Shown: piece after piece, positions 1-31,177 of the stretch | Layout of the letters: every line of letters begins with the position of its first letter | Position numbering within the stretch: the stretch's first letter is position 1 | Position numbers and translations under genes: made by a program | Origin: a virus | Lineage: Duplodnaviria > Heunggongvirae > Uroviricota > Caudoviricetes | Length of the DNA: 31,177 bases | Virus record (IMG/VR): IMGVR_UViG_2713896907_000007 | Location: 1 to 31,177 of that record | Direction: 5' to 3' (one strand) | Notes under the pieces: model-generated | Told to the model about the DNA's origin: nothing | Database searches by the model: none | The model's input: the letters and a program-made list of their open reading frames with translations, nothing else

Positions 1-219
1 TTACATCCACATAATTTGCTGCCCTGACGGCAACGGGTGCGGCCTCACGGCGTGGACTTCTCCCGGCTTCACGATGTATCGCTGTACCGACTCATAAGTG
101 ATGAACGTGGCGCTGCAATTCACATTCTGGCACTGGTGATAACGCTCTTTTGTCGTGTCAGTGATATAGCGACTTGTACGCGCATGTGCGGCATGCTGGC
201 ATAAAGGACAATGAAACAT
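1..219 (-). CDS. ogr: Ogr late-gene transcription activator (zinc-finger, 72 aa)
   Basis: ORF 1..282 continues upstream, but the internal Met gives a 72-aa product MFHCPLCQHAAHARTSRYITDTT...QQIMWM with a CxxC...CxxxxC zinc-finger pattern matching P2 Ogr as I recall it. SD AAGAGGTG lies just upstream of ATG at 219. Stop codon is bases 1..3. Confidence 0.9.
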   Translation of the reverse strand: MFHCPLCQHAAHARTSRYITDTTKERYHQCQNVNCSATFITYESVQRYIVKPGEVHAVRPHPLPSGQQIMWM

Positions 220-300
220 CGCGAGCACCTCTTCCGGTTTTGTTGATGGTGCCATTTTATTTAATTTATCCTTATAAAACAAACAGATAAAATAAAAACA
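220..300 (-). promoter_or_regulatory. AT-rich D-ogr intergenic region, presumed ogr promoter
   Basis: 81-bp AT-rich non-coding gap between D stop and ogr start; ogr is independently transcribed in P2. No -35/-10 assigned. Confidence 0.3.
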
Positions 301-1464
301 TCACTCATCATCTTCTGTTTCGTACTCCACATCAGAAAGCCTGACCTCAAGCTCTAAGGACGTCGTGAAGCCGCTATTATTCAGAAAATGTGTCACCTTA
401 GTGATTGTCCAGTCCTGCTCGTCTATGACGCGCTTAAAGCCTGCCACTTTGACCGGCGTTTCCGTGTAAATATCTGCCCGACCGGTAGCCAGGCTGATGG
501 AGAACTCCGCAACGCCCCGTTGCAGTTTATCCCACTTCGCCTGAGCGGCGCGCATGGCCTGCGCTTTCGTGGCATATACCGTGGTCAGGGCAAAAACGTT
601 GTCAGCCTCACCGGCCATGTATTCACCTTCGCGTGCTTCCGGTACTTTTGGCGCTTTCTTCTGCCTGACCGGTTTCGCTTTCGGGTGCTCCAGTGCGCGC
701 AGGTGTTTTTCTTTCTTTTTGCGTTTCAGTTTTACCTTCTGCTTTTGCGGCTTCGGGTCTTTGGTGTGTAACCACTTTGCTGTTACGCCGGTATAGGCTC
801 CACGGTCAGCAATCGCAAAATGATGGCGGTCGCCGTCACTGCGGGTGATGGTAATCTGCGGGATTTTTTTACCGCTGGCCGTCACCCCCTGCCCCGCTTT
901 GAGAAACAACAGTTTTCCCATTTTTACCGACACCTCACCGCCGTTGCGTTCAGCAAGGCGGGTCAGGAATTTCGCATCAGACTCCTGCGACTGGTCGATG
1001 TGCGGAATTTTAATTCCGGCCAGTGACGGAGCGACACTGGCTTCCAGCCTGTTACGGGAGGCTATCGCCTCAACAATCGCACCGAGCGTGGTGTCATGCC
1101 AGGAGCCTTCACGGCGGGAATTGAGCGTCCCGCGAAAATCTGCACTCCGGGCACGGATGGTGACCACATCCGGCGCGCCCCGGTGTTCTACCTCATCAAC
1201 GGTGAATTTCCCTTTGCATACCAAGGCAAAACCTTTCCAGCCGATATACACAGTCAGGACAGCGCCACGAACCGGCAGCCCGACCTGCCCGTCGGCATCG
1301 TTCAGTTCAATATAAAGCTGGTCAGCCTCAAAACCCCGGTTATCCGTCAGGGTCATACTCATCAGACGGTCGCTGATATTGCCGGTAATATCCCTGCTGT
1401 CGAGCATCAGCATGTAATCCGGCGTCAGCGTACTGCCTGCATCAAATGTCAGTGCATCCAGCAT
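301..1464 (-). CDS. D: Tail protein D (387 aa)
   Basis: 387-aa ORF, same length and position (between U and ogr) as P2 gpD; start overlaps U stop. Confidence 0.92.
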   Translation of the reverse strand: MLDALTFDAGSTLTPDYMLMLDSRDITGNISDRLMSMTLTDNRGFEADQLYIELNDADGQVGLPVRGAVLTVYIGWKGFALVCKGKFTVDEVEHRGAPDVVTIRARSADFRGTLNSRREGSWHDTTLGAIVEAIASRNRLEASVAPSLAGIKIPHIDQSQESDAKFLTRLAERNGGEVSVKMGKLLFLKAGQGVTASGKKIPQITITRSDGDRHHFAIADRGAYTGVTAKWLHTKDPKPQKQKVKLKRKKKEKHLRALEHPKAKPVRQKKAPKVPEAREGEYMAGEADNVFALTTVYATKAQAMRAAQAKWDKLQRGVAEFSISLATGRADIYTETPVKVAGFKRVIDEQDWTITKVTHFLNNSGFTTSLELEVRLSDVEYETEDDE

Positions 1465-1943
1465 TATCCCGCCCCCGTCATACCCGTGAATTTAGTCGCC
1501 ATACTGCCAGCCTTACCGATGAGCGATTCCGCCTGTTTACCGATATCGCCATAAAGCGCGGCCAGTGATTCATCAACGCGGGTGAGCGACAGCGTAAAAT
1601 CAATTTTCCGGGGTGTGCCGTCTGCAAAGAAAATACTCCCTGTTTCACTCACCCTGCTGATGACATACATGCCGTAAATCATGCCGGTGCCATCCAGCAA
1701 CGGCCACGCCCGGCCTTCCTCTGCCATCAGTCTGAGCGTGGTCATCGTCAGCTTTCCGCCGGTCAGTTCAGGATAAAGCACACCGGCAAGCGTGATGTTT
1801 TCCTCACCCACACCGAGAAACTGAAAGGCATCCCGTTTGCCGATACGGGAATTTGACGGCCAGCGATAATCTGATTCACGCTGCATGGTCTGGTGTGGCA
1901 GCGTCTGGCGCATAAAAACAAACATACCTAACGCGAGCATCAT
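1464..1943 (-). CDS. U: Tail protein U (159 aa)
   Basis: 159-aa ORF immediately downstream of T; size and synteny match P2 gpU. Confidence 0.9.
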   Translation of the reverse strand: MMLALGMFVFMRQTLPHQTMQRESDYRWPSNSRIGKRDAFQFLGVGEENITLAGVLYPELTGGKLTMTTLRLMAEEGRAWPLLDGTGMIYGMYVISRVSETGSIFFADGTPRKIDFTLSLTRVDESLAALYGDIGKQAESLIGKAGSMATKFTGMTGAG

Positions 1944-1957
1944 TTTTCGTCACCTCC

Positions 1958-4396
1958 TTAACCGTCATGCATCATGCTGGCACGGGCGCGCGCACGTTTA
2001 TCCCGCTCGTATTTTTCGAGCGCATCCTGTAACTGGCGGTCAAGCTGTGTCCCCGGCGCAGTACCACCCGTAAGGCTGATGTGATATTCGTTTTTACTCT
2101 GGTCCACATAAGAGCGACCAGCCGGTGCCGTGACCGGCTGATAAGCCTGATAGCCTGCATAAGAGCTGGTCGCCGGAATATAACCACTGCTGCCATACGT
2201 GGCGGCTTGAGTTCTGGCGGCGGTCTGGTCAAGTGTGTCTGACTCTTTGTTGATAACACCGAGTTTTTCCAGTACCCAGTCAATACCACTGCGCAGTTTG
2301 TTGAACGCATTAAGCGGCAGCATCAGCGCGTCAGCCAGTGCCTGCCCGAACATGACGCCCGTGTCACGGCAACGGTTCAGGGTGTCCTGGGTGGCTTTAA
2401 CCGGGGCAGTCAGGTTTTTAAACCACTGCCACGCGGCCTGTAACTTTTCGCCCAGCCAGTCAAACACCGGCTTCAGTGGCGTGAACAGCTCCCCCACCGG
2501 CGCAAATGCCGCTTTCAGCCCTTCAACCACACCGCCAAAGAATGCGCTGACAGGCTCCCAGTATTTACGGATAAGCAACGCTCCGGCGACAATGGCGGCC
2601 ACCACGGCCACAACCGGCCAGCTAATCGCCCCGATGGCCGTCATAACGGCACTGCCAACCGTCGTGAAGATTGCGCCTGCTGCCGCTATGATGGCATTGA
2701 TGCCGGTGATAACCGGCCAGGCTACAAGACCAATGGCACCGATGATGCCAGTAAGCGCCAGTGCGCCACCGGCAATGATGCCGATGGTTGACGCCAGTGA
2801 TTTGTTTTTCTGTATCCAGCCGTCGAGTTTTAACACATACTTTGTGGCCGTCTGCGTGAGCTTACGCAGCGCGCCTTCCTGCTGGTCAAACAGGTCAGTC
2901 CCCACCGCCTCATAAGCGGACTGAAACTCCTTAAAGTCACCGCCGAGGTTGTCCTGCATGATATTTACCAGCTCGGCGGTCTTCCCGTCTGAGGCTTTAA
3001 ACGCAGCGGTCAGTTTGTCCAGCTTTGCGGTTGAGGCGGCAGTCATCAGCACGGCGGCGGCTGAGCTGGCCTCCTCCCCGAAAATGGTTTTCATGTATTC
3101 AGCCTGCTGGGCAGTACCGAGCCGGTTTTTCTCAAAACTGGCCTGCATTTCTTTCAGAATGGTAAATACTGGTCGGGTATTCCCCTTACTGTCTGAGGTT
3201 TTCACGCCAAGCTCTTTGAGTGCATCCCATGCTTTTCCCGTCGGTGCCTGCAGGCGACTTAACACGGCACGGCTTCCCGTCCCCGCCATTGAGCCTGTGA
3301 TTTTTGCATCATGCAGCGCCCCGACCATTGCGGCGGTTTCTTCAATGCTGACACCGGCATTTTTTGCCACTGGTGCGGCATAGGTCAGCGCATCGCTCAT
3401 GCCGTCAAAATCGGCGGCGGTTTTGTTCATCGTCATGGAGAGAACATCCCCGATATGAGCGACCTTATCGTTTGAAAGCTGAAAGGCGGATTTCATCCCC
3501 ATCAGCAGGGCGGCGTTTTCTTCCATCGTGCGGCGGTTCGCCAGCGCCATGTTCAGCGTGACCGGCGTTGCCGCCTGAATGGCATCAACATCCCCACCGG
3601 CTTTCGCAATGATAATCTGTGCACCGGCCGCATCATCCGCCGAGGCGGCGGTATTGTCGCCGAGCTGGCGCGCCTGTTTGCGTAGTGCGGCCATTTCGGT
3701 GGAGTCTTTTGCCACTCCGAGCACAGCCTGTAATTCTGAGTTTTTCTGCGCAAACTCATAACCGGGCATCAGCAGCTTAACTCCGGCCATCGTTCCCGCA
3801 GCAGCAATCCCCACACCGGCAGCGCCCACTGAGGCCATATTTCCGGCCAGCTCCTTTCCGGCCTGATAACGCTGTTTTACTGCGTTAAGTTTTGCCTGTT
3901 GTGCACTGACACGCGCCAGCGCGTCACGCTGACGGTTAAGCTGTGCGGTGGTTTCACTGATACGGTTTTTCAGTCCCTGCTCATCATGTGCAAGATTGCG
4001 GGTATTAATTCCCACAGCGGCCAGTTCCCGCTGCTGGCGTTTAACGGAATCCGTCAGGCGGTTATATTTCGCCTGTAAGTCCTCCGCCGCTCGCTTTGCT
4101 GATTCCAGCACTTTCACCTGAGCACGTGTCGGACGTTCGGTGTTTTTAAACTGTGTGGCAAGGGCTTCGGCCTCCTGCCGTGCCTTTTCAAGTGCATGAC
4201 CAGTCACGGCGAGCTGTGCACTGGTCTTGCGAAATCCCTCAATACGGGATGCCTGACCGTTCAGCTCGCGCAGTGATTTTTGTGTTTCCCGGATATCTCC
4301 CGACAGCGATTTGCTCGCTGTACGGATGGATTTAAACGGGCGGGATGCCTGGTCAACAGCCCTGAGCAATACCTGTAATTTTACATTGTTACTCAT
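1958..4396 (-). CDS. T: Tail tape measure protein (812 aa)
   Basis: 812-aa ORF with coiled-coil N-terminal part and Ala/Gly-rich hydrophobic central segment, downstream of E/E'; P2 gpT is about 815 aa. Confidence 0.92.
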   Translation of the reverse strand: MSNNVKLQVLLRAVDQASRPFKSIRTASKSLSGDIRETQKSLRELNGQASRIEGFRKTSAQLAVTGHALEKARQEAEALATQFKNTERPTRAQVKVLESAKRAAEDLQAKYNRLTDSVKRQQRELAAVGINTRNLAHDEQGLKNRISETTAQLNRQRDALARVSAQQAKLNAVKQRYQAGKELAGNMASVGAAGVGIAAAGTMAGVKLLMPGYEFAQKNSELQAVLGVAKDSTEMAALRKQARQLGDNTAASADDAAGAQIIIAKAGGDVDAIQAATPVTLNMALANRRTMEENAALLMGMKSAFQLSNDKVAHIGDVLSMTMNKTAADFDGMSDALTYAAPVAKNAGVSIEETAAMVGALHDAKITGSMAGTGSRAVLSRLQAPTGKAWDALKELGVKTSDSKGNTRPVFTILKEMQASFEKNRLGTAQQAEYMKTIFGEEASSAAAVLMTAASTAKLDKLTAAFKASDGKTAELVNIMQDNLGGDFKEFQSAYEAVGTDLFDQQEGALRKLTQTATKYVLKLDGWIQKNKSLASTIGIIAGGALALTGIIGAIGLVAWPVITGINAIIAAAGAIFTTVGSAVMTAIGAISWPVVAVVAAIVAGALLIRKYWEPVSAFFGGVVEGLKAAFAPVGELFTPLKPVFDWLGEKLQAAWQWFKNLTAPVKATQDTLNRCRDTGVMFGQALADALMLPLNAFNKLRSGIDWVLEKLGVINKESDTLDQTAARTQAATYGSSGYIPATSSYAGYQAYQPVTAPAGRSYVDQSKNEYHISLTGGTAPGTQLDRQLQDALEKYERDKRARARASMMHDG

Positions 4397-4816
4397 TCGT
4401 GTTTCCGCTTCGCCGGAGCGCCTTTTCGCGCCATGTGATGAGTTCGGTCAGGCTCATGGGATACAGTTCTGATGGCGGCCAGTGAAATATCACTGCCACA
4501 TCCGCCATCAGGTCATCGACCGAGAGATTTTTCGGGAACGTCACTGCACCGAGTTCGGCGACAAAAAACCGACCACCTTACCGGCCAGCGCCACAAGGTC
4601 AGGCAGTTCCAGCGCGGCGACTTCCTGCTCGGTCAGCATCGGTGCCGTCATGCGCGGCAGCACTTTAATCAGTGCATCGACTTCGGAGTTTGCAACCGCA
4701 GCCAGACTGACACCGCGCAGCGTCCCGGCACTGGGTTTCATCAGCGTGACCTGTTCGATAACCTGCTCACCACGTTTGACCGGATTGTCCAGGGTAATGA
4801 CATTTTCTTTGTTCAT
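4389..4816 (-). CDS. E': E+E' fusion made by programmed -1 ribosomal frameshift at TTTTTTG (4562..4568)
   Basis: Hand translation of the -1 frame after the T TTT TTG heptamer gives VAELGAVTFPKNLSVDDLMADVAVIFHWPPSELYPMSLTELITWREKALRRSGNTNE and a TAA at 4391..4389, 5 nt inside the T start codon (4396). Total about 142 aa, matching P2 E+E'. Confidence 0.8.
4541..4816 (-). CDS. E: Tail assembly chaperone E (91 aa, zero-frame product)
   Basis: 91-aa ORF ending ...KVVGFLSPNSVQ; contains the slippery heptamer TTTTTTG near its 3' end; located between FII and T as in P2. Confidence 0.9.
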   Translation of the reverse strand: MNKENVITLDNPVKRGEQVIEQVTLMKPSAGTLRGVSLAAVANSEVDALIKVLPRMTAPMLTEQEVAALELPDLVALAGKVVGFLSPNSVQ

Positions 4817-4872
4817 GGTTTTCTCACTTCTGAATCGGGGTTAACCGGTCAGCCAGGCTGACCGGATGAAAA

Positions 4873-5391
4873 TCACAGGCCGATATTGCGGCGGTGTTGC
4901 TCCAGCCGGTCGACGCCGTTCACCTTCTCAATCATGTTGATGGTGTCGATTTCGACCAGCTCCTTACCGTCCATCGTCAGCCGGAAATAGGTGCAGACCA
5001 CGGAGATTTTCGACTCGGTGTCTTCTCCCTGTTTACCCTCGCCAGTGTCGATTTCTTTCTGACGTCCACGCATGACCACCTCGACGGCCACCGTTTCGCC
5101 GGTATCGTCGCGCTGGTAAGAGCCTGCAAAACGAATCGGTACGGCATCCACACCGGTTGCGGCGTAAAGCTCCCAGATAACCGAATCCGGGAAGCCCCCG
5201 AGCGACCACTCCATTGACAGCGCATCGTCATCAAGGCCGAGGTCTACCGGTGCGCTGCCGTTCATCCCCGCACCGCGATAGTTTTCGAGCTTACGGGTCA
5301 GTTTTGGCAGCGTGACGGACTTTGCAACGCCCTGATAGCTGTAGCCGTTCAGAAAGACGTTCATTAACTTGAGTTTGCGCGGCATTGCCAT
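4873..5391 (-). CDS. FII: Tail tube protein FII (172 aa)
   Basis: 172-aa ORF directly downstream of FI; length and position match P2 gpFII. Confidence 0.92.
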   Translation of the reverse strand: MAMPRKLKLMNVFLNGYSYQGVAKSVTLPKLTRKLENYRGAGMNGSAPVDLGLDDDALSMEWSLGGFPDSVIWELYAATGVDAVPIRFAGSYQRDDTGETVAVEVVMRGRQKEIDTGEGKQGEDTESKISVVCTYFRLTMDGKELVEIDTINMIEKVNGVDRLEQHRRNIGL

Positions 5392-5403
5392 CGGTCAGGC
5401 TCC

Positions 5404-6594
5404 TTAATTGCTGTTAACCGAGGTAACCAGACTTGCCAGGTATCTGGAAGTAATACGCTGGCGCAGGGTCAGGTTTTCGAGAGGAGGCACCGGGGTATAG
5501 TCGTAGTCGATATACAGTTTTCCGGCCTTGAGGGTTTCCGCATCATTGGCTTCTTCACTGAACCAGCATGTGCCATCCACGATATAACCGTTGTTTTTCA
5601 GTTCGCGGAATTTGGCATTAATGCCATCAATGATGTCACGAATCAGCGTTGCGGTAATTGGCTTATCAATAGCCCACATGTGCGCCTCGGCCATCGTGTC
5701 GGCCAGTACCTGCGCGGTGCGGGTGTAGCTTTCAAAGAGGAACAGCGGGTCATCAGAGCAGGTACGGTTACCCCAGAAGCGGAAGCCGTCGCGGCGAATC
5801 AGCGTAGTGATGCCTGACTCATTAAGCAGGTCAGCATCAGTGCCGGACTTCTGCAAATCCCAGAATACAGAGGCGCTGATGCCGGTAACACCGTTCACCC
5901 CGACATTGGACAACGTTTTATGCCAGCCCTGCTCCTGGTCGATTTTGGCACGCAGCCCCAGCGCACGGGCGGTGGCATACGCGGTGGCAGTGGTACTGGT
6001 AACCGTATCCCATGCGAGGAAATCCGGCCAGATGACCATCAGCTCACGCTGGCTGAAATTCTGACGGTAGGCTTTTGCCTCGGAAATGGTTTTACAGCCC
6101 CATGCGCTGATATACCCGAATGCATTCAGTTCCTGGCATACCGATGCCAGTGCGACGGCAACCTCTTTGGTGTCCAGTCCCGGTACGCCGAGAATGCGTG
6201 GTTTAACGCCGGTAACCGACTCCGCCCCCATCAGGGCTTTCAGCCCGGTGTACTGACCGTTTTCGTCGGTGGTGCCGATAATATTGGAAACGGTCTGCGC
6301 GAGTTTCGTTTCTTCGTCGTCGCCGGTGCCGTCTTCCACGCGTACGACAACGGTGACCGGTTTTGACTGGTCAGCGATGGCCTGCAACGACGCCGCCAGC
6401 GTACCTTTTTTACCGGCCTTTGCAATTGCGCTCTGCACATTGGTAATCAGCACCGGTTTATTGAGGGGGAATGTTTCCGCATCCGCATCGCTGGCCGTGC
6501 AGACCATGCCGACAATGGCCGTGGATACGGTGGAAATGACGCGGGTGCCGTCGTTAATCTCCAGCACCTGCACGCCGTGATGATAGTCACTCAT
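5404..6594 (-). CDS. FI: Contractile tail sheath protein FI (396 aa)
   Basis: 396-aa ORF; length and synteny match P2 gpFI. Confidence 0.92.
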   Translation of the reverse strand: MSDYHHGVQVLEINDGTRVISTVSTAIVGMVCTASDADAETFPLNKPVLITNVQSAIAKAGKKGTLAASLQAIADQSKPVTVVVRVEDGTGDDEETKLAQTVSNIIGTTDENGQYTGLKALMGAESVTGVKPRILGVPGLDTKEVAVALASVCQELNAFGYISAWGCKTISEAKAYRQNFSQRELMVIWPDFLAWDTVTSTTATAYATARALGLRAKIDQEQGWHKTLSNVGVNGVTGISASVFWDLQKSGTDADLLNESGITTLIRRDGFRFWGNRTCSDDPLFLFESYTRTAQVLADTMAEAHMWAIDKPITATLIRDIIDGINAKFRELKNNGYIVDGTCWFSEEANDAETLKAGKLYIDYDYTPVPPLENLTLRQRITSRYLASLVTSVNSN

Positions 6595-6893
6595 CCGTTT
6601 AACTCCGTGGTTAATGGGTGCAACTATTTTCTGTTGTGCAGAGCATGAGACGCTATTTGACCTGACTGGTCAGTGGATGAAACAACAGATAAAGAAAAGG
6701 CGGACAATTCGCCCGCTATCCTGATTTGTACTCACTCATTTTCCAACTGACAGTTTACATAGCCCAAACGCTATCAAATCTGACAGCCTGCTTTGAGCGA
6801 ACAGCAGACATTCATTAATATGTTTGTTAGGCTAACTTTATATGATGATTACTGAAATTGACCTTAGTTTGAGAATTGCATTAGGGGAATAAA

Positions 6894-8000
6894 ATGGATG
6901 TCAATGAACTTAGAGAGTTGCTTATCAAGTATAATGACCTTCAAAATACTGATGAAGTCTATACGTTTTATTATGATGAAACGAATAACATTCGAAAACT
7001 ATATTTAAAAGATTCTGGCTTTAATGTTGTAAAGGCGGATAACTTCATCCTTGCAGGAATACTACACAAAGGGTTAAGCACTGACAGCGATTATTCAACC
7101 CTGTTTCAAAAGCTTAATCTTCAAAAAAGTGTCAATGAGTTAAAACTCAGATATATCGCTAAGGGTGGTTTTTTGGATATGCTTAAATCCGATAAGCTTT
7201 TAATTATTCTAAACTGGCTTATCGAAAACAATTTCTACATCCATTATTTTAATCTTAATATCACATACTGGTCTATTATTGACATTGTTGATTCTATTAT
7301 TGGAGAGCTACATAATCCTTTTTATATCATGAACCACATGTCACTTAAGAGCGATTTTTATGAGCTTACCAATAGCAATCCCGATGTTTTCCTGAATGCT
7401 CTACATAAATTTAACTACCCCGATATTCCAGAAGAAAAAATTTATGAGTTTTGCCTCTGGCTTATCGATTTTACATGCATGCACAGTTGTATGCTGCCAG
7501 ATTTTCGAGCACACGCACTCGAAAATTTGGTTAAAGAATCTCTAAAAATCGAAGAACTACCGTTCATATCGGGATTTCATGGTCGAAAACTGATCGATAG
7601 CTTTATGGTATTTTATTTAAGAAACTTGTATCTATTTAAAAATTCCGTTCACATATTTGATGAAGAAAAAAGCATTCAAGATGAAGTTAAAAACTTCCCG
7701 TTAACTGAAAATGGCATACCAATACAGAATCATGAATTCGTTAAATCCCACAACTCAGAGGCTATCCAACTATCTGATGTTATCGCAGGCTTTTTGGGTA
7801 AGTATTTTTCTTACTTAAAAGATGTAAATGACGAGCAATTAGCGATTGATAAGTCAGCCTTAACGAGCAAGCAATTTAAGACCCTTTCTGCGTTAAAACA
7901 CATTATTGATGTTTCTGATGATGTTAGCAGAGGATTTTTTAATGAAGTTAGCAGCGAGGGAGAGCGACGGAGAAATAATCGTTTTTTACATGGCGTATAA
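6894..8000 (+). CDS. Hypothetical 368-aa protein in AT-rich cargo island at the Z/fun position; candidate anti-phage or accessory gene
   Basis: Long ORF on the strand opposite to the flanking late genes, strongly AT-rich relative to the backbone, with SD GGGG about 6 nt before ATG. Sits exactly where P2 carries Z/fun. No Walker A, HNH or transmembrane signature seen; N-terminal YTFYYDETNN motif noted. Confidence 0.8.
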   Translation: MDVNELRELLIKYNDLQNTDEVYTFYYDETNNIRKLYLKDSGFNVVKADNFILAGILHKGLSTDSDYSTLFQKLNLQKSVNELKLRYIAKGGFLDMLKSDKLLIILNWLIENNFYIHYFNLNITYWSIIDIVDSIIGELHNPFYIMNHMSLKSDFYELTNSNPDVFLNALHKFNYPDIPEEKIYEFCLWLIDFTCMHSCMLPDFRAHALENLVKESLKIEELPFISGFHGRKLIDSFMVFYLRNLYLFKNSVHIFDEEKSIQDEVKNFPLTENGIPIQNHEFVKSHNSEAIQLSDVIAGFLGKYFSYLKDVNDEQLAIDKSALTSKQFKTLSALKHIIDVSDDVSRGFFNEVSSEGERRRNNRFLHGV

Positions 8001-8099
8001 TCGTAAGGGGTAAATTCTGCTTTTGGCACAGGGCGAACTGTCAGATTGGTTTTCACTCTGTGCCATAGATGTATAAACTCACATCAGAGCTAATACGAT

Positions 8100-8678
8100 T
8101 TATTGCGGCATTTCTGGCCATTCTATATCCGGAGTATTTTCCGACTGAACGCGATTCAGTAGCACACGGTATTTTTTCCAGTGTGTCAGGCTTAACCTTT
8201 CTTCCTCGGTAGCCATATCTAAATCGACAGCATCCTGCAGCGTGGCAATAATTTCACCTGCATATGCAATCAGCTCTTTCTTCTGAGAGTCAGCCGCTCT
8301 GACAAGCGCATCACGCTCTGCATTCTCATCATTCACCCACGCATTTCCGTTCCATTTCTGATAATCCCCATCCGGGGAAATGGCTGTCACGTCTGGAGGT
8401 AATGCGCCAAGTTCAGAAATATAAATGGCTGCTCCTGTTTTTGTTTCATAGACAGTCTTTCCACGATGGTCTTCCACCAGATCCCATTTCATTTCATCTG
8501 CATTGAAAACGGCGGCAAAACCCACCGGAATATCTGGAGGTGCAATGTCTGTACTGTTTGCTGGAAGACCTGTATGCGGCGGAATATATGCGTCACTTTC
8601 GCCAATAAATTCATTGGTTCCATCAAGTAAATTGAAAACGCGGATAGTTTGTGTCTCTGCACTCATTCTGAAAGTCAT
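8100..8678 (-). CDS. G: Tail fibre assembly chaperone G
   Basis: 192-aa ORF whose C-terminus (...[17 protein letters not shown]) resembles P2 gpG while the N-terminus diverges; ATG overlaps H stop (TAATG). Confidence 0.85.
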
Positions 8679-10495
8679 TATGCCAGCCTCACAATATAGT
8701 TATACGCAACGTTTTTTACGGTGTTCTCTGAATTACCTGTGGCACTTACAGTGACGGTATGACTATGCGCGCCAATCGCAATGGAATGGCTGTGAGCACC
8801 AATGCCAACCGTGTGATTATGCTGACCAATGTCGACTGTATGGGCGTGTGCTCCCGCAGAGCTTGACACCTGGTTGGTTCCTGATACCTGTACGCGTTGT
8901 TTACCCCCGATGGAGTCACCACCGTAACGACCACCGACAGTGTGCGTATGTGCTCCTGTATTGTTTGTCGTTTTTGTCCCGTGGTTAAACGTGCTAACCG
9001 TTTTTGTCCCGTAATCAAACGAGCTGGTCGTTTTCGTTCCCAAATCCGTACTGGATGCACTGGCACTGTGGGTATGCGATTTAATGCCATCCTGTTCCTG
9101 AGACAATACAGCGCGACCACTGGCGGGTTTGCCCTTGATTGTCCAGCCGCGCATATCTGGAATCACCCCTGACGGATAAGCTGCTGCAAGCAGGGGATAG
9201 GCTGCTTTATCAAAAGTCTGCCCCTGCATCAGGGCATAGCCTGTAGGTACTGAATCAGAAGGCCACGGGATTGGAGCGCCTACCGGAAATGAATCCTGCG
9301 GTGTCCATGGTGTCCAGCCACCCGTTGAATACTGGCTGCGGGTATAGCTTCTTGATGTGTTATAGACATAGTAAATTTGTGTTATTCCGGCATTTCTAAG
9401 CACAACCAGAGTACCTGCAAGATTCTCCGGGTATTTCAGCGATGCGCTTGTATTCGCATTCAGTGGCTGATGGTACAGTCCCGGCGTTTTGTAATTATCC
9501 AGATTCTGGTTTGCACCAATCCCAATACTCTGACCGTTAAAAATATCCTGCGATGTAATATTGACATCATTGGTCAGCGGTTTGCCATTGACCTTACGCT
9601 CACCAGGAACGCGCCCGTTTGCATTGTCATTCGCGGCTTTAACCGCTTTTGGAGTCGCGGCAAGTGTTTCAGAATCGCTGTTAGTGGCGCTGCTTAACTG
9701 AACAATCCCTTTTCGTGCCGTGGTGGCGTCCTGTGCAGTGTATTTGCCATTAGCAAGGTCATATGCTGTCTTAACCGCCTTTGGCGTTGCTGCGAGCGTC
9801 TCAGATTCGCTGTTGATGGCACTACTTAGCTGAACAAGACCTTTTCGCCCCGTGCTGGCGTCCTGTGCGGTATATTTCCCGTTAGCAAGGTCATAGGCGT
9901 CCTTTACCGCTTTCGGCGTTGCGGCCAGTGTTTCAGACGTGCTGTTGGTCGCGCTGCTTAACTGAGTAAAACCTTTTGCGGTCAGCGAGGCGTCCGGGTG
10001 ACGTCGTGACTGTTCATGCTCTGCAATCTTGTCATCAACGTAATCCTGCGTTGCCATCACCGTTGTGGTGTCAATAGTCAGCTCCACTGAGGCCACACTG
10101 CTGACGATGATGACCATGCGGCAGGTCTGCGAACGCCCTGAGCCTTCGGCAAGGGCAGGCTTATAACTTTCGGCCATGTTCGCCACGGCAATTAACGTTC
10201 CCGCATCATCGTACAGGCCAAGCTCACGCGTCCAGAAACCGCCCACCTCCGGCGGGATAACCAGCTCTGCGATAATATAATTACTGTGTCGATTGCCCTG
10301 ACTGATTTTATTCAGGGTATGTCGCCAGACCTCATTAACAAGTTTTGTCTGTCCGGCATCCGGGACAGGCAATTTACCACCACCATCCCCGACGGCCATC
10401 GTGGTAATGTTGACCTTCCGCCCTCCCGGCGCGGTTGCCGCTGCCAGCTTTGCTGCACCGGCAGTGGTGATAACGGTTTTGAATTTTGTGCTCAT
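8678..10495 (-). CDS. H: Tail fibre protein H (605 aa)
   Basis: 605-aa ORF in the H position; three tandem 39-aa repeats ([33 protein letters not shown]) and a C-terminal His-rich region with repeated HxH motifs typical of tail-fibre receptor-binding domains. Confidence 0.9.
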
Positions 10496-10505
10496 TATTC
10501 CTCAC

Positions 10506-11036
10506 TTATCCGGGGTAAACCGTAATTACATCGCCGTCGTAAGCCACACCACCGGCGAACAGGTGGCCGGGAATGTCCTGGGTAATGTTCAGACCAATAA
10601 GGTGACGGCTTGCAGGTTTGGCATCAGCAATCAGCCTCTCCATTTCCAGATACATTTCCTCTGTGATGCCGCTTTCCAGTACACCAATATCAAGCCGGAA
10701 GGTGCCGGGCGGGTCACTGTTTTCCCACCACTCCGTCACGTTGATGAGATAGCCGAGCGGCTCCACCACACGCCGGATTGCACCTATAGTGCCTTTATGA
10801 CAGTGGATGAAATAGGCATCGCGGATAACGGCGCGTTTTGTCGCTTCCGGCCACTTTTCATCCCACCTGTCGACCGAAAACGCCCACGCCAGCCACGGCA
10901 GCAGATTTGCCGGACAGGTGTCCGGGTTCCACAGCTCACGAATACTGACCGGCGTTTTTTCAATTTCCGCACAGGCTTTTGCGGCGGCAACTTCAAGCGG
11001 TGATGAGCCGGTCGGCAGCAGTCGCGAATCACTCAT
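10506..11036 (-). CDS. I: Baseplate protein I (176 aa)
   Basis: 176-aa ORF; size and synteny match P2 gpI. Confidence 0.9.
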   Translation of the reverse strand: MSDSRLLPTGSSPLEVAAAKACAEIEKTPVSIRELWNPDTCPANLLPWLAWAFSVDRWDEKWPEATKRAVIRDAYFIHCHKGTIGAIRRVVEPLGYLINVTEWWENSDPPGTFRLDIGVLESGITEEMYLEMERLIADAKPASRHLIGLNITQDIPGHLFAGGVAYDGDVITVYPG

Positions 11037-11937
11037 CCGAGCCTCCGGTCACGACGCGGTATTCGGTGCAGAAAGACGCCTGCGTACTGTTGAGCACAAT
11101 GTCGGCCAGTGGTGCAGCCAGCTCGACACGCTGCACGCCTTCCACATGCAAAGCGGCATAAATAGCAGACAGACGGATGTCGCGCCCCAGCCGGTGCTGT
11201 GCCGTGATGTACGCTTCCAGTTTTTTCACGGCAGCAGCGCGGATGGGTTCGCTTTCGGGACCAGGGTAAAGGTAAAGCGTGGCGTTTATCTGGTATTCAA
11301 CGATGGCGGCAGACTGCACGGTCACGCGGTCGGCCACCGGCCTGACGTCCTCACCATTCAGGGCGTTACGCACCACGGCCAGCAGGTCTTCGGATGCGAC
11401 ACCGTTATTTTCACGGGACAGCACGGAGATGGTGACGCAGGCCGGAGACGGACTGGTGACCGAGATATCCGCGACACGCCCGTCGGCACTGCGACCATGA
11501 TACTGATAGGCTCCCACCGACCCGGCGACGCTTAAGCCCTCAAACGCCTGCTGAATACGCAGACGATAATCGGTGTCAGACTCCATCACTGCCGGTGTCA
11601 GCGGGATAGTCGAATCATCTGCCGGGGTGATAGTCAGGCGCGTGGTGTTGTAATTGGCACCAATCACATCAAGGTCATTACCGGCGGCACAGGCCAGCAT
11701 CACCGCCCGTGCGGCCTCATTCACACGCTGACGCCAGATAAGCTCACGATAAGCATTTTCCTCCAGCAGTTTGACGAGAGGCTCGGATTCCAGCGTCAGG
11801 GTACGGGCGACCGCCTCCTGCTGGTCTTCCGGGTAAAGGGAAATCAGTGTCGCCTTGCGTTCAGCGAGAATGGTTTCAAAGTCCAGCTCCTCGACCACAT
11901 CCGGTGCGGGTAGCTGGTTCAGGTCGATAATCGACAT
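11029..11937 (-). CDS. J: Baseplate protein J (302 aa)
   Basis: 302-aa ORF; size and synteny match P2 gpJ. Confidence 0.9.
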   Translation of the reverse strand: MSIIDLNQLPAPDVVEELDFETILAERKATLISLYPEDQQEAVARTLTLESEPLVKLLEENAYRELIWRQRVNEAARAVMLACAAGNDLDVIGANYNTTRLTITPADDSTIPLTPAVMESDTDYRLRIQQAFEGLSVAGSVGAYQYHGRSADGRVADISVTSPSPACVTISVLSRENNGVASEDLLAVVRNALNGEDVRPVADRVTVQSAAIVEYQINATLYLYPGPESEPIRAAAVKKLEAYITAQHRLGRDIRLSAIYAALHVEGVQRVELAAPLADIVLNSTQASFCTEYRVVTGGSDE

Positions 11938-11941
11938 GGTT

Positions 11942-12289
11942 TCAACTCACAGAGATGGTTAACGAAAGTGGCTGGCCGGTGTCGTTGTGCTGGCCGGTTA
12001 ACGTGACCGTCATTCGCCCGTCAAAACTGCGCGCCGTGGTGACGGATGACAGGGTGACGCGGGGTTCCCATTTCAGCACCGCCATGTAACAGGCGACCTT
12101 AATCTGCAACTCAAGCGCCGGGGTCTGCGGCTGGTCAATCATTGACGCCAGCAACGAGCCGTAATCACGACGCATCACCCGTGAGCCGACCGGTGTGCGC
12201 AGGATATCGCCGATACTCTGGCTGATATGCTCAAGGTCAGTGACAGTCAGGCCATCACTGCGATTCATTCCGAGATAACGTGCTGTCAT
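11942..12289 (-). CDS. W: Baseplate protein W (115 aa)
   Basis: 115-aa ORF; size and synteny match P2 gpW. Confidence 0.9.
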   Translation of the reverse strand: MTARYLGMNRSDGLTVTDLEHISQSIGDILRTPVGSRVMRRDYGSLLASMIDQPQTPALELQIKVACYMAVLKWEPRVTLSSVTTARSFDGRMTVTLTGQHNDTGQPLSLTISVS

Positions 12290-12921
12290 AGAGGACTCCC
12301 GGTTGTGCCGCCGCTGTCGCCGGGGTGTTTATGGGTATGCAGTACTTTACCGTTTGATGAGAGTTCACCGCCGGTGTGTTCAATGTTGCCGCGCATCGTT
12401 CCGCCTTTCTGCACTTCCAGCGTGCCGGTAATCAGCTTGTTGGTGCAGACCACCTCCGGTGTGTCCAGGGTGATGCGGGTTGACGCTTTCACCATGACCA
12501 CCGGCACCGTGGCAGTAACAGAATCAGAAGCCGTCACGCTGGCCGTTTTAATTCCGCTTACCGTGAGTGCACTGGTTTCGGGTTCATATTCAATCACCGC
12601 CCCGTCAGGGAAACGGATATGCAGGGCATCCGCCGACGCAGACGGCGCGGGGTTATCGCCGGAATAAATCCCCGGCAGAACAAACGCCGTGTCAAGTTCA
12701 CCGCCCACGGCCAGAATCAGCACCTGCTCCCCCACGGAAGGTGCCCACCATGTGCGCGAACGCCCGGCACGACAGGTCAGCCACTGAAGCCAGTCGGTGC
12801 ACATGCCGCCGGTCTGCACACGGCAGCGACCGGATTTAAGGTTGGTTTCGACGACAAGGCCGGTGCGAATCATGTTGCGCAGTGCGCGCGCGAGTTCCTG
12901 GATATTTGCGAGAGTGTTCAT
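12286..12921 (-). CDS. V: Baseplate spike protein V (211 aa)
   Basis: 211-aa ORF; size and synteny match P2 gpV. Confidence 0.9.
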   Translation of the reverse strand: MNTLANIQELARALRNMIRTGLVVETNLKSGRCRVQTGGMCTDWLQWLTCRAGRSRTWWAPSVGEQVLILAVGGELDTAFVLPGIYSGDNPAPSASADALHIRFPDGAVIEYEPETSALTVSGIKTASVTASDSVTATVPVVMVKASTRITLDTPEVVCTNKLITGTLEVQKGGTMRGNIEHTGGELSSNGKVLHTHKHPGDSGGTTGSPL

Positions 12922-12987
12922 AACGGGAAGGATGCCGCCGGGTCATACCGGCGGCAATGTGACGATGAGGTGTCAGGAGTGGCACAA

Positions 12988-13440
12988 CTAACGGTCGAGG
13001 TGAGCCAGGATAATCTCTTCAATCATCTGCACATCCTCACCGGTAAAGCCGAGCAGAGGACGCGCCGGATAATCAATTTTCTTACCGTCTTTCCGGGTTT
13101 CTTCCGACAGACCGAACTGATGCACACTGGCTATTTTCGGTGACTTCCCGCCGTAAAACTCCATTGACGCCTGTTCAGGGCTGGCGCGGATATGCAAAAA
13201 ACGACTGGTGATAAGTTTCGCAAACATTTTTCGTTTAATGCGACCGGTCTTTTTTCTGGCGCTCTGCTGCTGGCGTGGTGCGTAGGGTGTGCCGTCCGGG
13301 GCTTTCTGTGCCATCACCCGACGCTGCTGACTCTGCCGCAGGCGTTTCGCCAGTTCGGCACTCAGTCGCCGACGCCCTGACGGTGACAGCGACTCAATCA
13401 GTCCGGTCAGCCGGTCTTCAAAACGCTTAAACTCATTCAT
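12988..13440 (-). CDS. S: Tail completion protein S (150 aa)
   Basis: 150-aa ORF; size and synteny match P2 gpS. Confidence 0.9.
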   Translation of the reverse strand: MNEFKRFEDRLTGLIESLSPSGRRRLSAELAKRLRQSQQRRVMAQKAPDGTPYAPRQQQSARKKTGRIKRKMFAKLITSRFLHIRASPEQASMEFYGGKSPKIASVHQFGLSEETRKDGKKIDYPARPLLGFTGEDVQMIEEIILAHLDR

Positions 13441-13900
13441 CCCACTTACTCACCAGTTCACCATTGATATAAAGCTCCATCGGGCGGGTAACCGGCTCCG
13501 GCGGCGGGGGTTCCGGGATATTCTTCACATGCAGTGCGCCGTCCACCTCACTGACCAGCGTGCGCTCGGTCAGCATCAGGCTGATGCTGATATCAAAGCT
13601 GCTGTCATTGTTGATGTCCGCATAAAACGTGAAGCCCTTTTTCTGGCCTTCGTCGGTGGTCATGATGTCGGGCTGATTTTCCCGCAGCCACGCCAGCACC
13701 GGCACGATGAGCAGGTCAAAATCACCGGTAAAGTCGGTCACAATGACATTGAGCGTGTAACGCTTTTCGAATGACAGCGACGTCGCCAGCGTGGAGGCAA
13801 TACTCCCGTTATCCACGAATATCCGCAGCATCTCGGGACTGGTTTTCAGCACCATGACGGCATCAGTCAGCGCCCTGCGCAGGCTGTCGGGTTTGAGCAT
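13433..13900 (-). CDS. R: Tail completion protein R (155 aa)
   Basis: 155-aa ORF; size and synteny match P2 gpR. Confidence 0.9.
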   Translation of the reverse strand: MLKPDSLRRALTDAVMVLKTSPEMLRIFVDNGSIASTLATSLSFEKRYTLNVIVTDFTGDFDLLIVPVLAWLRENQPDIMTTDEGQKKGFTFYADINNDSSFDISISLMLTERTLVSEVDGALHVKNIPEPPPPEPVTRPMELYINGELVSKWDE

Positions 13901-14153
13901 CGTTTTCGTCCTGACAGTGTTTAATCATTTTTACCTGGCTGGCACAGCGTGCCAGCGCGTTCTCAAGCTGCCGGATATCAGCACTTAAATCGCCGTTCGT
14001 CTGCGGGTCACTGCCCGGCATCGGGCAAAGGCTCACTTTCGGGCAGGCGTTGACGACAATCACTGGCGTCGGTGCAGGCCGGGCGCTGGTGCAACCGGCG
14101 CACAGCATCAGGCAGGTCAGCACCGTACCAGCGGCGAAAATCTTCGTTTTCAT
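13863..14153 (-). CDS. lysC: LysC, Rz1-like outer-membrane lipoprotein spanin (96 aa)
   Basis: 96-aa ORF in an alternative frame overlapping the 3' part of lysB and the start of R; signal peptide with lipobox LCAGC followed by a Pro-rich mature part, typical of o-spanins. Confidence 0.8.
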   Translation of the reverse strand: MKTKIFAAGTVLTCLMLCAGCTSARPAPTPVIVVNACPKVSLCPMPGSDPQTNGDLSADIRQLENALARCASQVKMIKHCQDENDAQTRQPAQGAD

Positions 14154-14433
14154 TCAGTAACCTCGTGATGGTTTTCTCGCGCTGTGCTTCACGCTTCGCG
14201 GCGTTCTCCAGTTCCTGACGCAGTGCCACCTGCGCCAGCTCGTTTTTGTCTGCCCTGGTGAGTGCAACATGAAGCTGGTTTTTCAGCATGGTGATGGTCG
14301 TCTGCTGCCCGCTGGCGACGTTGTTCGCCCTGTCCAGCGAGGCGCGCAGGCTGGCGTTTTCATGCTTCGCCAGAAACAGCCCCGCCACCGCCAGCGATAA
14401 CAACACAACCATCACAATCATCAGCTTTGACAT
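14008..14433 (-). CDS. lysB: LysB, Rz-like inner-membrane spanin (141 aa)
   Basis: 141-aa ORF with N-terminal transmembrane segment (IVMVVLLSLAVAGLFLA) and charged coiled-coil periplasmic part; position matches P2 lysB. Confidence 0.88.
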   Translation of the reverse strand: MSKLMIVMVVLLSLAVAGLFLAKHENASLRASLDRANNVASGQQTTITMLKNQLHVALTRADKNELAQVALRQELENAAKREAQREKTITRLLNENEDFRRWYGADLPDAVRRLHQRPACTDASDCRQRLPESEPLPDAGQ

Positions 14434-14846
14434 GGTTCCCGCCCCTCAAAACGCTGACGGCAGGCCGTACGTATCAGCCGGAAGAACACCGACGCCACGA
14501 GGTAAATCAGCGCAGTAAAAATCCACCCGGCAGCGACCAGCGAGATAAACGTCGCCACCATCACCACCAGAGCCGCTGCCCGCCTGCGCCACGGCACCGG
14601 CTGCAAAAACAGCGACGTGACAATCTTCACGGCCAGCGATTCCGGCGGCAGCTCCCGCCCGTAGCGTTCCAGCACATACTCAGTGGCATACACCCCGACA
14701 CCACCGGCAACCACACAGATAACCGTCTCCAGAATCGCCCAGGCGGCGACAAAACTGACGGCCACGCTCTGCGGGTAAATCAGGGACAGTGCCAGCATCA
14801 GCGCCAGCGACACGTTCAGCATCAGTGAAAGGGATAATTTCTTCAT
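14421..14846 (-). CDS. lysA: LysA, membrane protein affecting lysis timing (141 aa)
   Basis: 141-aa ORF with several hydrophobic helices, between K and lysB as in P2. Confidence 0.85.
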   Translation of the reverse strand: MKKLSLSLMLNVSLALMLALSLIYPQSVAVSFVAAWAILETVICVVAGGVGVYATEYVLERYGRELPPESLAVKIVTSLFLQPVPWRRRAAALVVMVATFISLVAAGWIFTALIYLVASVFFRLIRTACRQRFEGREPCQS

Positions 14847-14860
14847 GGTGTTTACTCCGT

Positions 14861-15358
14861 TTAAGCCGGTACGCCGCCAGCGGTACGCCAGACGGTGACC
14901 AGTTTTTCCAGTGAATGCTCACGCTGACCGTAACCGGCACCCGGCAGGGACGCCCAGATATTGCGACAGCGTGAAATGGCGCGCTCAATGCGTCCCGCCC
15001 GGATGTCATCCAGTGCACCGCGTTCGCGGATCAACTGAATGGCGAGCCTGTCCTGTGACAACGGACTGAAATCCGGCAGGGCAAGCTGTTTGCGGTAGTG
15101 CGGCCAGAACAGGTAAAGCTGCTGATAGCGACCGGAGGCCGTGGATTTTTCACCGCGACGGTTAAACACCTTCGCCGGTCGGCCATGTGCGAACGGGTGG
15201 TCACTGTAGTCGGTGAAAATTTCCGGCTTCCCGTCCAGTCCGGTGACTATCACGTCATAGCCCCGGTTTTTCGTCAGCGGATGATTCGCCGTCCCTTCGG
15301 ACACGGCCAGCATGTCGAGAAAGGCAGCGATATTCTGATGCGTGTTAATTACCGGCAT
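14861..15358 (-). CDS. K: Endolysin K (165 aa)
   Basis: 165-aa ORF; size and position match the P2 K endolysin. Confidence 0.9.
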   Translation of the reverse strand: MPVINTHQNIAAFLDMLAVSEGTANHPLTKNRGYDVIVTGLDGKPEIFTDYSDHPFAHGRPAKVFNRRGEKSTASGRYQQLYLFWPHYRKQLALPDFSPLSQDRLAIQLIRERGALDDIRAGRIERAISRCRNIWASLPGAGYGQREHSLEKLVTVWRTAGGVPA

Positions 15359-15639
15359 TACTGTTTCCCCCTGCCCTTAAAACGGCGCTGAATGGCAATC
15401 TCAATCACCTGATAACCGGCGATACCCAGCATGGAGCCGATGCCGCACACCGCAGGCAGCGACAGGTCAGGAAACTGCACCAGAACAACACCGGCAACCA
15501 TCGATACAAAACCACCGAGCAACATGCGCCCGATAAACAGACGCGGGGTGATGGGTTCACCACCGGCAAGCACCTTGCCGACAACAATCAGCACCCCAAT
15601 CATGAAAAGCGACAGGACGCTTTTTTCTTCTGCTGTCAT
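15358..15639 (-). CDS. Y: Holin Y (93 aa)
   Basis: 93-aa ORF with hydrophobic transmembrane segments, directly upstream of K. Confidence 0.9.
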   Translation of the reverse strand: MTAEEKSVLSLFMIGVLIVVGKVLAGGEPITPRLFIGRMLLGGFVSMVAGVVLVQFPDLSLPAVCGIGSMLGIAGYQVIEIAIQRRFKGRGKQ

Positions 15640-15642
15640 GCG

Positions 15643-15846
15643 TTACTCCCACAGATTGACAGTTTCAGCCACGGGCGCGGTCTGAACGTCGGGCAGTTCG
15701 ACGGCGGTGCCGTGCGGCAGCACCGCACCCAGTTCAGCCAGTCCCGGATTTGCGGCGAGCACGTTCTCAACCACGCCCTCAGTGCGCCCGTAATACCGGA
15801 CACAAATGGCGTCGAGCGTGTCGCCCTGTAGCGCAAAGGTCTTCAT
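15643..15846 (-). CDS. X: Tail protein X (67 aa)
   Basis: ORF 15643..15915 trimmed to the internal Met giving MKTFALQGDTLDAICVRYYGR... (67 aa), the P2 gpX N-terminus as I recall it; ATG overlaps L stop. Confidence 0.85.
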   Translation of the reverse strand: MKTFALQGDTLDAICVRYYGRTEGVVENVLAANPGLAELGAVLPHGTAVELPDVQTAPVAETVNLWE

Positions 15847-16355
15847 CAGATTTGACTCACGATGCAGCGCGGCTTGTCCTGGATGCGCGCCACTGCCCAG
15901 CGCATATCCCGCCACAGCTCATCAATGGTGCTGTCAATGCTGTCGGCCTTCTTGTCGCCTTTCGCACTGGCATCCACGCCGCGGTAACGCTCATAAAGCG
16001 ACGCGGTCGCCATCGCACACACGGCGCGCTCGTAGTAAAAAACTTTGATGCTTTCACCGTCGATGTCGTCCGCCGGAACGTCCGCCAGACGCGTAAAACC
16101 GGCGGCAATTTTCTGTTCGCGGTACTCGTACAGCTCCGCATTCGTCTCCGCCATGCCTGACTTGATGGCCTCACGCAGACGGGCGGGGGCGACGGTCTGC
16201 TCAAGGCGCATACGTTCCCGGACGCGCTTCGGGTCGATATCGGGAAAAAAGAACGTGTTTTTAATCACCGGCTCGTCGCCTGCCGGTTGCGGGATGGCCA
16301 CCGTACCCTCACCGGACACGGGAGCCTCCTTTCGCGGAATAATCAGCGTCATCAT
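15846..16355 (-). CDS. L: Head completion protein L (169 aa)
   Basis: ORF 15846..16415 trimmed to MMTLIIPRKEAP..., giving 169 aa like P2 gpL; SD GAGGT 5 nt upstream of the ATG at 16355. Confidence 0.88.
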   Translation of the reverse strand: MMTLIIPRKEAPVSGEGTVAIPQPAGDEPVIKNTFFFPDIDPKRVRERMRLEQTVAPARLREAIKSGMAETNAELYEYREQKIAAGFTRLADVPADDIDGESIKVFYYERAVCAMATASLYERYRGVDASAKGDKKADSIDSTIDELWRDMRWAVARIQDKPRCIVSQI

Positions 16356-16454
16356 GACTACCTCTAAAAAGTCGGGCGGTGGACGCCGGTACAGCGTCAG
16401 GTGATTCACCCTCACTGACCGGCGTGCCGCCCTGGCGCGGGGCGCATTCGGTTG

Positions 16455-17198
16455 TTAACTGGCTTTCTTTTTCTGGCGTCCACGTTTTGCCGGTGTCACG
16501 CTCCGGGTCTTACGCGGGGTACGGGTGGCCGCTTTGGGCTGCGGCTCCGGCTTCGGTTTCAGCTCCCGCTCCAGTCGTTCAATCTCTTTTTTGACGCCTG
16601 CCTGACAGTCGAGCCGTGTCGCACGTTGCAGGTGAGCCAGCGCACCGGCGGCATCACCACCGTCACGCAGAAACAGACCGGTGATTTTGTGCAGCTTTGC
16701 GCGCACTTCATCAGGCATGTCAGCCGTGGCGGTCAGTTCAAGGGTCTCCGTCAGCAGGCGGGTATCCACAGACTCACCGGCAGCGTGGGCACGCATGGCC
16801 GCAAGCGCCACCTCCTCGGTGAACATGTACGGCGGGGTGCGGCGGTGTTTACCTGGCATGGTCAGACCGTACTTCAGGGCATAACGGGCAATCTCCAGCG
16901 CACCGGCAATATCGCCGGTATCCAGACGCCACAGCATGACCGTCATCAGAATGTCATCCTGTGCACCTTTGCCCTGCTCCAGCACGCCGTTCACCCACGG
17001 CAACCAGAACGGCAGCAGTTCGCGCTTTTTCGCGGCCTTCAGCTCTTTTGAATAAATCGCTTTCAGTGTGCGCTGGTCTGCGGCGAGCTTAACCAGCATC
17101 TGCTCATAGACAGTTGCATGTCGCAGCGGGGCGGCTTCCCGCTGCGCGGTCATTGCTGCCGAGACCCGCATCATGTGGCGCTGTGCGGGACTCGTCAT
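16455..17198 (-). CDS. M: Terminase small subunit M (247 aa)
   Basis: 247-aa ORF; size and synteny match P2 gpM. Confidence 0.9.
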   Translation of the reverse strand: MTSPAQRHMMRVSAAMTAQREAAPLRHATVYEQMLVKLAADQRTLKAIYSKELKAAKKRELLPFWLPWVNGVLEQGKGAQDDILMTVMLWRLDTGDIAGALEIARYALKYGLTMPGKHRRTPPYMFTEEVALAAMRAHAAGESVDTRLLTETLELTATADMPDEVRAKLHKITGLFLRDGGDAAGALAHLQRATRLDCQAGVKKEIERLERELKPKPEPQPKAATRTPRKTRSVTPAKRGRQKKKAS

Positions 17199-17201
17199 CG
17201 G

Positions 17202-18275
17202 TTACGCTCCCGGCTCTGCGGTCGCTTTAGCCGGTGTGGAGAAATCACCGACCTTAATTTTTTCCACCAGACAACCGGCGGCGTAGTCTTCCACCACGTA
17301 ATCAATGTTCATTGACTCGTAGTTCTCCACGCGGTCGAGTTTCGGGTTTTCCACAATCACGCGGCGATGGCTGTCATCCATGTAGTAGATGGACAGGTTT
17401 TCCAGCTTCGTGATGAGCATCGCATCCGCCGGGAAGTACGGGACGCGTACCGCTGGCAGGTTACCGATGCGTTTCTGGCTGATGATGACGTCAGCGGCCA
17501 GCATTTCGCTGTTGTCCTGCTCCTTGTTAACGATGGGGAAATACTTGTCCGCCAGTAACTGACGCCCCACAATCACCACAAGGTCAGGGTCTTCCTGATA
17601 CCACGGCTCAATCAGGTTGTTGGTCGCATCCATCACCAGTGCATCAAGGCTGGCATAATCACCGCCCTTACCCACGCGGATAACCTCAGAGGTGGTGCGG
17701 CCTTCCTCGTCAGTGACCTTACTCATCACGCGCGCCGGGGCTTCATTGCGGTATTTCTGCAGCCAGCCGACCGCCACATCCTGCAGCATCGGGTTACTGC
17801 TGCGGTCAGAGGTTTCGGCACGCTTCACACCGTTAAAACCGGCCATGATTAAATCAAGAGCCTGACGTTTGATAATGGCGTTACGGACACGGAGCTGGAA
17901 ATCCTGATAACGCGCCCACAGGTCAAGCGTTTTGTAGCGGATATAAAAATCGAAGTTAATCTGGTCGCATTCGTACTTGTTTGACGCCAGCTTCGAAAAA
18001 TCCTTCGGCTGACGCTCGGTGCCACCGGCGGTGTCGGTGGTGCTGGCAATGGAGCCGGTGACACCGATGCCAATTTTTTCCCCTTTCATTTCGCTGACCG
18101 GCACAATATTGATGCGGGTCAGAAAATCAGAGGACTCCTGCATGGTGTTCATCAGGGTCTGGGTGACCGACGGTTCAACGGTGAATTTTTTCGACACATC
18201 ACCGGCGTCGATGCCGTTCAGTTCGGCAACACGGGACAGGTAGGCATTAAATTTAAAGCGGGTTTCCTGGCGCAT
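17202..18275 (-). CDS. N: Major capsid protein N (357 aa)
   Basis: 357-aa ORF; size and synteny match P2 gpN. Confidence 0.92.
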   Translation of the reverse strand: MRQETRFKFNAYLSRVAELNGIDAGDVSKKFTVEPSVTQTLMNTMQESSDFLTRINIVPVSEMKGEKIGIGVTGSIASTTDTAGGTERQPKDFSKLASNKYECDQINFDFYIRYKTLDLWARYQDFQLRVRNAIIKRQALDLIMAGFNGVKRAETSDRSSNPMLQDVAVGWLQKYRNEAPARVMSKVTDEEGRTTSEVIRVGKGGDYASLDALVMDATNNLIEPWYQEDPDLVVIVGRQLLADKYFPIVNKEQDNSEMLAADVIISQKRIGNLPAVRVPYFPADAMLITKLENLSIYYMDDSHRRVIVENPKLDRVENYESMNIDYVVEDYAAGCLVEKIKVGDFSTPAKATAEPGA

Positions 18276-18333
18276 AGTTTTTCCTGAAATTAAGGGTTAA
18301 TCGTGAAGGTTTTCCCGGACTGACTGACGCCGG

Positions 18334-19188
18334 TCAGCAGTTCGTCATCAGGGCGTCACCGCCACCACCGGTGGCCTTGCTGCGGCGCTGCTGGGTCAGA
18401 CTTTCGGTGTGGTCGAGACTGTTTTTCAGGCGGGTGAATGCCTGGCTGGTTTCATCCACCTTGTCAGTCACCTCCTGCTTAAGTGCGGAAAAGGCGGTTT
18501 CCACCTCAGCGAGGCGCTGCTCAGTGGCGCTCAGTTTTTCCTGCACATGTTCAGCAACAGCGGTCACCGCTTCATGCACGTCATTCAGACGGGCGTCATC
18601 GCTGGCCTGTTTGCGGCCAAAAATGGATTTCACCTTTTCGGTCAGGGCGGTGAACACGGTTTCAGGCAGGTCTTCAAATTCCAGCTCAACAGGCGTTGCC
18701 ACTGAAATCAGGTTTTCAGGGCTTAATTTGAAGCGGTTCAGGGGGTTGTGTTTTGCCGTGCGGCAGAATTCCAGGTATTCCGTGCCGAGGCTTGCCGGGT
18801 CATCGGTGACGGCCAGACCCACCAGATAACATTTGCCGGTGTTGGCAAAGTTCGGCTGAATTTCCATTGAGGTGTAGACCTTCTGCGCGGCCTTGTTCAT
18901 CGCGATAAGGTCATCGGTCGGGGTGATTTTCGCAAACAGCGCCCATTTGCCTTTCAGCGCCGAATCATCGTCAATCTTTTCGGCCTTCAGCTCGGCCACA
19001 TCGCCATAACGCTTAAAAATGCCGTCAGGCAGGATGCCGCGCAGATGTTCCAGGTTAATGCGGCAACCATAGACTCGCGGGTCAAAGGTTTCGGCCATTT
19101 CCTGAATATCCTGCGCACTGATGACACGCCCGTCACAGGTGTCACCCTCAACGCCGATACGAAAGAATTTTGAGACTTTTTTTGCCAT
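18334..19188 (-). CDS. O: Capsid scaffolding protein O (284 aa)
   Basis: ORF 18334..19254 trimmed to internal Met MAKKVSKFFRIGVEGDTCDGR..., giving 284 aa like P2 gpO. Confidence 0.88.
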   Translation of the reverse strand: MAKKVSKFFRIGVEGDTCDGRVISAQDIQEMAETFDPRVYGCRINLEHLRGILPDGIFKRYGDVAELKAEKIDDDSALKGKWALFAKITPTDDLIAMNKAAQKVYTSMEIQPNFANTGKCYLVGLAVTDDPASLGTEYLEFCRTAKHNPLNRFKLSPENLISVATPVELEFEDLPETVFTALTEKVKSIFGRKQASDDARLNDVHEAVTAVAEHVQEKLSATEQRLAEVETAFSALKQEVTDKVDETSQAFTRLKNSLDHTESLTQQRRSKATGGGGDALMTNC

Positions 19189-19361
19189 TGTCAGGAGTCC
19201 TGAATAGTGATTAGAGGAGTCACATGTCGGCATCAGTTTCCCGACGATGCGCATCCTCCGCCATCAGTCCCGGATGGCTTATCACTGACACAACAGCACC
19301 TTAGCGAATCGCAGGGCGCGACTCAGTAGCCTTGCCGTGTATTCATCACGGCGAGGTATTC
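19189..19361. promoter_or_regulatory. Divergent O/P intergenic region, presumed Ogr-dependent late promoters
   Basis: 173-bp gap between divergently transcribed O (minus) and P (plus). P2 has divergent late promoters here. Contains imperfect dyads (TGTCGG-N10-CCGACG at about 19225..19246 and GCCGTG-N7-CACGGC at 19334..19352), but I found no exact TGT-N12-ACA. Confidence 0.4.
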
Positions 19362-21134
19362 ATGACCATCACCACAGACACCACTCTTTTACACGACCCG
19401 CGTCGTCAGGCGGCGCTGCTGTACTGGCAGGGGTTTTCCGTGCCGCAGATTGCCGCCATGTTGCAGATGAAACGCCCGACGGTGCAGAGCTGGAAACAGC
19501 GCGACGGCTGGGACAGCGTTGCCCCCATCAGCCGTGTCGAAATGAGTCTGGAAGCGCGACTGACCCAGCTCATCATCAAACCGCAGAAAACCGGTGGTGA
19601 CTTCAAGGAAATTGACCTGCTCGGACGCCAGATTGAACGACTGGCACGGGTAAACCGCTACAGTCAGACCGGCAACGAGGCAGACCTTAATCCGAACGTC
19701 GCTAACCGCAACAAAGGCGGGCGTCGCAAACCGAAAAAGAATTTTTTCAGTGACGAGGCCATCGAAAAGCTGGAGCAGATTTTCTTTGAGCAGTCTTTCG
19801 ACTATCAGTTGCACTGGTATCGCGCCGGGCTTGAGCACCGCATCCGCGATATCCTGAAATCCCGCCAGATTGGCGCGACGTTTTATTTTTCCCGCGAGGC
19901 GCTGCTGCGTGCCCTGAAAACCGGTCATAACCAGATTTTTCTGTCGGCCAGTAAAACGCAGGCGTATGTGTTCCGCGAATACATCATCGCCTTTGCCCGT
20001 CTGGTTGACGTTGACCTGACCGGTGACCCGATTGTCCTGGGCAATAACGGCGCAAAACTGATTTTTCTCGGCACCAACTCCAACACCGCGCAGAGTCATA
20101 ACGGCGACCTGTACGTCGATGAGATTTTCTGGATCCCGAATTTTCAGGTACTGCGTAAGGTGGCATCAGGTATGGCCTCACAGAGTCACCTGCGCTCGAC
20201 CTATTTCTCCACCCCGTCCACGCTGGCGCACGACGCCTACCCGTTCTGGTCGGGTGAACTGTTTAACCGGGGACGCGCCAGCGCCGCCGAACGCGTGGAA
20301 ATCGACGTCAGTCATAACGCCCTTGCCGGTGGGCTTCTCTGTGCGGACGGCCAGTGGCGACAGATTGTCACCATTGAGGACGCCCTGAAAGGCGGCTGCA
20401 CGCTGTTCGACATTGAGCAGCTCAAACGCGAAAACAGCGCCGACGATTTTAAAAACCTGTTCATGTGTGAATTTGTTGACGACAAGGCATCGGTGTTCCC
20501 GTTCGAGGAGCTGCAACGCTGCATGGTCGACACGCTGGAAGAATGGGAAGACTATGCGCCGTTTGCCGCCAATCCGTTCGGCTCCCGCCCGGTATGGATT
20601 GGTTACGACCCGTCACACCGTGGCGACAGCGCCGGATGCGTGGTACTGGCACCGCCGGTGGTGGCCGGTGGCAAATTCAGAATACTTGAGCGTCACCAGT
20701 GGAAAGGCATGGACTTTGCCACCCAGGCGGAATCCATCCGCAAACTCACCGAAAAATACAACGTCGAATACATCGGTATTGATGCCACCGGCCTCGGTGT
20801 CGGCGTGTTCCAGCTCGTGCGCTCGTTCTATCCCGCCGCGCGTGATATCCGCTACACGCCGGAAATGAAAACCGCAATGGTGCTCAAGGCAAAAGACGTT
20901 ATCCGCCGTGGCTGTCTGGAATACGACGTCAGCGCCACCGACATCACCAGCTCGTTTATGGCTATCCGCAAGACCATGACCAGCAGCGGACGCAGCGCCA
21001 CCTATGAGGCCAGCCGCAGCGAGGAAGCCAGCCACGCCGACCTCGCCTGGGCGACCATGCACGCCCTGTTAAATGAGCCACTCACCGCCGGTATCAGCAC
21101 CCCGCTGACATCCACCATTCTGGAGTTTTACTGA
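19362..21134 (+). CDS. P: Terminase large subunit P (590 aa)
   Basis: ORF 19332..21134 begins at a TTG; the ATG at 19362 (MTITTDTTLLHDPRRQ...) is preceded by GAGGT and gives about 590 aa like P2 gpP. Confidence 0.9.
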   Translation: MTITTDTTLLHDPRRQAALLYWQGFSVPQIAAMLQMKRPTVQSWKQRDGWDSVAPISRVEMSLEARLTQLIIKPQKTGGDFKEIDLLGRQIERLARVNRYSQTGNEADLNPNVANRNKGGRRKPKKNFFSDEAIEKLEQIFFEQSFDYQLHWYRAGLEHRIRDILKSRQIGATFYFSREALLRALKTGHNQIFLSASKTQAYVFREYIIAFARLVDVDLTGDPIVLGNNGAKLIFLGTNSNTAQSHNGDLYVDEIFWIPNFQVLRKVASGMASQSHLRSTYFSTPSTLAHDAYPFWSGELFNRGRASAAERVEIDVSHNALAGGLLCADGQWRQIVTIEDALKGGCTLFDIEQLKRENSADDFKNLFMCEFVDDKASVFPFEELQRCMVDTLEEWEDYAPFAANPFGSRPVWIGYDPSHRGDSAGCVVLAPPVVAGGKFRILERHQWKGMDFATQAESIRKLTEKYNVEYIGIDATGLGVGVFQLVRSFYPAARDIRYTPEMKTAMVLKAKDVIRRGCLEYDVSATDITSSFMAIRKTMTSSGRSATYEASRSEEASHADLAWATMHALLNEPLTAGISTPLTSTILEFY

Positions 21135-22168
21135 TGAGCAAGAAAAAAGGGAAAACACCGCAACCTGCGGCAAAAAAAATGACCGCCAGCGCCCCGAAAA
21201 TGGAGGCATTCACCTTTGGTGAGCCGGTGCCGGTGCTCGACCGCCGTGACATTCTGGATTACGTCGAATGTATCAGTAACGGCAGATGGTATGAGCCGCC
21301 GGTCAGCTTTACCGGTCTGGCAAAAAGCCTGCGTGCTGCCGTACATCACAGCTCACCGATTTACGTCAAACGTAATATTCTGGCTTCAACGTTTATCCCG
21401 CACCCGTGGCTGTCCCAGCAGGATTTCAGCCGCTTTGTGCTGGATTTTCTGGTGTTCGGTAATGCGTTTCTGGAAAAGCGTTACAGCACCACCGGCAAGG
21501 TCATCAGACTGGAAACCTCACCGGCAAAATATACCCGCCGTGGTGTGGAAGAGGATGTTTACTGGTGGGTGCCGTCCTTCAACGAGCCGACAGCCTTCGC
21601 GCCCGGTTCCGTGTTTCACCTGCTGGAGCCGGATATTAATCAGGAGCTGTACGGCCTGCCGGAATATCTCAGCGCCCTTAACTCTGCCTGGCTGAATGAG
21701 TCAGCCACGCTGTTCCGCCGCAAGTATTACGAAAACGGCGCGCATGCCGGATACATCATGTACGTCACCGATGCCGTGCAGGACCGCAACGATATCGAAA
21801 TGCTTCGCGAAAACATGGTGAAGTCGAAAGGCCGCAATAACTTTAAAAACCTGTTTCTCTATGCCCCACAGGGGAAAGCCGACGGCATTAAAATTATCCC
21901 GCTCAGTGAAGTGGCGACGAAGGACGATTTTTTTAATATCAAAAAAGCCAGCGCCGCTGACCTGCTGGATGCGCACCGCATCCCCTTTCAGTTGATGGGC
22001 GGCAAGCCAGAGAACGTCGGGTCGCTGGGTGATATTGAGAAAGTGGCAAAGGTCTTTGTCCGCAATGAGCTTATCCCGTTACAGGACAGGATTCGGGAAA
22101 TAAACGGCTGGCTCGGTCAGGAGGTCATCCGCTTTAAAAACTACTCACTGGACACTGACAACGGCTGA
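21134..22168 (+). CDS. Q: Portal protein Q (344 aa)
   Basis: 344-aa ORF whose start overlaps the P stop; size and position next to cos match P2 gpQ. Confidence 0.92.
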   Translation: MSKKKGKTPQPAAKKMTASAPKMEAFTFGEPVPVLDRRDILDYVECISNGRWYEPPVSFTGLAKSLRAAVHHSSPIYVKRNILASTFIPHPWLSQQDFSRFVLDFLVFGNAFLEKRYSTTGKVIRLETSPAKYTRRGVEEDVYWWVPSFNEPTAFAPGSVFHLLEPDINQELYGLPEYLSALNSAWLNESATLFRRKYYENGAHAGYIMYVTDAVQDRNDIEMLRENMVKSKGRNNFKNLFLYAPQGKADGIKIIPLSEVATKDDFFNIKKASAADLLDAHRIPFQLMGGKPENVGSLGDIEKVAKVFVRNELIPLQDRIREINGWLGQEVIRFKNYSLDTDNG

Positions 22169-22173
22169 ACATC

Positions 22174-22195
22174 GCCGCCTGCGGGCGGCTTTTTT
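22174..22195 (+). terminator. Intrinsic terminator after Q
   Basis: GCCGCC-tgcg-GGCGGC hairpin (22174..22189) followed by TTTTTT (22190..22195), 6 nt after the Q stop. Confidence 0.7.
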
Positions 22196-22337
22196 ACACC
22201 CCGTCAGCACGCCCTCACACGCTCACCTCCGCGCAAAACACCCCGCAGACAAACCAACACCCCGGCACACAATCTAAACGCCATCACGACGCGCTCAAAC
22301 GCTGAAAAAATAAAATCAGCACCACTGCCAGCGCGCA

Positions 22338-22356
22338 GTGCTTTCCCCGCCTCGCC
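22338..22356. other. cos: cos cohesive-end site (19 nt)
   Basis: GTGCTTTCCCCGCCTCGCC is the exact reverse complement of GGCGAGGCGGGGAAAGCAC, which I recall as the P2 19-nt cohesive end; it lies about 170 bp past the Q stop in a C/A-rich tract, as in P2. Confidence 0.75.
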
Positions 22357-22512
22357 CGCCCGCTTCATGGGGCGGTTTTAATGCAGTTGCAATACCGCTT
22401 TTGAGCCACGCCAGTCTTGGCGGACGCACGGCCAGAACATGTAACTCCGGCACATGCAAAACCATGCACATATTGCATGCACAGATAAAAACGGGGATAT
22501 CACAGAAAAAGC

Positions 22513-22543
22513 ACAAAAAAAACCGGCATTCATGATGCCGGTT
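22513..22543 (-). terminator. Intrinsic terminator for leftward transcripts leaving the cargo island (possibly bidirectional)
   Basis: 9-bp stem AACCGGCAT/ATGCCGGTT (22521..22529 and 22535..22543) with 5-nt loop; on the minus strand it is followed by a run of eight T (complement of 22515..22522). Confidence 0.65.
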
Positions 22544-22681
22544 CTGATCAATTTTTATAGTTGTCACTGGCCGCGCAATGCACCAATCACACTGTTGAGG
22601 CACGTACTGACAACAATTAGCAGAAAAATCGTTGTCCACGGACTTTCATAAATGTGAGATAACTTCTTGATATAGATCATT

Positions 22682-22813
22682 TTATTTATTCATTCTGATG
22701 TGATTTAACAGGTATTTTATAACGACCATAAGCTCATCTTTACTGGCTTGTTCAACCATTTTTTCAGTGTAACTGTCCACCTCGCGAGAGCTCAGGTCGT
22801 TATTTAAGGCCAT
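22682..22813 (-). CDS. Small hypothetical protein (43 aa from the SD-preceded Met; ORF could extend to 22963)
   Basis: ORF 22682..22963 overlaps the start of the opposite-strand ORF at 22875; the internal Met at 22813 has an AGAGG SD about 9 nt upstream. Start is uncertain and the protein may not be real. Confidence 0.3.
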   Translation of the reverse strand: MALNNDLSSREVDSYTEKMVEQASKDELMVVIKYLLNHIRMNK

Positions 22814-22874
22814 TACAGTTAGCCTCTTTGCCCAGTCGGCATAAGGGTCTTTAATTGATGAAAGGGAACTATGC

Positions 22875-23312
22875 ATGTCCAAAAATCTCGAATTATTCAA
22901 CCAACAGACGGCAGAAATCTTTGCGGTGCTATGGGATAACTTTCCTGTACCACAAGTCATCACCTACAAAAAATTTAACGCCGCGTTACCTGATGACTAC
23001 TTTGACCAACTTAACTCACCAGAAATGAAAGCACTGAATCAGTTGCGTAGTGTGGTTGATGGCACATTCACTTTCCTAAGCGAAAACGGCTATATTCTGT
23101 ACGGAACAGACCATCAGACCGGTTTTCATGATGTGCGCCTGACCGAGAAAGCACTCGCGGTGCTCAACAAAAAACCCGAAGCACTTGGCGGTAATGAAAC
23201 GATGGGTGATAAAATTATCAGTGCAGTAAAAGACGGAACTCCAGGTGTAATTGCTGGAGCAGTGACAAACCTGTTGACTCTTGGCGTTAATTTTGTGACG
23301 TCAGCTTCATAG
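22875..23312 (+). CDS. Hypothetical 145-aa protein with hydrophobic Gly/Ala-rich C-terminal segment; unknown cargo gene
   Basis: ORF in the cos-A cargo island, convergent with the RT operon; C-terminus DGTPGVIAGAVTNLLTLGVNFV looks like a membrane helix. No recognisable catalytic motif. Confidence 0.5.
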   Translation: MSKNLELFNQQTAEIFAVLWDNFPVPQVITYKKFNAALPDDYFDQLNSPEMKALNQLRSVVDGTFTFLSENGYILYGTDHQTGFHDVRLTEKALAVLNKKPEALGGNETMGDKIISAVKDGTPGVIAGAVTNLLTLGVNFVTSAS

Positions 23313-23338
23313 CTAACTACTTTCTGAGGTTTCTAATC

Positions 23339-23381
23339 AACGCCGCCTGCATCGAAAGTAAATTCCTGCACTTGCGGCGTT
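23339..23381. terminator. Hairpin between convergent genes, possible bidirectional terminator
   Basis: 8-bp arms AACGCCGC (23339..23346) and GCGGCGTT (23374..23381) around a 27-nt loop, between the 145-aa ORF stop (23312) and the RT stop (23436). Weak: large loop, no clean T-run. Confidence 0.35.
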
Positions 23382-23435
23382 ACTAACGCCAAGTCATTTT
23401 AATTATTGATGCTTTTATGCAATACATTCAATATG

Positions 23436-24386
23436 TTAATTTGCAGTATTAGCCTTTAAAGTAAGCACCTTCGATTTGTAACGTTGCTCAATCACTCCCA
23501 TTGAATGCAAACGGCCAAAGAGCTTTTTGGCAATGATTGTTTCTCTCGCATTTTCGGCGTCTTTAATTATTTTCCAATAATCTATTTCCCTAGCCATCAA
23601 AAAATGCTGCTCATTCCTAACTTTTAAAGCATTACCGAATACAATAACTCCAGTTACCAACTTAGGCTTATCTCTGGCATATAATTTTGTTTTCGTTGGG
23701 TGTATAACATGTCCATGCTTATTAACGATCTTACGAATTACAGCGCAAAACAATCGATTTACGTTACTACCTGAAAAAGTGAGATCATCAACATAAACAG
23801 TCATGTTAACTCGTAACTTTTGGCAAAGTTGATATATTTCACCAAACATTCTTGAATTTGCAAAATATGCCAACGGCATACTGATGCGACTACCTGTTGG
23901 TAATCGGTCATGACAAGTACATATGTGGGACAAAACATCAGCAACATCAGATGACATTTTCATCACCGAAAAGAAAAAAGAAAATATCATCCCTCTTGTA
24001 GTTGATGGAAAAAAAGCTTTAATATCTGTTGTCATCATCTTTTCATTATTAAGATGAGCTTTAGCATTCGTCACATTAGAGCACTTCTTCTTCCCCGAGT
24101 GCAGATATTCTGGCAAAGCAATCCGTGATAACAAACTTGCAATTCGTGTATGTACAAGTTCTAGTTTTTCTAAAGGCTTTTGTATTTTTCGTGCTTTTCC
24201 TTTTTTAGAAAGTTGCTCAAAAACGGAATAGTTTCCTTCATCTTTTCTCAAAGAGTATAATTCTTCAAGACTAACACAAAGCAAATTCGCCAGTTTTCTT
24301 TTACTTTTGAGTTTGTAAAATGGCGAATCCATTATGTCATAAGATTTATTTTTAGTATTAACCTTAAGCTTTTTCCGTTTTTTCAT
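23436..24386 (-). CDS. Reverse transcriptase, retron-type (316 aa)
   Basis: Motifs seen in translation: NAKAH (NAxxH, aa 107-111), TDIKAFFPS (motif A Asp), LPTGSRISMPLA (motif B region), YVDD (motif C, aa 198-201, DNA 23784..23795) and KLVTGVIV (VTG, aa 244-246). Size and motif order resemble retron RTs such as Ec86 as I recall them. AT-rich. Confidence 0.85.
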   Translation of the reverse strand: MKKRKKLKVNTKNKSYDIMDSPFYKLKSKRKLANLLCVSLEELYSLRKDEGNYSVFEQLSKKGKARKIQKPLEKLELVHTRIASLLSRIALPEYLHSGKKKCSNVTNAKAHLNNEKMMTTDIKAFFPSTTRGMIFSFFFSVMKMSSDVADVLSHICTCHDRLPTGSRISMPLAYFANSRMFGEIYQLCQKLRVNMTVYVDDLTFSGSNVNRLFCAVIRKIVNKHGHVIHPTKTKLYARDKPKLVTGVIVFGNALKVRNEQHFLMAREIDYWKIIKDAENARETIIAKKLFGRLHSMGVIEQRYKSKVLTLKANTAN

Positions 24387-24684
24387 TTTTATTACTTACC
24401 CACTCCAGAACATCCAGAACTTTACCGGCTAAATTTAAACGCAATCGCTTAGACAAACGGCCTTGCGTGCCTAATGATTCCGAAAAGAATACTAAAGAGG
24501 ATACTGGTATGTCGAAATGGGAGGCGTAACGCTCTAAGACTTCAATCGACGGTGACCAAACTCCGCTTTCAAGCGATACTATTTTGTCTTTTGGAATACC
24601 TAAAGATGAAGATAACTCAACTATTGATTCTTTATGGTATTGCCTTATTAAACGAAGGGCTTTATGTAACATAGGCAACTCCAT
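24364..24684 (-). CDS. XRE-family helix-turn-helix protein (106 aa), co-operonic with the RT
   Basis: LRLIRQYHKESIVELSSSLGIPKDKIVSLESG fits a Cro/C1-type HTH; its 3' end overlaps the RT start by 23 nt, implying translational coupling. Confidence 0.75.
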   Translation of the reverse strand: MELPMLHKALRLIRQYHKESIVELSSSLGIPKDKIVSLESGVWSPSIEVLERYASHFDIPVSSLVFFSESLGTQGRLSKRLRLNLAGKVLDVLEWVSNKNEKTEKA

Positions 24685-24708
24685 GCTATTGAAACTAGGG
24701 AGGACGCA

Positions 24709-24864
24709 TTACTCACCACCCCCTTCTAAGTAGTCCAGTGCTCGAGTGACTAAATCAAACAGTCTAATACCCCATTTGAATAATTCCCAAGCATAACCAG
24801 CCCTCTTTTTCAGGTTTGACTTGTTCTGCGCCTGCTGTTCGTTGGTTAATTTATCATTCTTCAT
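24709..24864 (-). CDS. Small hypothetical protein (51 aa) at the head of the HTH-RT operon
   Basis: ATG at 24864 is preceded by a strong SD AAGGAG with a 6-nt spacer; it ends 24 nt before the HTH start. The longer ORF 24709..25122 upstream of this Met runs through hairpin-rich DNA and is probably not coding. Confidence 0.45.
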   Translation of the reverse strand: MKNDKLTNEQQAQNKSNLKKRAGYAWELFKWGIRLFDLVTRALDYLEGGGE

Positions 24865-25100
24865 GATTTGCTCCTTATGCCCATAGTGTGCAAACGGTAT
24901 GTCTGCTCCAACACTATGGTTCGCCCTCATAAGGATGAGATTGAACAGCACTAGCTCCCTGCTCCACGAACCCTTTGTCGCCCAAAGGGTTCGAATTCCC
25001 ATACGCCATACCACCTGGTCCTGTGACTCTTGTCGCTGGCAGGGGCGTTGCGCGGGGTAAACGGTAGAAAGTGTTAACTTTCCACGGGTAAAAAATACCC
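24865..25100 (-). ncRNA. Candidate structured non-coding RNA (possible retron msr/msd) upstream of the RT operon
   Basis: Non-coding stretch with several hairpins: 9-bp stem 24881..24889/24911..24919; 11-bp stem CGAACCCTTTG/CAAAGGGTTCG 24967..24993 with 5-nt loop; 6-bp stem 25067..25082; 5-bp stem 25086..25100. A retron RT needs an adjacent msr/msd RNA. Boundaries and a1/a2 repeats not identified. Confidence 0.25.
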
Positions 25101-25281
25101 AATTGATGGCGATGTATCTCACTAACTAACCAATAATTGCATCATAACAAGTAAACCGTTGTATTTGATCTTTCTATATATAATATTTTTTCATATAAAA
25201 CCAAACATTAACAACAAAGAAGAATAACACATATTAAAGCGATATACGATATACGTTCATTACATTGAATTTTAAAGTGTT
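25101..25281 (-). promoter_or_regulatory. AT-rich intergenic region between A and the RT cassette, presumed cassette promoter
   Basis: About 180 bp of very AT-rich DNA containing a tandem GATATAC GATATAC near 25241..25254; only weak -35/-10 candidates on the minus strand (TTGTTA at 25150..25145). Confidence 0.3.
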
Positions 25282-27570
25282 TTATATGAAAAATGACACG
25301 CCATCTTGAAACCCGAACCACTCATTAGCAACCAGATACGTGAATTTTTTCCCGCCATAATTTACGGTTGCCCCACGCGCCAGCGCCTCAAGCTCCCATC
25401 GCTGCGGCCTGATACCGTTCTGAGCAAGGTCAACGCGGATACGGGTAATTTGCATTCGTTCCGACCGGGTCAGTCTGGCCGATGGTGCCATTTCATACTG
25501 TTTTAACGGGCTTCCGTTTCTCTGCTGACGATTTGGTGTTCTCAGCCCGTGTTTTAATGCGTCCCTGAGCGCCCTCACGACCTCCGGGTCATTCCATTCG
25601 ATAACACCGTCATCAACCAGATTAAGCACTGCTGCGGCGTGCTCAGAAGGTGTGGGAGCCGGTAACGAAGTATCACCACCGGAGAGCTTTCCACAGTTAT
25701 TGACAGGACTCCGAGGCGCGGCGATGCCGCTTTTTAAAGTCAAAGGCTCAACGACCGGCACTTTCGGAACAATGCGCCAGTCCGTCGTTCTGGTGATATG
25801 AATATGACGCGCGCCGAGATGCGGCGCGTAAATGCCGACCACTCTCTCGACTTCTTCCTCGTACTCGTTAACTTCATCCGACGGACTACGGGCGACCCTG
25901 ACAGTCTGACAATCGCGCGGGACATTTGCCCCACCCTGCGCGCTGATATACAGCGCAAAATCGCCACTGTCTGCGGCAGCGCGTGCAGCCTCGACGCGTT
26001 CGTCAAACTCATCAGCAATGCTGACGCCGCGAGGTAATTTGCGTAGTTCACGGTAAGCCCCCATTGTCGGCAGGCCAACCGTTTTAAATTGCGGAATGCG
26101 CCACGTTGACGCCCATGCGGTAACAGCCGCGGCAGTGTCTTTCAGCGGCCTGCCGGTATCGTTATCGAGCTGACCATCCAGTGCATAGCCGTCGATGTTT
26201 TTTGAAATGTATTTCGCGATATACCCCGCAGCACCGCCCCGGTTAAGGTGTTTTGCCTGAAAACGGTTTCGCGCGGCTCCTCTTTCGTCGCCATCCTCTT
26301 TGAGCGCATAGCGACGCATGATTTCGATAATCTGGTTACGCTGGCGCGGATTACAAAAAAGCATCATATGCCAGTGCGGCGTTCCGTCGTGGTGTGGCTC
26401 GACGACACGCAAACCGTAGACCTGTAAATCATTATCCTTGAATGCCGTGCGCATCAGGCTCCAGATACGGCAGAGATAACGCTGCGCATCCTTTGGATTA
26501 AATGCCTCATCGTTCCAGCCGTGATTTAGCTGGACGGTTTTACTTTCGCCTTTTCTGACCTGACGTGTCGGGTGATACTTTGACGGCGCGGTCAGCGTGA
26601 TAAACATCCCCACATCACCCTCTGCTGCGGCGTAACGCTCAATACCAGCAATGGTGTTCATCAGCTCCATCCGGCGAATTTCAGGATTAGAAATACTGCC
26701 CATCACCTTACTGATAAGGTCGATGCGCTCGCCGGTTTCCCTGTTTTCAAGGTCACACGATTTAAGAAATTCCAGATTTGCCTGGCGGCGCGCACGCACA
26801 TCACGAATGGCATGTTTACTGGCATAAGGAGAACGGTCTTTATTGACCTCCCCGACAGCTATCAGTAACGCCTCATGCCAGCGCATACGCTGGCCTTTAA
26901 GCTGATGAGTCCACCACTCATCGTTAAACAGGCGGGCAATGGCAGAATATGCCTGCCTCGTGGTCATCTGTCCTTTACGGTATTTTTTCCAGTAGAGCGG
27001 GGAAATATTGAAAGCACGTGCAGCGCCAGCAACATGACCATAGAGGTGAGCCTGCGCCTCATCCGTAAACAGCGATTCTTTTTCGCCATGTGCATCAACC
27101 CAGGTATCGCAGAGTTCCTCATACATCATGAAAAGCTGCGATGAGATACGGGCAGCAAACTTTTTCAGCTCCTTGTCATTCATTCCCGGCAGGCGCGCAT
27201 AGTGGTCACGCTCTGCCAGAAACAGCAACGACGCGTCGGTGTTCATTTCATGGCGCTGATTCACACGCTCAATGCGCGGCCATAAACGACGCTGAAAAGT
27301 GGATGTGAGGAAATAAAACCCGTGCACCGGGCTTTTATTGCGCCGGATGTAGTCATAACGTGAAGTAAACAGCGAGCGCAAAAAGTAAGGCAGGCGGTTA
27401 ATCGTGGATAAAACACCTTGCACCTGACGCATCTCGTCACGTGTAAGGGGTCTTTCGCGCCCGACAGCCTCGCGTGGCGCGTTCCATGCATAAGCACCGG
27501 TAAACGTCTTACCGGTGCCTGCGGCAAATGCTGACGGAGGGACAAAACGCCCGGAGGCTTTAACGGCCAT
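25282..27570 (-). CDS. A: Replication initiation protein A (rolling-circle endonuclease, about 762 aa)
   Basis: ORF 25282..27612 trimmed to MAVKASGRFVPPSAFAAGTGKTF..., which avoids overlap with the upstream gene and gives a length close to P2 gpA (761 aa). Confidence 0.9.
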   Translation of the reverse strand: MAVKASGRFVPPSAFAAGTGKTFTGAYAWNAPREAVGRERPLTRDEMRQVQGVLSTINRLPYFLRSLFTSRYDYIRRNKSPVHGFYFLTSTFQRRLWPRIERVNQRHEMNTDASLLFLAERDHYARLPGMNDKELKKFAARISSQLFMMYEELCDTWVDAHGEKESLFTDEAQAHLYGHVAGAARAFNISPLYWKKYRKGQMTTRQAYSAIARLFNDEWWTHQLKGQRMRWHEALLIAVGEVNKDRSPYASKHAIRDVRARRQANLEFLKSCDLENRETGERIDLISKVMGSISNPEIRRMELMNTIAGIERYAAAEGDVGMFITLTAPSKYHPTRQVRKGESKTVQLNHGWNDEAFNPKDAQRYLCRIWSLMRTAFKDNDLQVYGLRVVEPHHDGTPHWHMMLFCNPRQRNQIIEIMRRYALKEDGDERGAARNRFQAKHLNRGGAAGYIAKYISKNIDGYALDGQLDNDTGRPLKDTAAAVTAWASTWRIPQFKTVGLPTMGAYRELRKLPRGVSIADEFDERVEAARAAADSGDFALYISAQGGANVPRDCQTVRVARSPSDEVNEYEEEVERVVGIYAPHLGARHIHITRTTDWRIVPKVPVVEPLTLKSGIAAPRSPVNNCGKLSGGDTSLPAPTPSEHAAAVLNLVDDGVIEWNDPEVVRALRDALKHGLRTPNRQQRNGSPLKQYEMAPSARLTRSERMQITRIRVDLAQNGIRPQRWELEALARGATVNYGGKKFTYLVANEWFGFQDGVSFFI

Positions 27571-27835
27571 ATGAGCCAAAAGCCTCTGAACAACGCCTGC
27601 TGAGTTGCTCAACCTGCGCGTTTAAATCAGCAAAAGACTTTGCGCTTCCGGTCAGAATATCGTGATGCATCAGGCCGGAAACGAGCTGGCTTAATTTCGG
27701 GTAATAACCAACCACCGCCAGCCATTCCTGACCGGCGTTTTTACCGCTTTCCGCTCTCTTTTTCTCGTGGAGAATAAACTGAAAGCTGTCACTGGTAACG
27801 ACATAACGTTCGCCAATTTCAATACGAATGCTCAT
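27560..27835 (-). CDS. Hypothetical protein (91 aa), P2 orf83-like
   Basis: 91-aa ORF directly upstream of A in the early operon. Confidence 0.75.
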   Translation of the reverse strand: MSIRIEIGERYVVTSDSFQFILHEKKRAESGKNAGQEWLAVVGYYPKLSQLVSGLMHHDILTGSAKSFADLNAQVEQLSRRCSEAFGSYGR

Positions 27836-28056
27836 GCCATTCTCCGGTAATGTTTGTTTTTTGCTTCAAAGACTGACTGACAGGAAACACAACGCGTGGC
27901 TGACGGATAAGCCGCACGACGGGCAGCAGGTATTGGCGCGTCACACTCTTCGCAAACCAGCGCAGAAGCACCGCAATGTTTTACTCTTGCCGCGTTAATC
28001 TGGCGCTCCAGTAATTCAGCCTGTTGTTCCTGAATAAAATCTACGTTGTCCGGCAT
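27832..28056 (-). CDS. TraR/DksA-family C4 zinc-finger protein (74 aa), P2 orf82-like
   Basis: CEECDAPIP...CVSC four-cysteine pattern in a 74-aa protein; position matches P2 orf82. Confidence 0.8.
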   Translation of the reverse strand: MPDNVDFIQEQQAELLERQINAARVKHCGASALVCEECDAPIPAARRAAYPSATRCVSCQSVFEAKNKHYRRMA

Positions 28057-28361
28057 TACCAGCTCCTTTTGTCGTTAAGTTTTTTAAATTCATCAGCGCA
28101 ATAGCTGGCAATTTCTGTCGTTAATTTCGTCAGTTCATCCACGGAGGAGATTTGCTTGTGAAATACAGCGCGTTTAACAAGTAAATTGACCACATCAGAC
28201 AGGAGATTTAATTCGTTCTGATAAATCGCGATAACAGACTCAGTTATTTCGCGTTTTTCTTTATCAAGACCCAGTTGAATAAGAGACAAATCGCCATTTT
28301 TCATAACAGCGATTTTTAAGGCGTTATTCAGTAATACAACTGAATGAGAACAGGACATCAA
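28056..28361 (-). CDS. Hypothetical protein (101 aa), P2 orf81-like
   Basis: ORF in the early operon with overlapping stop/start junctions. Confidence 0.7.
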
Positions 28362-28582
28362 AGCACCTCCCCGCGAGATAATCCGATATTGTGAAATTTT
28401 TCCGACTCCTGACTGAGCAGCTCGACTATCTCCACGCGGGATAACTCCGCCTTTGTGATGTGGCGAATCATGGCGTCAAGATGAGAAGAAAAGCGCGTCG
28501 CTGCGTCGGCCTGTGCTTCGGTTCTGGCCTGTTGCAGCAGTAATGCGTATTTACCGCACTGATTTTCAGAAACTGTATGCAT
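28358..28582 (-). CDS. Hypothetical protein (74 aa), P2 orf80-like
   Basis: ORF in the early operon between B and orf81. Confidence 0.7.
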
Positions 28583-28645
28583 GACTTTCTCCAGGCAAAA
28601 AGAAGCCCCGCACGATTAAGTGCGTTAAAAACTCTGGTTAATTAC

Positions 28646-29146
28646 TTAATGCAGATATTGCTCTGGTTTTACCGACGTCAGAATTGTCGGTGCATACTCA
28701 AACAGACTGAATAATTCACGTAACGCACGGAATAAAGCATCACGCCAGTAACATGACTCTTCATTAATTCGCCAGTATGGCTGGTTAAATTCTTTTTCAG
28801 TCAATCCGGCATGCATAAATAAAGTACGGCGCTGACTGACTGTTAAAAAACTAATATATGCATATTCACTTGCGCCAACCTGACGGCGTTTTGAGAATGC
28901 CCCACGCAATTCATCAATTGCACATACCAGTCGTTCACGTTCGACGTCGTTCATTTCTTCAAAACGCATCGTTGCGTGACGCTGTTTTAACTGCGCATGG
29001 AAGCAAACCGTTAGCCGTTCGCGCTCCATCATCTGATTATAATAATCACATGTCTCCTGCCAGCGAGGGACGGCAAGATGCTTACCAATTATCCGGCGCA
29101 TAGCTGCTGGCTGTTTTTCGACGAGATTGAGCGTCATCACTGTCAT
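28646..29146 (-). CDS. B: Replication protein B (166 aa)
   Basis: 166-aa ORF (MTVMTLNLVEKQPAAMRRIIGKHLAVPRWQ...) matching P2 gpB in size and position. Confidence 0.88.
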   Translation of the reverse strand: MTVMTLNLVEKQPAAMRRIIGKHLAVPRWQETCDYYNQMMERERLTVCFHAQLKQRHATMRFEEMNDVERERLVCAIDELRGAFSKRRQVGASEYAYISFLTVSQRRTLFMHAGLTEKEFNQPYWRINEESCYWRDALFRALRELFSLFEYAPTILTSVKPEQYLH

Positions 29147-29313
29147 TTCCAGACCCTCCGGCTTTTCAGAAAGGTCAGAGCCTTTTTTAACGGACTCTGT
29201 TTTTTGGTGCGGATAATGATTCCCTTGCGACCCTTACCGTGGGTGATGGTGAAGTCAATCGCCCTGGGGCTTTCGTTACGCAATAACTGAGCAATACAAC
29301 GAGGCTCGTTCAT
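29143..29313 (-). CDS. Small basic protein (56 aa), P2 orf78-like
   Basis: ORF 29143..29403 would overlap cox by 80 nt; the internal Met at 29313 has an SD AAGGTGGAAAGG and begins after the cox stop (29324). Confidence 0.6.
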   Translation of the reverse strand: MNEPRCIAQLLRNESPRAIDFTITHGKGRKGIIIRTKKQSPLKKALTFLKSRRVWK

Positions 29314-29323
29314 CCTTTCCACC

Positions 29324-29695
29324 TTAAGCCGCACGGCCATGTCTTGATTTGCTGTAACTAATGCGATTTTTCCAGTCATGCCATTCTGTCGGAGCTTCAT
29401 CAACTAGCTGGGCTGCGTACTTGTCCCACTCACGGCGATTAATCCATAATTCAGCTTTCCCTCTTGGTTTTAATGGGTCTGTCATGTAGAAGGCTGGCAG
29501 CTTTCCTGCTTTAGCCATTTCAGCCACCGCGCGTGGTGTCTTACCGATGTAAAGAGCAAAACCTTCTTTCGACAGCAAATCAGATGGGCGCTCTGAAATC
29601 TGAATGCTTTTACGTTTGGCTTCATTTTCGAAACTTGCCTCATCGCTAGTTGGACAAGAAATTTCTACATTTGTCGTCACTTTGCTATCCTCCAT
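29324..29695 (-). CDS. cox: Cox-like excisionase/transcriptional regulator (up to 123 aa)
   Basis: Core FALYIGKTPRAVAEMAKAGKLPAFYMTDP resembles the P2 Cox HTH region (..IGKSTGAVRRMIDKGKLPVIDMTDP) as I recall it; first gene of the leftward early operon, divergent from C. N-terminus about 29 aa longer than P2 Cox, so the true start may lie downstream (a GTG at codon 6 follows GGAGGA). Confidence 0.75.
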   Translation of the reverse strand: MEDSKVTTNVEISCPTSDEASFENEAKRKSIQISERPSDLLSKEGFALYIGKTPRAVAEMAKAGKLPAFYMTDPLKPRGKAELWINRREWDKYAAQLVDEAPTEWHDWKNRISYSKSRHGRAA

Positions 29696-29788
29696 AAGAT
29701 TTGCGATTCACCAACTGGAGCCATCTAGAGCCTTTTTGAGCAAATCACAAATTGCCAAGTAACAATATAATTGGAGATTAGCAAAATT
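29696..29788. promoter_or_regulatory. Lysis-lysogeny switch region (divergent Pe/Pc promoters and operators, inferred)
   Basis: 93-bp gap between divergent cox and C; in P2 this holds the face-to-face promoters and the C operators. Imperfect direct repeats GATTCACC (29705..29712) and AATCACAA (29743..29750) noted but not verified as operators. Confidence 0.45.
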
Positions 29789-30088
29789 ATGTCAAGTGAA
29801 CAAAGTGAGAAACTAAAGCTCATCCGTGAATCTGAACGCCTTAAAACTAAGGAACTTGCTGAATTAATTGGAATTAATTACTACACATATCATGGATATG
29901 AATCAGGAAAATCAAAAATGCCTATGGAAGCAGGTATGAAGCTGTTTAAGCATCCACGCTTTCGCAAGTATCGTGACTGGTTCATGTTTGATGAAACAGA
30001 TCCAGCAGCTGGACAAATAGCCCCGGCTCTCGCACACATTGGGCAAGACTCAACAACCTTGCACCACTCAGACCAGAAGACTGGCTGA
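29789..30088 (+). CDS. C: Immunity repressor C (99 aa)
   Basis: ORF 29771..30088 begins at a TTG; the ATG at 29789 gives 99 aa, and the C-terminus ...GQIAPALAHIGQDSTTLHHSDQKTG closely resembles the P2 C repressor as I recall it. Confidence 0.85.
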   Translation: MSSEQSEKLKLIRESERLKTKELAELIGINYYTYHGYESGKSKMPMEAGMKLFKHPRFRKYRDWFMFDETDPAAGQIAPALAHIGQDSTTLHHSDQKTG

Positions 30089-30181
30089 CGATTTATTCAG
30101 CATATGTGTGTAGTAAATGTACGAAAGAAAATTGCATTAATTTTCAAGTAGTAGAAGTAAACAGCGTCATCGGAGGGCTTT

Positions 30182-31177
30182 ATGTCTATTAAAAAGCTCG
30201 ATGATGGTCGTTATGAAGTGGACGTCAGACCGCAGGGTGCAGATGGAAAACGTATCAGGCGGAAATTTAAAACTAAAGGTGAAGCTCAAGCATTCGAACG
30301 TCATGTACTGGTTAACTACCACAACAAAGAGTGGTTGGAGAAACCAGCCGACCGCCGAACTCTTACAGAGTTGTTAGGCAGATGGTGGATATATCACGGA
30401 AAATCACATGAGCGTGGAGATATTGAACGGGGGCGTTTAACGACAATAATCGCCAAATTTGCAGAAATGGGAGTGTCCAGAGCTGACCAGCTAACAAAGA
30501 AAACGATAACTGATTATCGCGTTGTAATGATGAACGATGGTCTGAAACCAGCCAGCGTAAATCGACATCTGGCAATAATGAGCGGGATGTTCACCAAGTT
30601 AATTGACGCCGGTGAATACCACTCTCACAACCCGTTCCGTGAGATTAAACGGTTACGTGAAGCTGTTACGGAAATGGCTTTTTTGTCCAGTGAAGAGATT
30701 ACGCGGCTGTTATCCATGCTTGATGGTGATGAATTAAATGCAACTCTGGTCTGCCTTTCTACTGGTGGACGCTGGAGTGAAGTGTCTAATTTAAAAGCTG
30801 AACACATCATTAACCAGATGGTTACGTTTATGAAAACTAAAAACGGAAAACGCAGGACAATTCCCGTTTCGCAGGACCTGATTAAACGGATCAAGACCAA
30901 AAATTCAGGCAGGCTTTTTAATGCCAGTTACTACAAAGTGCGTAACGCTCTCAGGGAAGTAAAACCCGATTTACCTGACGGACAAGCAGTACATGTTTTG
31001 AGGCATACATTTGCCACACATTTTATAATGAATGGAGGTAACATAATCACATTGCAGCGCATCCTGGGTCATTCTAACATTCAGCAAACTATGACCTACG
31101 CACACTTTGCACCGGATTTCTTACAAGATGCTGTGACTCTTAACCCGGTGTCAGGAATGTCCATAATGCGTCCATAA
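30182..31177 (+). CDS. int: Tyrosine integrase (331 aa)
   Basis: MSIKKLDDGRYEVDVRPQGADGKRIRRKF... N-terminus and C-terminal catalytic region HVLRHTFATHFIMNGGNIITLQRILGHSNIQQTMTYAHF (R..H..R/H..Y) resemble the P2 integrase; stop codon is the last 3 bases of the window. Confidence 0.92.
   Translation: MSIKKLDDGRYEVDVRPQGADGKRIRRKFKTKGEAQAFERHVLVNYHNKEWLEKPADRRTLTELLGRWWIYHGKSHERGDIERGRLTTIIAKFAEMGVSRADQLTKKTITDYRVVMMNDGLKPASVNRHLAIMSGMFTKLIDAGEYHSHNPFREIKRLREAVTEMAFLSSEEITRLLSMLDGDELNATLVCLSTGGRWSEVSNLKAEHIINQMVTFMKTKNGKRRTIPVSQDLIKRIKTKNSGRLFNASYYKVRNALREVKPDLPDGQAVHVLRHTFATHFIMNGGNIITLQRILGHSNIQQTMTYAHFAPDFLQDAVTLNPVSGMSIMRP

Follow-up and report, generated by a model that had tools for sequence, protein, structure and literature searches.

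The P2-like prophage analysed here carries, between its tail genes FI and G, a mobile single-gene cassette (6813..8015), whose product is probably a metal-dependent nuclease acting in defence of the lysogen against other phages. All positions refer to the window, the whole stretch of 31,177 nucleotides that was analysed. The locus is composed of the following features:

5404..6594, minus strand: FI (tail sheath), flanking gene; Pfam Phage_sheath_1, Phage_sheath_1C and Gp18_domIII_N
6595..6812, minus strand: P2 backbone 5' of FI, not cargo; 94-95% identity to P2, GC 0.445
6716..6700, minus strand: terminator-like hairpin and T-run in the backbone 5' of FI, from the terminator scan
6813..8015, plus strand: foreign cargo cassette at P2 hotspot 2 (Z/fun position); 1,203 bp, GC 0.333
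6883..6888, plus strand: Shine-Dalgarno sequence AGGGGA, 5 nt before the ATG of the DUF3800 ORF, read from the sequence
6894..8000, plus strand: DUF3800 / PADLOC PDC-S51 ORF, predicted RNase H-like nuclease; 368 aa and stop codon, ATG start
8016..8099, no strand: backbone between the convergent DUF3800 gene and G; 85% identity to P2
8100..8678, minus strand: G (tail-fibre assembly), flanking gene; Pfam Caudo_TAP, 6.4e-39

A foreign cassette at the Z/fun locus

In blastn comparisons homology to P2 (94-95%) stops at 6812 and restarts at 8016, with no nucleotide homology to P2 inside the island, and fiAA91-ss is collinear with the window through 8123 at 95.8%. The GC content of the cargo lies far below that of the other 1,203-nt stretches (mean 0.528, sd 0.060; z = -3.2). 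The initial annotation had drawn the island from 6595 to 8099, but the foreign part is narrower, since P2 homology covers both flanks. Its AT-rich upstream region likewise holds as cargo from 6813 onwards, whereas most of it (6595-6812) is conserved backbone 5' of FI, because P2 homology reaches 6812. On the other side, the backbone between the two convergent genes contains a stable hairpin (8024-8065; folding z of -3.4 on the plus and -3.55 on the minus strand), and a U-tract is absent on both strands.

The proposed Z/fun position was confirmed, since P2 has two plus-strand ORFs at the same place between FI and G. In P2-like phages this slot is an established second defence hotspot (PMC9519451; PMC13586616), and the cargo validated there is defensive (PMC9519451). 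The locus studied here has the properties of hotspot 2, with variable DNA between FI and G that is transcribed opposite to the late operons. The DUF3800 gene is alone in the cassette, in agreement with its earlier description as single-gene cargo. A homologue of P2 Fun was considered and rejected: comparison of the 233-aa P2 ORF with the DUF3800 protein gave a BLASTP E value of 0.84 and an hhalign probability of 0.4%. Since the P2 ORFs at this locus are unrelated in sequence, exclusion of T5 is not transferable by homology, and the link to T5 resistance that had been implied has to be dropped.

The cassette gene encodes a DUF3800 protein

The ORF lies between FI and G, both on the opposite strand, and is AT-rich against a GC-rich backbone as first described, with a GC content of 0.336 (about 0.34, vs 0.53 for the rest of the window) and a GC3 of 0.334 (0.655 in FI). 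At such a base composition, with approximately 7% stop codons, an open frame of 368 codons would be expected by chance with a probability of about 1e-12. In addition, dN/dS values against five homologues are 0.11-0.26, showing that purifying selection acts on the gene. A chance ORF is thus excluded. The gene has its own Shine-Dalgarno sequence, as had been noted, which is kept as AAGGGGAAT in the Vibrio and Ketobacter copies. The protein is soluble with a mass of 43 kDa; in accordance with the earlier reading, no transmembrane segment was found (maximum Kyte-Doolittle value for a 19-residue window 1.23).

The initial annotation had guessed at DUF3800 from the motif YTFYYDETNN and had proposed profile and structure-based searches. 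The guess proved to be correct: Pfam DUF3800 (PF12686) matches with 32.4 bits (E = 1.8e-07), above its gathering cut-off of 21 bits, and the DE and QxxD motifs of the family are invariant. The match joins residues 25-302 to profile positions 2-147 of 149; it spans long inserted stretches, since a profile of 149 positions covers 278 residues. The PADLOC model PDC-S51 matches over its full length (E = 4.5e-106, 352.9 bits, residues 2-366 against 4-370 of 376), PHROG 15126 is also a full-length match, and the E. coli copy is named 'DUF3800 domain-containing protein' in RefSeq. Pfam DUF1831 (17.3 bits, cut-off 25) was set aside as sub-threshold.

A scan for validated defence systems returned only the candidate PDC-S51 from PADLOC and nothing from NCBIfam. 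The suggestion of a defence-associated family is therefore borne out as far as the listing in PADLOC goes, but the family is still a candidate only. PDC candidates have been chosen for their embedding in BREX, DISARM or type I RM loci (bioRxiv 10.1101/2024.01.29.577857). A literature search retrieved no paper testing PDC-S51, a standalone DUF3800 protein, WP_000382497 or AGX84582 against phage, and for DUF3800 generally no demonstrated activity was found in the literature searched.

Predicted fold and candidate catalytic residues

The AlphaFold2 model of the protein is confident (pLDDT 94.1, pTM 0.92) and has the RNase H / RNase H2-like fold described for DUF3800 (PMC7736814; PMC10910872; PMC12669027). 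The family is defined by an N-terminal DE and a C-terminal QxxD motif (PMC7736814), and a 'catalytic rearrangement' has been described in it (PMC10910872). The predicted catalytic core is RNase H-like and resembles that of the type 2 RNases H; it carries D28-E29, D130, H253/D256/E258 and Q292/D295, which are encoded at the following positions:

6975..6980, plus strand: codons of D28-E29 (N-terminal DE motif), where strand beta1 ends; the model has this strand at 23-29
7281..7283, plus strand: codon of D130, invariant, in the helix after strand beta4 (model)
7650..7667, plus strand: codons of H253-I-F-D256-E-E258, the HxFDxE motif on strand beta5; H253, D256 and E258 invariant
7767..7778, plus strand: codons of Q292-L-S-D295, the C-terminal QxxD motif; Q292 and D295 invariant

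Across 43 sequences, whose identity falls as low as 35%, the DE and QxxD motifs are unchanged, as are further acidic residues. Conservation is highest on the core strands and lowest in a helical insertion at about residues 141-229, which is more variable. Among the invariant residues, D28, E29, D130 and D256/D295 are candidate carboxylates for a putative DEDD site with two metal ions, as in the type 2 RNases H, which cleave the RNA of RNA:DNA hybrids. A short DUF3800 paralogue aligns weakly with the protein (hhalign probability 9%), and the FDE motif is aligned in it as well.

Relatives of known structure were not detected: a profile search of PDB sequences gave 0 matches at E <= 10, a Foldseek search for a solved structure of a relative gave nothing significant, and BFVD contained only one other DUF3800 protein. 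None of the Pfam RNase H families matched at E <= 1, and by sequence profile the protein does not belong to the type 2 RNases H. The statement that the protein has no nuclease signature has to be revised, since both an RNase H-like fold and invariant acidic residues are present.

The upstream junction contains a remnant of a PD-T7-1-like gene

The upstream end of the cassette contains two short elements:

6795..6838, plus strand: 44-nt leader across the junction of backbone and cargo, 93% identical to DNA 5' of a Vibrio fluvialis PD-T7-1 homologue
6839..6855, plus strand: 3'-end remnant of a deleted PD-T7-1-like gene, reading ...LYDDY*, with the stop codon at 6853-6855

A 23-nt core of the leader was found in only four IMG/VR contigs, all of them P2-like with the same cassette. 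The leader may carry a putative promoter. A scan for the sigma-70 consensus 5' of the ORF gave no convincing promoter; by eye, TTGAGC (6793-6798) and TAATAT (6816-6821), separated by a 17-nt spacer, match 8 of the 12 promoter positions.

The stop codon of the remnant is followed by a 38-nt spacer and the ATG of the DUF3800 gene. In both Vibrio (L004) and Ketobacter (L011) the PD-T7-1 homologue is intact, with 461 aa; it ends in ...YLYDDC*, likewise 38 nt before the DUF3800 ATG. Since the upstream PD-T7-1-like gene was lost in the window copy, the ancestral working context may have been a pair. The junction provides a clean example of hotspot cargo that has been trimmed and passed between phages, plasmids and islands.

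Distribution, mobility and neighbourhood

A profile search found homologues in 1124 clusters at 50% identity, nearly all 350-390 aa long and with full-length alignments. At the DNA level the cassette shares 90% identity with an island of Pectobacterium and 86% with one of Vibrio, and a Klebsiella IncF plasmid encodes an 86%-identical protein. Homologues are present on 148 plasmids, 65 of them conjugative, while the cassette is found in 6 of 5426 complete E. coli genomes. The GC content of the gene is 31-35% in every host. The co-transferred DNA comprises at most 55 nt 5' and approximately 30 nt 3' of the gene, and many homologues have flanks below 100 nt. As judged from these sequences, an autonomous cassette of about 1.2 kb moves among P2-like phages, plasmids and genomic islands of Escherichia, Pectobacterium, Vibrio and Klebsiella.

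In a census of 141 flanking proteins in homologue loci, we found PD-T7-1 five times, LmuB three times, GajA/GajB two to three times, and AbiEii, IetS, DRT and DUF4238 twice each; components of BREX, DISARM or type I RM systems were not among the best 25 families. Shedu (2e-225) and PD-T7-1 are among the immediate neighbours in other loci, and the Klebsiella plasmid copy is located near an AIPR protein and an ATPase+HNH pair. The homologues are thus often placed next to validated defence systems, with Shedu, Gabija, Lamassu, AbiE and PD-T7-1 as frequent neighbours. In nine alphaproteobacterial loci ArdC (ArdcN and MPTase-PolyVal) is located at most three genes from the homologue, and in three loci large ParB_N (ParB-like) proteins flank it.

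Clustering of the five neighbours on each side revealed no conserved partner gene. Even the most widespread neighbour family is present in only 9 of about 80 loci, as for a single-gene system of the PDC-S51 kind without obligatory partner, and a conserved partner protein was rejected on this basis.

The same prophage contains a type VI retron in hotspot 1, with its reverse transcriptase (RT) approximately 15 kb away; no RT adjoins the DUF3800 gene, as it would in a retron of type VII. That the gene works together with this type VI retron, whose msDNA is an RNA:DNA hybrid, was considered and rejected: of the E. coli genomes, 29 contain the retron and 6 the DUF3800 cassette, none of them both, and fiAA91-ss was also absent among the matches listed.

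Possible function of the cassette

The gene is probably expressed from the prophage in the lysogen, since, as with P2 fun, its direction is opposite to that of the late tail operons. Its product would probably be a divalent-metal-dependent endonuclease, acting on a nucleic-acid structure made by the superinfecting phage. The most plausible target would be an RNA:DNA hybrid or a junction, such as a primer or an R-loop; otherwise phage DNA or cellular RNA might be attacked. The competitor phage could be stopped directly or through abortive infection, and the variable helical insertion might act as a gate or sensor. P2 itself uses rolling-circle replication, which its A protein initiates with a nick, and because of this mode of replication it would be less exposed to such an enzyme.

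The more specific proposal, that standalone DUF3800 is a genuine single-gene anti-phage system whose core cuts phage RNA:DNA hybrids or junctions (primers or R-loops), is possible but doubtful. If true, it would give a first biochemical function to a fold that recurs in conflict systems: in retron type VII, among the accessory genes found with Cas12a2, Cas12a3 and type VI-F, and next to eleven orphan RNA motifs. Since the family is already catalogued as candidate PDC-S51, the cassette is a well-defined test case and not a new kind of system. It offers the simplest setting for a test, with a single gene of 1.1 kb in an E. coli-type P2 hotspot whose neighbouring cargo has repeatedly been defensive, with clear candidate catalytic residues and with a natural comparison in the PD-T7-1 tandem of other bacteria. 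With a positive outcome, one of the 145 PADLOC candidates would become a validated system and provide a handle on the whole fold, and a negative one would prune the list.

It might also be that the protein counteracts host immunity, as a nuclease which upon entry of the element destroys immune nucleic acids such as retron msDNA, DRT cDNA or guide RNAs. The ArdC and ParB-like neighbours would fit such an anti-defence or establishment role, as would the many plasmid homologues with their large conjugative share; furthermore, retrons work through RNA:DNA hybrids and other DUF3800 proteins are linked to retrons (PMC7736814). However, the gene is located in a lysogen-expressed hotspot with defensive validated cargo (PMC9519451) and not among the early genes, the PDC candidates, to which its PADLOC family belongs, were taken from BREX, DISARM and RM loci, most of the identifiable neighbours are defence systems, and the prophage's own type VI retron would be odd next to an anti-retron enzyme, which makes this role quite doubtful. 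A function outside immunity is unlikely, either as a selfish or addiction nuclease (a toxin-like stabiliser) or as a fitness factor of the lysogen, a kind of spare RNase H clearing R-loops or ribonucleotides. The predicted RNase H-like fold and the many kinds of mobile elements carrying the gene are compatible with it, but neither an adjacent antitoxin-like small gene nor a conserved partner was found, the sequence is far from the housekeeping RNases HI and HII (no Pfam match), and tested cargo of this hotspot is defensive (PMC9519451). Moreover, a gene that is patchily distributed, rare in E. coli and AT-rich in all hosts shows the pattern of an accessory conflict gene and not of a housekeeping one.

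The remnant at 6839-6855, in which the final codons of a PD-T7-1-like gene survive with their stop directly 5' of the DUF3800 gene, raises the question whether the latter is the orphaned half of a PD-T7-1-like and DUF3800 module, inactive alone or modulating a lost partner. The tandem is intact with identical 38-nt spacing in Vibrio and Ketobacter, and PD-T7-1-like is the commonest PADLOC family among the immediate neighbours (5 of 141). Yet PD-T7-1 is a validated system that works as a single gene (PMC9519451), most of the approximately 80 loci are without a PD-T7-1 relative, and in distant homologues the position and orientation of the PD-T7-1-like gene vary, which looks like co-location in islands and not like an operon. 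In Thiodiazotropha (L010) it is the PD-T7-1-like gene that is broken up, into two ORFs, whereas the DUF3800 gene there is complete. Without such a neighbour, the gene is also complete in P2-like phages, Pectobacterium, Providencia and on the Klebsiella plasmid, and it evolves under purifying selection. We thus consider an orphaned module improbable. A non-coding RNA might have been missed as partner, as with DUF3800-I to -XI, drum, skipping-rope or a retron msr-msd; eleven RNA motifs associate with DUF3800 genes (PMC5737381), and retron type VII employs a DUF3800 effector (PMC7736814). Against this, Rfam searches detected no DUF3800-I to -XI, drum or skipping-rope motif at 6300-8400 (E <= 1) and no DUF3800 motif in ten homologue loci at the gathering score, where one tmRNA was found beside one island. 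In addition, the 5' leader of the gene is unstructured (folding z = 0.25), the co-transferred flanks are too short, and retron and cassette never co-occur in the E. coli genomes. A hidden RNA partner was therefore rejected as very improbable. The reading that we prefer is the lysogen-protecting nuclease cassette.

Comparison with known systems

The predicted fold links the protein to the type 2 RNases H (RNase HII, RNase HIII and eukaryotic RNase H2A), but identity to these enzymes is only 6-11% without a profile match, and the protein adds the invariant H253, D256, E258 and Q292 as well as large insertions. Pfam DUF3800 also covers the effectors of type VII retrons and, from Cas12a2/Cas12a3 and type VI-F loci, TPR-DUF3800 accessory proteins. 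The protein agrees with this family in scoring above the gathering threshold, in having its DE and QxxD motifs and in the RNase H-like fold; it differs by its inserts (helical at approximately 141-229) and by a C-terminal helical region after the match. Unlike the retron VII and Cas12a2-type members, the window gene has no adjacent RT, CRISPR-Cas, TPR domain or RNA motif.

PD-T7-1 is located directly 5' in tandem in the closest non-phage relatives (Vibrio and Ketobacter, with a split copy in Thiodiazotropha); it is, however, a distinct protein without Pfam domain and is missing from the window prophage except for the 3' remnant. P2 Fun(Z) and the validated systems of hotspot 2 (Vassallo et al. 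2022, PMC9519451) are similar to the cassette in the slot between FI and G, in the orientation opposite to the late operons and in being AT-rich foreign cargo, whereas the P2 ORFs at this locus have no sequence similarity to the DUF3800 protein. With PDC-S51, finally, the window copy has in common the full-length HMM match, the single gene and the defence-rich neighbourhoods, but it lies in a P2 prophage hotspot and not, as required in the choice of PDC candidates, within a BREX, DISARM or type I RM locus.

A foreign cassette between FI and G

The initial annotation described an AT-rich ORF that is oriented opposite to the tail genes and has its own Shine-Dalgarno sequence. Both are present at the locus, which is organised as follows:

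5404..6594, minus strand: FI, flanking gene, Pfam tail sheath domains
6595-6812: backbone upstream of FI, conserved DNA, GC 0.445
6716..6700, minus strand: terminator-like hairpin within 6595-6812
6883-6888, plus strand: Shine-Dalgarno sequence AGGGGA, 5 nt before the ATG of the DUF3800 gene
6894..8000, plus strand: DUF3800 gene, 368 aa
8016-8099: backbone between the convergent DUF3800 gene and G, conserved DNA
8100..8678, minus strand: G, flanking gene, Pfam Caudo_TAP

In blastn comparisons with P2 and phage fiAA91-ss, P2 homology (94-95%) reaches 6812 and restarts at 8016 (85%). These breaks in backbone homology delimit a cargo of 1203 bp (6813..8015), so that the island of 6595..8099 claimed originally was drawn too wide. 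GC drops from about 0.55-0.57 in the surroundings to 0.32-0.35 across the gene, which has a GC of 0.336 and a GC3 of 0.334 (GC3 in FI is 0.655); for the complete segment 6813..8015 it is 0.333 (z = -3.2 against other 1203-nt windows, mean 0.528, sd 0.060). Comparison with five homologues gave a dN/dS of 0.11-0.26, showing purifying selection, and judging from base composition, the chance of a 368-codon open frame in such AT-rich DNA would be about 1e-12. Thus, the DUF3800 gene is a real gene.

The slot between FI and G is known as a second defence-enriched locus of P2-like phages (PMC9519451) and has also been treated as a hotspot in PMC13586616. P2 itself carries two plus-strand ORFs there, which are unrelated to the DUF3800 gene; neither BLASTP nor profile comparison revealed similarity of the DUF3800 protein to the 233-aa P2 ORF.

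The spacer towards G contains a stable hairpin at 8024-8065 (GGCACAGGG...CUCUGUGCC; z ~ -3.5, both strands), without a U-tract on either strand, which may act in termination or in RNA stability. Homology to fiAA91-ss ends 24 nt into G, at 8123 (8100-8678 against 4203-4730 of the fiAA91-ss locus L001), and G encodes 192 aa in the window versus 175 aa in fiAA91-ss. This divergence shows that one cargo has been combined with different tail-fibre modules and that a recombination junction lies directly beside the hotspot. Inside the tail-fibre assembly gene G (8137-8335, minus strand), Rfam gave a sub-threshold match of 53.7 bits (against a gathering score of 117) to IS009, an sRNA candidate of E. 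coli; the match probably reflects tfa gene homology and not an RNA gene.

Protein family and structure

The assignment to DUF3800, originally a guess from the motif YTFYYDETNN, was correct: the protein matches Pfam DUF3800 with 32.4 bits (cut-off 21) and PADLOC PDC-S51 over its full length (E = 4.5e-106). PHROG 15126, a family of unknown function, is likewise matched over the full length, and a search of NCBIfam gave no match. The database search yielded 655 homologues. In an alignment of 43 of these sequences, reaching down to 35% identity, D28-E29 (within YTFYYDETNN), N31, N32, R34, D130, H253, D256, E258, Q292, D295 and K303 are invariant. The published hallmarks of DUF3800 proteins are an N-terminal DE and a C-terminal QxxD (PMC7736814); with an RNase H-like fold and invariant acidic residues in the protein, the earlier view that a nuclease signature is missing was wrong. 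As stated there, a transmembrane segment is absent; the soluble protein has an acidic pI of 5.4.

The AlphaFold2 model built from the homologue alignment is confident (pLDDT 94.1, pTM 0.92). Foldseek found nothing significant in the PDB and a sole match in BFVD, another DUF3800 protein; the sequence search of solved chains gave no match. Conservation peaks in the core strands, with majority fractions of 0.80 (residues 21-40) and 0.70 (residues 241-260), and is lowest in a helical insertion (0.42-0.48 at residues 161-220). No activity has been assigned to the DUF3800 fold in the literature searched.

Distribution and mobility

The gene is already known as orf20 of a published phage genome, and RefSeq names the E. 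coli copy DUF3800 domain-containing protein. Of 5426 complete E. coli genomes, 6 contain the cassette (96.5-96.8% identity); in the one copy inspected, its neighbours are the sheath gene on one side and the gene for tail-fibre assembly on the other. Among 50,697 phage records it occurs in fiAA91-ss (two records) and in one faecal contig with 33% identity, and IMG/VR contains it in four P2-like contigs. Its DNA is 90% identical to an island of Pectobacterium parmentieri and 86% to an island of Vibrio fluvialis; a conjugative Klebsiella IncF plasmid encodes an 86%-identical protein, and 148 plasmids carry homologues. Regardless of the host, homologue genes have 31-35% GC. Searching 1.84 billion representative proteins with a profile returned 1124 clusters at E <= 1e-3, of which 543 reached E <= 1e-30; almost all are 350-390 aa long and matched over the full length. 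The PDC-S51-type DUF3800 family is medium-sized and has one uniform architecture.

Besides the 90%-identical cassette, the Pectobacterium island (CP065946, 3159925-3181037) has genes for Shedu, an Imm63 protein, a GNAT acetyltransferase, a DUF3800 protein of only 244 aa and integrases. The integrase genes comprise a 539-aa ORF and then two Phage_integrase genes at one end, and another integrase gene, of 200 aa, just downstream of the cassette. Positions 8885-8952 of this locus (68 nt) resemble the P2 backbone at window positions 6745-6812 (76%).

Gene neighbourhoods and history of this copy

Genes were called in 80 further loci and five neighbours per side were clustered. These 80 loci have no conserved partner gene, the commonest family being found in 9 of them; the cassette is autonomous. 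Identifiable neighbours are mostly defence and mobile-element genes. In Pectobacterium, Shedu SduA (2e-225) is one of them, the island having three tandem integrases; Alteromonas has DUF4365 and GmrSD_C proteins there, and the Klebsiella plasmid encodes an AIPR protein, an ATPase and HNH pair and a TPR protein. A census of 141 immediate neighbours contained PD-T7-1 (5), mad3 (4), LmuB (3), GajA/GajB (2-3) and AbiEii, IetS, DRT, DUF4238 and DUF4145 (2 each), as well as ArdC, ParB_N, resolvases, integrases and type IV secretion genes. PADLOC's phage defence candidates (PDC) had themselves been chosen for lying within BREX, DISARM or type I RM loci.

The anti-restriction gene ArdC lies at most three genes from the homologue in nine loci (L030, L033, L034, L035, L046, L056, L063, L065 and L072; 34-38% identity), mostly from Alphaproteobacteria. 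L017, L065 and L072 have a gene for a large ParB_N protein next to the homologue. The ArdC/ParB_N loci resemble the leading region of conjugative elements. In three loci of the Roseobacter group (L062, L073, L075), the PDC-S51 homologue is directly followed by a second, different DUF3800 paralogue of 366-406 aa, which scores about 25 bits with Pfam DUF3800 and has no PADLOC match; this may represent a two-paralogue arrangement.

A homologue of PD-T7-1, a validated single-gene defence system, is located 38 nt upstream of the DUF3800 gene in Vibrio (7e-73). Intact homologues in tandem with the DUF3800 gene are found in two loci:

L004 (Vibrio), 8578-9963: PD-T7-1 homologue
L011 (Ketobacter), 6577-7962: PD-T7-1 homologue

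Window positions 6795-6838 (44 nt) are 93% identical to the Vibrio DNA upstream of this gene (L004 8472-8515), and 6839-6855 match its final 17 nt (...LYDDY-stop versus ...YLYDDC-stop in Vibrio); the spacer to the DUF3800 start codon is 38 nt, as in Vibrio. On the simplest reading of these sequences, a PD-T7-1 and DUF3800 tandem would have lost PD-T7-1 by deletion between the short similar sequences GGCTAAC and GGTTATC, which would have left the leader fused to the DUF3800 gene. Part of the 44-nt leader is P2 backbone, which suggests that the island in Vibrio contains DNA formerly located in a P2-type hotspot.

RNA motifs and the retron

Other DUF3800 genes are associated with eleven structured RNA motifs (PMC5737381) or with retrons (PMC7736814). 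None of the DUF3800-associated motifs was found by Rfam in 6300-8400 (E <= 1) or, at the gathering score, in ten homologue loci. Co-transfer with the gene extends over no more than 55 nt on the upstream side and about 30 nt on the downstream side, and the leader has no significant structure.

The window carries a retron in hotspot 1, the cargo between the portal gene Q and the replication gene A (22169-25281, GC about 0.39):

23436..24386, minus strand: type VI retron RT, PADLOC RT_VI 1.4e-105
24364..24684, minus strand: type VI retron HTH, PADLOC HTH_VI 7.7e-31

No Rfam msr family was detected there. A functional link between this retron and the DUF3800 gene was rejected, since among complete E. 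coli genomes 29 carry the retron cassette, 6 the DUF3800 cassette and none both. A weak Rfam match in hotspot 1 to the enterobacterial sRNA STnc240 (22511-22591, minus strand; E = 0.41, 27.2 bits against a gathering score of 55) is probably due to chance.

Proposed function and comparison with known systems

We consider it somewhat probable that the DUF3800 gene encodes a single-gene defence nuclease. Its orientation, away from the late operons like that of fun, suggests expression from the prophage. The protein would act as a metal-dependent endonuclease on a nucleic-acid structure that a superinfecting phage produces, and the variable helical insertion may gate its activity. RNA:DNA hybrids or junctions might be the favoured substrate, the closest fold being that of type-2 RNase H; no other step of the model is as weak.

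An anti-defence role is unlikely, but the recurrence of ArdC beside alphaproteobacterial homologues keeps this reading alive. Association with PD-T7-1 could mean that the gene is the orphan of a two-gene module, which we regard as quite unlikely: PD-T7-1-like genes vary in position and orientation among distant homologues, and in Thiodiazotropha the DUF3800 gene is intact beside a split PD-T7-1-like gene. The two look like co-travelling defence genes and not like an obligate pair. That the protein is a nuclease without an immune function seems similarly improbable. Very improbable is an RNA partner that was missed, given the lack of Rfam motifs, the short co-transferred flanks and the unstructured leader.

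Compared with known systems, the DUF3800 protein is not a member of RNase HII by sequence and has no homology to P2 Fun; the gene shows neither the architecture of retron type VII nor the motif association of the RNA-linked DUF3800 genes. It belongs to Pfam DUF3800 and to the PADLOC candidate family PDC-S51, and provides a compact, easily testable way into a fold found repeatedly in retrons and among CRISPR accessory genes.

Follow-up and report, generated by a model that had tools for sequence, protein, structure and literature searches.

A predicted type VI retron and a divergent gene pair between cos and gene A of a P2-like prophage

The island between cos and gene A

The sequence analysed here, hereafter the window, is the 31,177-nucleotide stretch covering positions 1-31,177 of IMG/VR record IMGVR_UViG_2713896907_000007, a P2-like prophage (Caudoviricetes), and all coordinates refer to this window as a whole. 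When it was compared by blastn with phage P2 (NC_001895), P2 positions 9369-1 matched window 12986-22356 at 97.5% identity, P2 33593-33546 matched window 22338-22385, and P2 30295-26277 matched window 25308-29327 at 97.0%. What remains is an island of 2922 bp without P2 homology (22386-25307), which replaces P2 30296-33545 and with it orf91, tin and old. The first-pass annotation had proposed that the cos-A locus is exchanged relative to P2, where it placed tin and old, and on both counts the alignment bears it out; its limits of 22357-25281 required small corrections, each end lying within about 30 bp of the blastn limits. The elements flanking the island, together with the spacer at its A-side end, are as follows.

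21134..22168, plus strand: portal gene gpQ, left-flank backbone (Pfam Phage_portal, 3.3e-14; 97.5% identity to P2)
22174-22189: tQ terminator, 3' of gpQ (terminator scan and P2 annotation of tQ)
22338..22356: cos, 19-nt cohesive end, reverse complement of GGCGAGGCGGGGAAAGCAC (19/19 match to the P2 cohesive end)
22357..22399: conserved cos-flanking stretch forming the left junction zone
25161..25281, minus strand: AT-rich spacer separating the retron RNA from gene A (sequence; cross-lineage conservation begins near 25165)
25282..27570, minus strand: gene A, replication nickase, right-flank backbone (Pfam Phage_GPA, 6e-123; 97% identity to P2 from 25308)

The cos stretch is overlapped by both ends of the P2 map in the blastn comparison, in agreement with the cosL/cosR annotation of P2. 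Gene A encodes a product of 762 aa from an ATG at 27570, and its final 8-14 codons (25282-25323) fall within the right junction zone and differ by cargo, with P2 homology picking up again at 25308. The backbone had been described as intact; the portal gene with its terminator, cos and A are indeed all present, but roughly 8 codons at the 3' end of A belong to the exchanged segment. In composition the island stands apart, having a GC content of 0.391 versus 0.53 in the rest of the window (a gap of 14 points), and third-position GC is 0.29 in its reverse transcriptase (RT) gene versus 0.71 in gpP.

A gene pair and a predicted retron

The RT cassette, the convergent 145-aa ORF and the small divergent ORF noted at first reading are all present, and they divide between two modules whose boundary coincides with the stop codon of the RT: module A (22400-23435), a divergent gene pair with its own leftward terminator, and module B (23436-25307), which lies on the minus strand in the same orientation as gene A. 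The first reading had not covered the two-module mosaic, nor the extension of the exchange into the 3' end of gene A. Module A comprises three features.

22519..22545, minus strand: intrinsic-terminator-like hairpin with an 11-bp stem and T-run, 3' of the 64-aa gene and directed toward cos (terminator scan)
22682..22876, minus strand: 64-aa gene, phrog_2454 (PHROGs, 1.1e-38; PGAP WP_024168670 in a 99.6%-identical locus)
22875..23312, plus strand: 145-aa gene, phrog_2266, with a winged-helix domain and two C-terminal hydrophobic helices

The terminator had been placed at 22513-22543; the hairpin and T-run are there, at 22545-22519. The two genes are divergent, their start codons sharing 2 nt, and the 145-aa gene is convergent with the RT. 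For the 64-aa gene, ORF length is conserved and substitutions are biased to the third codon position (21/14/41). The 145-aa family comprises 669 clusters at 50% identity and matches no Pfam, PADLOC or NCBIfam model. It occurs without a retron in a Kluyvera-like P2 prophage, a 186-like remnant, P4-like islands and a lambdoid late region, and beside a small terminase gene, and is sometimes found directly upstream of an SMC_N/AAA_13 ATPase or next to an AAA_21-RloB pair. Module A is not part of the retron. It might tentatively be viewed as a self-contained phage-accessory system acting, for example, in superinfection exclusion, defence or counter-defence, and the C-terminal hydrophobic helical hairpin of the 145-aa protein is possibly membrane-inserting.

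Judged by the type VI retron criteria of Mestre et al. 2020 and PADLOC (retron VI), the gene content of module B is that of a complete type VI retron, consisting of a structured RNA, a 51-aa small protein (SP), a helix-turn-helix (HTH) protein and an RT. This type VI identity, with the SP gene lying inside a structured RNA, was likewise absent from the first reading.

23436..24386, minus strand: type VI retron RT, 316 aa (PADLOC RT_VI, 1.4e-105; Pfam RVT_1; motifs)
24364..24684, minus strand: Cro/C1-type HTH protein (PADLOC HTH_VI, 7.7e-31; weak Pfam HTH_3/19/31)
24709..24864, minus strand: SP, 51 aa (PHROGs phrog_15287, 8e-34; annotated in relatives)
24686..25160, minus strand: structured hybrid RNA, hyRNA (folding, covariation and repeats; putative transcript ends)
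25065-25134, minus strand: 5' hairpins of the hyRNA (predicted fold)
24996-25059, minus strand: long hyRNA stem with an apex of variable length, candidate reverse-transcription template
24967-24993, minus strand: invariant hyRNA hairpin (predicted fold)
24928-24935 with 24872-24879, minus strand: predicted, invariant hyRNA helix hiding the SP ribosome-binding site
24881-24919, minus strand: covarying hyRNA hairpin (predicted fold)
24955-24966 with 24690-24702, minus strand: long-range inverted repeat of the hyRNA bracketing SP (repeat search)
24959-24966 and 24903-24910, minus strand: UGGAGCAG direct repeat in the hyRNA (repeat search)

The SP ORF is preceded by the ribosome-binding site AAGGAG (24871-24876) and followed, after 24 nt, by the HTH ORF. 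The HTH protein measures 102 aa from an ATG at 24672 (GGAG ribosome-binding site) or 106 aa from 24684, and its gene and the start of the RT overlap by 23 nt. This SP-HTH-RT order and the overlapping HTH and RT genes are kept across E. coli and Klebsiella P2-like phages, Acinetobacter and a Yersinia P2-like phage. The Acinetobacter RT is 46% identical to that of the window and is accompanied by a 54-aa ORF at the SP position that is weakly similar to the window SP (pairwise E = 4e-5); the Yersinia phage also has a 54-aa ORF at this position. In that phage the same retron type occupies another P2 hotspot, the S-V (orf30) locus. SP length is constant across six lineages, the protein is predicted to fold as a single long helix (pLDDT 78), and its substitutions are spread evenly over the codon positions (9/6/8), a flat pattern that would fit a dual constraint on RNA and protein. 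SP is predicted to be the toxic effector of the retron.

The hyRNA consists of a non-coding 5' part (about 24865-25160) and the SP coding region, and the RNA upstream of and through SP is more stable than its shuffles (MFE z = -4.15). A consensus from RNAalifold on 12 sequences contains 143 pairs. Of its cells 98.2% are paired, where slid controls reach about 40%, and it has 10 compensatory pairs to the 0-4 of those controls; the alignment used, which also supplied the structure, represents only about 6 independent lineages that are 77-92% identical. The retron RNAs of Yersinia and Acinetobacter show the same architecture in single-sequence folds. In an Rfam search no retron RNA family was matched at E values up to 1; according to the literature Rfam holds no model for type VI retron RNA. 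The sole hit was a sub-threshold match to STnc240 (27 bits versus a gathering score of 55, E = 0.41), due mostly to the hairpin and T-run at 22519..22545. The retron's own promoter presumably lies within the 25161..25281 spacer, on whose minus strand a sequence scan found no consensus promoter.

Cargo exchange and alternative readings

Modules A and B are regarded as independent because the retron pairs with other cos-proximal cargo and because the 145-aa gene occurs without a retron. P22H1, L023 and L029 have the retron and gene A in common with the window from exactly 23436/23446 on and carry other cargo on the cos side. It might instead be supposed that the whole 2.9-kb island is one system, in which the 145-aa and 64-aa genes serve as retron sensor, regulator or second effector, and in E. 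coli, O157:H7, Klebsiella and a number of IMG/VR contigs the 145-aa gene is indeed a neighbour of this retron lineage, with WP_000042038 accompanying RVT_1 in many rows of Table S5A of Rousset et al. 2022 (PMC9122126). However, the same retron (RT 81-82% and gene A 96-97% identical) is found with two other unrelated cargoes (L001, L023-L028, L029-L032), the loci part company precisely at the stop codon of the RT, the 145-aa family turns up without a retron in P2-, 186-, P4-like and lambdoid contexts, and characterised type VI retrons require just RNA, SP, HTH and RT. A single system is thus improbable.

The idea that the RT is instead an Abi-type or DRT defence enzyme (e.g. the Abi-P2 RT), acting without an msDNA-type RNA, is less probable still. 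It draws on the functional RT that Odegrip et al. 2006 found in the same variable P2 locus, as cited in Rousset et al. 2022, on a 514-aa non-retron-like RT at the same locus in pro147, and on literature reports that type VI retrons are frequently without detectable msDNA. Against this, the best PADLOC match is RT_VI over essentially the full profile (350.5 bits, profile positions 1-278/279), with RT_III-A the runner-up at 152 bits (3.4e-45), and all 25 hits listed, of 37 families matched, are retron RT models. The enzyme of 316 aa lacks a C-terminal extension, it carries the retron motifs NAxxH (NAKAH at 107) and VTG (at 244) in addition to YVDD (at 198), and it is accompanied by an HTH_VI partner, an SP and a conserved structured RNA.

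The behaviour of this position is illustrated by eight P2-like phages that match the window at 95-99% identity in the Q and A flanks. They carry eight different cargoes: orf91/tin/old; DUF4209; cdtABC; paraMORC3 with Dcm; an Ec48 retron with a second RT; DUF4238; and two other retron-VI combinations. Mapping of the breakpoints against P2 and P2-like phages, as the first-pass annotation had suggested, placed the end of homology to the window at 22385-22399 on the cos side and at 25307-25323 on the A side, with a single exception at 25437, such that 7 of the 8 share narrow junctions. Because eight cargoes sit on near-identical backbones with shared narrow junctions, the proposal of cassette exchange at a defence hotspot is well supported.

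That the island genes are highly diverged homologues of tin, old and orf91, or vertically inherited core, is refuted: this reading has in its favour only a position equal to that of tin and old, and against it stand the eight cargoes on near-identical backbones, the 14-point deficit in GC, a tblastn search of the whole window with the P2 proteins Orf91, Tin and Old that stayed at chance level (best E = 0.14, none colinear), the absence of AAA, TOPRIM and DUF3850 domains from the island ORFs in Pfam/PADLOC domain searches, and the unrelatedness of the RT, HTH and winged-helix families to the Old ATPase-TOPRIM family.

In our opinion 22386-25307 is very probably the cargo carried at a known hypervariable hotspot of P2-like phages, the cos-proximal gpA-gpQ locus, and is made up of two independently shuffled modules, one of them a predicted complete type VI retron. 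The reading of hotspot exchange is right, but it was published before, a point that the first reading did not include. Both the hotspot and type VI retron cargo within it are already catalogued: in Rousset et al. 2022 (PMC9122126), where Odegrip et al. 2006 is cited for the hotspot, 1,650 arrangements are given for the gpA-gpQ hotspot of P2-like phages in 18,150 E. coli loci, the place is the same (between the portal gene with cos and gene A) and so is the turnover of cargo, and Table S5B lists system #26 as a 'Type-VI retron' with 132 loci. The HTH printed there is identical to window HTH residues 5-106, and the RT printed there, a broad-cluster representative, is just 25% identical to the window RT. 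Table S5A groups WP_001762320, WP_001762321, WP_000042038 and WP_001310277, the same four accessions as in a 99.6%-identical E. coli locus; at that identity the window's cargo occurs in ten complete E. coli genomes. That work differs from the present description in that SP and the RNA are unannotated, the 145/64-aa module is not split from the retron and, as far as its accessible text goes, no experimental test of the type VI retron system is reported.

The old/tin/orf91 cargo of P2 resembles that of the window in position, low GC, a non-essential role in lysogenic conversion and anti-phage function, and P2 Old and type VI retrons are alike in being linked to RecBCD status. The two cargoes differ in gene number and have no sequence or domain similarity, and their orientations are opposite, from cos toward A for old and tin and from A toward cos for the window retron.

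Proposed mechanism and meaning of the locus

A mechanism for type VI retrons has been described in two 2025-2026 preprints (Zhang et al. 10.1101/2025.10.22.683967; Garcia-Rodriguez et al. 10.64898/2026.04.27.721009), and RT-dependent ssDNA, SP toxicity and a defence set off when a phage brings recombination or RecBCD-inhibiting functions are reported in these works only for Retron-Vpa2, Retron-Eco12 and Retron-Sen3. From this literature we infer for the window the toxicity of SP, an antitoxin or repressor role of the HTH protein, the triggers and abortive infection. Transcription from the retron's own promoter region would yield a hybrid RNA, structured and about 470 nt long, serving both as reverse-transcription template and as coding sequence for the helical SP. 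In the uninfected lysogen SP would be silenced by the burial of its ribosome-binding site in an RNA helix, and restrained by the HTH protein in complex with RT and RNA. An infecting phage with recombination or RecBCD-inhibiting functions (lambda Red/Gam-like) would act as trigger, altering the level or state of the RT-made ssDNA or the HTH-SP balance, and active SP would then arrest the cell before the phage spreads.

The step from trigger to toxin is uncertain because the two published mechanisms disagree. We favour, by a modest degree of confidence, the Vpa2/Eco12 variant, in which accumulation of msDNA would derepress SP translation; the Sen3 variant, with constitutive ssDNA and post-translational control by HTH-SP (10.64898/2026.04.27.721009), is possible and appears the less likely for this locus. 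Compared by description and not by sequence, so that the window locus may or may not be Eco12, the window and Vpa2/Eco12 (10.1101/2025.10.22.683967) share the order structured RNA, SP, HTH, RT and an RNA of roughly 470 nt, in the window a predicted one, whose stems enclose the start codon and ribosome-binding site of SP and whose 3' end pairs back to the msr-msd arm; they also share a short conserved direct repeat (UGGAGCAG in the window) by the template arm and beside the ribosome-binding-site helix. Eco12 is likewise of E. coli origin, and Vpa2 has a small helical SP (55 aa versus 51 aa here) with an aromatic/hydrophobic C-terminal half. Two features of the predicted RNA in the window, the helix covering the Shine-Dalgarno of SP and the long-range repeat on either side of the SP gene, are described for the hyRNA of Vpa2 and the extended transcript of Sen3 as well. 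Sen3, of the cl2075 lineage, differs in that its SP of 79 aa carries a 25-residue N-terminal extension that the window SP lacks, and the Vpa2/Eco12 paper does not discuss the context of a P2-like prophage hotspot.

As a case of a textbook defence hotspot, with cargo already listed as a type VI retron, the gpA-gpQ locus described here adds little. Its cargo is itself modular, the two modules meeting sharply at the stop codon of the RT. The 145-aa winged-helix family of module A is widespread and unannotated and travels in the accessory slots of P2-like, P4-like and lambdoid elements. Module B provides what appears from its sequence to be a fully annotated natural type VI retron (hybrid RNA, SP, HTH and RT) in an E. 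coli prophage, a possible native-host model in which to compare the two rival mechanisms put forward in 2025-2026.

The exchanged segment between cos and gene A

The stretch holds an almost complete P2-like prophage, inverted relative to the P2 map, with structural and replication genes 96-97.5% identical to those of P2 (blastn against NC_001895). The first-pass annotation had proposed that the locus between cos and gene A is wholly exchanged relative to P2, and our alignments bear this out. The 19-nt cohesive end is matched exactly at 22338-22356; on the cos side, blastn homology to the right arm of NC_001895 stops at 22385, and it restarts at 25308, 26 nt into gene A counted from its 3' end, where the stop codon occupies 25282-25284. 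These blastn limits set the island at 22386-25307, a segment of 2922 bp that replaces P2 30296-33545 (orf91, tin and old). The annotation's ORFs and leftward terminator are all present, and its statement that the ORFs do not resemble tin or old holds, as a search of P2 Orf91, Tin and Old against the window returned nothing beyond chance (best E = 0.14). The composition of the island is foreign: its GC content is 39.1% versus 53% in the remaining window, and the third-position GC (GC3) of its reverse transcriptase (RT) gene is 0.29 versus 0.55-0.71 for gpA, gpQ, gpP and gpO. A 107-aa ORF running across cos (22316-22639) was rejected as a gene, because its N-terminal part is non-conserved, it overlaps cos and relatives have no annotation for it.

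Eight P2-like phages with flanks 95-99% identical carry eight different cargoes at this position. Their homology to the window ends on the cos side at 22385-22399, or 29-43 bp past cos, and restarts on the other side within the final 8-14 codons of A, at 25307-25323, except in one case, where it restarts at 25437. Since the junctions cluster in this manner, the cargo has fixed, narrow boundaries, and gpA has a C-terminal tail that varies with the cargo. The island shows modular exchange and recurrent junctions, and cassette exchange at a hotspot, as first suggested, is the correct reading. At least 80% of the island was found in 29 of 5426 complete E. coli genomes, 10 of them at an identity of at least 99.5% (an O157:H7 variant is at 94.8%), and a partial island in 179 complete E. 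coli genomes.

The variability of the gpA-gpQ locus has been described on a large scale, with 1,650 arrangements among 18,150 loci (Rousset et al. 2022, PMC9122126); in that article Odegrip et al. 2006 are credited with first noting both the variability and an RT gene there. Table S5A lists WP_001762320, WP_001762321, WP_000042038 and WP_001310277 (PMC9122126), which are respectively the 51-aa small protein (SP), the RT, the 145-aa protein and the helix-turn-helix partner (HTH) of a 99.6%-identical E. coli locus. System #26 in Table S5B is named 'Type-VI retron' (132 loci); the HTH given there is identical to residues 5-106 of the window HTH, and the RT, a broad-cluster representative, is 25% identical to ours. 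An accession search of the main text of the literature gave no match, and the searched portion of the supplement did not contain the sequences of SP or of the 64-aa and 145-aa proteins. The finding is real and correctly read, although the hotspot had been published and the cargo catalogued before.

Other parts of the prophage also differ from P2. The Z/fun locus, a second P2 hotspot between tail genes (6809-8015), has likewise been exchanged: it is without P2 homology and has a GC content of 0.33-0.41. The product of its plus-strand ORF at 6894-8000 is a DUF3800 protein of 368 aa, with a match (4.5e-106) to the candidate defence family PDC-S51 of PADLOC. Extra cargo lies between the portal terminator and cos in two relatives, namely an Ec48-type retron in pro147 (1297-3578 of that locus) and two hypothetical genes in E. 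coli EF7-18-58 (454-2228), so cargo also inserts to the Q side of cos, at about 22093-22329. The immunity/integrase end (29328-31177) aligns to P2 at only 66-70% identity or not at all, so that immunity or integration specificity differs from P2.

The retron genes and the cos-proximal module

Features of the island
22400-23435: module A, with a terminator (22519-22545), the 64-aa gene and the 145-aa gene
23436-25307: module B, the retron
23436-24386, minus: type VI retron RT, 316 aa (PADLOC 1.4e-105, full profile coverage)
Overlapping the RT gene on its upstream side: type VI HTH partner, 102/106 aa (PADLOC 7.7e-31)
24709-24864: SP ORF, 51 aa, upstream of the HTH gene, with the ribosome-binding site AAGGAG

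The RT and HTH belong to type VI families and the gene order is SP-HTH-RT, with the type VI profile scoring about 200 bits above every other RT class in PADLOC. The RT contains the motifs YVDD, NAKAH and VTG, NAxxH and VTG being signatures of retron RTs. SP is annotated in Klebsiella phage and E. coli PGAP records, has a constant length in all lineages compared, and is predicted to form a single long helix; a 137-aa extension of it (24709-25122) was discarded as a gene, since its N-terminal part is non-conserved, it overlaps the structured RNA and relatives have no annotation for it. A consensus scan of the minus strand at 25100-25281 found no retron promoter; judging from AT-richness and the point where conservation starts, the promoter probably lies in the AT-rich stretch next to gene A. 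A 15-nt perfect inverted repeat (25187-25201 and 25279-25293, 77 nt between the arms) straddles the gene A stop codon, and is present with small changes in close relatives and absent in distant ones. Being AT-rich and restricted to close relatives, it was dropped as a junction signal; it could serve to signal processing or termination between gene A and the retron.

A scan of genome contigs with the RT yielded two distant loci only, because the single-protein patterns were too specific, and the useful set of relatives came from a scan of viral contigs with the RT. Among the P2-like contigs with this retron lineage the retron always follows gene A at a distance of about 420 bp, and the DNA from the RT stop codon to cos takes three unrelated forms.

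Cos-proximal DNA in P2-like contigs with this retron lineage
Form 1: the 145/64-aa pair, in the window
Form 2: about 1.8 kb, with a 454-aa ORF in the relative P22H1
Form 3: about 1.1 kb

Homology to the window begins exactly at the RT stop codon (23436) in P22H1 and a second relative (L023), and at 23446 in a third (L029). Conversely, the 145-aa gene occurs without the retron in a Kluyvera-like P2 prophage, a Citrobacter 186-like remnant, Klebsiella aerogenes P4-like islands (directly 5' of an SMC_N/AAA_13 ATPase) and the Q-lysis accessory slot of a lambdoid prophage, as well as close to an Ogr/Delta gene and adjoining a small terminase gene or an AAA_21-RloB pair. Because each part occurs without the other, the island consists of two modules.

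The 64-aa and 145-aa ORFs, by their conserved length and third-position-biased substitutions, are real genes; they stand head to head with a 2-nt overlap of their start codons, and each product matches a PHROG family of unknown function. The 145-aa protein had no match in Pfam, PADLOC or NCBIfam. A profile search placed it in a family of 669 clusters (50% identity) of similar-length proteins; remote members of this family, searched against Pfam, gave no match above threshold. In the AlphaFold prediction (best model pLDDT 89.7, the remaining four 46-68), a winged-helix domain at the N-terminus precedes two C-terminal helices, and the last helix, GVIAGAVTNLLTLGVNFVT, with a mean Kyte-Doolittle hydropathy of 1.52, would be a borderline membrane helix.

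Type VI retron RTs are present in further phages. In the Yersinia P2-like phage vB_YenM_56.17 (1974-3394 of that locus) a 54-aa SP, an HTH and an RT 47% identical to ours occupy the S-V (orf30) hotspot, so type VI retrons reside in different P2 hotspots; that hotspot, which separates tail genes S and V, is empty in the window, where 64 bp (12922-12985) replace P2 9370-10307.

A conserved structured RNA around the SP gene

Folding of the minus strand at 25150-24686 gives -156 kcal/mol, with z = -4.15 relative to dinucleotide shuffles. We aligned 12 sequences (11 distinct, about 6 lineages, 77-92% identity) from IMG/VR P2-like contigs, P22H1 and one Klebsiella phage, in which the non-coding part is more conserved than the 3' half of the SP gene. 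The RNAalifold consensus comprises 143 pairs; derived from the same small alignment on which it was tested, it has standard pairs in 98.2% of cells versus 37-43% with partners slid by 1-3 columns, compensatory double changes at 10 pairs versus 0-4, and a covariation score of 0.099 versus 0.02-0.035.

Elements of the RNA (all minus strand)
25134-25065: three 5' hairpins
25059-24996: long stem with an apex variable in sequence and length (three sequences carry an insertion of 18 nt); the strongest candidate template stem
24993-24967: invariant 11-bp hairpin
24966-24955 with 24702-24690: 12-bp long-range pairing flanking the SP gene on both sides
24935-24928 (UCCUUAUG) with 24879-24872 (CAUAAGGA): invariant 8-bp helix covering the SP Shine-Dalgarno
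24919-24881: hairpin with two covarying pairs, immediately upstream of the ribosome-binding site

A conserved structured RNA covers the ribosome-binding site of SP and encloses the SP gene; its long-range pairing stops just short of the HTH ribosome-binding site. SP substitutions are distributed evenly among the three codon positions (9/6/8, 8/7/10 and 11/9/12), unlike those of neighbouring genes (11/5/56 in the 145-aa gene versus 9/6/8 in SP), and compensatory changes occur in helices within the SP coding sequence, which is therefore also under RNA-structure constraint. When the distant type VI loci of the Yersinia phage and Acinetobacter are folded as single sequences, the ribosome-binding-site region is paired too and the post-stop segment pairs with a site about 250 nt upstream. 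An Rfam scan of 22100-25400 (E up to 1) matched no retron RNA family; the sole hit, STnc240 (27 bits, E = 0.41), was below threshold, came mainly from its terminator hairpin and was set aside.

Relation to published type VI retrons

Two preprints, one on Retron-Vpa2 and Retron-Eco12 (10.1101/2025.10.22.683967) and one on Retron-Sen3 (10.64898/2026.04.27.721009), describe an SP toxin gene inside a structured 'hybrid' RNA that also contains the reverse-transcription template, followed by HTH and RT genes. The locus described here has the same layout, and by extension from these preprints SP would be a toxin restrained by HTH bound to the RT and RNA. The regime of Sen3 may apply. We lean toward that of Vpa2/Eco12, in which msDNA accumulation would derepress SP translation, because SP is short as in Vpa2, the locus has a direct repeat and Eco12 comes from E. 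coli. The repeat, 8-nt UGGAGCAG at 24966-24959 and 24910-24903, may by inference correspond to the conserved 7-nt repeat proposed to let cDNA open the riboregulator (Zhang et al., 10.1101/2025.10.22.683967). Following the two preprints, the trigger would be lambda Red/Gam-like functions or RecBCD inhibition, and the outcome abortive infection.

Follow-up and report, generated by a model that had tools for sequence, protein, structure and literature searches.

A divergent gene pair with overlapping start codons at the cos-proximal border of the 'TO' hotspot in a P2-like prophage

P2-like prophages rank among the main carriers of defence systems in E. coli, and searches for new systems have drawn on their cos-proximal hotspot. 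Divergent genes with overlapping 5' ends are known from the excludon-type loci of Listeria. The 'TO' hotspot of P2-like phages carries varied defence systems (Rousset et al. 2022, PMC9122126). In the published table of P2 hotspots, the protein described here as ORF145 (WP_000042038 and its alleles) is entered as 'hypothetical', and it is absent from the systems tested there. Type VI retrons are same-strand ncRNA-SP-HTH-RT operons, in which the gene of the toxic effector, the small protein SP, immediately precedes HTH (10.1101/2025.10.22.683967; 10.64898/2026.04.27.721009).

The DNA analysed here, a stretch of 31,177 nt (the window), is a P2-like (Peduoviridae) prophage. It contains a divergent pair of genes, ORF64 and ORF145, next to a type VI retron (Table 1). 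An exact match to the 19-nt P2 cohesive-end sequence is found at 22338-22356 on the minus strand, which places the pair ~330 nt inside the right genome end and within the cos-proximal 'TO' hotspot, between the portal gene and gpA.

Table 1. Features of the window around ORF64 and ORF145 (position 1 is the first base of the window)
Feature	Position	Strand	Basis or remark
Scaffold, terminase and portal genes	18334-22168
Intrinsic-terminator-like hairpin followed by a T-run	22519-22545	-	~140 nt past the ORF64 stop, ahead of cos
ORF64, 64 aa, three-helix protein, family phrog_2454	22682-22876 (stop codon 22682-22684)	-	Profile match, homologs, model, dN/dS
Shine-Dalgarno-like AAGGGA for ORF145	22862-22867	+	7 nt before ATG; inside ORF64 codons 4-5
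CATG with divergent starts sharing bases 22875-22876	22874-22877		ORF64 ATG 22876-22874, ORF145 ATG 22875-22877
Proposed 5' control region of ORF64 (first 57 nt of ORF145)	22875-22931		Deletion stubs, synonymous diversity of codons 1-16
ORF145, 145 aa, acidic (pI 4.9), winged helix, family phrog_2266	22875-23312	+	Profile match, homologs, AlphaFold2 model, dN/dS
Parts of ORF145	Winged helix, residues ~1-100; helices 91-97, 110-119 and 123-143		AlphaFold2 model
Shine-Dalgarno-like CGAGA for ORF64	22886-22890	-	9 nt before ATG; inside ORF145 codons 4-6
Hairpins in the gap between ORF145 and the convergent RT gene	23339-23390		8-bp outer stem 23339-23346 / 23374-23381 in the minimum-free-energy fold
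RT	23436-24386	-	PADLOC RT_VI (1e-105)
HTH	24364-24684	-	PADLOC HTH_VI (8e-31)
Candidate SP toxin, 51 aa	24709-24864	-	Directly upstream of HTH; phrog_15287 match
Replication gene A (gpA)	25282-27612

Gene boundaries, families and predicted folds

The 145-aa plus-strand ORF described in the sequence-only reading, convergent with the RT gene, was confirmed. It matches phrog_2266, a family of unknown function, over its full length (E 2.4e-61, residues 1-142), and a start at M1 agrees with this match and with every homolog. Its homologs in database searches form 70 clusters at 90% identity, all of them from Enterobacterales. The minus-strand ORF is open over 22682-22963, which corresponds to a 93-aa form, and phrog_2454 (function unknown) matches residues 30-93 only of this form (E 3.5e-38). 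The homologs of the small ORF, 53 clusters at 90% identity and again all Enterobacterales, are nearly all 63-64 aa when full-length, and the 93-aa form is closed in several relatives, e.g., L003 and L019-L021; therefore, the gene was assigned as ORF64, with coding positions 22685-22876. The overlap noted in the sequence-only reading, where the minus ORF was given 43 to 93 aa depending on its start, stands, with 64 aa as the resolved length and a true overlap of 2 nt rather than ~90. The median pairwise dN/dS in codon alignments is 0.08 for ORF145 (43 distinct alleles) and 0.185 for ORF64 (51 distinct alleles). Both ORFs are thus real protein-coding genes, conserved under purifying selection.

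The AlphaFold2 model of ORF145, built with 29 homologs, has a pLDDT of 83-89 at residues 10-100, and its topology is H-S-H-H-S-S, which is the winged-helix order. Residues ~1-100 are thus modelled as a winged-helix domain of MarR/PadR-like topology, while the last helix has a pLDDT below 50 in the monomer model. A weak match of the family profile covers the helix-wing segment 'LxxxGYI...LTxKG' in YjcQ, AspA and MarR. Searches of PDB sequences with phmmer and with profiles returned only leucine-rich-repeat noise and weak winged-helix matches, and Foldseek against viral structures returned nothing below E 0.1. For ORF64, the model is a three-helix bundle (mean pLDDT 73) that gave no informative match in fold comparison; the protein has the invariant motifs NNDLSSRE and LLNHIR. 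Neither ORF has a significant match in Pfam, NCBIfam or PADLOC, in agreement with the lack of a recognised motif in the first reading. The remote homology searches proposed there provided a winged helix and the family phrog_2266 for ORF145, but not a functional identity, both PHROG families being of unknown function. The MarR and PadR models of Pfam and NCBIfam match neither ORF145 nor 62 members of its family, for which only stray DUF4364 and DUF6293_C matches were obtained. A plasmid-partition role, suggested by the AspA and TubR matches and by a partition system mentioned in the hotspot, was rejected, since that system is StbA/Plasmid_stab_B and corresponds to different genes.

The family phrog_2266 comprises at least 653 clusters at 50% identity (exhaustive HMMER search, E <= 1e-3). 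The best 150 of these 653 clusters are mostly 125-170 aa long, with alignments that span the greater part of each protein, apart from a few shorter fragments. Members are found in P2-like phages, Mu-like phages and integron cassettes. This accessory family of phages and integrons is widespread and unannotated, and Pfam, NCBIfam and PADLOC have no model for it. Its members are uniformly acidic, with a median pI of 5.1 and none of the 62 sampled members basic. The sole basic position conserved in at least 80% of the family is K92, located after the wing; positions 113, 127 and 131 are basic in only 52-58% of it, and the presumed recognition helix has no conserved basic residue.

The C-terminus of ORF145 is Gly/Ala-rich and hydrophobic, as had been observed in the sequence-only reading, the highest Kyte-Doolittle mean over 19 residues being 1.52, at residue 124. 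This helix is uncharged and borderline throughout the enterobacterial clade (range 1.52-1.73, clade median 1.56). A membrane segment was defined as a stretch of ~19 residues with a Kyte-Doolittle mean of at least 1.6 that is conserved in the family, and phrog_2266 does not have one: the C-terminal helix of the remote homologs is charged and amphipathic (median of six charged residues in the last 30), the median best segment of the wider family is 1.0, and 1 of 62 members reaches 1.6. The description of the protein as membrane-active is not supported at the family level. A conserved transmembrane anchor in phrog_2266 is not supported by these sequences, and the membrane-effector idea is weakened for the enterobacterial clade, in which ORF145 may still associate peripherally with the membrane. 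It is plausible that the C-terminal helix corresponds to a dimer-interface helix, as in MarR proteins, or to a peripheral amphipathic helix.

Overlapping starts and a proposed embedded control region

All related P2-like loci in which both genes occur have the CATG start overlap. Distant phrog_2266 members with 30-34% identity share it as well, and these belong to two groups with different partners. The PhiKM-type members are BcepMu-like E. coli prophages, in which the partner is a 71-aa phrog_4490 protein encoded by the first gene of a leftward, transposase-containing operon; L007/L008 is a metagenomic element encoding Ogr/Delta, in which the partner is an 80-aa phrog_25421 protein. In two further P2-like contigs (L016/L096), the starts abut as CATATG. 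Head-to-head starts that overlap or abut thus occur in at least four phrog_2266 lineages and with three non-homologous partner families, no homology between the small partners of different lineages having been found with hhalign.

The block GGAATTWTGCATG, at the Shine-Dalgarno-like site of ORF145, is conserved across both allele classes of ORF64. The corresponding site of ORF64 is CGAGA in the window and CGAGG in most relatives, and the GenBank annotation of phage Midge has a ribosome-binding site at the same spot. Because each Shine-Dalgarno-like site is located within codons 4-6 of the partner gene, both promoters must be intragenic. The positions of the ribosome-binding sites also imply that the two mRNAs are complementary over at least ~30 nt, a stretch that takes in the two Shine-Dalgarno sites and the two start codons. 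With its starts on top of one another, the pair is a compact system in which forced overlap of promoters and of antisense transcripts would be easy to test.

A 5' control region of ORF64 is proposed from deletions and from the synonymous diversity along ORF145. In the P2-like loci L004 and L072-L082, ORF145 is mostly deleted and its first 57 nt are kept as a 19-codon stub, and in the PhiKM-type prophages L094 and L095 an independent deletion of the large gene kept its first 54 nt; the 54-57 nt that are kept hold the ribosome-binding site of the partner. The synonymous diversity of ORF145 is 0.21-0.28 in codons 1-16, compared with 0.38 overall and 0.49-0.50 in codons 17-28. Both lines suggest that a control element lies within the first ~55 nt of the large gene; alternatively, recombination at a highly conserved stretch could account for the reduced synonymous diversity as well as for the deletion end-points being shared.

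Searches for the elements of such a region gave no consensus sigma-70 promoter within either 5' coding region at 9 of 12 matches, no Ogr-type late-promoter motif (TGT-N12-ACA) near the pair, and no inverted-repeat operator in the shared region 22800-22960 of the window. An 18-bp palindrome in PhiKM (+39 to +56) overlies the codons of a conserved IF(A/C) motif (TGKIFC in PhiKM, TAEIFA here), and it was not taken as an operator because codons 13-20 of the P2-like genes have merely average synonymous diversity.

Position in the hotspot and candidate functions

The order portal, cos, ORF64, ORF145, variable cargo and gpA is constant in more than 50 P2-like loci, and the pair was seen with both gpA types, the P2-type (~75-100% identity) and the 186-type (~37% identity). 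The pair is the fixed cos-proximal border of the variable 'TO' hotspot in one subset of P2-like phages. The defence-hotspot setting given in the sequence-only reading was borne out in this form, with the pair as an autonomous accessory element. The hairpins located past the ORF145 stop are likely the ends of both the ORF145 and the RT transcription units. Rfam gave nothing but a sub-threshold STnc240 match, due to the terminator hairpin past the ORF64 stop.

Other than the RT, the cargo of loci with ORF145 includes DinI-like genes, a GNAT acetyltransferase, PDC-M48A/B, an AbiP2 reverse transcriptase, a GmrSD-like type IV restriction enzyme, a Fic/PDC-S04 protein and Sel1-repeat proteins, or there is almost no cargo. 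In the window, the cargo is the type VI retron, which faces ORF145 and is separated from it by the hairpins. In other loci, the cargo is co-directional and begins 54-162 nt past the ORF145 stop, as for AbiP2 (L062), the GmrSD-like enzyme (L069), Fic/PDC-S04 (L049), PDC-M48B (L003) and PDC-S06 (L024). No terminator-like sites were found in the three gaps scanned, which precede AbiP2, the GmrSD-like gene and PDC-S06. This arrangement is weak evidence that transcription may read through from the ORF145 unit into co-directional defences in other phages, and the pair marks a likely entry point of transcription into the hotspot.

Loss of one gene does not entail loss of the other. ORF145 remains intact in loci with an ORF64 pseudogene (L024, an island of Klebsiella aerogenes) or with no ORF64 (L022, Kluyvera), ORF64 is intact in the stub-bearing P2-like loci mentioned above, and ORF145 is deleted in ~1/6 of the related P2-like loci. 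The two ORF64 allele classes also assort independently of the ORF145 alleles. Furthermore, phrog_2266 genes are found as solitary genes in several contexts. These include integron cassette arrays of Vibrio and Marinobacter, where the cassettes are beside AbiTii, DUF2726 and toxin-antitoxin genes, as well as Mu-like early regions ahead of gemA/mor, a P2-like tail operon between the tape-measure gene and gpU, and the early region of phage NrS-1.

Here it is tentatively proposed, as a best guess drawn from sequence comparison, that the pair may be a compact bidirectional regulatory cassette bordering the hotspot. ORF145 would be a soluble acidic winged-helix dimer with its N- and C-terminal helices as the interface, and because of this interface the hydrophobic C-terminal helix would be explained without a membrane. 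ORF64 would be an independent three-helix protein. The expression of both genes would be mutually antagonistic, through promoter interference or antisense pairing of the 5' ends, and ORF145 would bind DNA and regulate the shared control region; its transcription unit would be directed into the hotspot and, in other phages, read through into the single-gene defences located just downstream. The winged-helix fold, the recurrent start overlap, the proposed embedded control region, the border position, the co-directional cargo and the independence from the retron speak for such a cassette. The acidity of the family and the lack of conserved basic residues in its presumed recognition helix speak against it, as do the negative searches for an operator, a consensus sigma-70 promoter and an Ogr-type motif, and the solitary members in contexts hard to reconcile with a local regulator (integrons, the Mu-like early operon and the tail operon).

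The first of the rivals, considered unlikely, is that ORF145 is a counter-defence or host-takeover protein, in which the acidic winged helix would bind a host or rival protein instead of DNA. This agrees with a uniformly acidic family that has no conserved basic DNA-contact residues, and with its members in the Mu-like accessory early region next to gemA/mor and in the NrS-1 early region. The annotators of phage Midge also reported an HHpred match to T7 gp5.5/5.7; however, this similarity was not reproduced here, the hhalign probabilities of the family profile against the single T7 gp5.5 and gp5.7 sequences being 0.2% and 2.3%, although this comparison is less powerful than an HHpred search with a PDB profile as the target. 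In addition, a counter-defence role has no known target, and it does not obviously explain the chromosomal integron cassettes.

Next to it in rank, and likewise doubtful, is a stand-alone anti-phage protein acting by abortive infection or superinfection exclusion. The winged helix would sense a phage component and the C-terminal helix would act on the membrane or oligomerise, so as to kill the cell or block the phage, with ORF64 being unrelated or tuning expression. The location in the P2 cos-proximal defence hotspot, the single-gene integron cassettes with their defence neighbours, the uncharged and borderline hydrophobic helix of the enterobacterial proteins, and an ORF145 homolog that moved together with PDC-S06 out of the prophage context all speak for it, but ORF145 has no PADLOC match even at E <= 1 and most of the family has a charged, amphipathic helix. 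Moreover, some members are in lytic-cycle operons (Mu-like early, P2-like tail), where a lysogen-protecting gene would not be expressed, and the P2-like loci that have deleted ORF145 also argue against it.

A broader conjecture, rated below both of these, is that the phrog_2266 proteins might be unrecognised and widespread self-contained effectors of defence or counter-defence, mobile as single genes between accessory regions of phages and chromosomal integron cassettes, which in temperate phages would have been repeatedly locked start-on-start to unrelated small genes to form a minimal, mutually exclusive lysogeny/lytic switch. If true, the start-on-start arrangement would set which of the two genes is expressed in lysogeny and which during lytic growth.

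A toxin-antitoxin module is highly improbable. The two small adjacent genes within a defence hotspot and the hydrophobic helix in one of the products resemble such modules; however, type II systems are co-transcribed and co-occur obligatorily, whereas ORF64 and ORF145 are divergent and each is found intact without the other. Solitary phrog_2266 genes are also common, and the small partners are non-homologous between lineages.

The neighbouring type VI retron appears complete without ORF145, judging from its architecture. It has its own SP-HTH-RT operon on one strand, and in a near-identical locus of E. coli the candidate SP carries a PGAP annotation. ORF145 is on the plus strand, behind the hairpins, and ORF64 is separated from the RT by ORF145, so that neither belongs to a same-strand operon with it; PADLOC, including its retron accessory and effector models, has no match for either protein at E <= 1. 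The 54 P2-like loci with ORF145 in which co-occurrence was assessed come from phage records, E. coli genomes, GTDB genomes and IMG/VR. Of these, 12 contain the RT, and the pair is without it in ~3/4. The retron cassette is also found without the pair in Peduovirus P22H1. Consequently, an effector partner of the RT, as suggested in the sequence-only reading, is contradicted by the operon, the strand and the distribution of the retron, and a wider accessory role in the retron, in which ORF145 alone or together with ORF64 would act as effector or regulator, is the least probable of all. The pair and the retron are adjacent in the window, and 36 of the 91 E. coli genomes with the pair region also have the RT junction; however, the pair likewise accompanies DinI, GNAT, PDC-M48, AbiP2, GmrSD, Fic or almost no cargo. 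Recognising the pair as a fixed border, and not as retron cargo, averts its mis-assignment as a retron effector. The probability left over by the best guess and its rivals is assigned to something else.

Comparison with known systems

The type VI retrons (Retron-Vpa2, Retron-Eco12, Retron-Sen3), one of which adjoins the pair, are similar to it in that each encodes a small protein with a hydrophobic C-terminal segment. However, the retron SP is located upstream of HTH, on the RT strand and within the hybrid RNA, whereas ORF145 is three times the size of SP, has a winged helix, lies on the strand opposite to the RT and is inherited independently of it.

As in excludon-type loci, the transcripts of ORF64 and ORF145 must overlap in antisense over both translation-initiation regions, judging from the positions of the ribosome-binding sites. 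The difference is that the overlap in the pair is forced by the 2-nt overlap of the start codons, and not by a long 5' UTR.

Similarly to the phage immunity switches (c/ner of Mu, C/cox of P2 and cI/apl of 186), a larger protein with a DNA-binding fold faces a protein of 64-80 aa, the divergent control regions overlap, and in the PhiKM-type prophages the small partner heads the leftward transposase operon. Unlike these switches, the pair is located at the cos end with a terminator after it, ORF145 is deletable in resident prophages, and neither ORF145 nor ORF64 has sequence homology to the C, CI, c, Cox, Apl or Ner families. The prophage's own switch appears to be elsewhere, at the divergent ORFs at ~29324-30088, as judged from their arrangement.

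The MarR/PadR-type regulators are similar to ORF145 in size (~140-150 aa), in having a winged-helix core with extra N- and C-terminal helices, and in being divergent from a small neighbouring gene; the 'FLxENGYI...VRLTEKAL' segment of ORF145 also resembles a recognition-helix/wing signature. Among the features that define MarR-like proteins, ORF145 has the winged helix-turn-helix fold but lacks membership in a Pfam MarR or PadR model, conserved basic contact residues, its family being acidic, and a palindromic operator. It also differs in having zero intergenic DNA and overlapping starts with ORF64, and in the many phrog_2266 members that are solitary.

Probable recombination near the shared start, and deletions of ORF145

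In related P2-like loci, the alleles of ORF64 (the 64-aa phrog_2454 protein encoded head-to-head with ORF145, the 145-aa winged-helix phrog_2266 protein) fall into two classes, with about 80-100% and 55-62% identity to the ORF64 of the window, respectively. Both classes are freely combined with ORF145 alleles (e.g., L056 vs L043) as well as with P2-type or 186-type replication gene A (gpA), which implies, from the allele comparison, recombination at or near the start shared by the two genes. The relatives that lack ORF145 (L004, L072-L082) keep a 19-codon stub, MSKNLELFNQQT.E.FATL*, spanning approximately +1 to +60 relative to the ATG of ORF145. Similarly, the BcepMu-like PhiKM-type prophages L094 and L095 of E. 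coli retain exactly 54 nt after the loss of their phrog_2266 homolog; the deletion end-points are parallel in these two distant lineages. Escherichia phage PhiKM itself encodes a 134-aa phrog_2266 homolog without annotation in its GenBank record; the divergently encoded partner of 71 aa is listed there as a hypothetical protein.

Members of phrog_2266 outside the P2-like hotspot

A Klebsiella aerogenes genomic island adjoining smpB and an IS (L024/L025) carries an ORF145 homolog with 69% identity, preceded by a decayed ORF64 remnant and followed after 54 nt by the candidate defence gene PDC-S06 (AAA_13 ATPase). Neither the homolog nor PDC-S06 lies within any P2 prophage in these loci, as if the homolog had been transferred jointly with PDC-S06, its cargo. 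Other members are single-gene integron cassettes in Vibrio and Marinobacter arrays (L010-L013, L103-L104), with neighbours that include acetyltransferase, AbiTii, DUF2726, Imm49, and ParE cassettes. One further member (L102) is located within a P2-like tail operon, starting 8 nt past the end of the tape-measure gene, and its last base (4429) is also the first of gpU.

Signals and genes flanking the pair

The window contains the 19-nt P2 cohesive-end sequence, GGCGAGGCGGGGAAAGCAC, without a mismatch, which locates the ORF64/ORF145 pair about 330 nt inward of the packaged genome's right end. The ORF64 stop is followed, after a putative 3' UTR of about 140 nt, by a strong hairpin that resembles a terminator and carries a T-run; this hairpin also produced a sub-threshold Rfam match to the sRNA STnc240 (27 bits vs a gathering score of 55).

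The longest gpA ORF opens with TTG, and tblastn alignments to relatives often start a few to about 40 residues into it; translation may thus begin further downstream than this codon.

Coordinates of features in the window and in related loci
Feature	Sequence	Position	Strand
P2 cohesive-end copy	window	22338-22356	-
Terminator-like hairpin	window	22511-22591	-
51-codon candidate SP gene	window	24709-24864	-
137-aa ORF	window	24709-25122	-
gpA, longest ORF	window	25282-27612	-
PhiKM phrog_2266 homolog	L005	3965-4369	
PhiKM phrog_2266 homolog	PQ738613.1	31077-31481	
Retained 54 nt	L094, L095	4001-4054	
K. aerogenes island	L024/L025	6001-8721	
Tail-operon phrog_2266 member	L102	4001-4429	

In the type VI retron of the window, the phrog_15287 match is confined to the last 51 codons of a 137-aa ORF, and the PGAP-annotated gene likewise corresponds to these codons only; the longer ORF is probably an over-extended call. 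If the gene for the small toxic protein (SP) comprises the 51 codons only, the stretch upstream of it, to ~25280 (-), would be the putative msr-msd/hybrid-RNA region. Type VI retrons encode their SP toxin at the position equivalent to these 51 codons (10.1101/2025.10.22.683967; 10.64898/2026.04.27.721009).

Follow-up and report, generated by a model that had tools for sequence, protein, structure and literature searches.

A probable Type VI retron of the Retron-Vpa2 lineage in the cos-proximal defence hotspot of a P2-like (pro)phage

The question raised by this locus is what kind of genetic element occupies the interval between gene A and the cos site of a P2-like phage genome. Within the window, by which we mean the entire 31,177-nucleotide stretch of viral DNA that was analysed, this interval holds three minus-strand ORFs in the same orientation: a 51-aa small protein (SP; 24709..24864), a helix-turn-helix (HTH) protein first called at 24364-24684, and a 316-aa reverse transcriptase (RT; 23436-24386). 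The cassette has a GC content of 0.34-0.36, compared with 0.53-0.62 in the phage backbone. A first-pass annotation, made from the sequence letters alone, had described an AT-rich, retron-type RT operon with an XRE-type HTH protein, and both the composition and the operon type are borne out by the results given below, as are the ORFs and the RT motifs that it listed. We consider it highly probable that the cassette represents a complete Type VI retron, belongs to the Retron-Vpa2 lineage and is cargo that a P2-like (pro)phage carries in its gpA-cos-gpQ defence hotspot.

The position of the cassette is established by its neighbours. P2 gene A (25282-27612, minus strand) lies on one side. On the other lie the portal gene (21134-22168) and, at 22338..22356 (minus strand), an exact match to GGCGAGGCGGGGAAAGCAC, which we take to be the P2 cos 19-mer and of which only 0.02 occurrences would be expected by chance. 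Given this exact match, the locus can be identified as the cos-proximal gpA-gpQ hotspot, in agreement with the earlier proposal that the cassette sits where P2 carries tin and old. This locus is a known defence hotspot in P2-like phages, and the systems listed for it include retrons (Rousset et al. 2022, PMC9122126).

The limits of the element differ somewhat from those first proposed. A GC-rich palindrome at 23376..23390 (no strand assigned), recognized by a terminator-like scan match and by its sequence, is located between the convergent RT gene and a 145-aa ORF, and is a candidate for a bidirectional terminator and for the distal end of the cassette. In the upstream direction, the functional unit reaches to approximately position 25120, or 25150 with its promoter, and is longer than the three ORFs because a structured RNA lies ahead of them. 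The first-pass annotation had missed this RNA, which includes the msr-msd-like region. A sigma-70 consensus scan upstream of the RNA returned no promoter site. By eye, a candidate extended -10 element (TGtTATGAT) can be seen at 25141-25149.

At least 80% of a 3.1-kb locus that includes the element is carried by 29 genomes; among the 15 of these genomes that were listed, nucleotide identity ranges over 93.8-99.7%. The three intact ORFs encode proteins that are each 99-100% identical to a counterpart in another E. coli genome. The match to P2_2H1, a phage with the retron only, spans window positions 23442-25299. The same cassette is present in P2-like phages of Klebsiella and E. coli, and also lies after gpA on contigs of Yersinia and Serratia. 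We considered and rejected an adjacent two-gene module (22682-23312) as a part of the retron, given that each occurs without the other: phages Midge and FSLSP004 carry the module without the retron (part of the module also matches SW9), and P2_2H1 and a Serratia prophage carry the retron without the module.

Retron Type VI is defined in part by an RT of retron clade 3, the Type VI group (Mestre et al. 2020). The window RT matches the PADLOC RT_VI profile over positions 1-278 of 279 (E 1.4e-105, 350.5 bits), leading the next-best retron family, RT_III-A (152 bits), by about 200 bits, and its NCBIfam matches are to retron families only. This profile score and 55% identity to the RT of the Vibrio parahaemolyticus locus that we take as Retron-Vpa2 assign the protein to retron clade 3/Type VI, and by its RT relatives the cassette appears to belong with the 'Large' Type VI lineage that contains Vpa2. 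The accession of the window RT is not in the RT tree of the Retron-Sen3 preprint (Garcia-Rodriguez et al., bioRxiv 10.64898/2026.04.27.721009). The expected motifs occur in order, namely NAKAH (residues 107-111), TDIKAFFPS (120-128), LPTG (162-165), YVDD (198-201) and VTG (244-246), and the key residues N107, A108, H111, D121, P163-G165, Y198-D201, T245 and G246 are invariant in a comparison of 16 RTs that share 48-84% identity. Among these motifs, NAxxH and VTG are the ones that define retron RTs.

The first-pass annotation had allowed that the RT might instead group with Abi, DRT or group II intron enzymes. A defence RT of the Abi-P2/AbiA/AbiK type or of the DRT (UG) group would act without a templating ncRNA. 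P2-like coliphages reportedly carry a functional RT gene at this variable locus (Odegrip 2006, as cited by Rousset et al. 2022), which would suit such an enzyme, as would the Pfam result for the window protein, where the sole RT domain recognized is the generic RVT_1, above its cut-off. However, all of the best 25 PADLOC matches listed are retron RTs, with no Abi or DRT family among them, and the two retron-defining motifs are present and invariant. Moreover, Abi and UG RTs usually carry an extra C-terminal domain, whereas the window protein is a bare 316-aa RT with nothing added. Such RTs also come without an HTH_VI protein or an msr-msd RNA, and the window gene is accompanied by a cognate HTH_VI protein and by an ncRNA that covaries and whose homologue is known to serve as a retron template. 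We therefore regard a non-retron defence RT as exceedingly improbable.

[quoted passage not shown] 2020). The window protein matches the PADLOC HTH_VI profile over positions 1-91 of 92 (E 7.7e-31, 104 bits), together with weak Pfam matches to HTH_3/19/31, and is 48% identical to the HTH protein of the Vpa2 locus. Its start is most likely at 24672 rather than 24684, because GGAG is found 6 nt upstream, RefSeq protein WP_001310277.1 agrees, and the PADLOC profile begins at residue 5 of the longer ORF. The gene would then span 24364..24672 (minus strand) and encode a Cro/C1-type protein of 102 aa (106 aa from the alternative start). The 3' end of this gene overlaps the RT start by 23 nt. The translational coupling of the two genes that was proposed earlier would be in keeping with this overlap. 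Arg7, a residue that was functionally tested in Vpa2, is conserved in the window protein, and its mutation in Vpa2 is toxic (Zhang et al., bioRxiv 10.1101/2025.10.22.683967).

The structured RNA is a 432-nt hybrid RNA (hyRNA; 24689..25120, minus strand), which comprises an msr-msd-like 5' non-coding domain (24865-25120, minus strand), the SP coding sequence and a 3' tail. It begins about 256 nt upstream of SP, continues through it, and can be aligned over its entire length with homologues at 18 loci, one of them that of Retron-Vpa2. RNAalifold applied to these 19 loci yields 62 consensus pairs, 35 of which exhibit compensatory changes. Paired states fill 96.3% of the consensus cells, compared with 42-54% in slid controls, and the covariation score of 0.428 exceeds the control values (at most 0.136) and was reached by none of 500 shuffles. 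The single-sequence fold is likewise more stable than expected (z = -4.9). Given this covariation support and profile E-values of 1e-105 and 8e-31, the features of the cassette are not products of chance. An Rfam scan of positions 22100-25400 (E <= 10) returned just weak terminator-like matches at 22465-22619; neither a retron msr nor a group II intron was among the results, nor was any other family of relevance. Type VI hyRNAs are evidently absent from Rfam.

The 5' domain contains two conserved hairpins on the minus strand, P1 (25085-25101), with compensatory changes in four of six pairs, and P2 (25066-25083; GGAAAG/CUUUCU), which is 99% paired. These are followed by a hypervariable segment (24994..25065, minus strand) that is a candidate msd, the template for the RT, and forms a long imperfect stem-loop at about 24998-25056. 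This region does not align among homologues, and consequently was left unpaired by RNAalifold and was folded separately for each sequence. Despite its low sequence conservation and a length that ranges from 63 to 123 nt, it folds in all 19 homologues into one long stem, with conserved ACCCC...UGGG as the closing pairs. For Vpa2, Spacer-seq placed a 63-nt msDNA on the long stem-loop of the predicted msr-msd region (Zhang et al.), and the alignment suggests that the window segment is its equivalent. A third hairpin, P3 (24967..24993, minus strand), has a perfect 11-bp stem, with compensatory changes in six of 10 pairs.

Between P3 and SP lies what appears to be a riboregulator. The SP ribosome-binding sequence, whose presence had been noted previously, is AAGGAG (24871-24876), located 6 nt ahead of the ATG, and an anti-SD element, UCCUUAUG (24928-24935, minus strand), is an 8-nt perfect complement of the segment at 24872-24879. 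This pairing is retained in all 19 homologues even though the sequences differ. One copy of a direct repeat, GGGCGAC (24977-24983, minus strand), resides in the P3 loop, and a second, GGGCGAA (24920-24926, minus strand), follows the anti-SD. The two copies change in concert in Vpa2 and A. fischeri. A hairpin adjacent to the ribosome-binding site (24881..24919, minus strand), with 9-nt perfect arms, forms the riboregulator arm, and every pair of helices 9 and 10 carries compensatory changes. Pairing extends into the coding region, where SP codons E9-Q10-Q11 (24833-24840) are complementary to UGCUGUUC at 24943-24950; helix 6 is 100% paired and has three compensatory pairs.

The RNA ends with a conserved tail, GCGUCCUCCCUAGUUUCAA (24689..24707, minus strand), that stops at the HTH ribosome-binding site and folds back on the 5' domain. 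Its CUCCC (24698-24702) pairs with GGGAG (24955-24959), and its GUUUC (24691-24695) pairs with GAGAU at the 5' end (25116-25120). Pairing reaches 96-100% in helices 1, 5 and 11-12; compensatory changes occur in helices 5 and 11-12, and the alignment block C421-C430 is invariant. In retrons generally, the RT copies msDNA from the msd, starting from a branching G; within the invariant CUCCCUAGUUUC tail, the G at 24695 is a possible priming residue. In Vpa2-type hyRNAs, a conserved 7-nt direct repeat is shared by the msd-side loop and the riboregulator (Zhang et al.), and the window RNA has the same design, with predicted ends: an msr-msd domain joined to the SP coding sequence, a 3' end that pairs back, an SP ribosome-binding site and start region held in stems, and a repeat in both places.

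The small protein itself was thought to have no obvious counterpart, and this view is contradicted by its relatives. A syntenic ORF of 45-55 aa, preceded by a Shine-Dalgarno sequence, is present in almost all loci whose RT is at least 40% identical to that of the window, and a profile-profile comparison (hhalign) matches the protein to the Vpa2 SP clade with 90.8% probability (E 1.2e-6). On this synteny and profile homology, we identify it as the SP toxin of Type VI retrons. The ORF ends 36 nt upstream of the HTH start, giving the canonical Type VI arrangement SP-HTH-RT (Mestre et al. 2020). The protein also matches phrog_15287 at 8e-34, and AlphaFold2 models it as one long helix (pLDDT 77). 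An extended ORF of 97-137 aa (24709-25122), which overlaps the ncRNA, was rejected as a real protein because its peptide conservation shifts frame between loci and coincides with covarying RNA helices.

Could the cassette lack any present function, whether as a decayed or inactive remnant or as the gene of a group II intron-type RT? Earlier surveys detected no msDNA from Type VI retrons, which is the kind of result that a remnant would give, and the generic RVT_1 match is the sole other support for such a view. Yet the ORFs are intact, the locus recurs in numerous genomes, the catalytic motifs are invariant, and RNA helices that keep their pairing through compensatory changes imply ongoing selection. 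The group II alternative would call for intron RNA domains and a maturase (X) domain, with an endonuclease domain as an option. The Rfam scan described above recovered no such intron, none of the Pfam matches at E <= 0.1 is to an intron maturase, and the RT carries neither a maturase nor an endonuclease domain. We find either version of this explanation scarcely credible.

If the window element is a Type VI retron of the Vpa2 lineage, then a mechanism can be proposed that starts from the observed parts, RNA structure, sequestered Shine-Dalgarno sequence, repeats and genomic location, and that borrows all of its dynamic steps from Retron-Vpa2 by homology. In uninfected lysogens, the HTH protein would hold reverse transcription low, and the SP ribosome-binding site would be locked in the anti-SD helix, which would keep toxin synthesis low. 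If a superinfecting phage brings Red-like recombination proteins and/or inhibits RecBCD, msDNA of the variable stem would build up. The 5' part of this msDNA would be complementary to the conserved repeat GGGCGA, and could hybridize to repeat copy 2 beside the anti-SD, thereby freeing the Shine-Dalgarno sequence and permitting SP translation. SP would then arrest or kill the cell by abortive infection, and the lysogen population would be protected. For the window copy, statements on msDNA, toxicity, triggers or defence extrapolate from its relatives.

Homology alone does not fix this regulatory logic, because the two characterized Type VI retrons, both described in preprints, differ in mechanism: Vpa2 relies on translational de-repression by msDNA, and Sen3 makes SP and ssDNA constitutively and uses its HTH protein as an antitoxin. 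If the window copy operated as Sen3 does, SP and an RT-dependent ssDNA would always be present, the HTH protein would neutralize the toxin post-translationally, and inhibition of host RecBCD would free the toxin while msDNA levels and SP translation remained unchanged. This mode has been described in Salmonella, an enterobacterium, where it operates in a Type VI retron, the SP-HTH gene pair is laid out like a toxin-antitoxin pair, and loss of the HTH protein is toxic in Vpa2 as well. However, Sen3 belongs to the cl2075 lineage, and its 79-aa SP has a negligible sequence identity to the Vpa2 SP, reported in the preprint as 1.9%; it is the Vpa2 clade that holds the window SP. The window SP is not a member of cl2075, and the RT, HTH protein and hyRNA of the window likewise align with their counterparts in the Vpa2 lineage. 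With both SP length and sequence different and all relatives on the Vpa2 side, we rejected placement of the cassette in the cl2075/Sen3 lineage. Furthermore, the anti-SD helix and the paired repeats are maintained here with compensatory and concerted changes, which argues that translational control is under selection. Sen3-like control of the window copy therefore seems doubtful, and we favour translational de-repression of the Vpa2 kind.

A more speculative view of the RNA is prompted by its tail, where the conserved CUCCC-UA-G-UUUC is paired with the GGGAG that comes directly after the msd/P3 region. The hyRNA might be a circularly permuted retron ncRNA, in the order msd, a2, riboregulator plus SP mRNA, a1 and priming G, with its ends clamped by GAGAU/GUUUC. 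If so, the SP message would lie between the priming site and the template, and reverse transcription, with any subsequent RNase H processing, would remodel or sever it. This arrangement may already be implicit in the figures of the Vpa2 preprint. A second and separate conjecture is that the phage-borne copy is tuned such that induction of P2 itself does not trigger the retron, which, if true, would make it a clean model of how prophages avoid self-targeting by retrons. We regard these ideas as unlikely.

RefSeq currently labels the proteins 'reverse transcriptase family protein', 'helix-turn-helix domain-containing protein' and 'hypothetical protein' and leaves the RNA unannotated; an apt description would be a Type VI retron consisting of hyRNA, SP toxin, HTH protein and RT. 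The Vpa2-type riboregulator, with its anti-SD helix, paired repeats and fold-back 3' tail, is conserved in this phage-borne member native to E. coli. The window copy would be a convenient natural system in which to compare both published Type VI mechanisms in a native host, and it could help to reveal by what means phages with genes for Red-like recombinases or RecBCD inhibitors are excluded by a P2 lysogen.

Among the closest known systems is Retron-Vpa2 of V. parahaemolyticus (Zhang et al.), which shares with the window the published Type VI hallmarks, the operon order ncRNA-SP-HTH-RT and a long variable msd stem. Its SP is 55 aa long, compared with 51 aa here, and in both proteins the N-terminus is polar and contains QQ, the C-terminus is hydrophobic and helical, and the tail is acidic and rich in Gly. 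The hyRNAs align over their full length, with common helices, variable msd stem, direct repeat and anti-SD helix, but the repeat reads GGGCGA in the window and GGACGAA in Vpa2, and the candidate msd sequences are unrelated. Unrelated msd sequences are usual among retrons. The locus taken as Vpa2 is chromosomal, near hipA and rpoD/dnaG, whereas the window copy is hotspot cargo of a P2-like phage in E. coli. At the positions that were mutated in the Vpa2 paper, the SP of the V. parahaemolyticus locus that we identified as Vpa2 has K15, I39, F43 and F45; it also agrees, small differences aside, with the Vpa2 SP fragments in Table S3 of the Retron-Sen3 preprint. The catalytic motif, however, is given as YADD in the Vpa2 paper and reads YVDD in this locus.

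Retron-Eco12 is, like the window copy, an E. coli Type VI retron, and is described as phylogenetically related to Vpa2; no msDNA was detected from it at baseline, and it defends against lambda vir from its native promoter (Zhang et al.). Eco12 may be the window element or a close allele of it, because every named E. coli entry in the top RT matches is 81-99% identical to the window RT. The available text and supplements of both preprints contain no Eco12 sequence or accession. The first-pass annotation was right to recognize an RT-plus-HTH retron class, but its view of this class as one of the less-characterized can no longer be held, given the Eco12 result and the mechanisms presented in two preprints from 2025-2026. 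Retron-Sen3 and its cl2075 lineage (Garcia-Rodriguez et al.) have the same retron type and SP-HTH-RT arrangement, but differ in an SP from another cluster that reaches 79 aa through an N-terminal extension, in an RT from another subclade, and in the post-translational control of constitutive ssDNA and SP. Anti-phage defence has been demonstrated for Vpa2, Eco12 and Sen3 in these two preprints.

The insertion locus next to cos, between gpA and gpQ, and a role as prophage exclusion cargo are features that the window retron has in common with old and tin of P2 and with other cargo of this hotspot in P2-like phages. Old is a nuclease/ATPase and Tin is an exclusion protein that acts against T-even phages, and both are unrelated to the window retron in sequence and mechanism. 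For the shared locus and role, see PMC9122126. The class, its architecture, its RNA and the P2 hotspot location are already published (Mestre 2020; Rousset 2022; Zhang 2025; Garcia-Rodriguez 2026), so the window element opens no new system class or long-standing question and takes its place as an ordinary member of a described anti-phage system.

The three minus-strand ORFs proposed in the first-pass annotation to form a retron operon, encoding a small protein (SP, 24709-24864), an HTH protein (24364-24672) and a reverse transcriptase (RT, 23436-24386), are present as described, and the identification of the RT was accurate. The 316-aa RT ORF carries NAKAH, TDIKAFFPS, LPTG, YVDD and VTG in that order, and across 16 aligned homologues, with identities as low as 48%, the key motif residues do not vary. 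It matches the full PADLOC profile RT_VI (E = 1.4e-105, 350 bits; next retron type, 152 bits), while the HTH protein matches HTH_VI (7.7e-31). All of the best 25 PADLOC RT matches listed are retron families, NCBIfam matches of the RT are to retron families only, and Rfam reported no group II intron at E <= 10. Type VI retrons combine a clade 3 RT with a Cro/C1 HTH protein of 91-110 aa and, in a subset, small accessory proteins (Mestre et al. 2020). The 3' end of the HTH ORF reaches 23 nt into the RT ORF, and the HTH start is more likely 24672 (102 aa) than 24684, because GGAG stands 6 nt upstream of this second ATG, RefSeq uses the same start and alignment to the PADLOC profile does not begin until residue 5 of the longer ORF. 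Counted from 24672, Arg7 lines up with R7 of Retron-Vpa2, whose mutation is toxic (Zhang et al. 2025, bioRxiv 10.1101/2025.10.22.683967).

The window is a P2-like phage or prophage, and the cassette lies within about 2.9 kb of AT-rich sequence (GC 0.34-0.43 versus 0.53-0.62 elsewhere). On one side lie the portal gene (21134-22168, plus strand) and an exact match, at 22338-22356, to the P2 cos 19-mer (0.02 matches expected by chance); on the other lies replication gene A (776 aa; 25282-27612, minus strand). In E. coli prophages that are nearly identical here (99.3% over 3.1 kb), the flanks are annotated as portal protein and replication endonuclease. The earlier placement at the tin/old locus is correct because this is the gpA-gpQ defence hotspot beside cos, where P2 carries old and tin and some relatives carry retrons (Rousset et al. 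2022, PMC9122126). A perfect 15-nt inverted repeat, TTTTTCATATAAAAC / GTTTTATATGAAAAA (25187-25201 and 25279-25293, arms 77 nt apart), spans the gene A stop codon with one arm and could represent a terminator of gene A or a hotspot junction or recombination scar. Just past cos are two terminator-like minus-strand hairpins (22462-22545), the stronger being AGAACCGGCAT...ATGCCGGTTTT followed by a T-run; their weak, sub-threshold Rfam matches to STnc240 and Thr_leader look terminator-driven. Past gene A, GC falls again to 0.39-0.49 at 28000-31000, near the right end of the window.

The retron is an independent unit of about 1.7 kb (about 23440-25150), because similarity to P2_2H1 is restricted to the retron (23442-25299), and the Midge and FSLSP004 phages have in common with the window only a neighbouring two-gene module. 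With Klebsiella phage ST147-VIM1phi7.1, similarity spans 22331-25151. Of 5,426 complete E. coli genomes, 29 have 80% or more of the 3.1-kb locus, and the cassette also follows gpA in Yersinia and Serratia contigs. The neighbouring module (22682-23312), between cos and the retron, comprises a 64-aa ORF (22682-22876, minus strand, phrog_2454) and a 145-aa ORF (22875-23312, plus strand, phrog_2266), neither with a Pfam, PADLOC or NCBIfam match. It is 85-93% identical in the retron-less P2-like phages Midge and FSLSP004 and absent from the retron-bearing P2_2H1 and Serratia prophage, and may be independent hotspot cargo. Two minus-strand ORFs of 396 aa (5404-6594) and 192 aa (8100-8678), which we take from their sequence character to be putative tail sheath and tail fibre assembly genes, flank another AT-rich island (GC 0.33-0.41 at 6500-8000). 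The island encodes a 368-aa DUF3800 protein (6894-8000, plus strand) that matches the PADLOC defence candidate PDC-S51 (4.5e-106) and probably belongs to the cargo of a second P2 hotspot, presumably the Z/fun locus.

The small ORF is indeed preceded by a Shine-Dalgarno (SD) sequence, with AAGGAG 6 nt before its ATG, but the impression that it lacked a counterpart did not hold: synteny and profile homology to the Vpa2 clade identify it as the SP of Type VI retrons. Among the loci fetched, nearly all whose RT shows 40% identity or more have an SD-preceded ORF of 45-55 aa directly upstream of the HTH gene, encoding a polar N-terminus with invariant QQ, a Lys/Arg-rich middle, a hydrophobic or aromatic C-terminal segment and an acidic, Gly-rich end. 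Profile-profile alignment joins the window SP clade to the Vpa2 clade (90.8% probability, E = 1.2e-6), and the family already exists in PHROGs (phrog_15287). AlphaFold2 predicts a single long helix (pLDDT 77); Type VI SPs are described as small helical proteins whose hydrophobic C-terminal helix is required for toxicity (Zhang et al. 2025; Garcia-Rodriguez et al. 2026, bioRxiv 10.64898/2026.04.27.721009). Membership in the cl2075 cluster of Retron-Sen3 was rejected, since the Sen3 SP has 79 aa and the window SP belongs to the Vpa2 clade; the Sen3 and Vpa2 SPs are only 1.9% identical (Garcia-Rodriguez et al. 2026). The SP frame also extends upstream (24709-25122, minus strand) as a mechanical 137-aa GTG ORF with nested ATG ORFs of 73 and 97 aa, and P2_2H1 is annotated with a 130-aa protein (gp41) in this region. 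We rejected this extension as a protein: the conservation it seems to show belongs to the RNA, and the frame differs in the Klebsiella phage. It is an annotation trap.

The 416 nt between gene A and SP hold a structured RNA absent from the first-pass annotation, part of a hybrid RNA (hyRNA, 24689-25120) that includes the SP coding sequence. Homologues span Escherichia, Klebsiella, Serratia, Yersinia, Dickeya, Acerihabitans, Providencia, Xenorhabdus, Aeromonas, Shewanella and Aliivibrio, together with five Vibrio loci that include Vpa2. The RNAalifold consensus has 62 pairs in 12 helices, 35 of the pairs with compensatory changes. By an independent count, 96.3% of cells are paired, whereas shifting the partners by 1-3 columns leaves 42-54%; covariation scores 0.428 versus at most 0.136, and none of 500 shuffles reached the observed values. 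The RNA of this locus, folded on its own, has z = -4.9. A pair of 5' hairpins (25085-25101 and 25066-25083) is accompanied by a hypervariable segment of 63-123 nt that forms one long stem in every homologue. [quoted passage not shown] 2025). There follow a conserved hairpin (24967-24993), a riboregulator arm (24881-24935), the SP coding sequence and a folded-back 3' tail, its CUCCC (24698-24702) pairing with GGGAG (24955-24959) and GUUUC (24691-24695) with the 5'-end GAGAU. Because the invariant QQ codons (GAACAGCA, 24833-24840) pair with UGCUGUUC (24943-24950) with compensatory changes, QQ conservation is at least partly an RNA constraint. Invariant G24695 could be the priming G; it lies 3' of the a1-like CUCCC, the partner of which is found just 3' of the template.

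This anatomy matches the published Vpa2 hybrid RNA, in which stems enclose the SP ribosome-binding site and start codon and a conserved 7-nt direct repeat is shared by the riboregulator and an msd-side loop (Zhang et al. 2025). Both the stem-held ribosome-binding site and the repeat are found in the window. The anti-SD UCCUUAUG (24928-24935) is perfectly complementary to the SD-containing CAUAAGGA (24872-24879), and an equivalent duplex occurs in 19 of 19 loci even though its sequence differs in Vpa2, Aeromonas, Shewanella and others. Repeat copy 1, GGGCGAC (24977-24983), lies in the loop of the 24967-24993 hairpin, and copy 2, GGGCGAA (24920-24926), directly follows the anti-SD; the copies change in concert, both reading GGACGAA in Vpa2 and both GGCGAG in A. 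fischeri.

The locus used for Vpa2 contains P0081, one of many Vibrio RTs that are 54-59% identical to the window RT. In this V. parahaemolyticus locus, the upstream 55-aa ORF has K15, I39, F43 and F45, which are the positions that were mutated in the work on Retron-Vpa2, and is consistent, small differences allowed, with the Vpa2 SP fragments in Table S3 of the Sen3 preprint; we therefore treat the locus as Vpa2 or a near-identical allele. The locus (L085/L086, 2501-3460) agrees with published Vpa2 in these SP residues and in HTH R7, but its RT motif is YVDD, whereas the dead-RT mutant is given as YADD to YAAA in the preprint (Zhang et al. 2025). Either the notation is loose or the preprint tested a different allele.

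Because the riboregulator is conserved, we favour the Vpa2 model, by homology, for the dynamic steps. An RT-HTH-hyRNA complex would hold reverse transcription and SP translation low until phage recombination proteins and RecBCD inhibition cause msDNA to accumulate. Through its 5' part, which is the complement of repeat copy 1, this msDNA would then pair with copy 2 and open the anti-SD helix, and the resulting SP would cause growth arrest and abortive infection. The chief alternative is the logic of Retron-Sen3, in which SP and ssDNA are constitutive, the HTH protein is a protein antitoxin and RecBCD inhibition is the trigger (Garcia-Rodriguez et al. 2026). The favoured Vpa2 mechanism and that of Sen3 may overlap. 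The essentials are all published already: the type and SP-HTH-RT layout (Mestre 2020), retrons in the P2 hotspot (Rousset 2022), and the hyRNA, toxin and triggers (Zhang 2025; Garcia-Rodriguez 2026). Defence by Eco12, an E. coli Type VI member, is likewise reported (Zhang 2025). Standard defence-finding profiles recognise the RT (E = 1e-105) and HTH protein (8e-31), and the retron is of a kind already described and is probably itself a known element. Added here are a base-level annotation of the window's hyRNA and covariation evidence that independently supports the RNA features already published.

Follow-up and report, generated by a model that had tools for sequence, protein, structure and literature searches.

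Our analysis identifies the non-coding front part of a retron RNA in a P2-like prophage of Escherichia coli, on the minus strand at positions 25122-24865 of the 31,177-nt stretch of viral DNA that was analysed (the window). We read it as the 5′ part of a type VI hyRNA of the Retron-Vpa2 type, with a trigger-to-toxin explanation of its role, and give this combined reading a probability of about 0.78. The two components of the reading differ in firmness: the identity of the RNA as a type VI hyRNA is very probable, and the operation of a Vpa2-style trigger-to-toxin mechanism at this locus, argued by analogy, has slightly better than even odds. The RNA is structured and covaries on the minus strand, and the RNA, the small protein SP, the HTH protein and the reverse transcriptase (RT) are each homologous to their counterparts in Retron-Vpa2. 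RNAs of this kind became known in 2025, with Vpa2 (Zhang et al., bioRxiv 10.1101/2025.10.22.683967). An earlier sequence-only reading of the same DNA, which had called a candidate retron RNA here, was correct, and the RNA type that it had found was already known.

The retron is cargo of the gpA-gpQ hotspot of the P2-like prophage, a site previously known as a retron carrier. It sits between replication gene A (Phage_GPA, 25282-27612, minus strand, 6e-123) and portal gene Q (Phage_portal, 21134-22168), with the terminase at 19332-21134. The operon of the 51-aa SP, a Cro/C1-type HTH protein and the RT is classed, by its predicted proteins, with the type VI retrons, in the Vpa2/Eco12 lineage. We used the classification of Mestre et al. 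(2020), type VI being defined by a Cro/C1-type HTH protein of 91-110 aa encoded directly upstream of, or overlapping, the RT gene. The HTH protein (24364-24684, minus strand; PADLOC HTH_VI, 7.7e-31) has 102-106 aa, and its gene overlaps the RT start by 23 nt; the true start is probably the second ATG at 24672, which has GGAG 7 nt 5′ of it and gives 102 aa, the length in the RefSeq annotation. The 316-aa retron RT (23436-24386, minus strand; Pfam RVT_1) matches PADLOC RT_VI over profile positions 1-278 of 279 (1.4e-105, 350.5 bits), with RT_III-A as the second-best PADLOC model (3.4e-45). A YVDD active site and the motifs NAKAH and VTG can be read in its sequence, and we take all three to be significant motifs of retron RTs. 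Relatives of the locus were gathered through RT alignment on viral and metagenome contigs and through exact-protein look-ups; a scan of genome contigs with the single RT sequence yielded only two distant loci.

SP (24709-24864, minus strand) is the predicted toxic effector, encoded inside the hyRNA. An ORF of 47-55 aa lies at the same place in all relatives, AAGGAG is found 7 nt 5′ of the ORF here, and the gene lies upstream of the HTH gene, as expected of a type VI small accessory protein; SP and HTH genes are neighbours and co-conserved among the relatives. RefSeq labels SP, the predicted toxin, a hypothetical protein, and genome annotation overlooks the hyRNA entirely. A profile headed by SP aligned to a profile headed by the Vpa2 SP with an hhalign probability of 98.6% (E = 8.9e-16). 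At the RNA level, an nhmmer profile of 18 enterobacterial sequences built without Vpa2 matched the upstream region of the Vpa2 locus with E = 2.4e-13 (locus L126, whose SP equals the Vpa2 SP in Table S3 of Garcia-Rodriguez et al., 10.64898/2026.04.27.721009).

The likeness to Retron-Vpa2 of Vibrio parahaemolyticus extends from the gene order (ncRNA-SP-HTH-RT) and the SP family to the architecture of the RNA. Both RNAs have two 5′ hairpins, a variable long stem-loop, a conserved hairpin whose loop carries a repeat, and a riboregulator arm; in both, the ribosome-binding site lies within a stem, two direct repeats occupy the msd hairpin loop and the riboregulator loop, and the 3′ end anneals back to the segment directly after the msd hairpin. 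In fold predictions of both, the Vpa2 RNA folds as the RNA here does, and the three-arm hyRNA fold, with one arm for the msr-msd, one in which the ribosome-binding site and start codon are sequestered and one for the SP coding sequence, is present here. The claim of a cognate structured RNA upstream of the RT and on the same strand is thus supported by homology to the Vpa2 hyRNA and by the shared architecture. There are also differences: the RTs are only 55% identical, SP has 51 aa here and 55 aa in Vpa2, and the long stem-loop measures 72 nt here including flanks as compared with 65 nt in Vpa2 (63 nt for the published msDNA core). The repeats read GGGCGA(C/A) here, with 6 nt shared, and GGACGAA in Vpa2, with 7 nt shared. 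Unlike Vpa2, the locus studied here is carried by a P2-like prophage.

The predicted hyRNA runs on the minus strand from about 25122-25134 to about 24690, which makes it ~440 nt long with the 51-aa ORF included. A hyRNA of the Vpa2 type would be expected to form one abundant, contiguous transcript over ncRNA and SP and to be complexed with RT and HTH. The sequence-only reading had suspected a partial overlap with this ORF, and the RNA indeed continues past 24865 and through the SP ORF. Transcription is predicted to start near 25131-25134: by eye, and by the spacing in relatives, TATGAT at 25141-25146 (minus strand) is a candidate −10 hexamer 18 nt upstream of a1, with a weak −35 (ATCAAA). A consensus promoter scan reported no minus-strand promoter upstream of the RNA. 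Two divergent relatives carry good sigma-70 promoters at a matching distance from a1, TTGACT-17-TACAAT with 17 nt to a1 in one (L026) and TTGCTA-16-TATAAT with 16 nt to a1 in the other (L001).

All elements of the RNA lie on the minus strand. The a1-like 5′ arm GUGAGAU (25122-25116) pairs with the a2-like arm AUCUCAU (24941-24935); this duplex occurs in equal register in 31 of 31 loci and in several compensatory versions, with further variants such as GGGAG:CUCCC in distant loci. The a1-like arm is followed by the near-invariant leader motif UCGCC (25112-25108), whose sequence could pair with either of the two GGCGA repeats. Between leader and repeats, a single possible compensatory event was seen, in Vpa2 (UCGUC with GGACGAA twice), and L063 and L064 are exceptions. 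Two msr-like stem-loops come next. Hairpin A (25101-25085, UGGGUA-UUUUU-UACCCG) has 98.4% of its cells paired and changes on both sides in four of six pairs, and hairpin B (25083-25066, GGAAAGU-UAAC-ACUUUCU) has 99.1% paired and compensatory changes in four of seven. The long, imperfect stem-loop M (25056-24998) is the candidate msd, the template for reverse transcription. Its basal stem is conserved and its interior varies in sequence and length, and in 30 of 30 relatives the equivalent region with its flanks forms one long stem-loop of 62-100 nt. The 11-bp hairpin C (24993-24967) presents the direct repeat R1 (GGGCGAC, 24983-24977) in its loop and closing pair; 9 of its 11 pairs show compensatory changes, and the loop motif is kept in 30 of 31 loci. 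By homology, hairpin C would be the 5′ stem-loop of full-length msDNA.

The 3′ elements tie this domain to the SP gene. Segment X (UGGAG..GGGAG, 24966-24955) pairs past the SP stop codon with segment Y (CUCCC, 24702-24698, and UUUCA, 24694-24690), and the 5′ arm of helix S (UGCUGUUC, 24950-24943) pairs with SP codons 9-11 (GAACAGCA, 24840-24833). In helix S, 100% of cells are paired, four of eight pairs are compensatory and six distinct Watson-Crick versions exist; distant loci retain the helix with a wholly different sequence. The third long-range partner, T3′ (GCGUC, 24707-24703), pairs with the SP codons GGCGC (24832-24828). In the T3′ and Y helices, 98.7%, 97.4% and 92.9% of cells are paired, the latter two values being those of X:Y. 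Between these lies the riboregulator arm (24935-24872), which consists of helix R, an internal loop with the direct repeat R2 (GGGCGAA, 24926-24920) and hairpin D (24919-24911 with 24889-24881). The 8 bp of helix R (UCCUUAUG, 24935-24928, with CAUAAGGA, 24879-24872) sequester the SP Shine-Dalgarno sequence, and in the minimum free energy (MFE) fold the SP start codon lies in a weak 5-bp hairpin only. The two riboregulator helices (11 and 12) have 83.5% and 84.9% of cells paired, with compensatory changes in six of eight and seven of nine pairs.

The hairpins that the sequence-only reading had listed were all found in place by an inverted-repeat scan and by direct reading: the 11-bp stem with a 5-nt loop (24967-24977 with 24983-24993, 100% complementary), the 9-bp stem (24881-24889 with 24911-24919, also 100%) and two short hairpins (25064-25072 with 25077-25085, 89% complementary over 9 nt, and GGGTA/TACCC at 25100-25096 with 25090-25086). 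Folding of the minus strand, which the same reading had proposed as a check, gave a structure better than chance. For 24866-25130, the energy was −99.8 kcal/mol as compared with −75.9 ± 4.7 in 200 dinucleotide shuffles, none of which was as good (z = −5.1); the z value for the plus strand was −3.7. For the 450-nt RNA, the single-sequence MFE structure contained hairpins A, B, M, C and D together with helices R, X, S and T (z = −4.7), and RNAalifold, applied to a sequence-only MAFFT alignment of 31 loci, recovered A, B, D, X, S and T unaided. In an 80-pair structure tested on this alignment, 88.5% of pair cells pair, as opposed to 41-51% (41.6-51.0%) when the partners are slid; compensatory changes occur at 52 of the 80, and the covariation score is 0.356 as compared with 0.186 in shuffles (0 of 500), controls that, like the permutations below, leave phylogenetic relatedness in place. 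In the loci furthest from ours, MAFFT does not align hairpin C, the leader and the riboregulator correctly, which lowers the paired percentages for helices 1, 5, 7 and 11. We therefore added register-free duplex tests and did not edit the alignment by hand. In a permutation test of four long-range helices, a1:a2, X and S among them, the cognate arms paired better than permuted arms (0 of 10000 for each).

The stretch had also been called non-coding, and comparison with the relatives bears this out. Mechanically called ORFs of 137, 62 and 53 aa cross it and lack conservation; the 137-aa and 62-aa ORFs were rejected as coding. Among relatives, the loop of the first hairpin differs by an indel of 1 nt, the variable stem-loop changes in length by numbers that are not multiples of three, and in many relatives stop codons close the in-frame extension 5′ of the 51-aa ORF. 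At the nucleotide level, the 3′ two-fifths of the stretch (hairpin C to the AUG) are more conserved than the coding sequences of SP, HTH and RT.

These structures suggest how the locus may work, and the model that follows borrows its dynamic steps from the experiments on Vpa2. A single transcript of ~440 nt would join an msr-msd-like domain (A, B, M and C), a riboregulator arm in which the Shine-Dalgarno sequence of the SP gene is paired, and an SP coding sequence folded back on the core via three long-range helices. Reverse transcription would be held low by the HTH protein, and phage recombination proteins together with RecBCD inhibition would cause msDNA to accumulate. This msDNA, expected to have roughly 85-95 nt and to be copied from M and hairpin C, would carry the complement of GGGCGA in its 5′ stem-loop and would hybridise to the other GGGCGA copy, that of the riboregulator loop, thereby freeing the ribosome-binding site. 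Translation of SP would lead to growth arrest and abortive infection. By homology, msDNA probably builds up only on a phage trigger and then derepresses SP translation. In both Retron-Eco12 and Retron-Vpa2, msDNA is undetectable without a phage trigger, and Eco12, under its native promoter, protects against lambda vir although no basal msDNA is detected (Zhang et al., 2025). Extraction of msDNA from an unchallenged lysogen would therefore probably be negative without refuting the hyRNA reading, and an empty gel from such cells would be no sign that the retron RNA is absent. The hyRNA reading places a recently described, unusual design in a P2-like prophage, in which the mRNA of the toxin is the RT template and the msDNA is the activator.

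Three other explanations compete with the hyRNA reading as a whole or with its mechanism. That the hairpins are merely DNA-level elements, namely a gene A terminator plus promoter or operator sites for the HTH protein, had been named by the sequence-only reading as the alternative that could overturn its call, and it is conceivable given gpA on one side of the stretch, an operon beginning with an HTH regulator on the other, and palindromes within it. We nevertheless consider it extremely improbable: no intrinsic terminator was predicted within 24300-25400, and the hairpins all lack a trailing T run. The pairing covaries as RNA, since compensatory changes keep G.U on one strand only (285 G.U cells as compared with 73 A.C cells), which marks the minus strand as the RNA strand and points to selection on RNA pairing rather than on protein-binding DNA. 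Long-range helices moreover span 260-270 nt and reach into and beyond the SP gene. Hardly more credible, though not quite as remote, is a purely cis-regulatory leader that controls the expression of SP (and of HTH-RT) in the style of a type I toxin-antitoxin system or riboregulator, with no reverse transcription here. The paired ribosome-binding site would suit such a leader, as would the lack of baseline msDNA for the E. coli type VI retron and the failure of our search for the priming G to yield a firm residue. The RT, however, keeps an intact YVDD motif, and the homologous Vpa2 region gives RT-dependent msDNA that has been mapped experimentally onto the hyRNA, at the equivalents of stem-loop M and hairpin C (Zhang et al., 2025). 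M itself, variable in sequence and conserved in shape, looks as an msd typically does, and a pure leader would have no obvious use for it.

The third explanation accepts the same RNA and assigns it a different mechanism, that of Retron-Sen3, in which ssDNA is made constitutively together with SP, the HTH protein is a protein antitoxin, and inhibition of RecBCD triggers the release; the RNA fold would then serve RT templating instead of translational control. Retron-Sen3 is an enterobacterial type VI retron that behaves exactly so, with constitutive ssDNA of 112 and 145 nt and post-translational control (Garcia-Rodriguez et al.), and the mechanism is therefore not uniform within type VI. The HTH protein of Vpa2 is likewise required for viability (Zhang et al., 2025), and HTH and SP genes are adjacent and co-conserved here. 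We still regard a Sen3-like mechanism as unlikely: the Sen3 SP (MKYETLRNTVATLQ...) is unrelated, whereas the match to the Vpa2 SP family reaches 98.6%; Eco12, which represents E. coli, gave no basal msDNA; and in this lineage conservation and covariation extend to the sequestration of the ribosome-binding site and to both repeats. In its RNA, Retron-Sen3 (cl2075) resembles the locus here in having a structured ncRNA no further than about 280 nt from the SP start, a conserved stem-loop of small size at the 5′ end, a long internal stem-loop with a variable centre, an SP ribosome-binding site in a stem, long-range pairing past the SP stop codon and RNA structural selection on the SP coding sequence. 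It differs in the unrelated SP family and in its much longer variable stem-loop of about 166 nt. Membership of our locus in the Sen3/cl2075 lineage was considered and rejected on account of the unrelated SP.

Returning to the Vpa2-type hyRNA, the a1/a2 repeats deserve closer attention. The sequence-only reading had found neither these nor the priming guanosine by eye; covarying inverted repeats do exist. There are two covarying and mutually crossing pairs, 25122-25116 with 24941-24935 and X (24966-24955) with Y (24702-24690). Leader:a2 and X:Y are thus competing candidates for the a1/a2 role. The leader guanosines at 25110 and 25100 are invariant and are candidate priming residues; no conserved G at a fixed distance past segment Y was found among the relatives, and the priming residue is not named in either type VI preprint (10.1101/2025.10.22.683967; 10.64898/2026.04.27.721009). 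The retron msr/msd covariance models proposed as a check did not bear fruit, as no curated Rfam msr family matched: the whole window gave no family at the gathering score, and 24300-25400 at E <= 10 gave a single match, a chance lncRNA hit. The 6-7-bp a1:a2 helix crosses helices X and S, so that it must be a pseudoknot or else belong to another conformer, a closed 'retron' form. The hyRNA could then be a two-state switch with a leader unaccounted for until now, a proposal that we regard as a long shot. If true, the leader would imitate the msDNA or compete with it from within the RNA itself, or would be an RT-loading signal, and the priming geometry would be permuted relative to canonical retrons, the arm facing the msd 3′ end being located at the RNA 3′ end. 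The repeats and a 23-nt 5′ extension have been described for Vpa2 (Zhang et al., 2025). The switch proposal draws as well on the leader UCGCC, whose sequence is that of the msDNA portion which, in the model above, would open the riboregulator.

The RNA shares with canonical msr-msd RNAs (Retron-Eco1/Ec86) its position upstream of a retron RT and the strand of that RT, small stem-loops at the 5′ end with a long stem-loop template after them, and candidate terminal inverted repeats that would close the domain. It differs in lacking an Rfam msr match and in having the effector gene embedded in the same RNA; by analogy with Vpa2, its msDNA would also be sparse at rest and an activator rather than an antitoxin, and in place of the canonical a1-G...a2 order the msDNA 5′ end would adjoin helix X:Y, with the partner arm at the RNA 3′ end. 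Like toehold riboregulators and the leaders of type I toxin-antitoxin systems, it keeps a small toxic protein's Shine-Dalgarno sequence within a stem and has an accessible loop at which pairing with a nucleic acid acting in trans could start; unlike in those systems, the proposed trans-activator is not an sRNA but ssDNA reverse-transcribed from the same RNA.

The coordinates and covarying helices given here can be used directly for the design of experiments in E. coli. Retron-Eco12, also a type VI retron of E. coli, may be this very locus or one of its E. coli variants, which are 83-96% identical; in a look-up of the Eco12 identity, WP_069548583.1 was not among the cluster entries shown. Sequenced temperate phages carry the same locus too, as seen in Peduovirus P22H1 and a P2-like phage of Klebsiella, and it was found in 100 of 5,426 complete E. 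coli genomes (about 2%).

The hairpin-rich non-coding stretch at 24865-25100 is, with a probability that we put at about 0.9, part of a type VI retron hybrid RNA (hyRNA) of the Vpa2/Eco12 lineage, in which a template part and the gene of a small protein (SP) share one transcript. On the minus strand, a P2-type replication gene A (25282-27612; Phage_GPA, 6e-123) and an AT-rich spacer of ~160 bp precede the stretch, which is followed by the 51-aa SP ORF (24864-24709, AAGGAG just upstream), a gene for a Cro/C1-type protein (HTH; 24684 or 24672 to 24364; PADLOC HTH_VI, 7.7e-31), and the overlapping gene for a 316-aa retron reverse transcriptase (RT; 24386-23436; PADLOC RT_VI, 1.4e-105). As PADLOC calls both RT_VI and HTH_VI, the operon is a retron of type VI under the definition of Mestre et al. 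(2020). For the HTH gene, the second ATG (24672, 102 aa) is the probable start: it has a GGAG 7 nt upstream and is the start in homologues and in the RefSeq annotation, and the first ATG (24684) overlaps the Shine-Dalgarno sequence of the second. The RefSeq annotation includes all three proteins, with the 51-aa SP labelled hypothetical; it lacks the RNA, which also has no match among the curated families of Rfam.

The four hairpins named in the sequence-only reading are real. An inverted-repeat scan returned hairpins C (24967-24977/24983-24993; 11 bp, perfect, 5-nt loop), D (24881-24889/24911-24919; 9 bp, perfect) and B (25064-25072/25077-25085), and hairpin A (GGGTA/TACCC, 25100-25096/25090-25086) was read in the sequence. 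For 24866-25130, the folding energy of the minus strand is -99.8 kcal/mol, compared with -75.9 ± 4.7 kcal/mol for dinucleotide shuffles (z = -5.1, 0/200), and the plus strand folds more weakly (z = -3.7). The observation is confirmed, and its interpretation as candidate msr/msd RNA of the RT operon is supported: the RT strand carries a conserved, covarying RNA homologous to the Vpa2 hyRNA. In the minimum-free-energy fold of a 450-nt RNA (25134-24685, minus strand; -155.6 kcal/mol, z = -4.7), hairpins A (25101-25085) and B (25083-25066) are followed by a long stem-loop, the candidate msd stem-loop M (25056-24998), and by hairpin C (24993-24967). Helix X:Y joins 24966-24955 to 24702-24690, past the SP stop codon; the 8-bp helix S joins UGCUGUUC (24950-24943) to SP codons 9-11 (GAACAGCA, 24840-24833), and helix T joins GGCGC (24832-24828) to GCGUC (24707-24703). 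The predicted riboregulator arm comprises helix R (UCCUUAUG, 24935-24928, with CAUAAGGA, 24879-24872), whose 3' arm makes up most of the SP Shine-Dalgarno sequence, an internal loop with GGGCGAA (24926-24920), and hairpin D (24919-24881). The Vpa2 RNA, folded by the same method, has the same plan.

From a MAFFT alignment of 31 distinct loci, RNAalifold recovered A, B, D, X, S, and T unaided, with 26 of 43 pairs compensatory. When an 80-pair structure was imposed on this sequence-only alignment, 88.5% of the cells could pair, versus 41.6-51.0% with the partners slid by 1-3 columns, and in 52 of the 80 pairs both partners had changed. The covariation score was 0.356, versus 0.186 in shuffles (0/500) and 0.09-0.15 with slid partners, and for each of four long-range helices the cognate arms paired better than locus-permuted arms (0/10,000). 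As the sequences are related, these counts from shuffles and permutations should not be read as probabilities; MAFFT misaligns certain helices of the most distant loci, which lowered the counts rather than raising them. Helix S alone has six Watson-Crick variants (UGCUGUUC:GAACAGCA, UGCUGGUU:AACCAGCA, UGCUGAUC:GAUCAGCA, UGUUGGUC:GACCAACA, UGUUGGAC:GUCCAACA, and UGUUGAUC:GAUCAACA), and in distant loci that encode a different SP, other codons maintain the helix, as CUGCCAAAAA:UUUUUGGCAG at the same position. The RNA lies on the same strand as the RT, with 285 G.U versus 73 A.C cells and 88.5% paired cells versus 79.9% for the complement. Taken at the level of sequence, these comparisons show a conserved, covarying RNA that includes the SP gene and is predicted to pair its ribosome-binding site. 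Within SP codons 9-13 (24828-24840), the codons for the conserved QQ motif double as the 3' arm of helix S, and those that follow lie in helix T. Codons 9-13 are invariant among close relatives even at synonymous sites, and part of the apparent conservation of the protein is therefore RNA constraint.

An nhmmer profile built solely from 18 enterobacterial copies of the stretch found the corresponding region in 51 loci, with RTs down to ~46% identity and including Vpa2 (E = 2.4e-13), and a broader profile found it in 76 of 132 sequences (131 related loci and the window). From hairpin C to the SP start, the window is 97% identical to one relative (L017) and 80% to another (L122), versus 77% and 66%, respectively, in the RT gene, and by this measure the stretch is more strongly constrained than the genes of the operon. 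The exception is the segment between CGCAACGCC and GGUAUGGCG, which varies in sequence and length; in all 30 relatives analysed, its equivalents (62-100 nt with flanks) fold as a single long, imperfect stem-loop whose basal stem is conserved. In L017 and its relatives, identity to the window is 92-97% for the non-coding RNA and SP, 84% for the HTH gene, and 77% for the RT gene, a mosaic that suggests within-operon recombination or very uneven constraint.

For Retron-Vpa2, Zhang et al. (10.1101/2025.10.22.683967) described an abundant hyRNA of ~470 nt with an msr-msd-like arm, a second arm that keeps the start codon and ribosome-binding site of a toxic SP sequestered, and the coding sequence of this SP, the 3' end annealing to the first arm. 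The 131 related loci that we gathered contain this system: L126, from V. parahaemolyticus, with an RT 55% identical to that of the window, encodes an SP that begins MSNNTQRDQQVNIIKPTKREKRQKQFKRFLKALSW, equals the Vpa2 SP printed in Table S3 of the Retron-Sen3 preprint (10.64898/2026.04.27.721009), and has the residues K15, I39, F43, and F45 mutated by Zhang et al., and L126 is therefore the Vpa2 locus. In relatives, a 47-55-aa ORF separates the structured stretch from the HTH gene; its product combines a ..QQ.. motif near the N-terminus with a basic central part, a hydrophobic helix towards the C-terminus, and an acidic tail resembling EGGDE. An enterobacterial SP profile headed by the window's SP and one headed by the Vpa2 SP match with 98.6% probability (E = 8.9e-16), and the SP of Sen3, which belongs to another SP lineage (cl2075), is unrelated; we therefore rejected a Sen3/cl2075 origin and place the retron in the Vpa2/Eco12 lineage. 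All four components are shown by these comparisons to be homologous to those of Vpa2. The RNA is an E. coli member of the kind described in 2025-2026, either a further one or possibly the one already tested (Retron-Eco12).

The a1/a2 repeats had escaped inspection by eye, and a covarying a1/a2-like pair is now found: GUGAGAU (25122-25116) with AUCUCAU (24941-24935), a duplex present at the same register in 31 of 31 loci, with versions such as AUGGGAU:AUCCCAU, GAAGGAU:AUCCUUU, GAGAG:CUCUC, and GAGAA:UUCUC and, in distant loci, GGGAG:CUCCC. It encloses the msr-msd-like domain and crosses helices X and S, and thus represents a pseudoknot or an alternative conformer; we did not find such a crossing helix spelled out in the text of the Vpa2 preprint. 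The priming guanosine, likewise missed by eye, was not identified in the window's RNA, and it is unnamed in the preprints of Zhang et al. and Garcia-Rodriguez et al. By homology, the msDNA 5' end would lie within hairpin C and hence adjoin helix X:Y, not a2. A TATGAT hexamer (25146-25141, minus strand) lies 18 nt upstream of a1, and two divergent relatives have near-consensus promoters at similar spacing (TTGACT-17-TACAAT, 17 nt to a1, in L026; TTGCTA-16-TATAAT, 16 nt to a1, in L001), which places the predicted 5' end ~10 nt upstream of a1. If the RNA ended just past segment Y, its length would be ~440 nt, near the ~470 nt of Vpa2. The RNA runs through the 51-aa ORF, an overlap that the sequence-only reading had considered in part, and extends beyond 24865-25100, from ~25122-25134 to ~24690.

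The Vpa2 msDNA, a 63-nt core over the long stem-loop plus a 23-nt 5' stem-loop, is undetectable at rest and appears on HTH mutation or lambda Red expression; SP translation depends on it and can be switched on by supplying it in trans; the proposed site of msDNA-RNA hybridisation is a 7-nt direct repeat, present in an msd loop and in a riboregulator loop (10.1101/2025.10.22.683967). Its counterparts in the window, R1 (GGGCGAC, 24983-24977, hairpin C loop) and R2 (GGGCGAA, 24926-24920, riboregulator loop), both on the minus strand, are kept across the family. By analogy, RT, HTH, and hyRNA would form a complex in which HTH represses reverse transcription; phage recombination proteins and RecBCD inhibition would let an msDNA of ~85-95 nt, copied from M and hairpin C, accumulate; its 5' loop (…GTCGCCC…) would hybridise to the riboregulator GGGCGA and release the ribosome-binding site, and the translated SP would arrest growth. 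We lean slightly towards this msDNA-triggered mechanism as a whole. Retron-Eco12 of E. coli, which defends against lambda vir, likewise lacks basal msDNA (10.1101/2025.10.22.683967). The main rival is the scheme of Retron-Sen3, with constitutive ssDNA and post-translational control (Garcia-Rodriguez et al., 10.64898/2026.04.27.721009), which we consider unlikely here. Other readings are poorly supported: a pure leader acting without reverse transcription is very improbable, terminator or operator elements at the DNA level are more improbable still, as a terminator-like site is absent throughout 24300-25400, and the same verdict of poor support applies to a protein-coding stretch. A leader motif, UCGCC (25108-25112, minus strand), hardly varies among the leaders of type VI hyRNAs and is the complement of both GGCGA repeats, and is therefore the same sequence as the msDNA part proposed to open the riboregulator; Vpa2 differs in having leader UCGUC and repeats GGACGAA. 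This leader-repeat pairing shows one possible compensatory event only, and a few exceptions (L063, L064).

With gene A on one side and portal and terminase genes on the other, the retron occupies the gpA-gpQ cargo hotspot of P2-like phages, known to carry defence systems including retrons (PMC9122126). The same 1.9-kb segment is present in 100 of 5,426 complete E. coli genomes, chromosomal every time (10 copies at ≥99% identity, 18 at 95-99%, 71 at 80-90%), and at ~84% identity in Peduovirus P22H1 and Klebsiella phage ST147-VIM1phi7.1. A 15-nt perfect inverted repeat (25187-25201/25279-25293; TTTTTCATATAAAAC/GTTTTATATGAAAAA; arms 77 nt apart) spans the gene A stop codon and the AT-rich spacer and could be a hotspot-cassette edge or a regulatory element. 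In the remainder of the hotspot between RT and portal (22200-23430), a 145-aa ORF (22875-23312, plus strand) and a 93-aa ORF (22682-22963, minus strand) have no match in Pfam, NCBIfam, or PADLOC, and are probably separate cargo, since the genes at this position vary among relatives. In an Aeromonas-type locus (L129/L130), a ParA-like gene and a Hok/Gef toxin gene flank a related type VI retron, a setting suggestive of a plasmid and not of a P2-like prophage.
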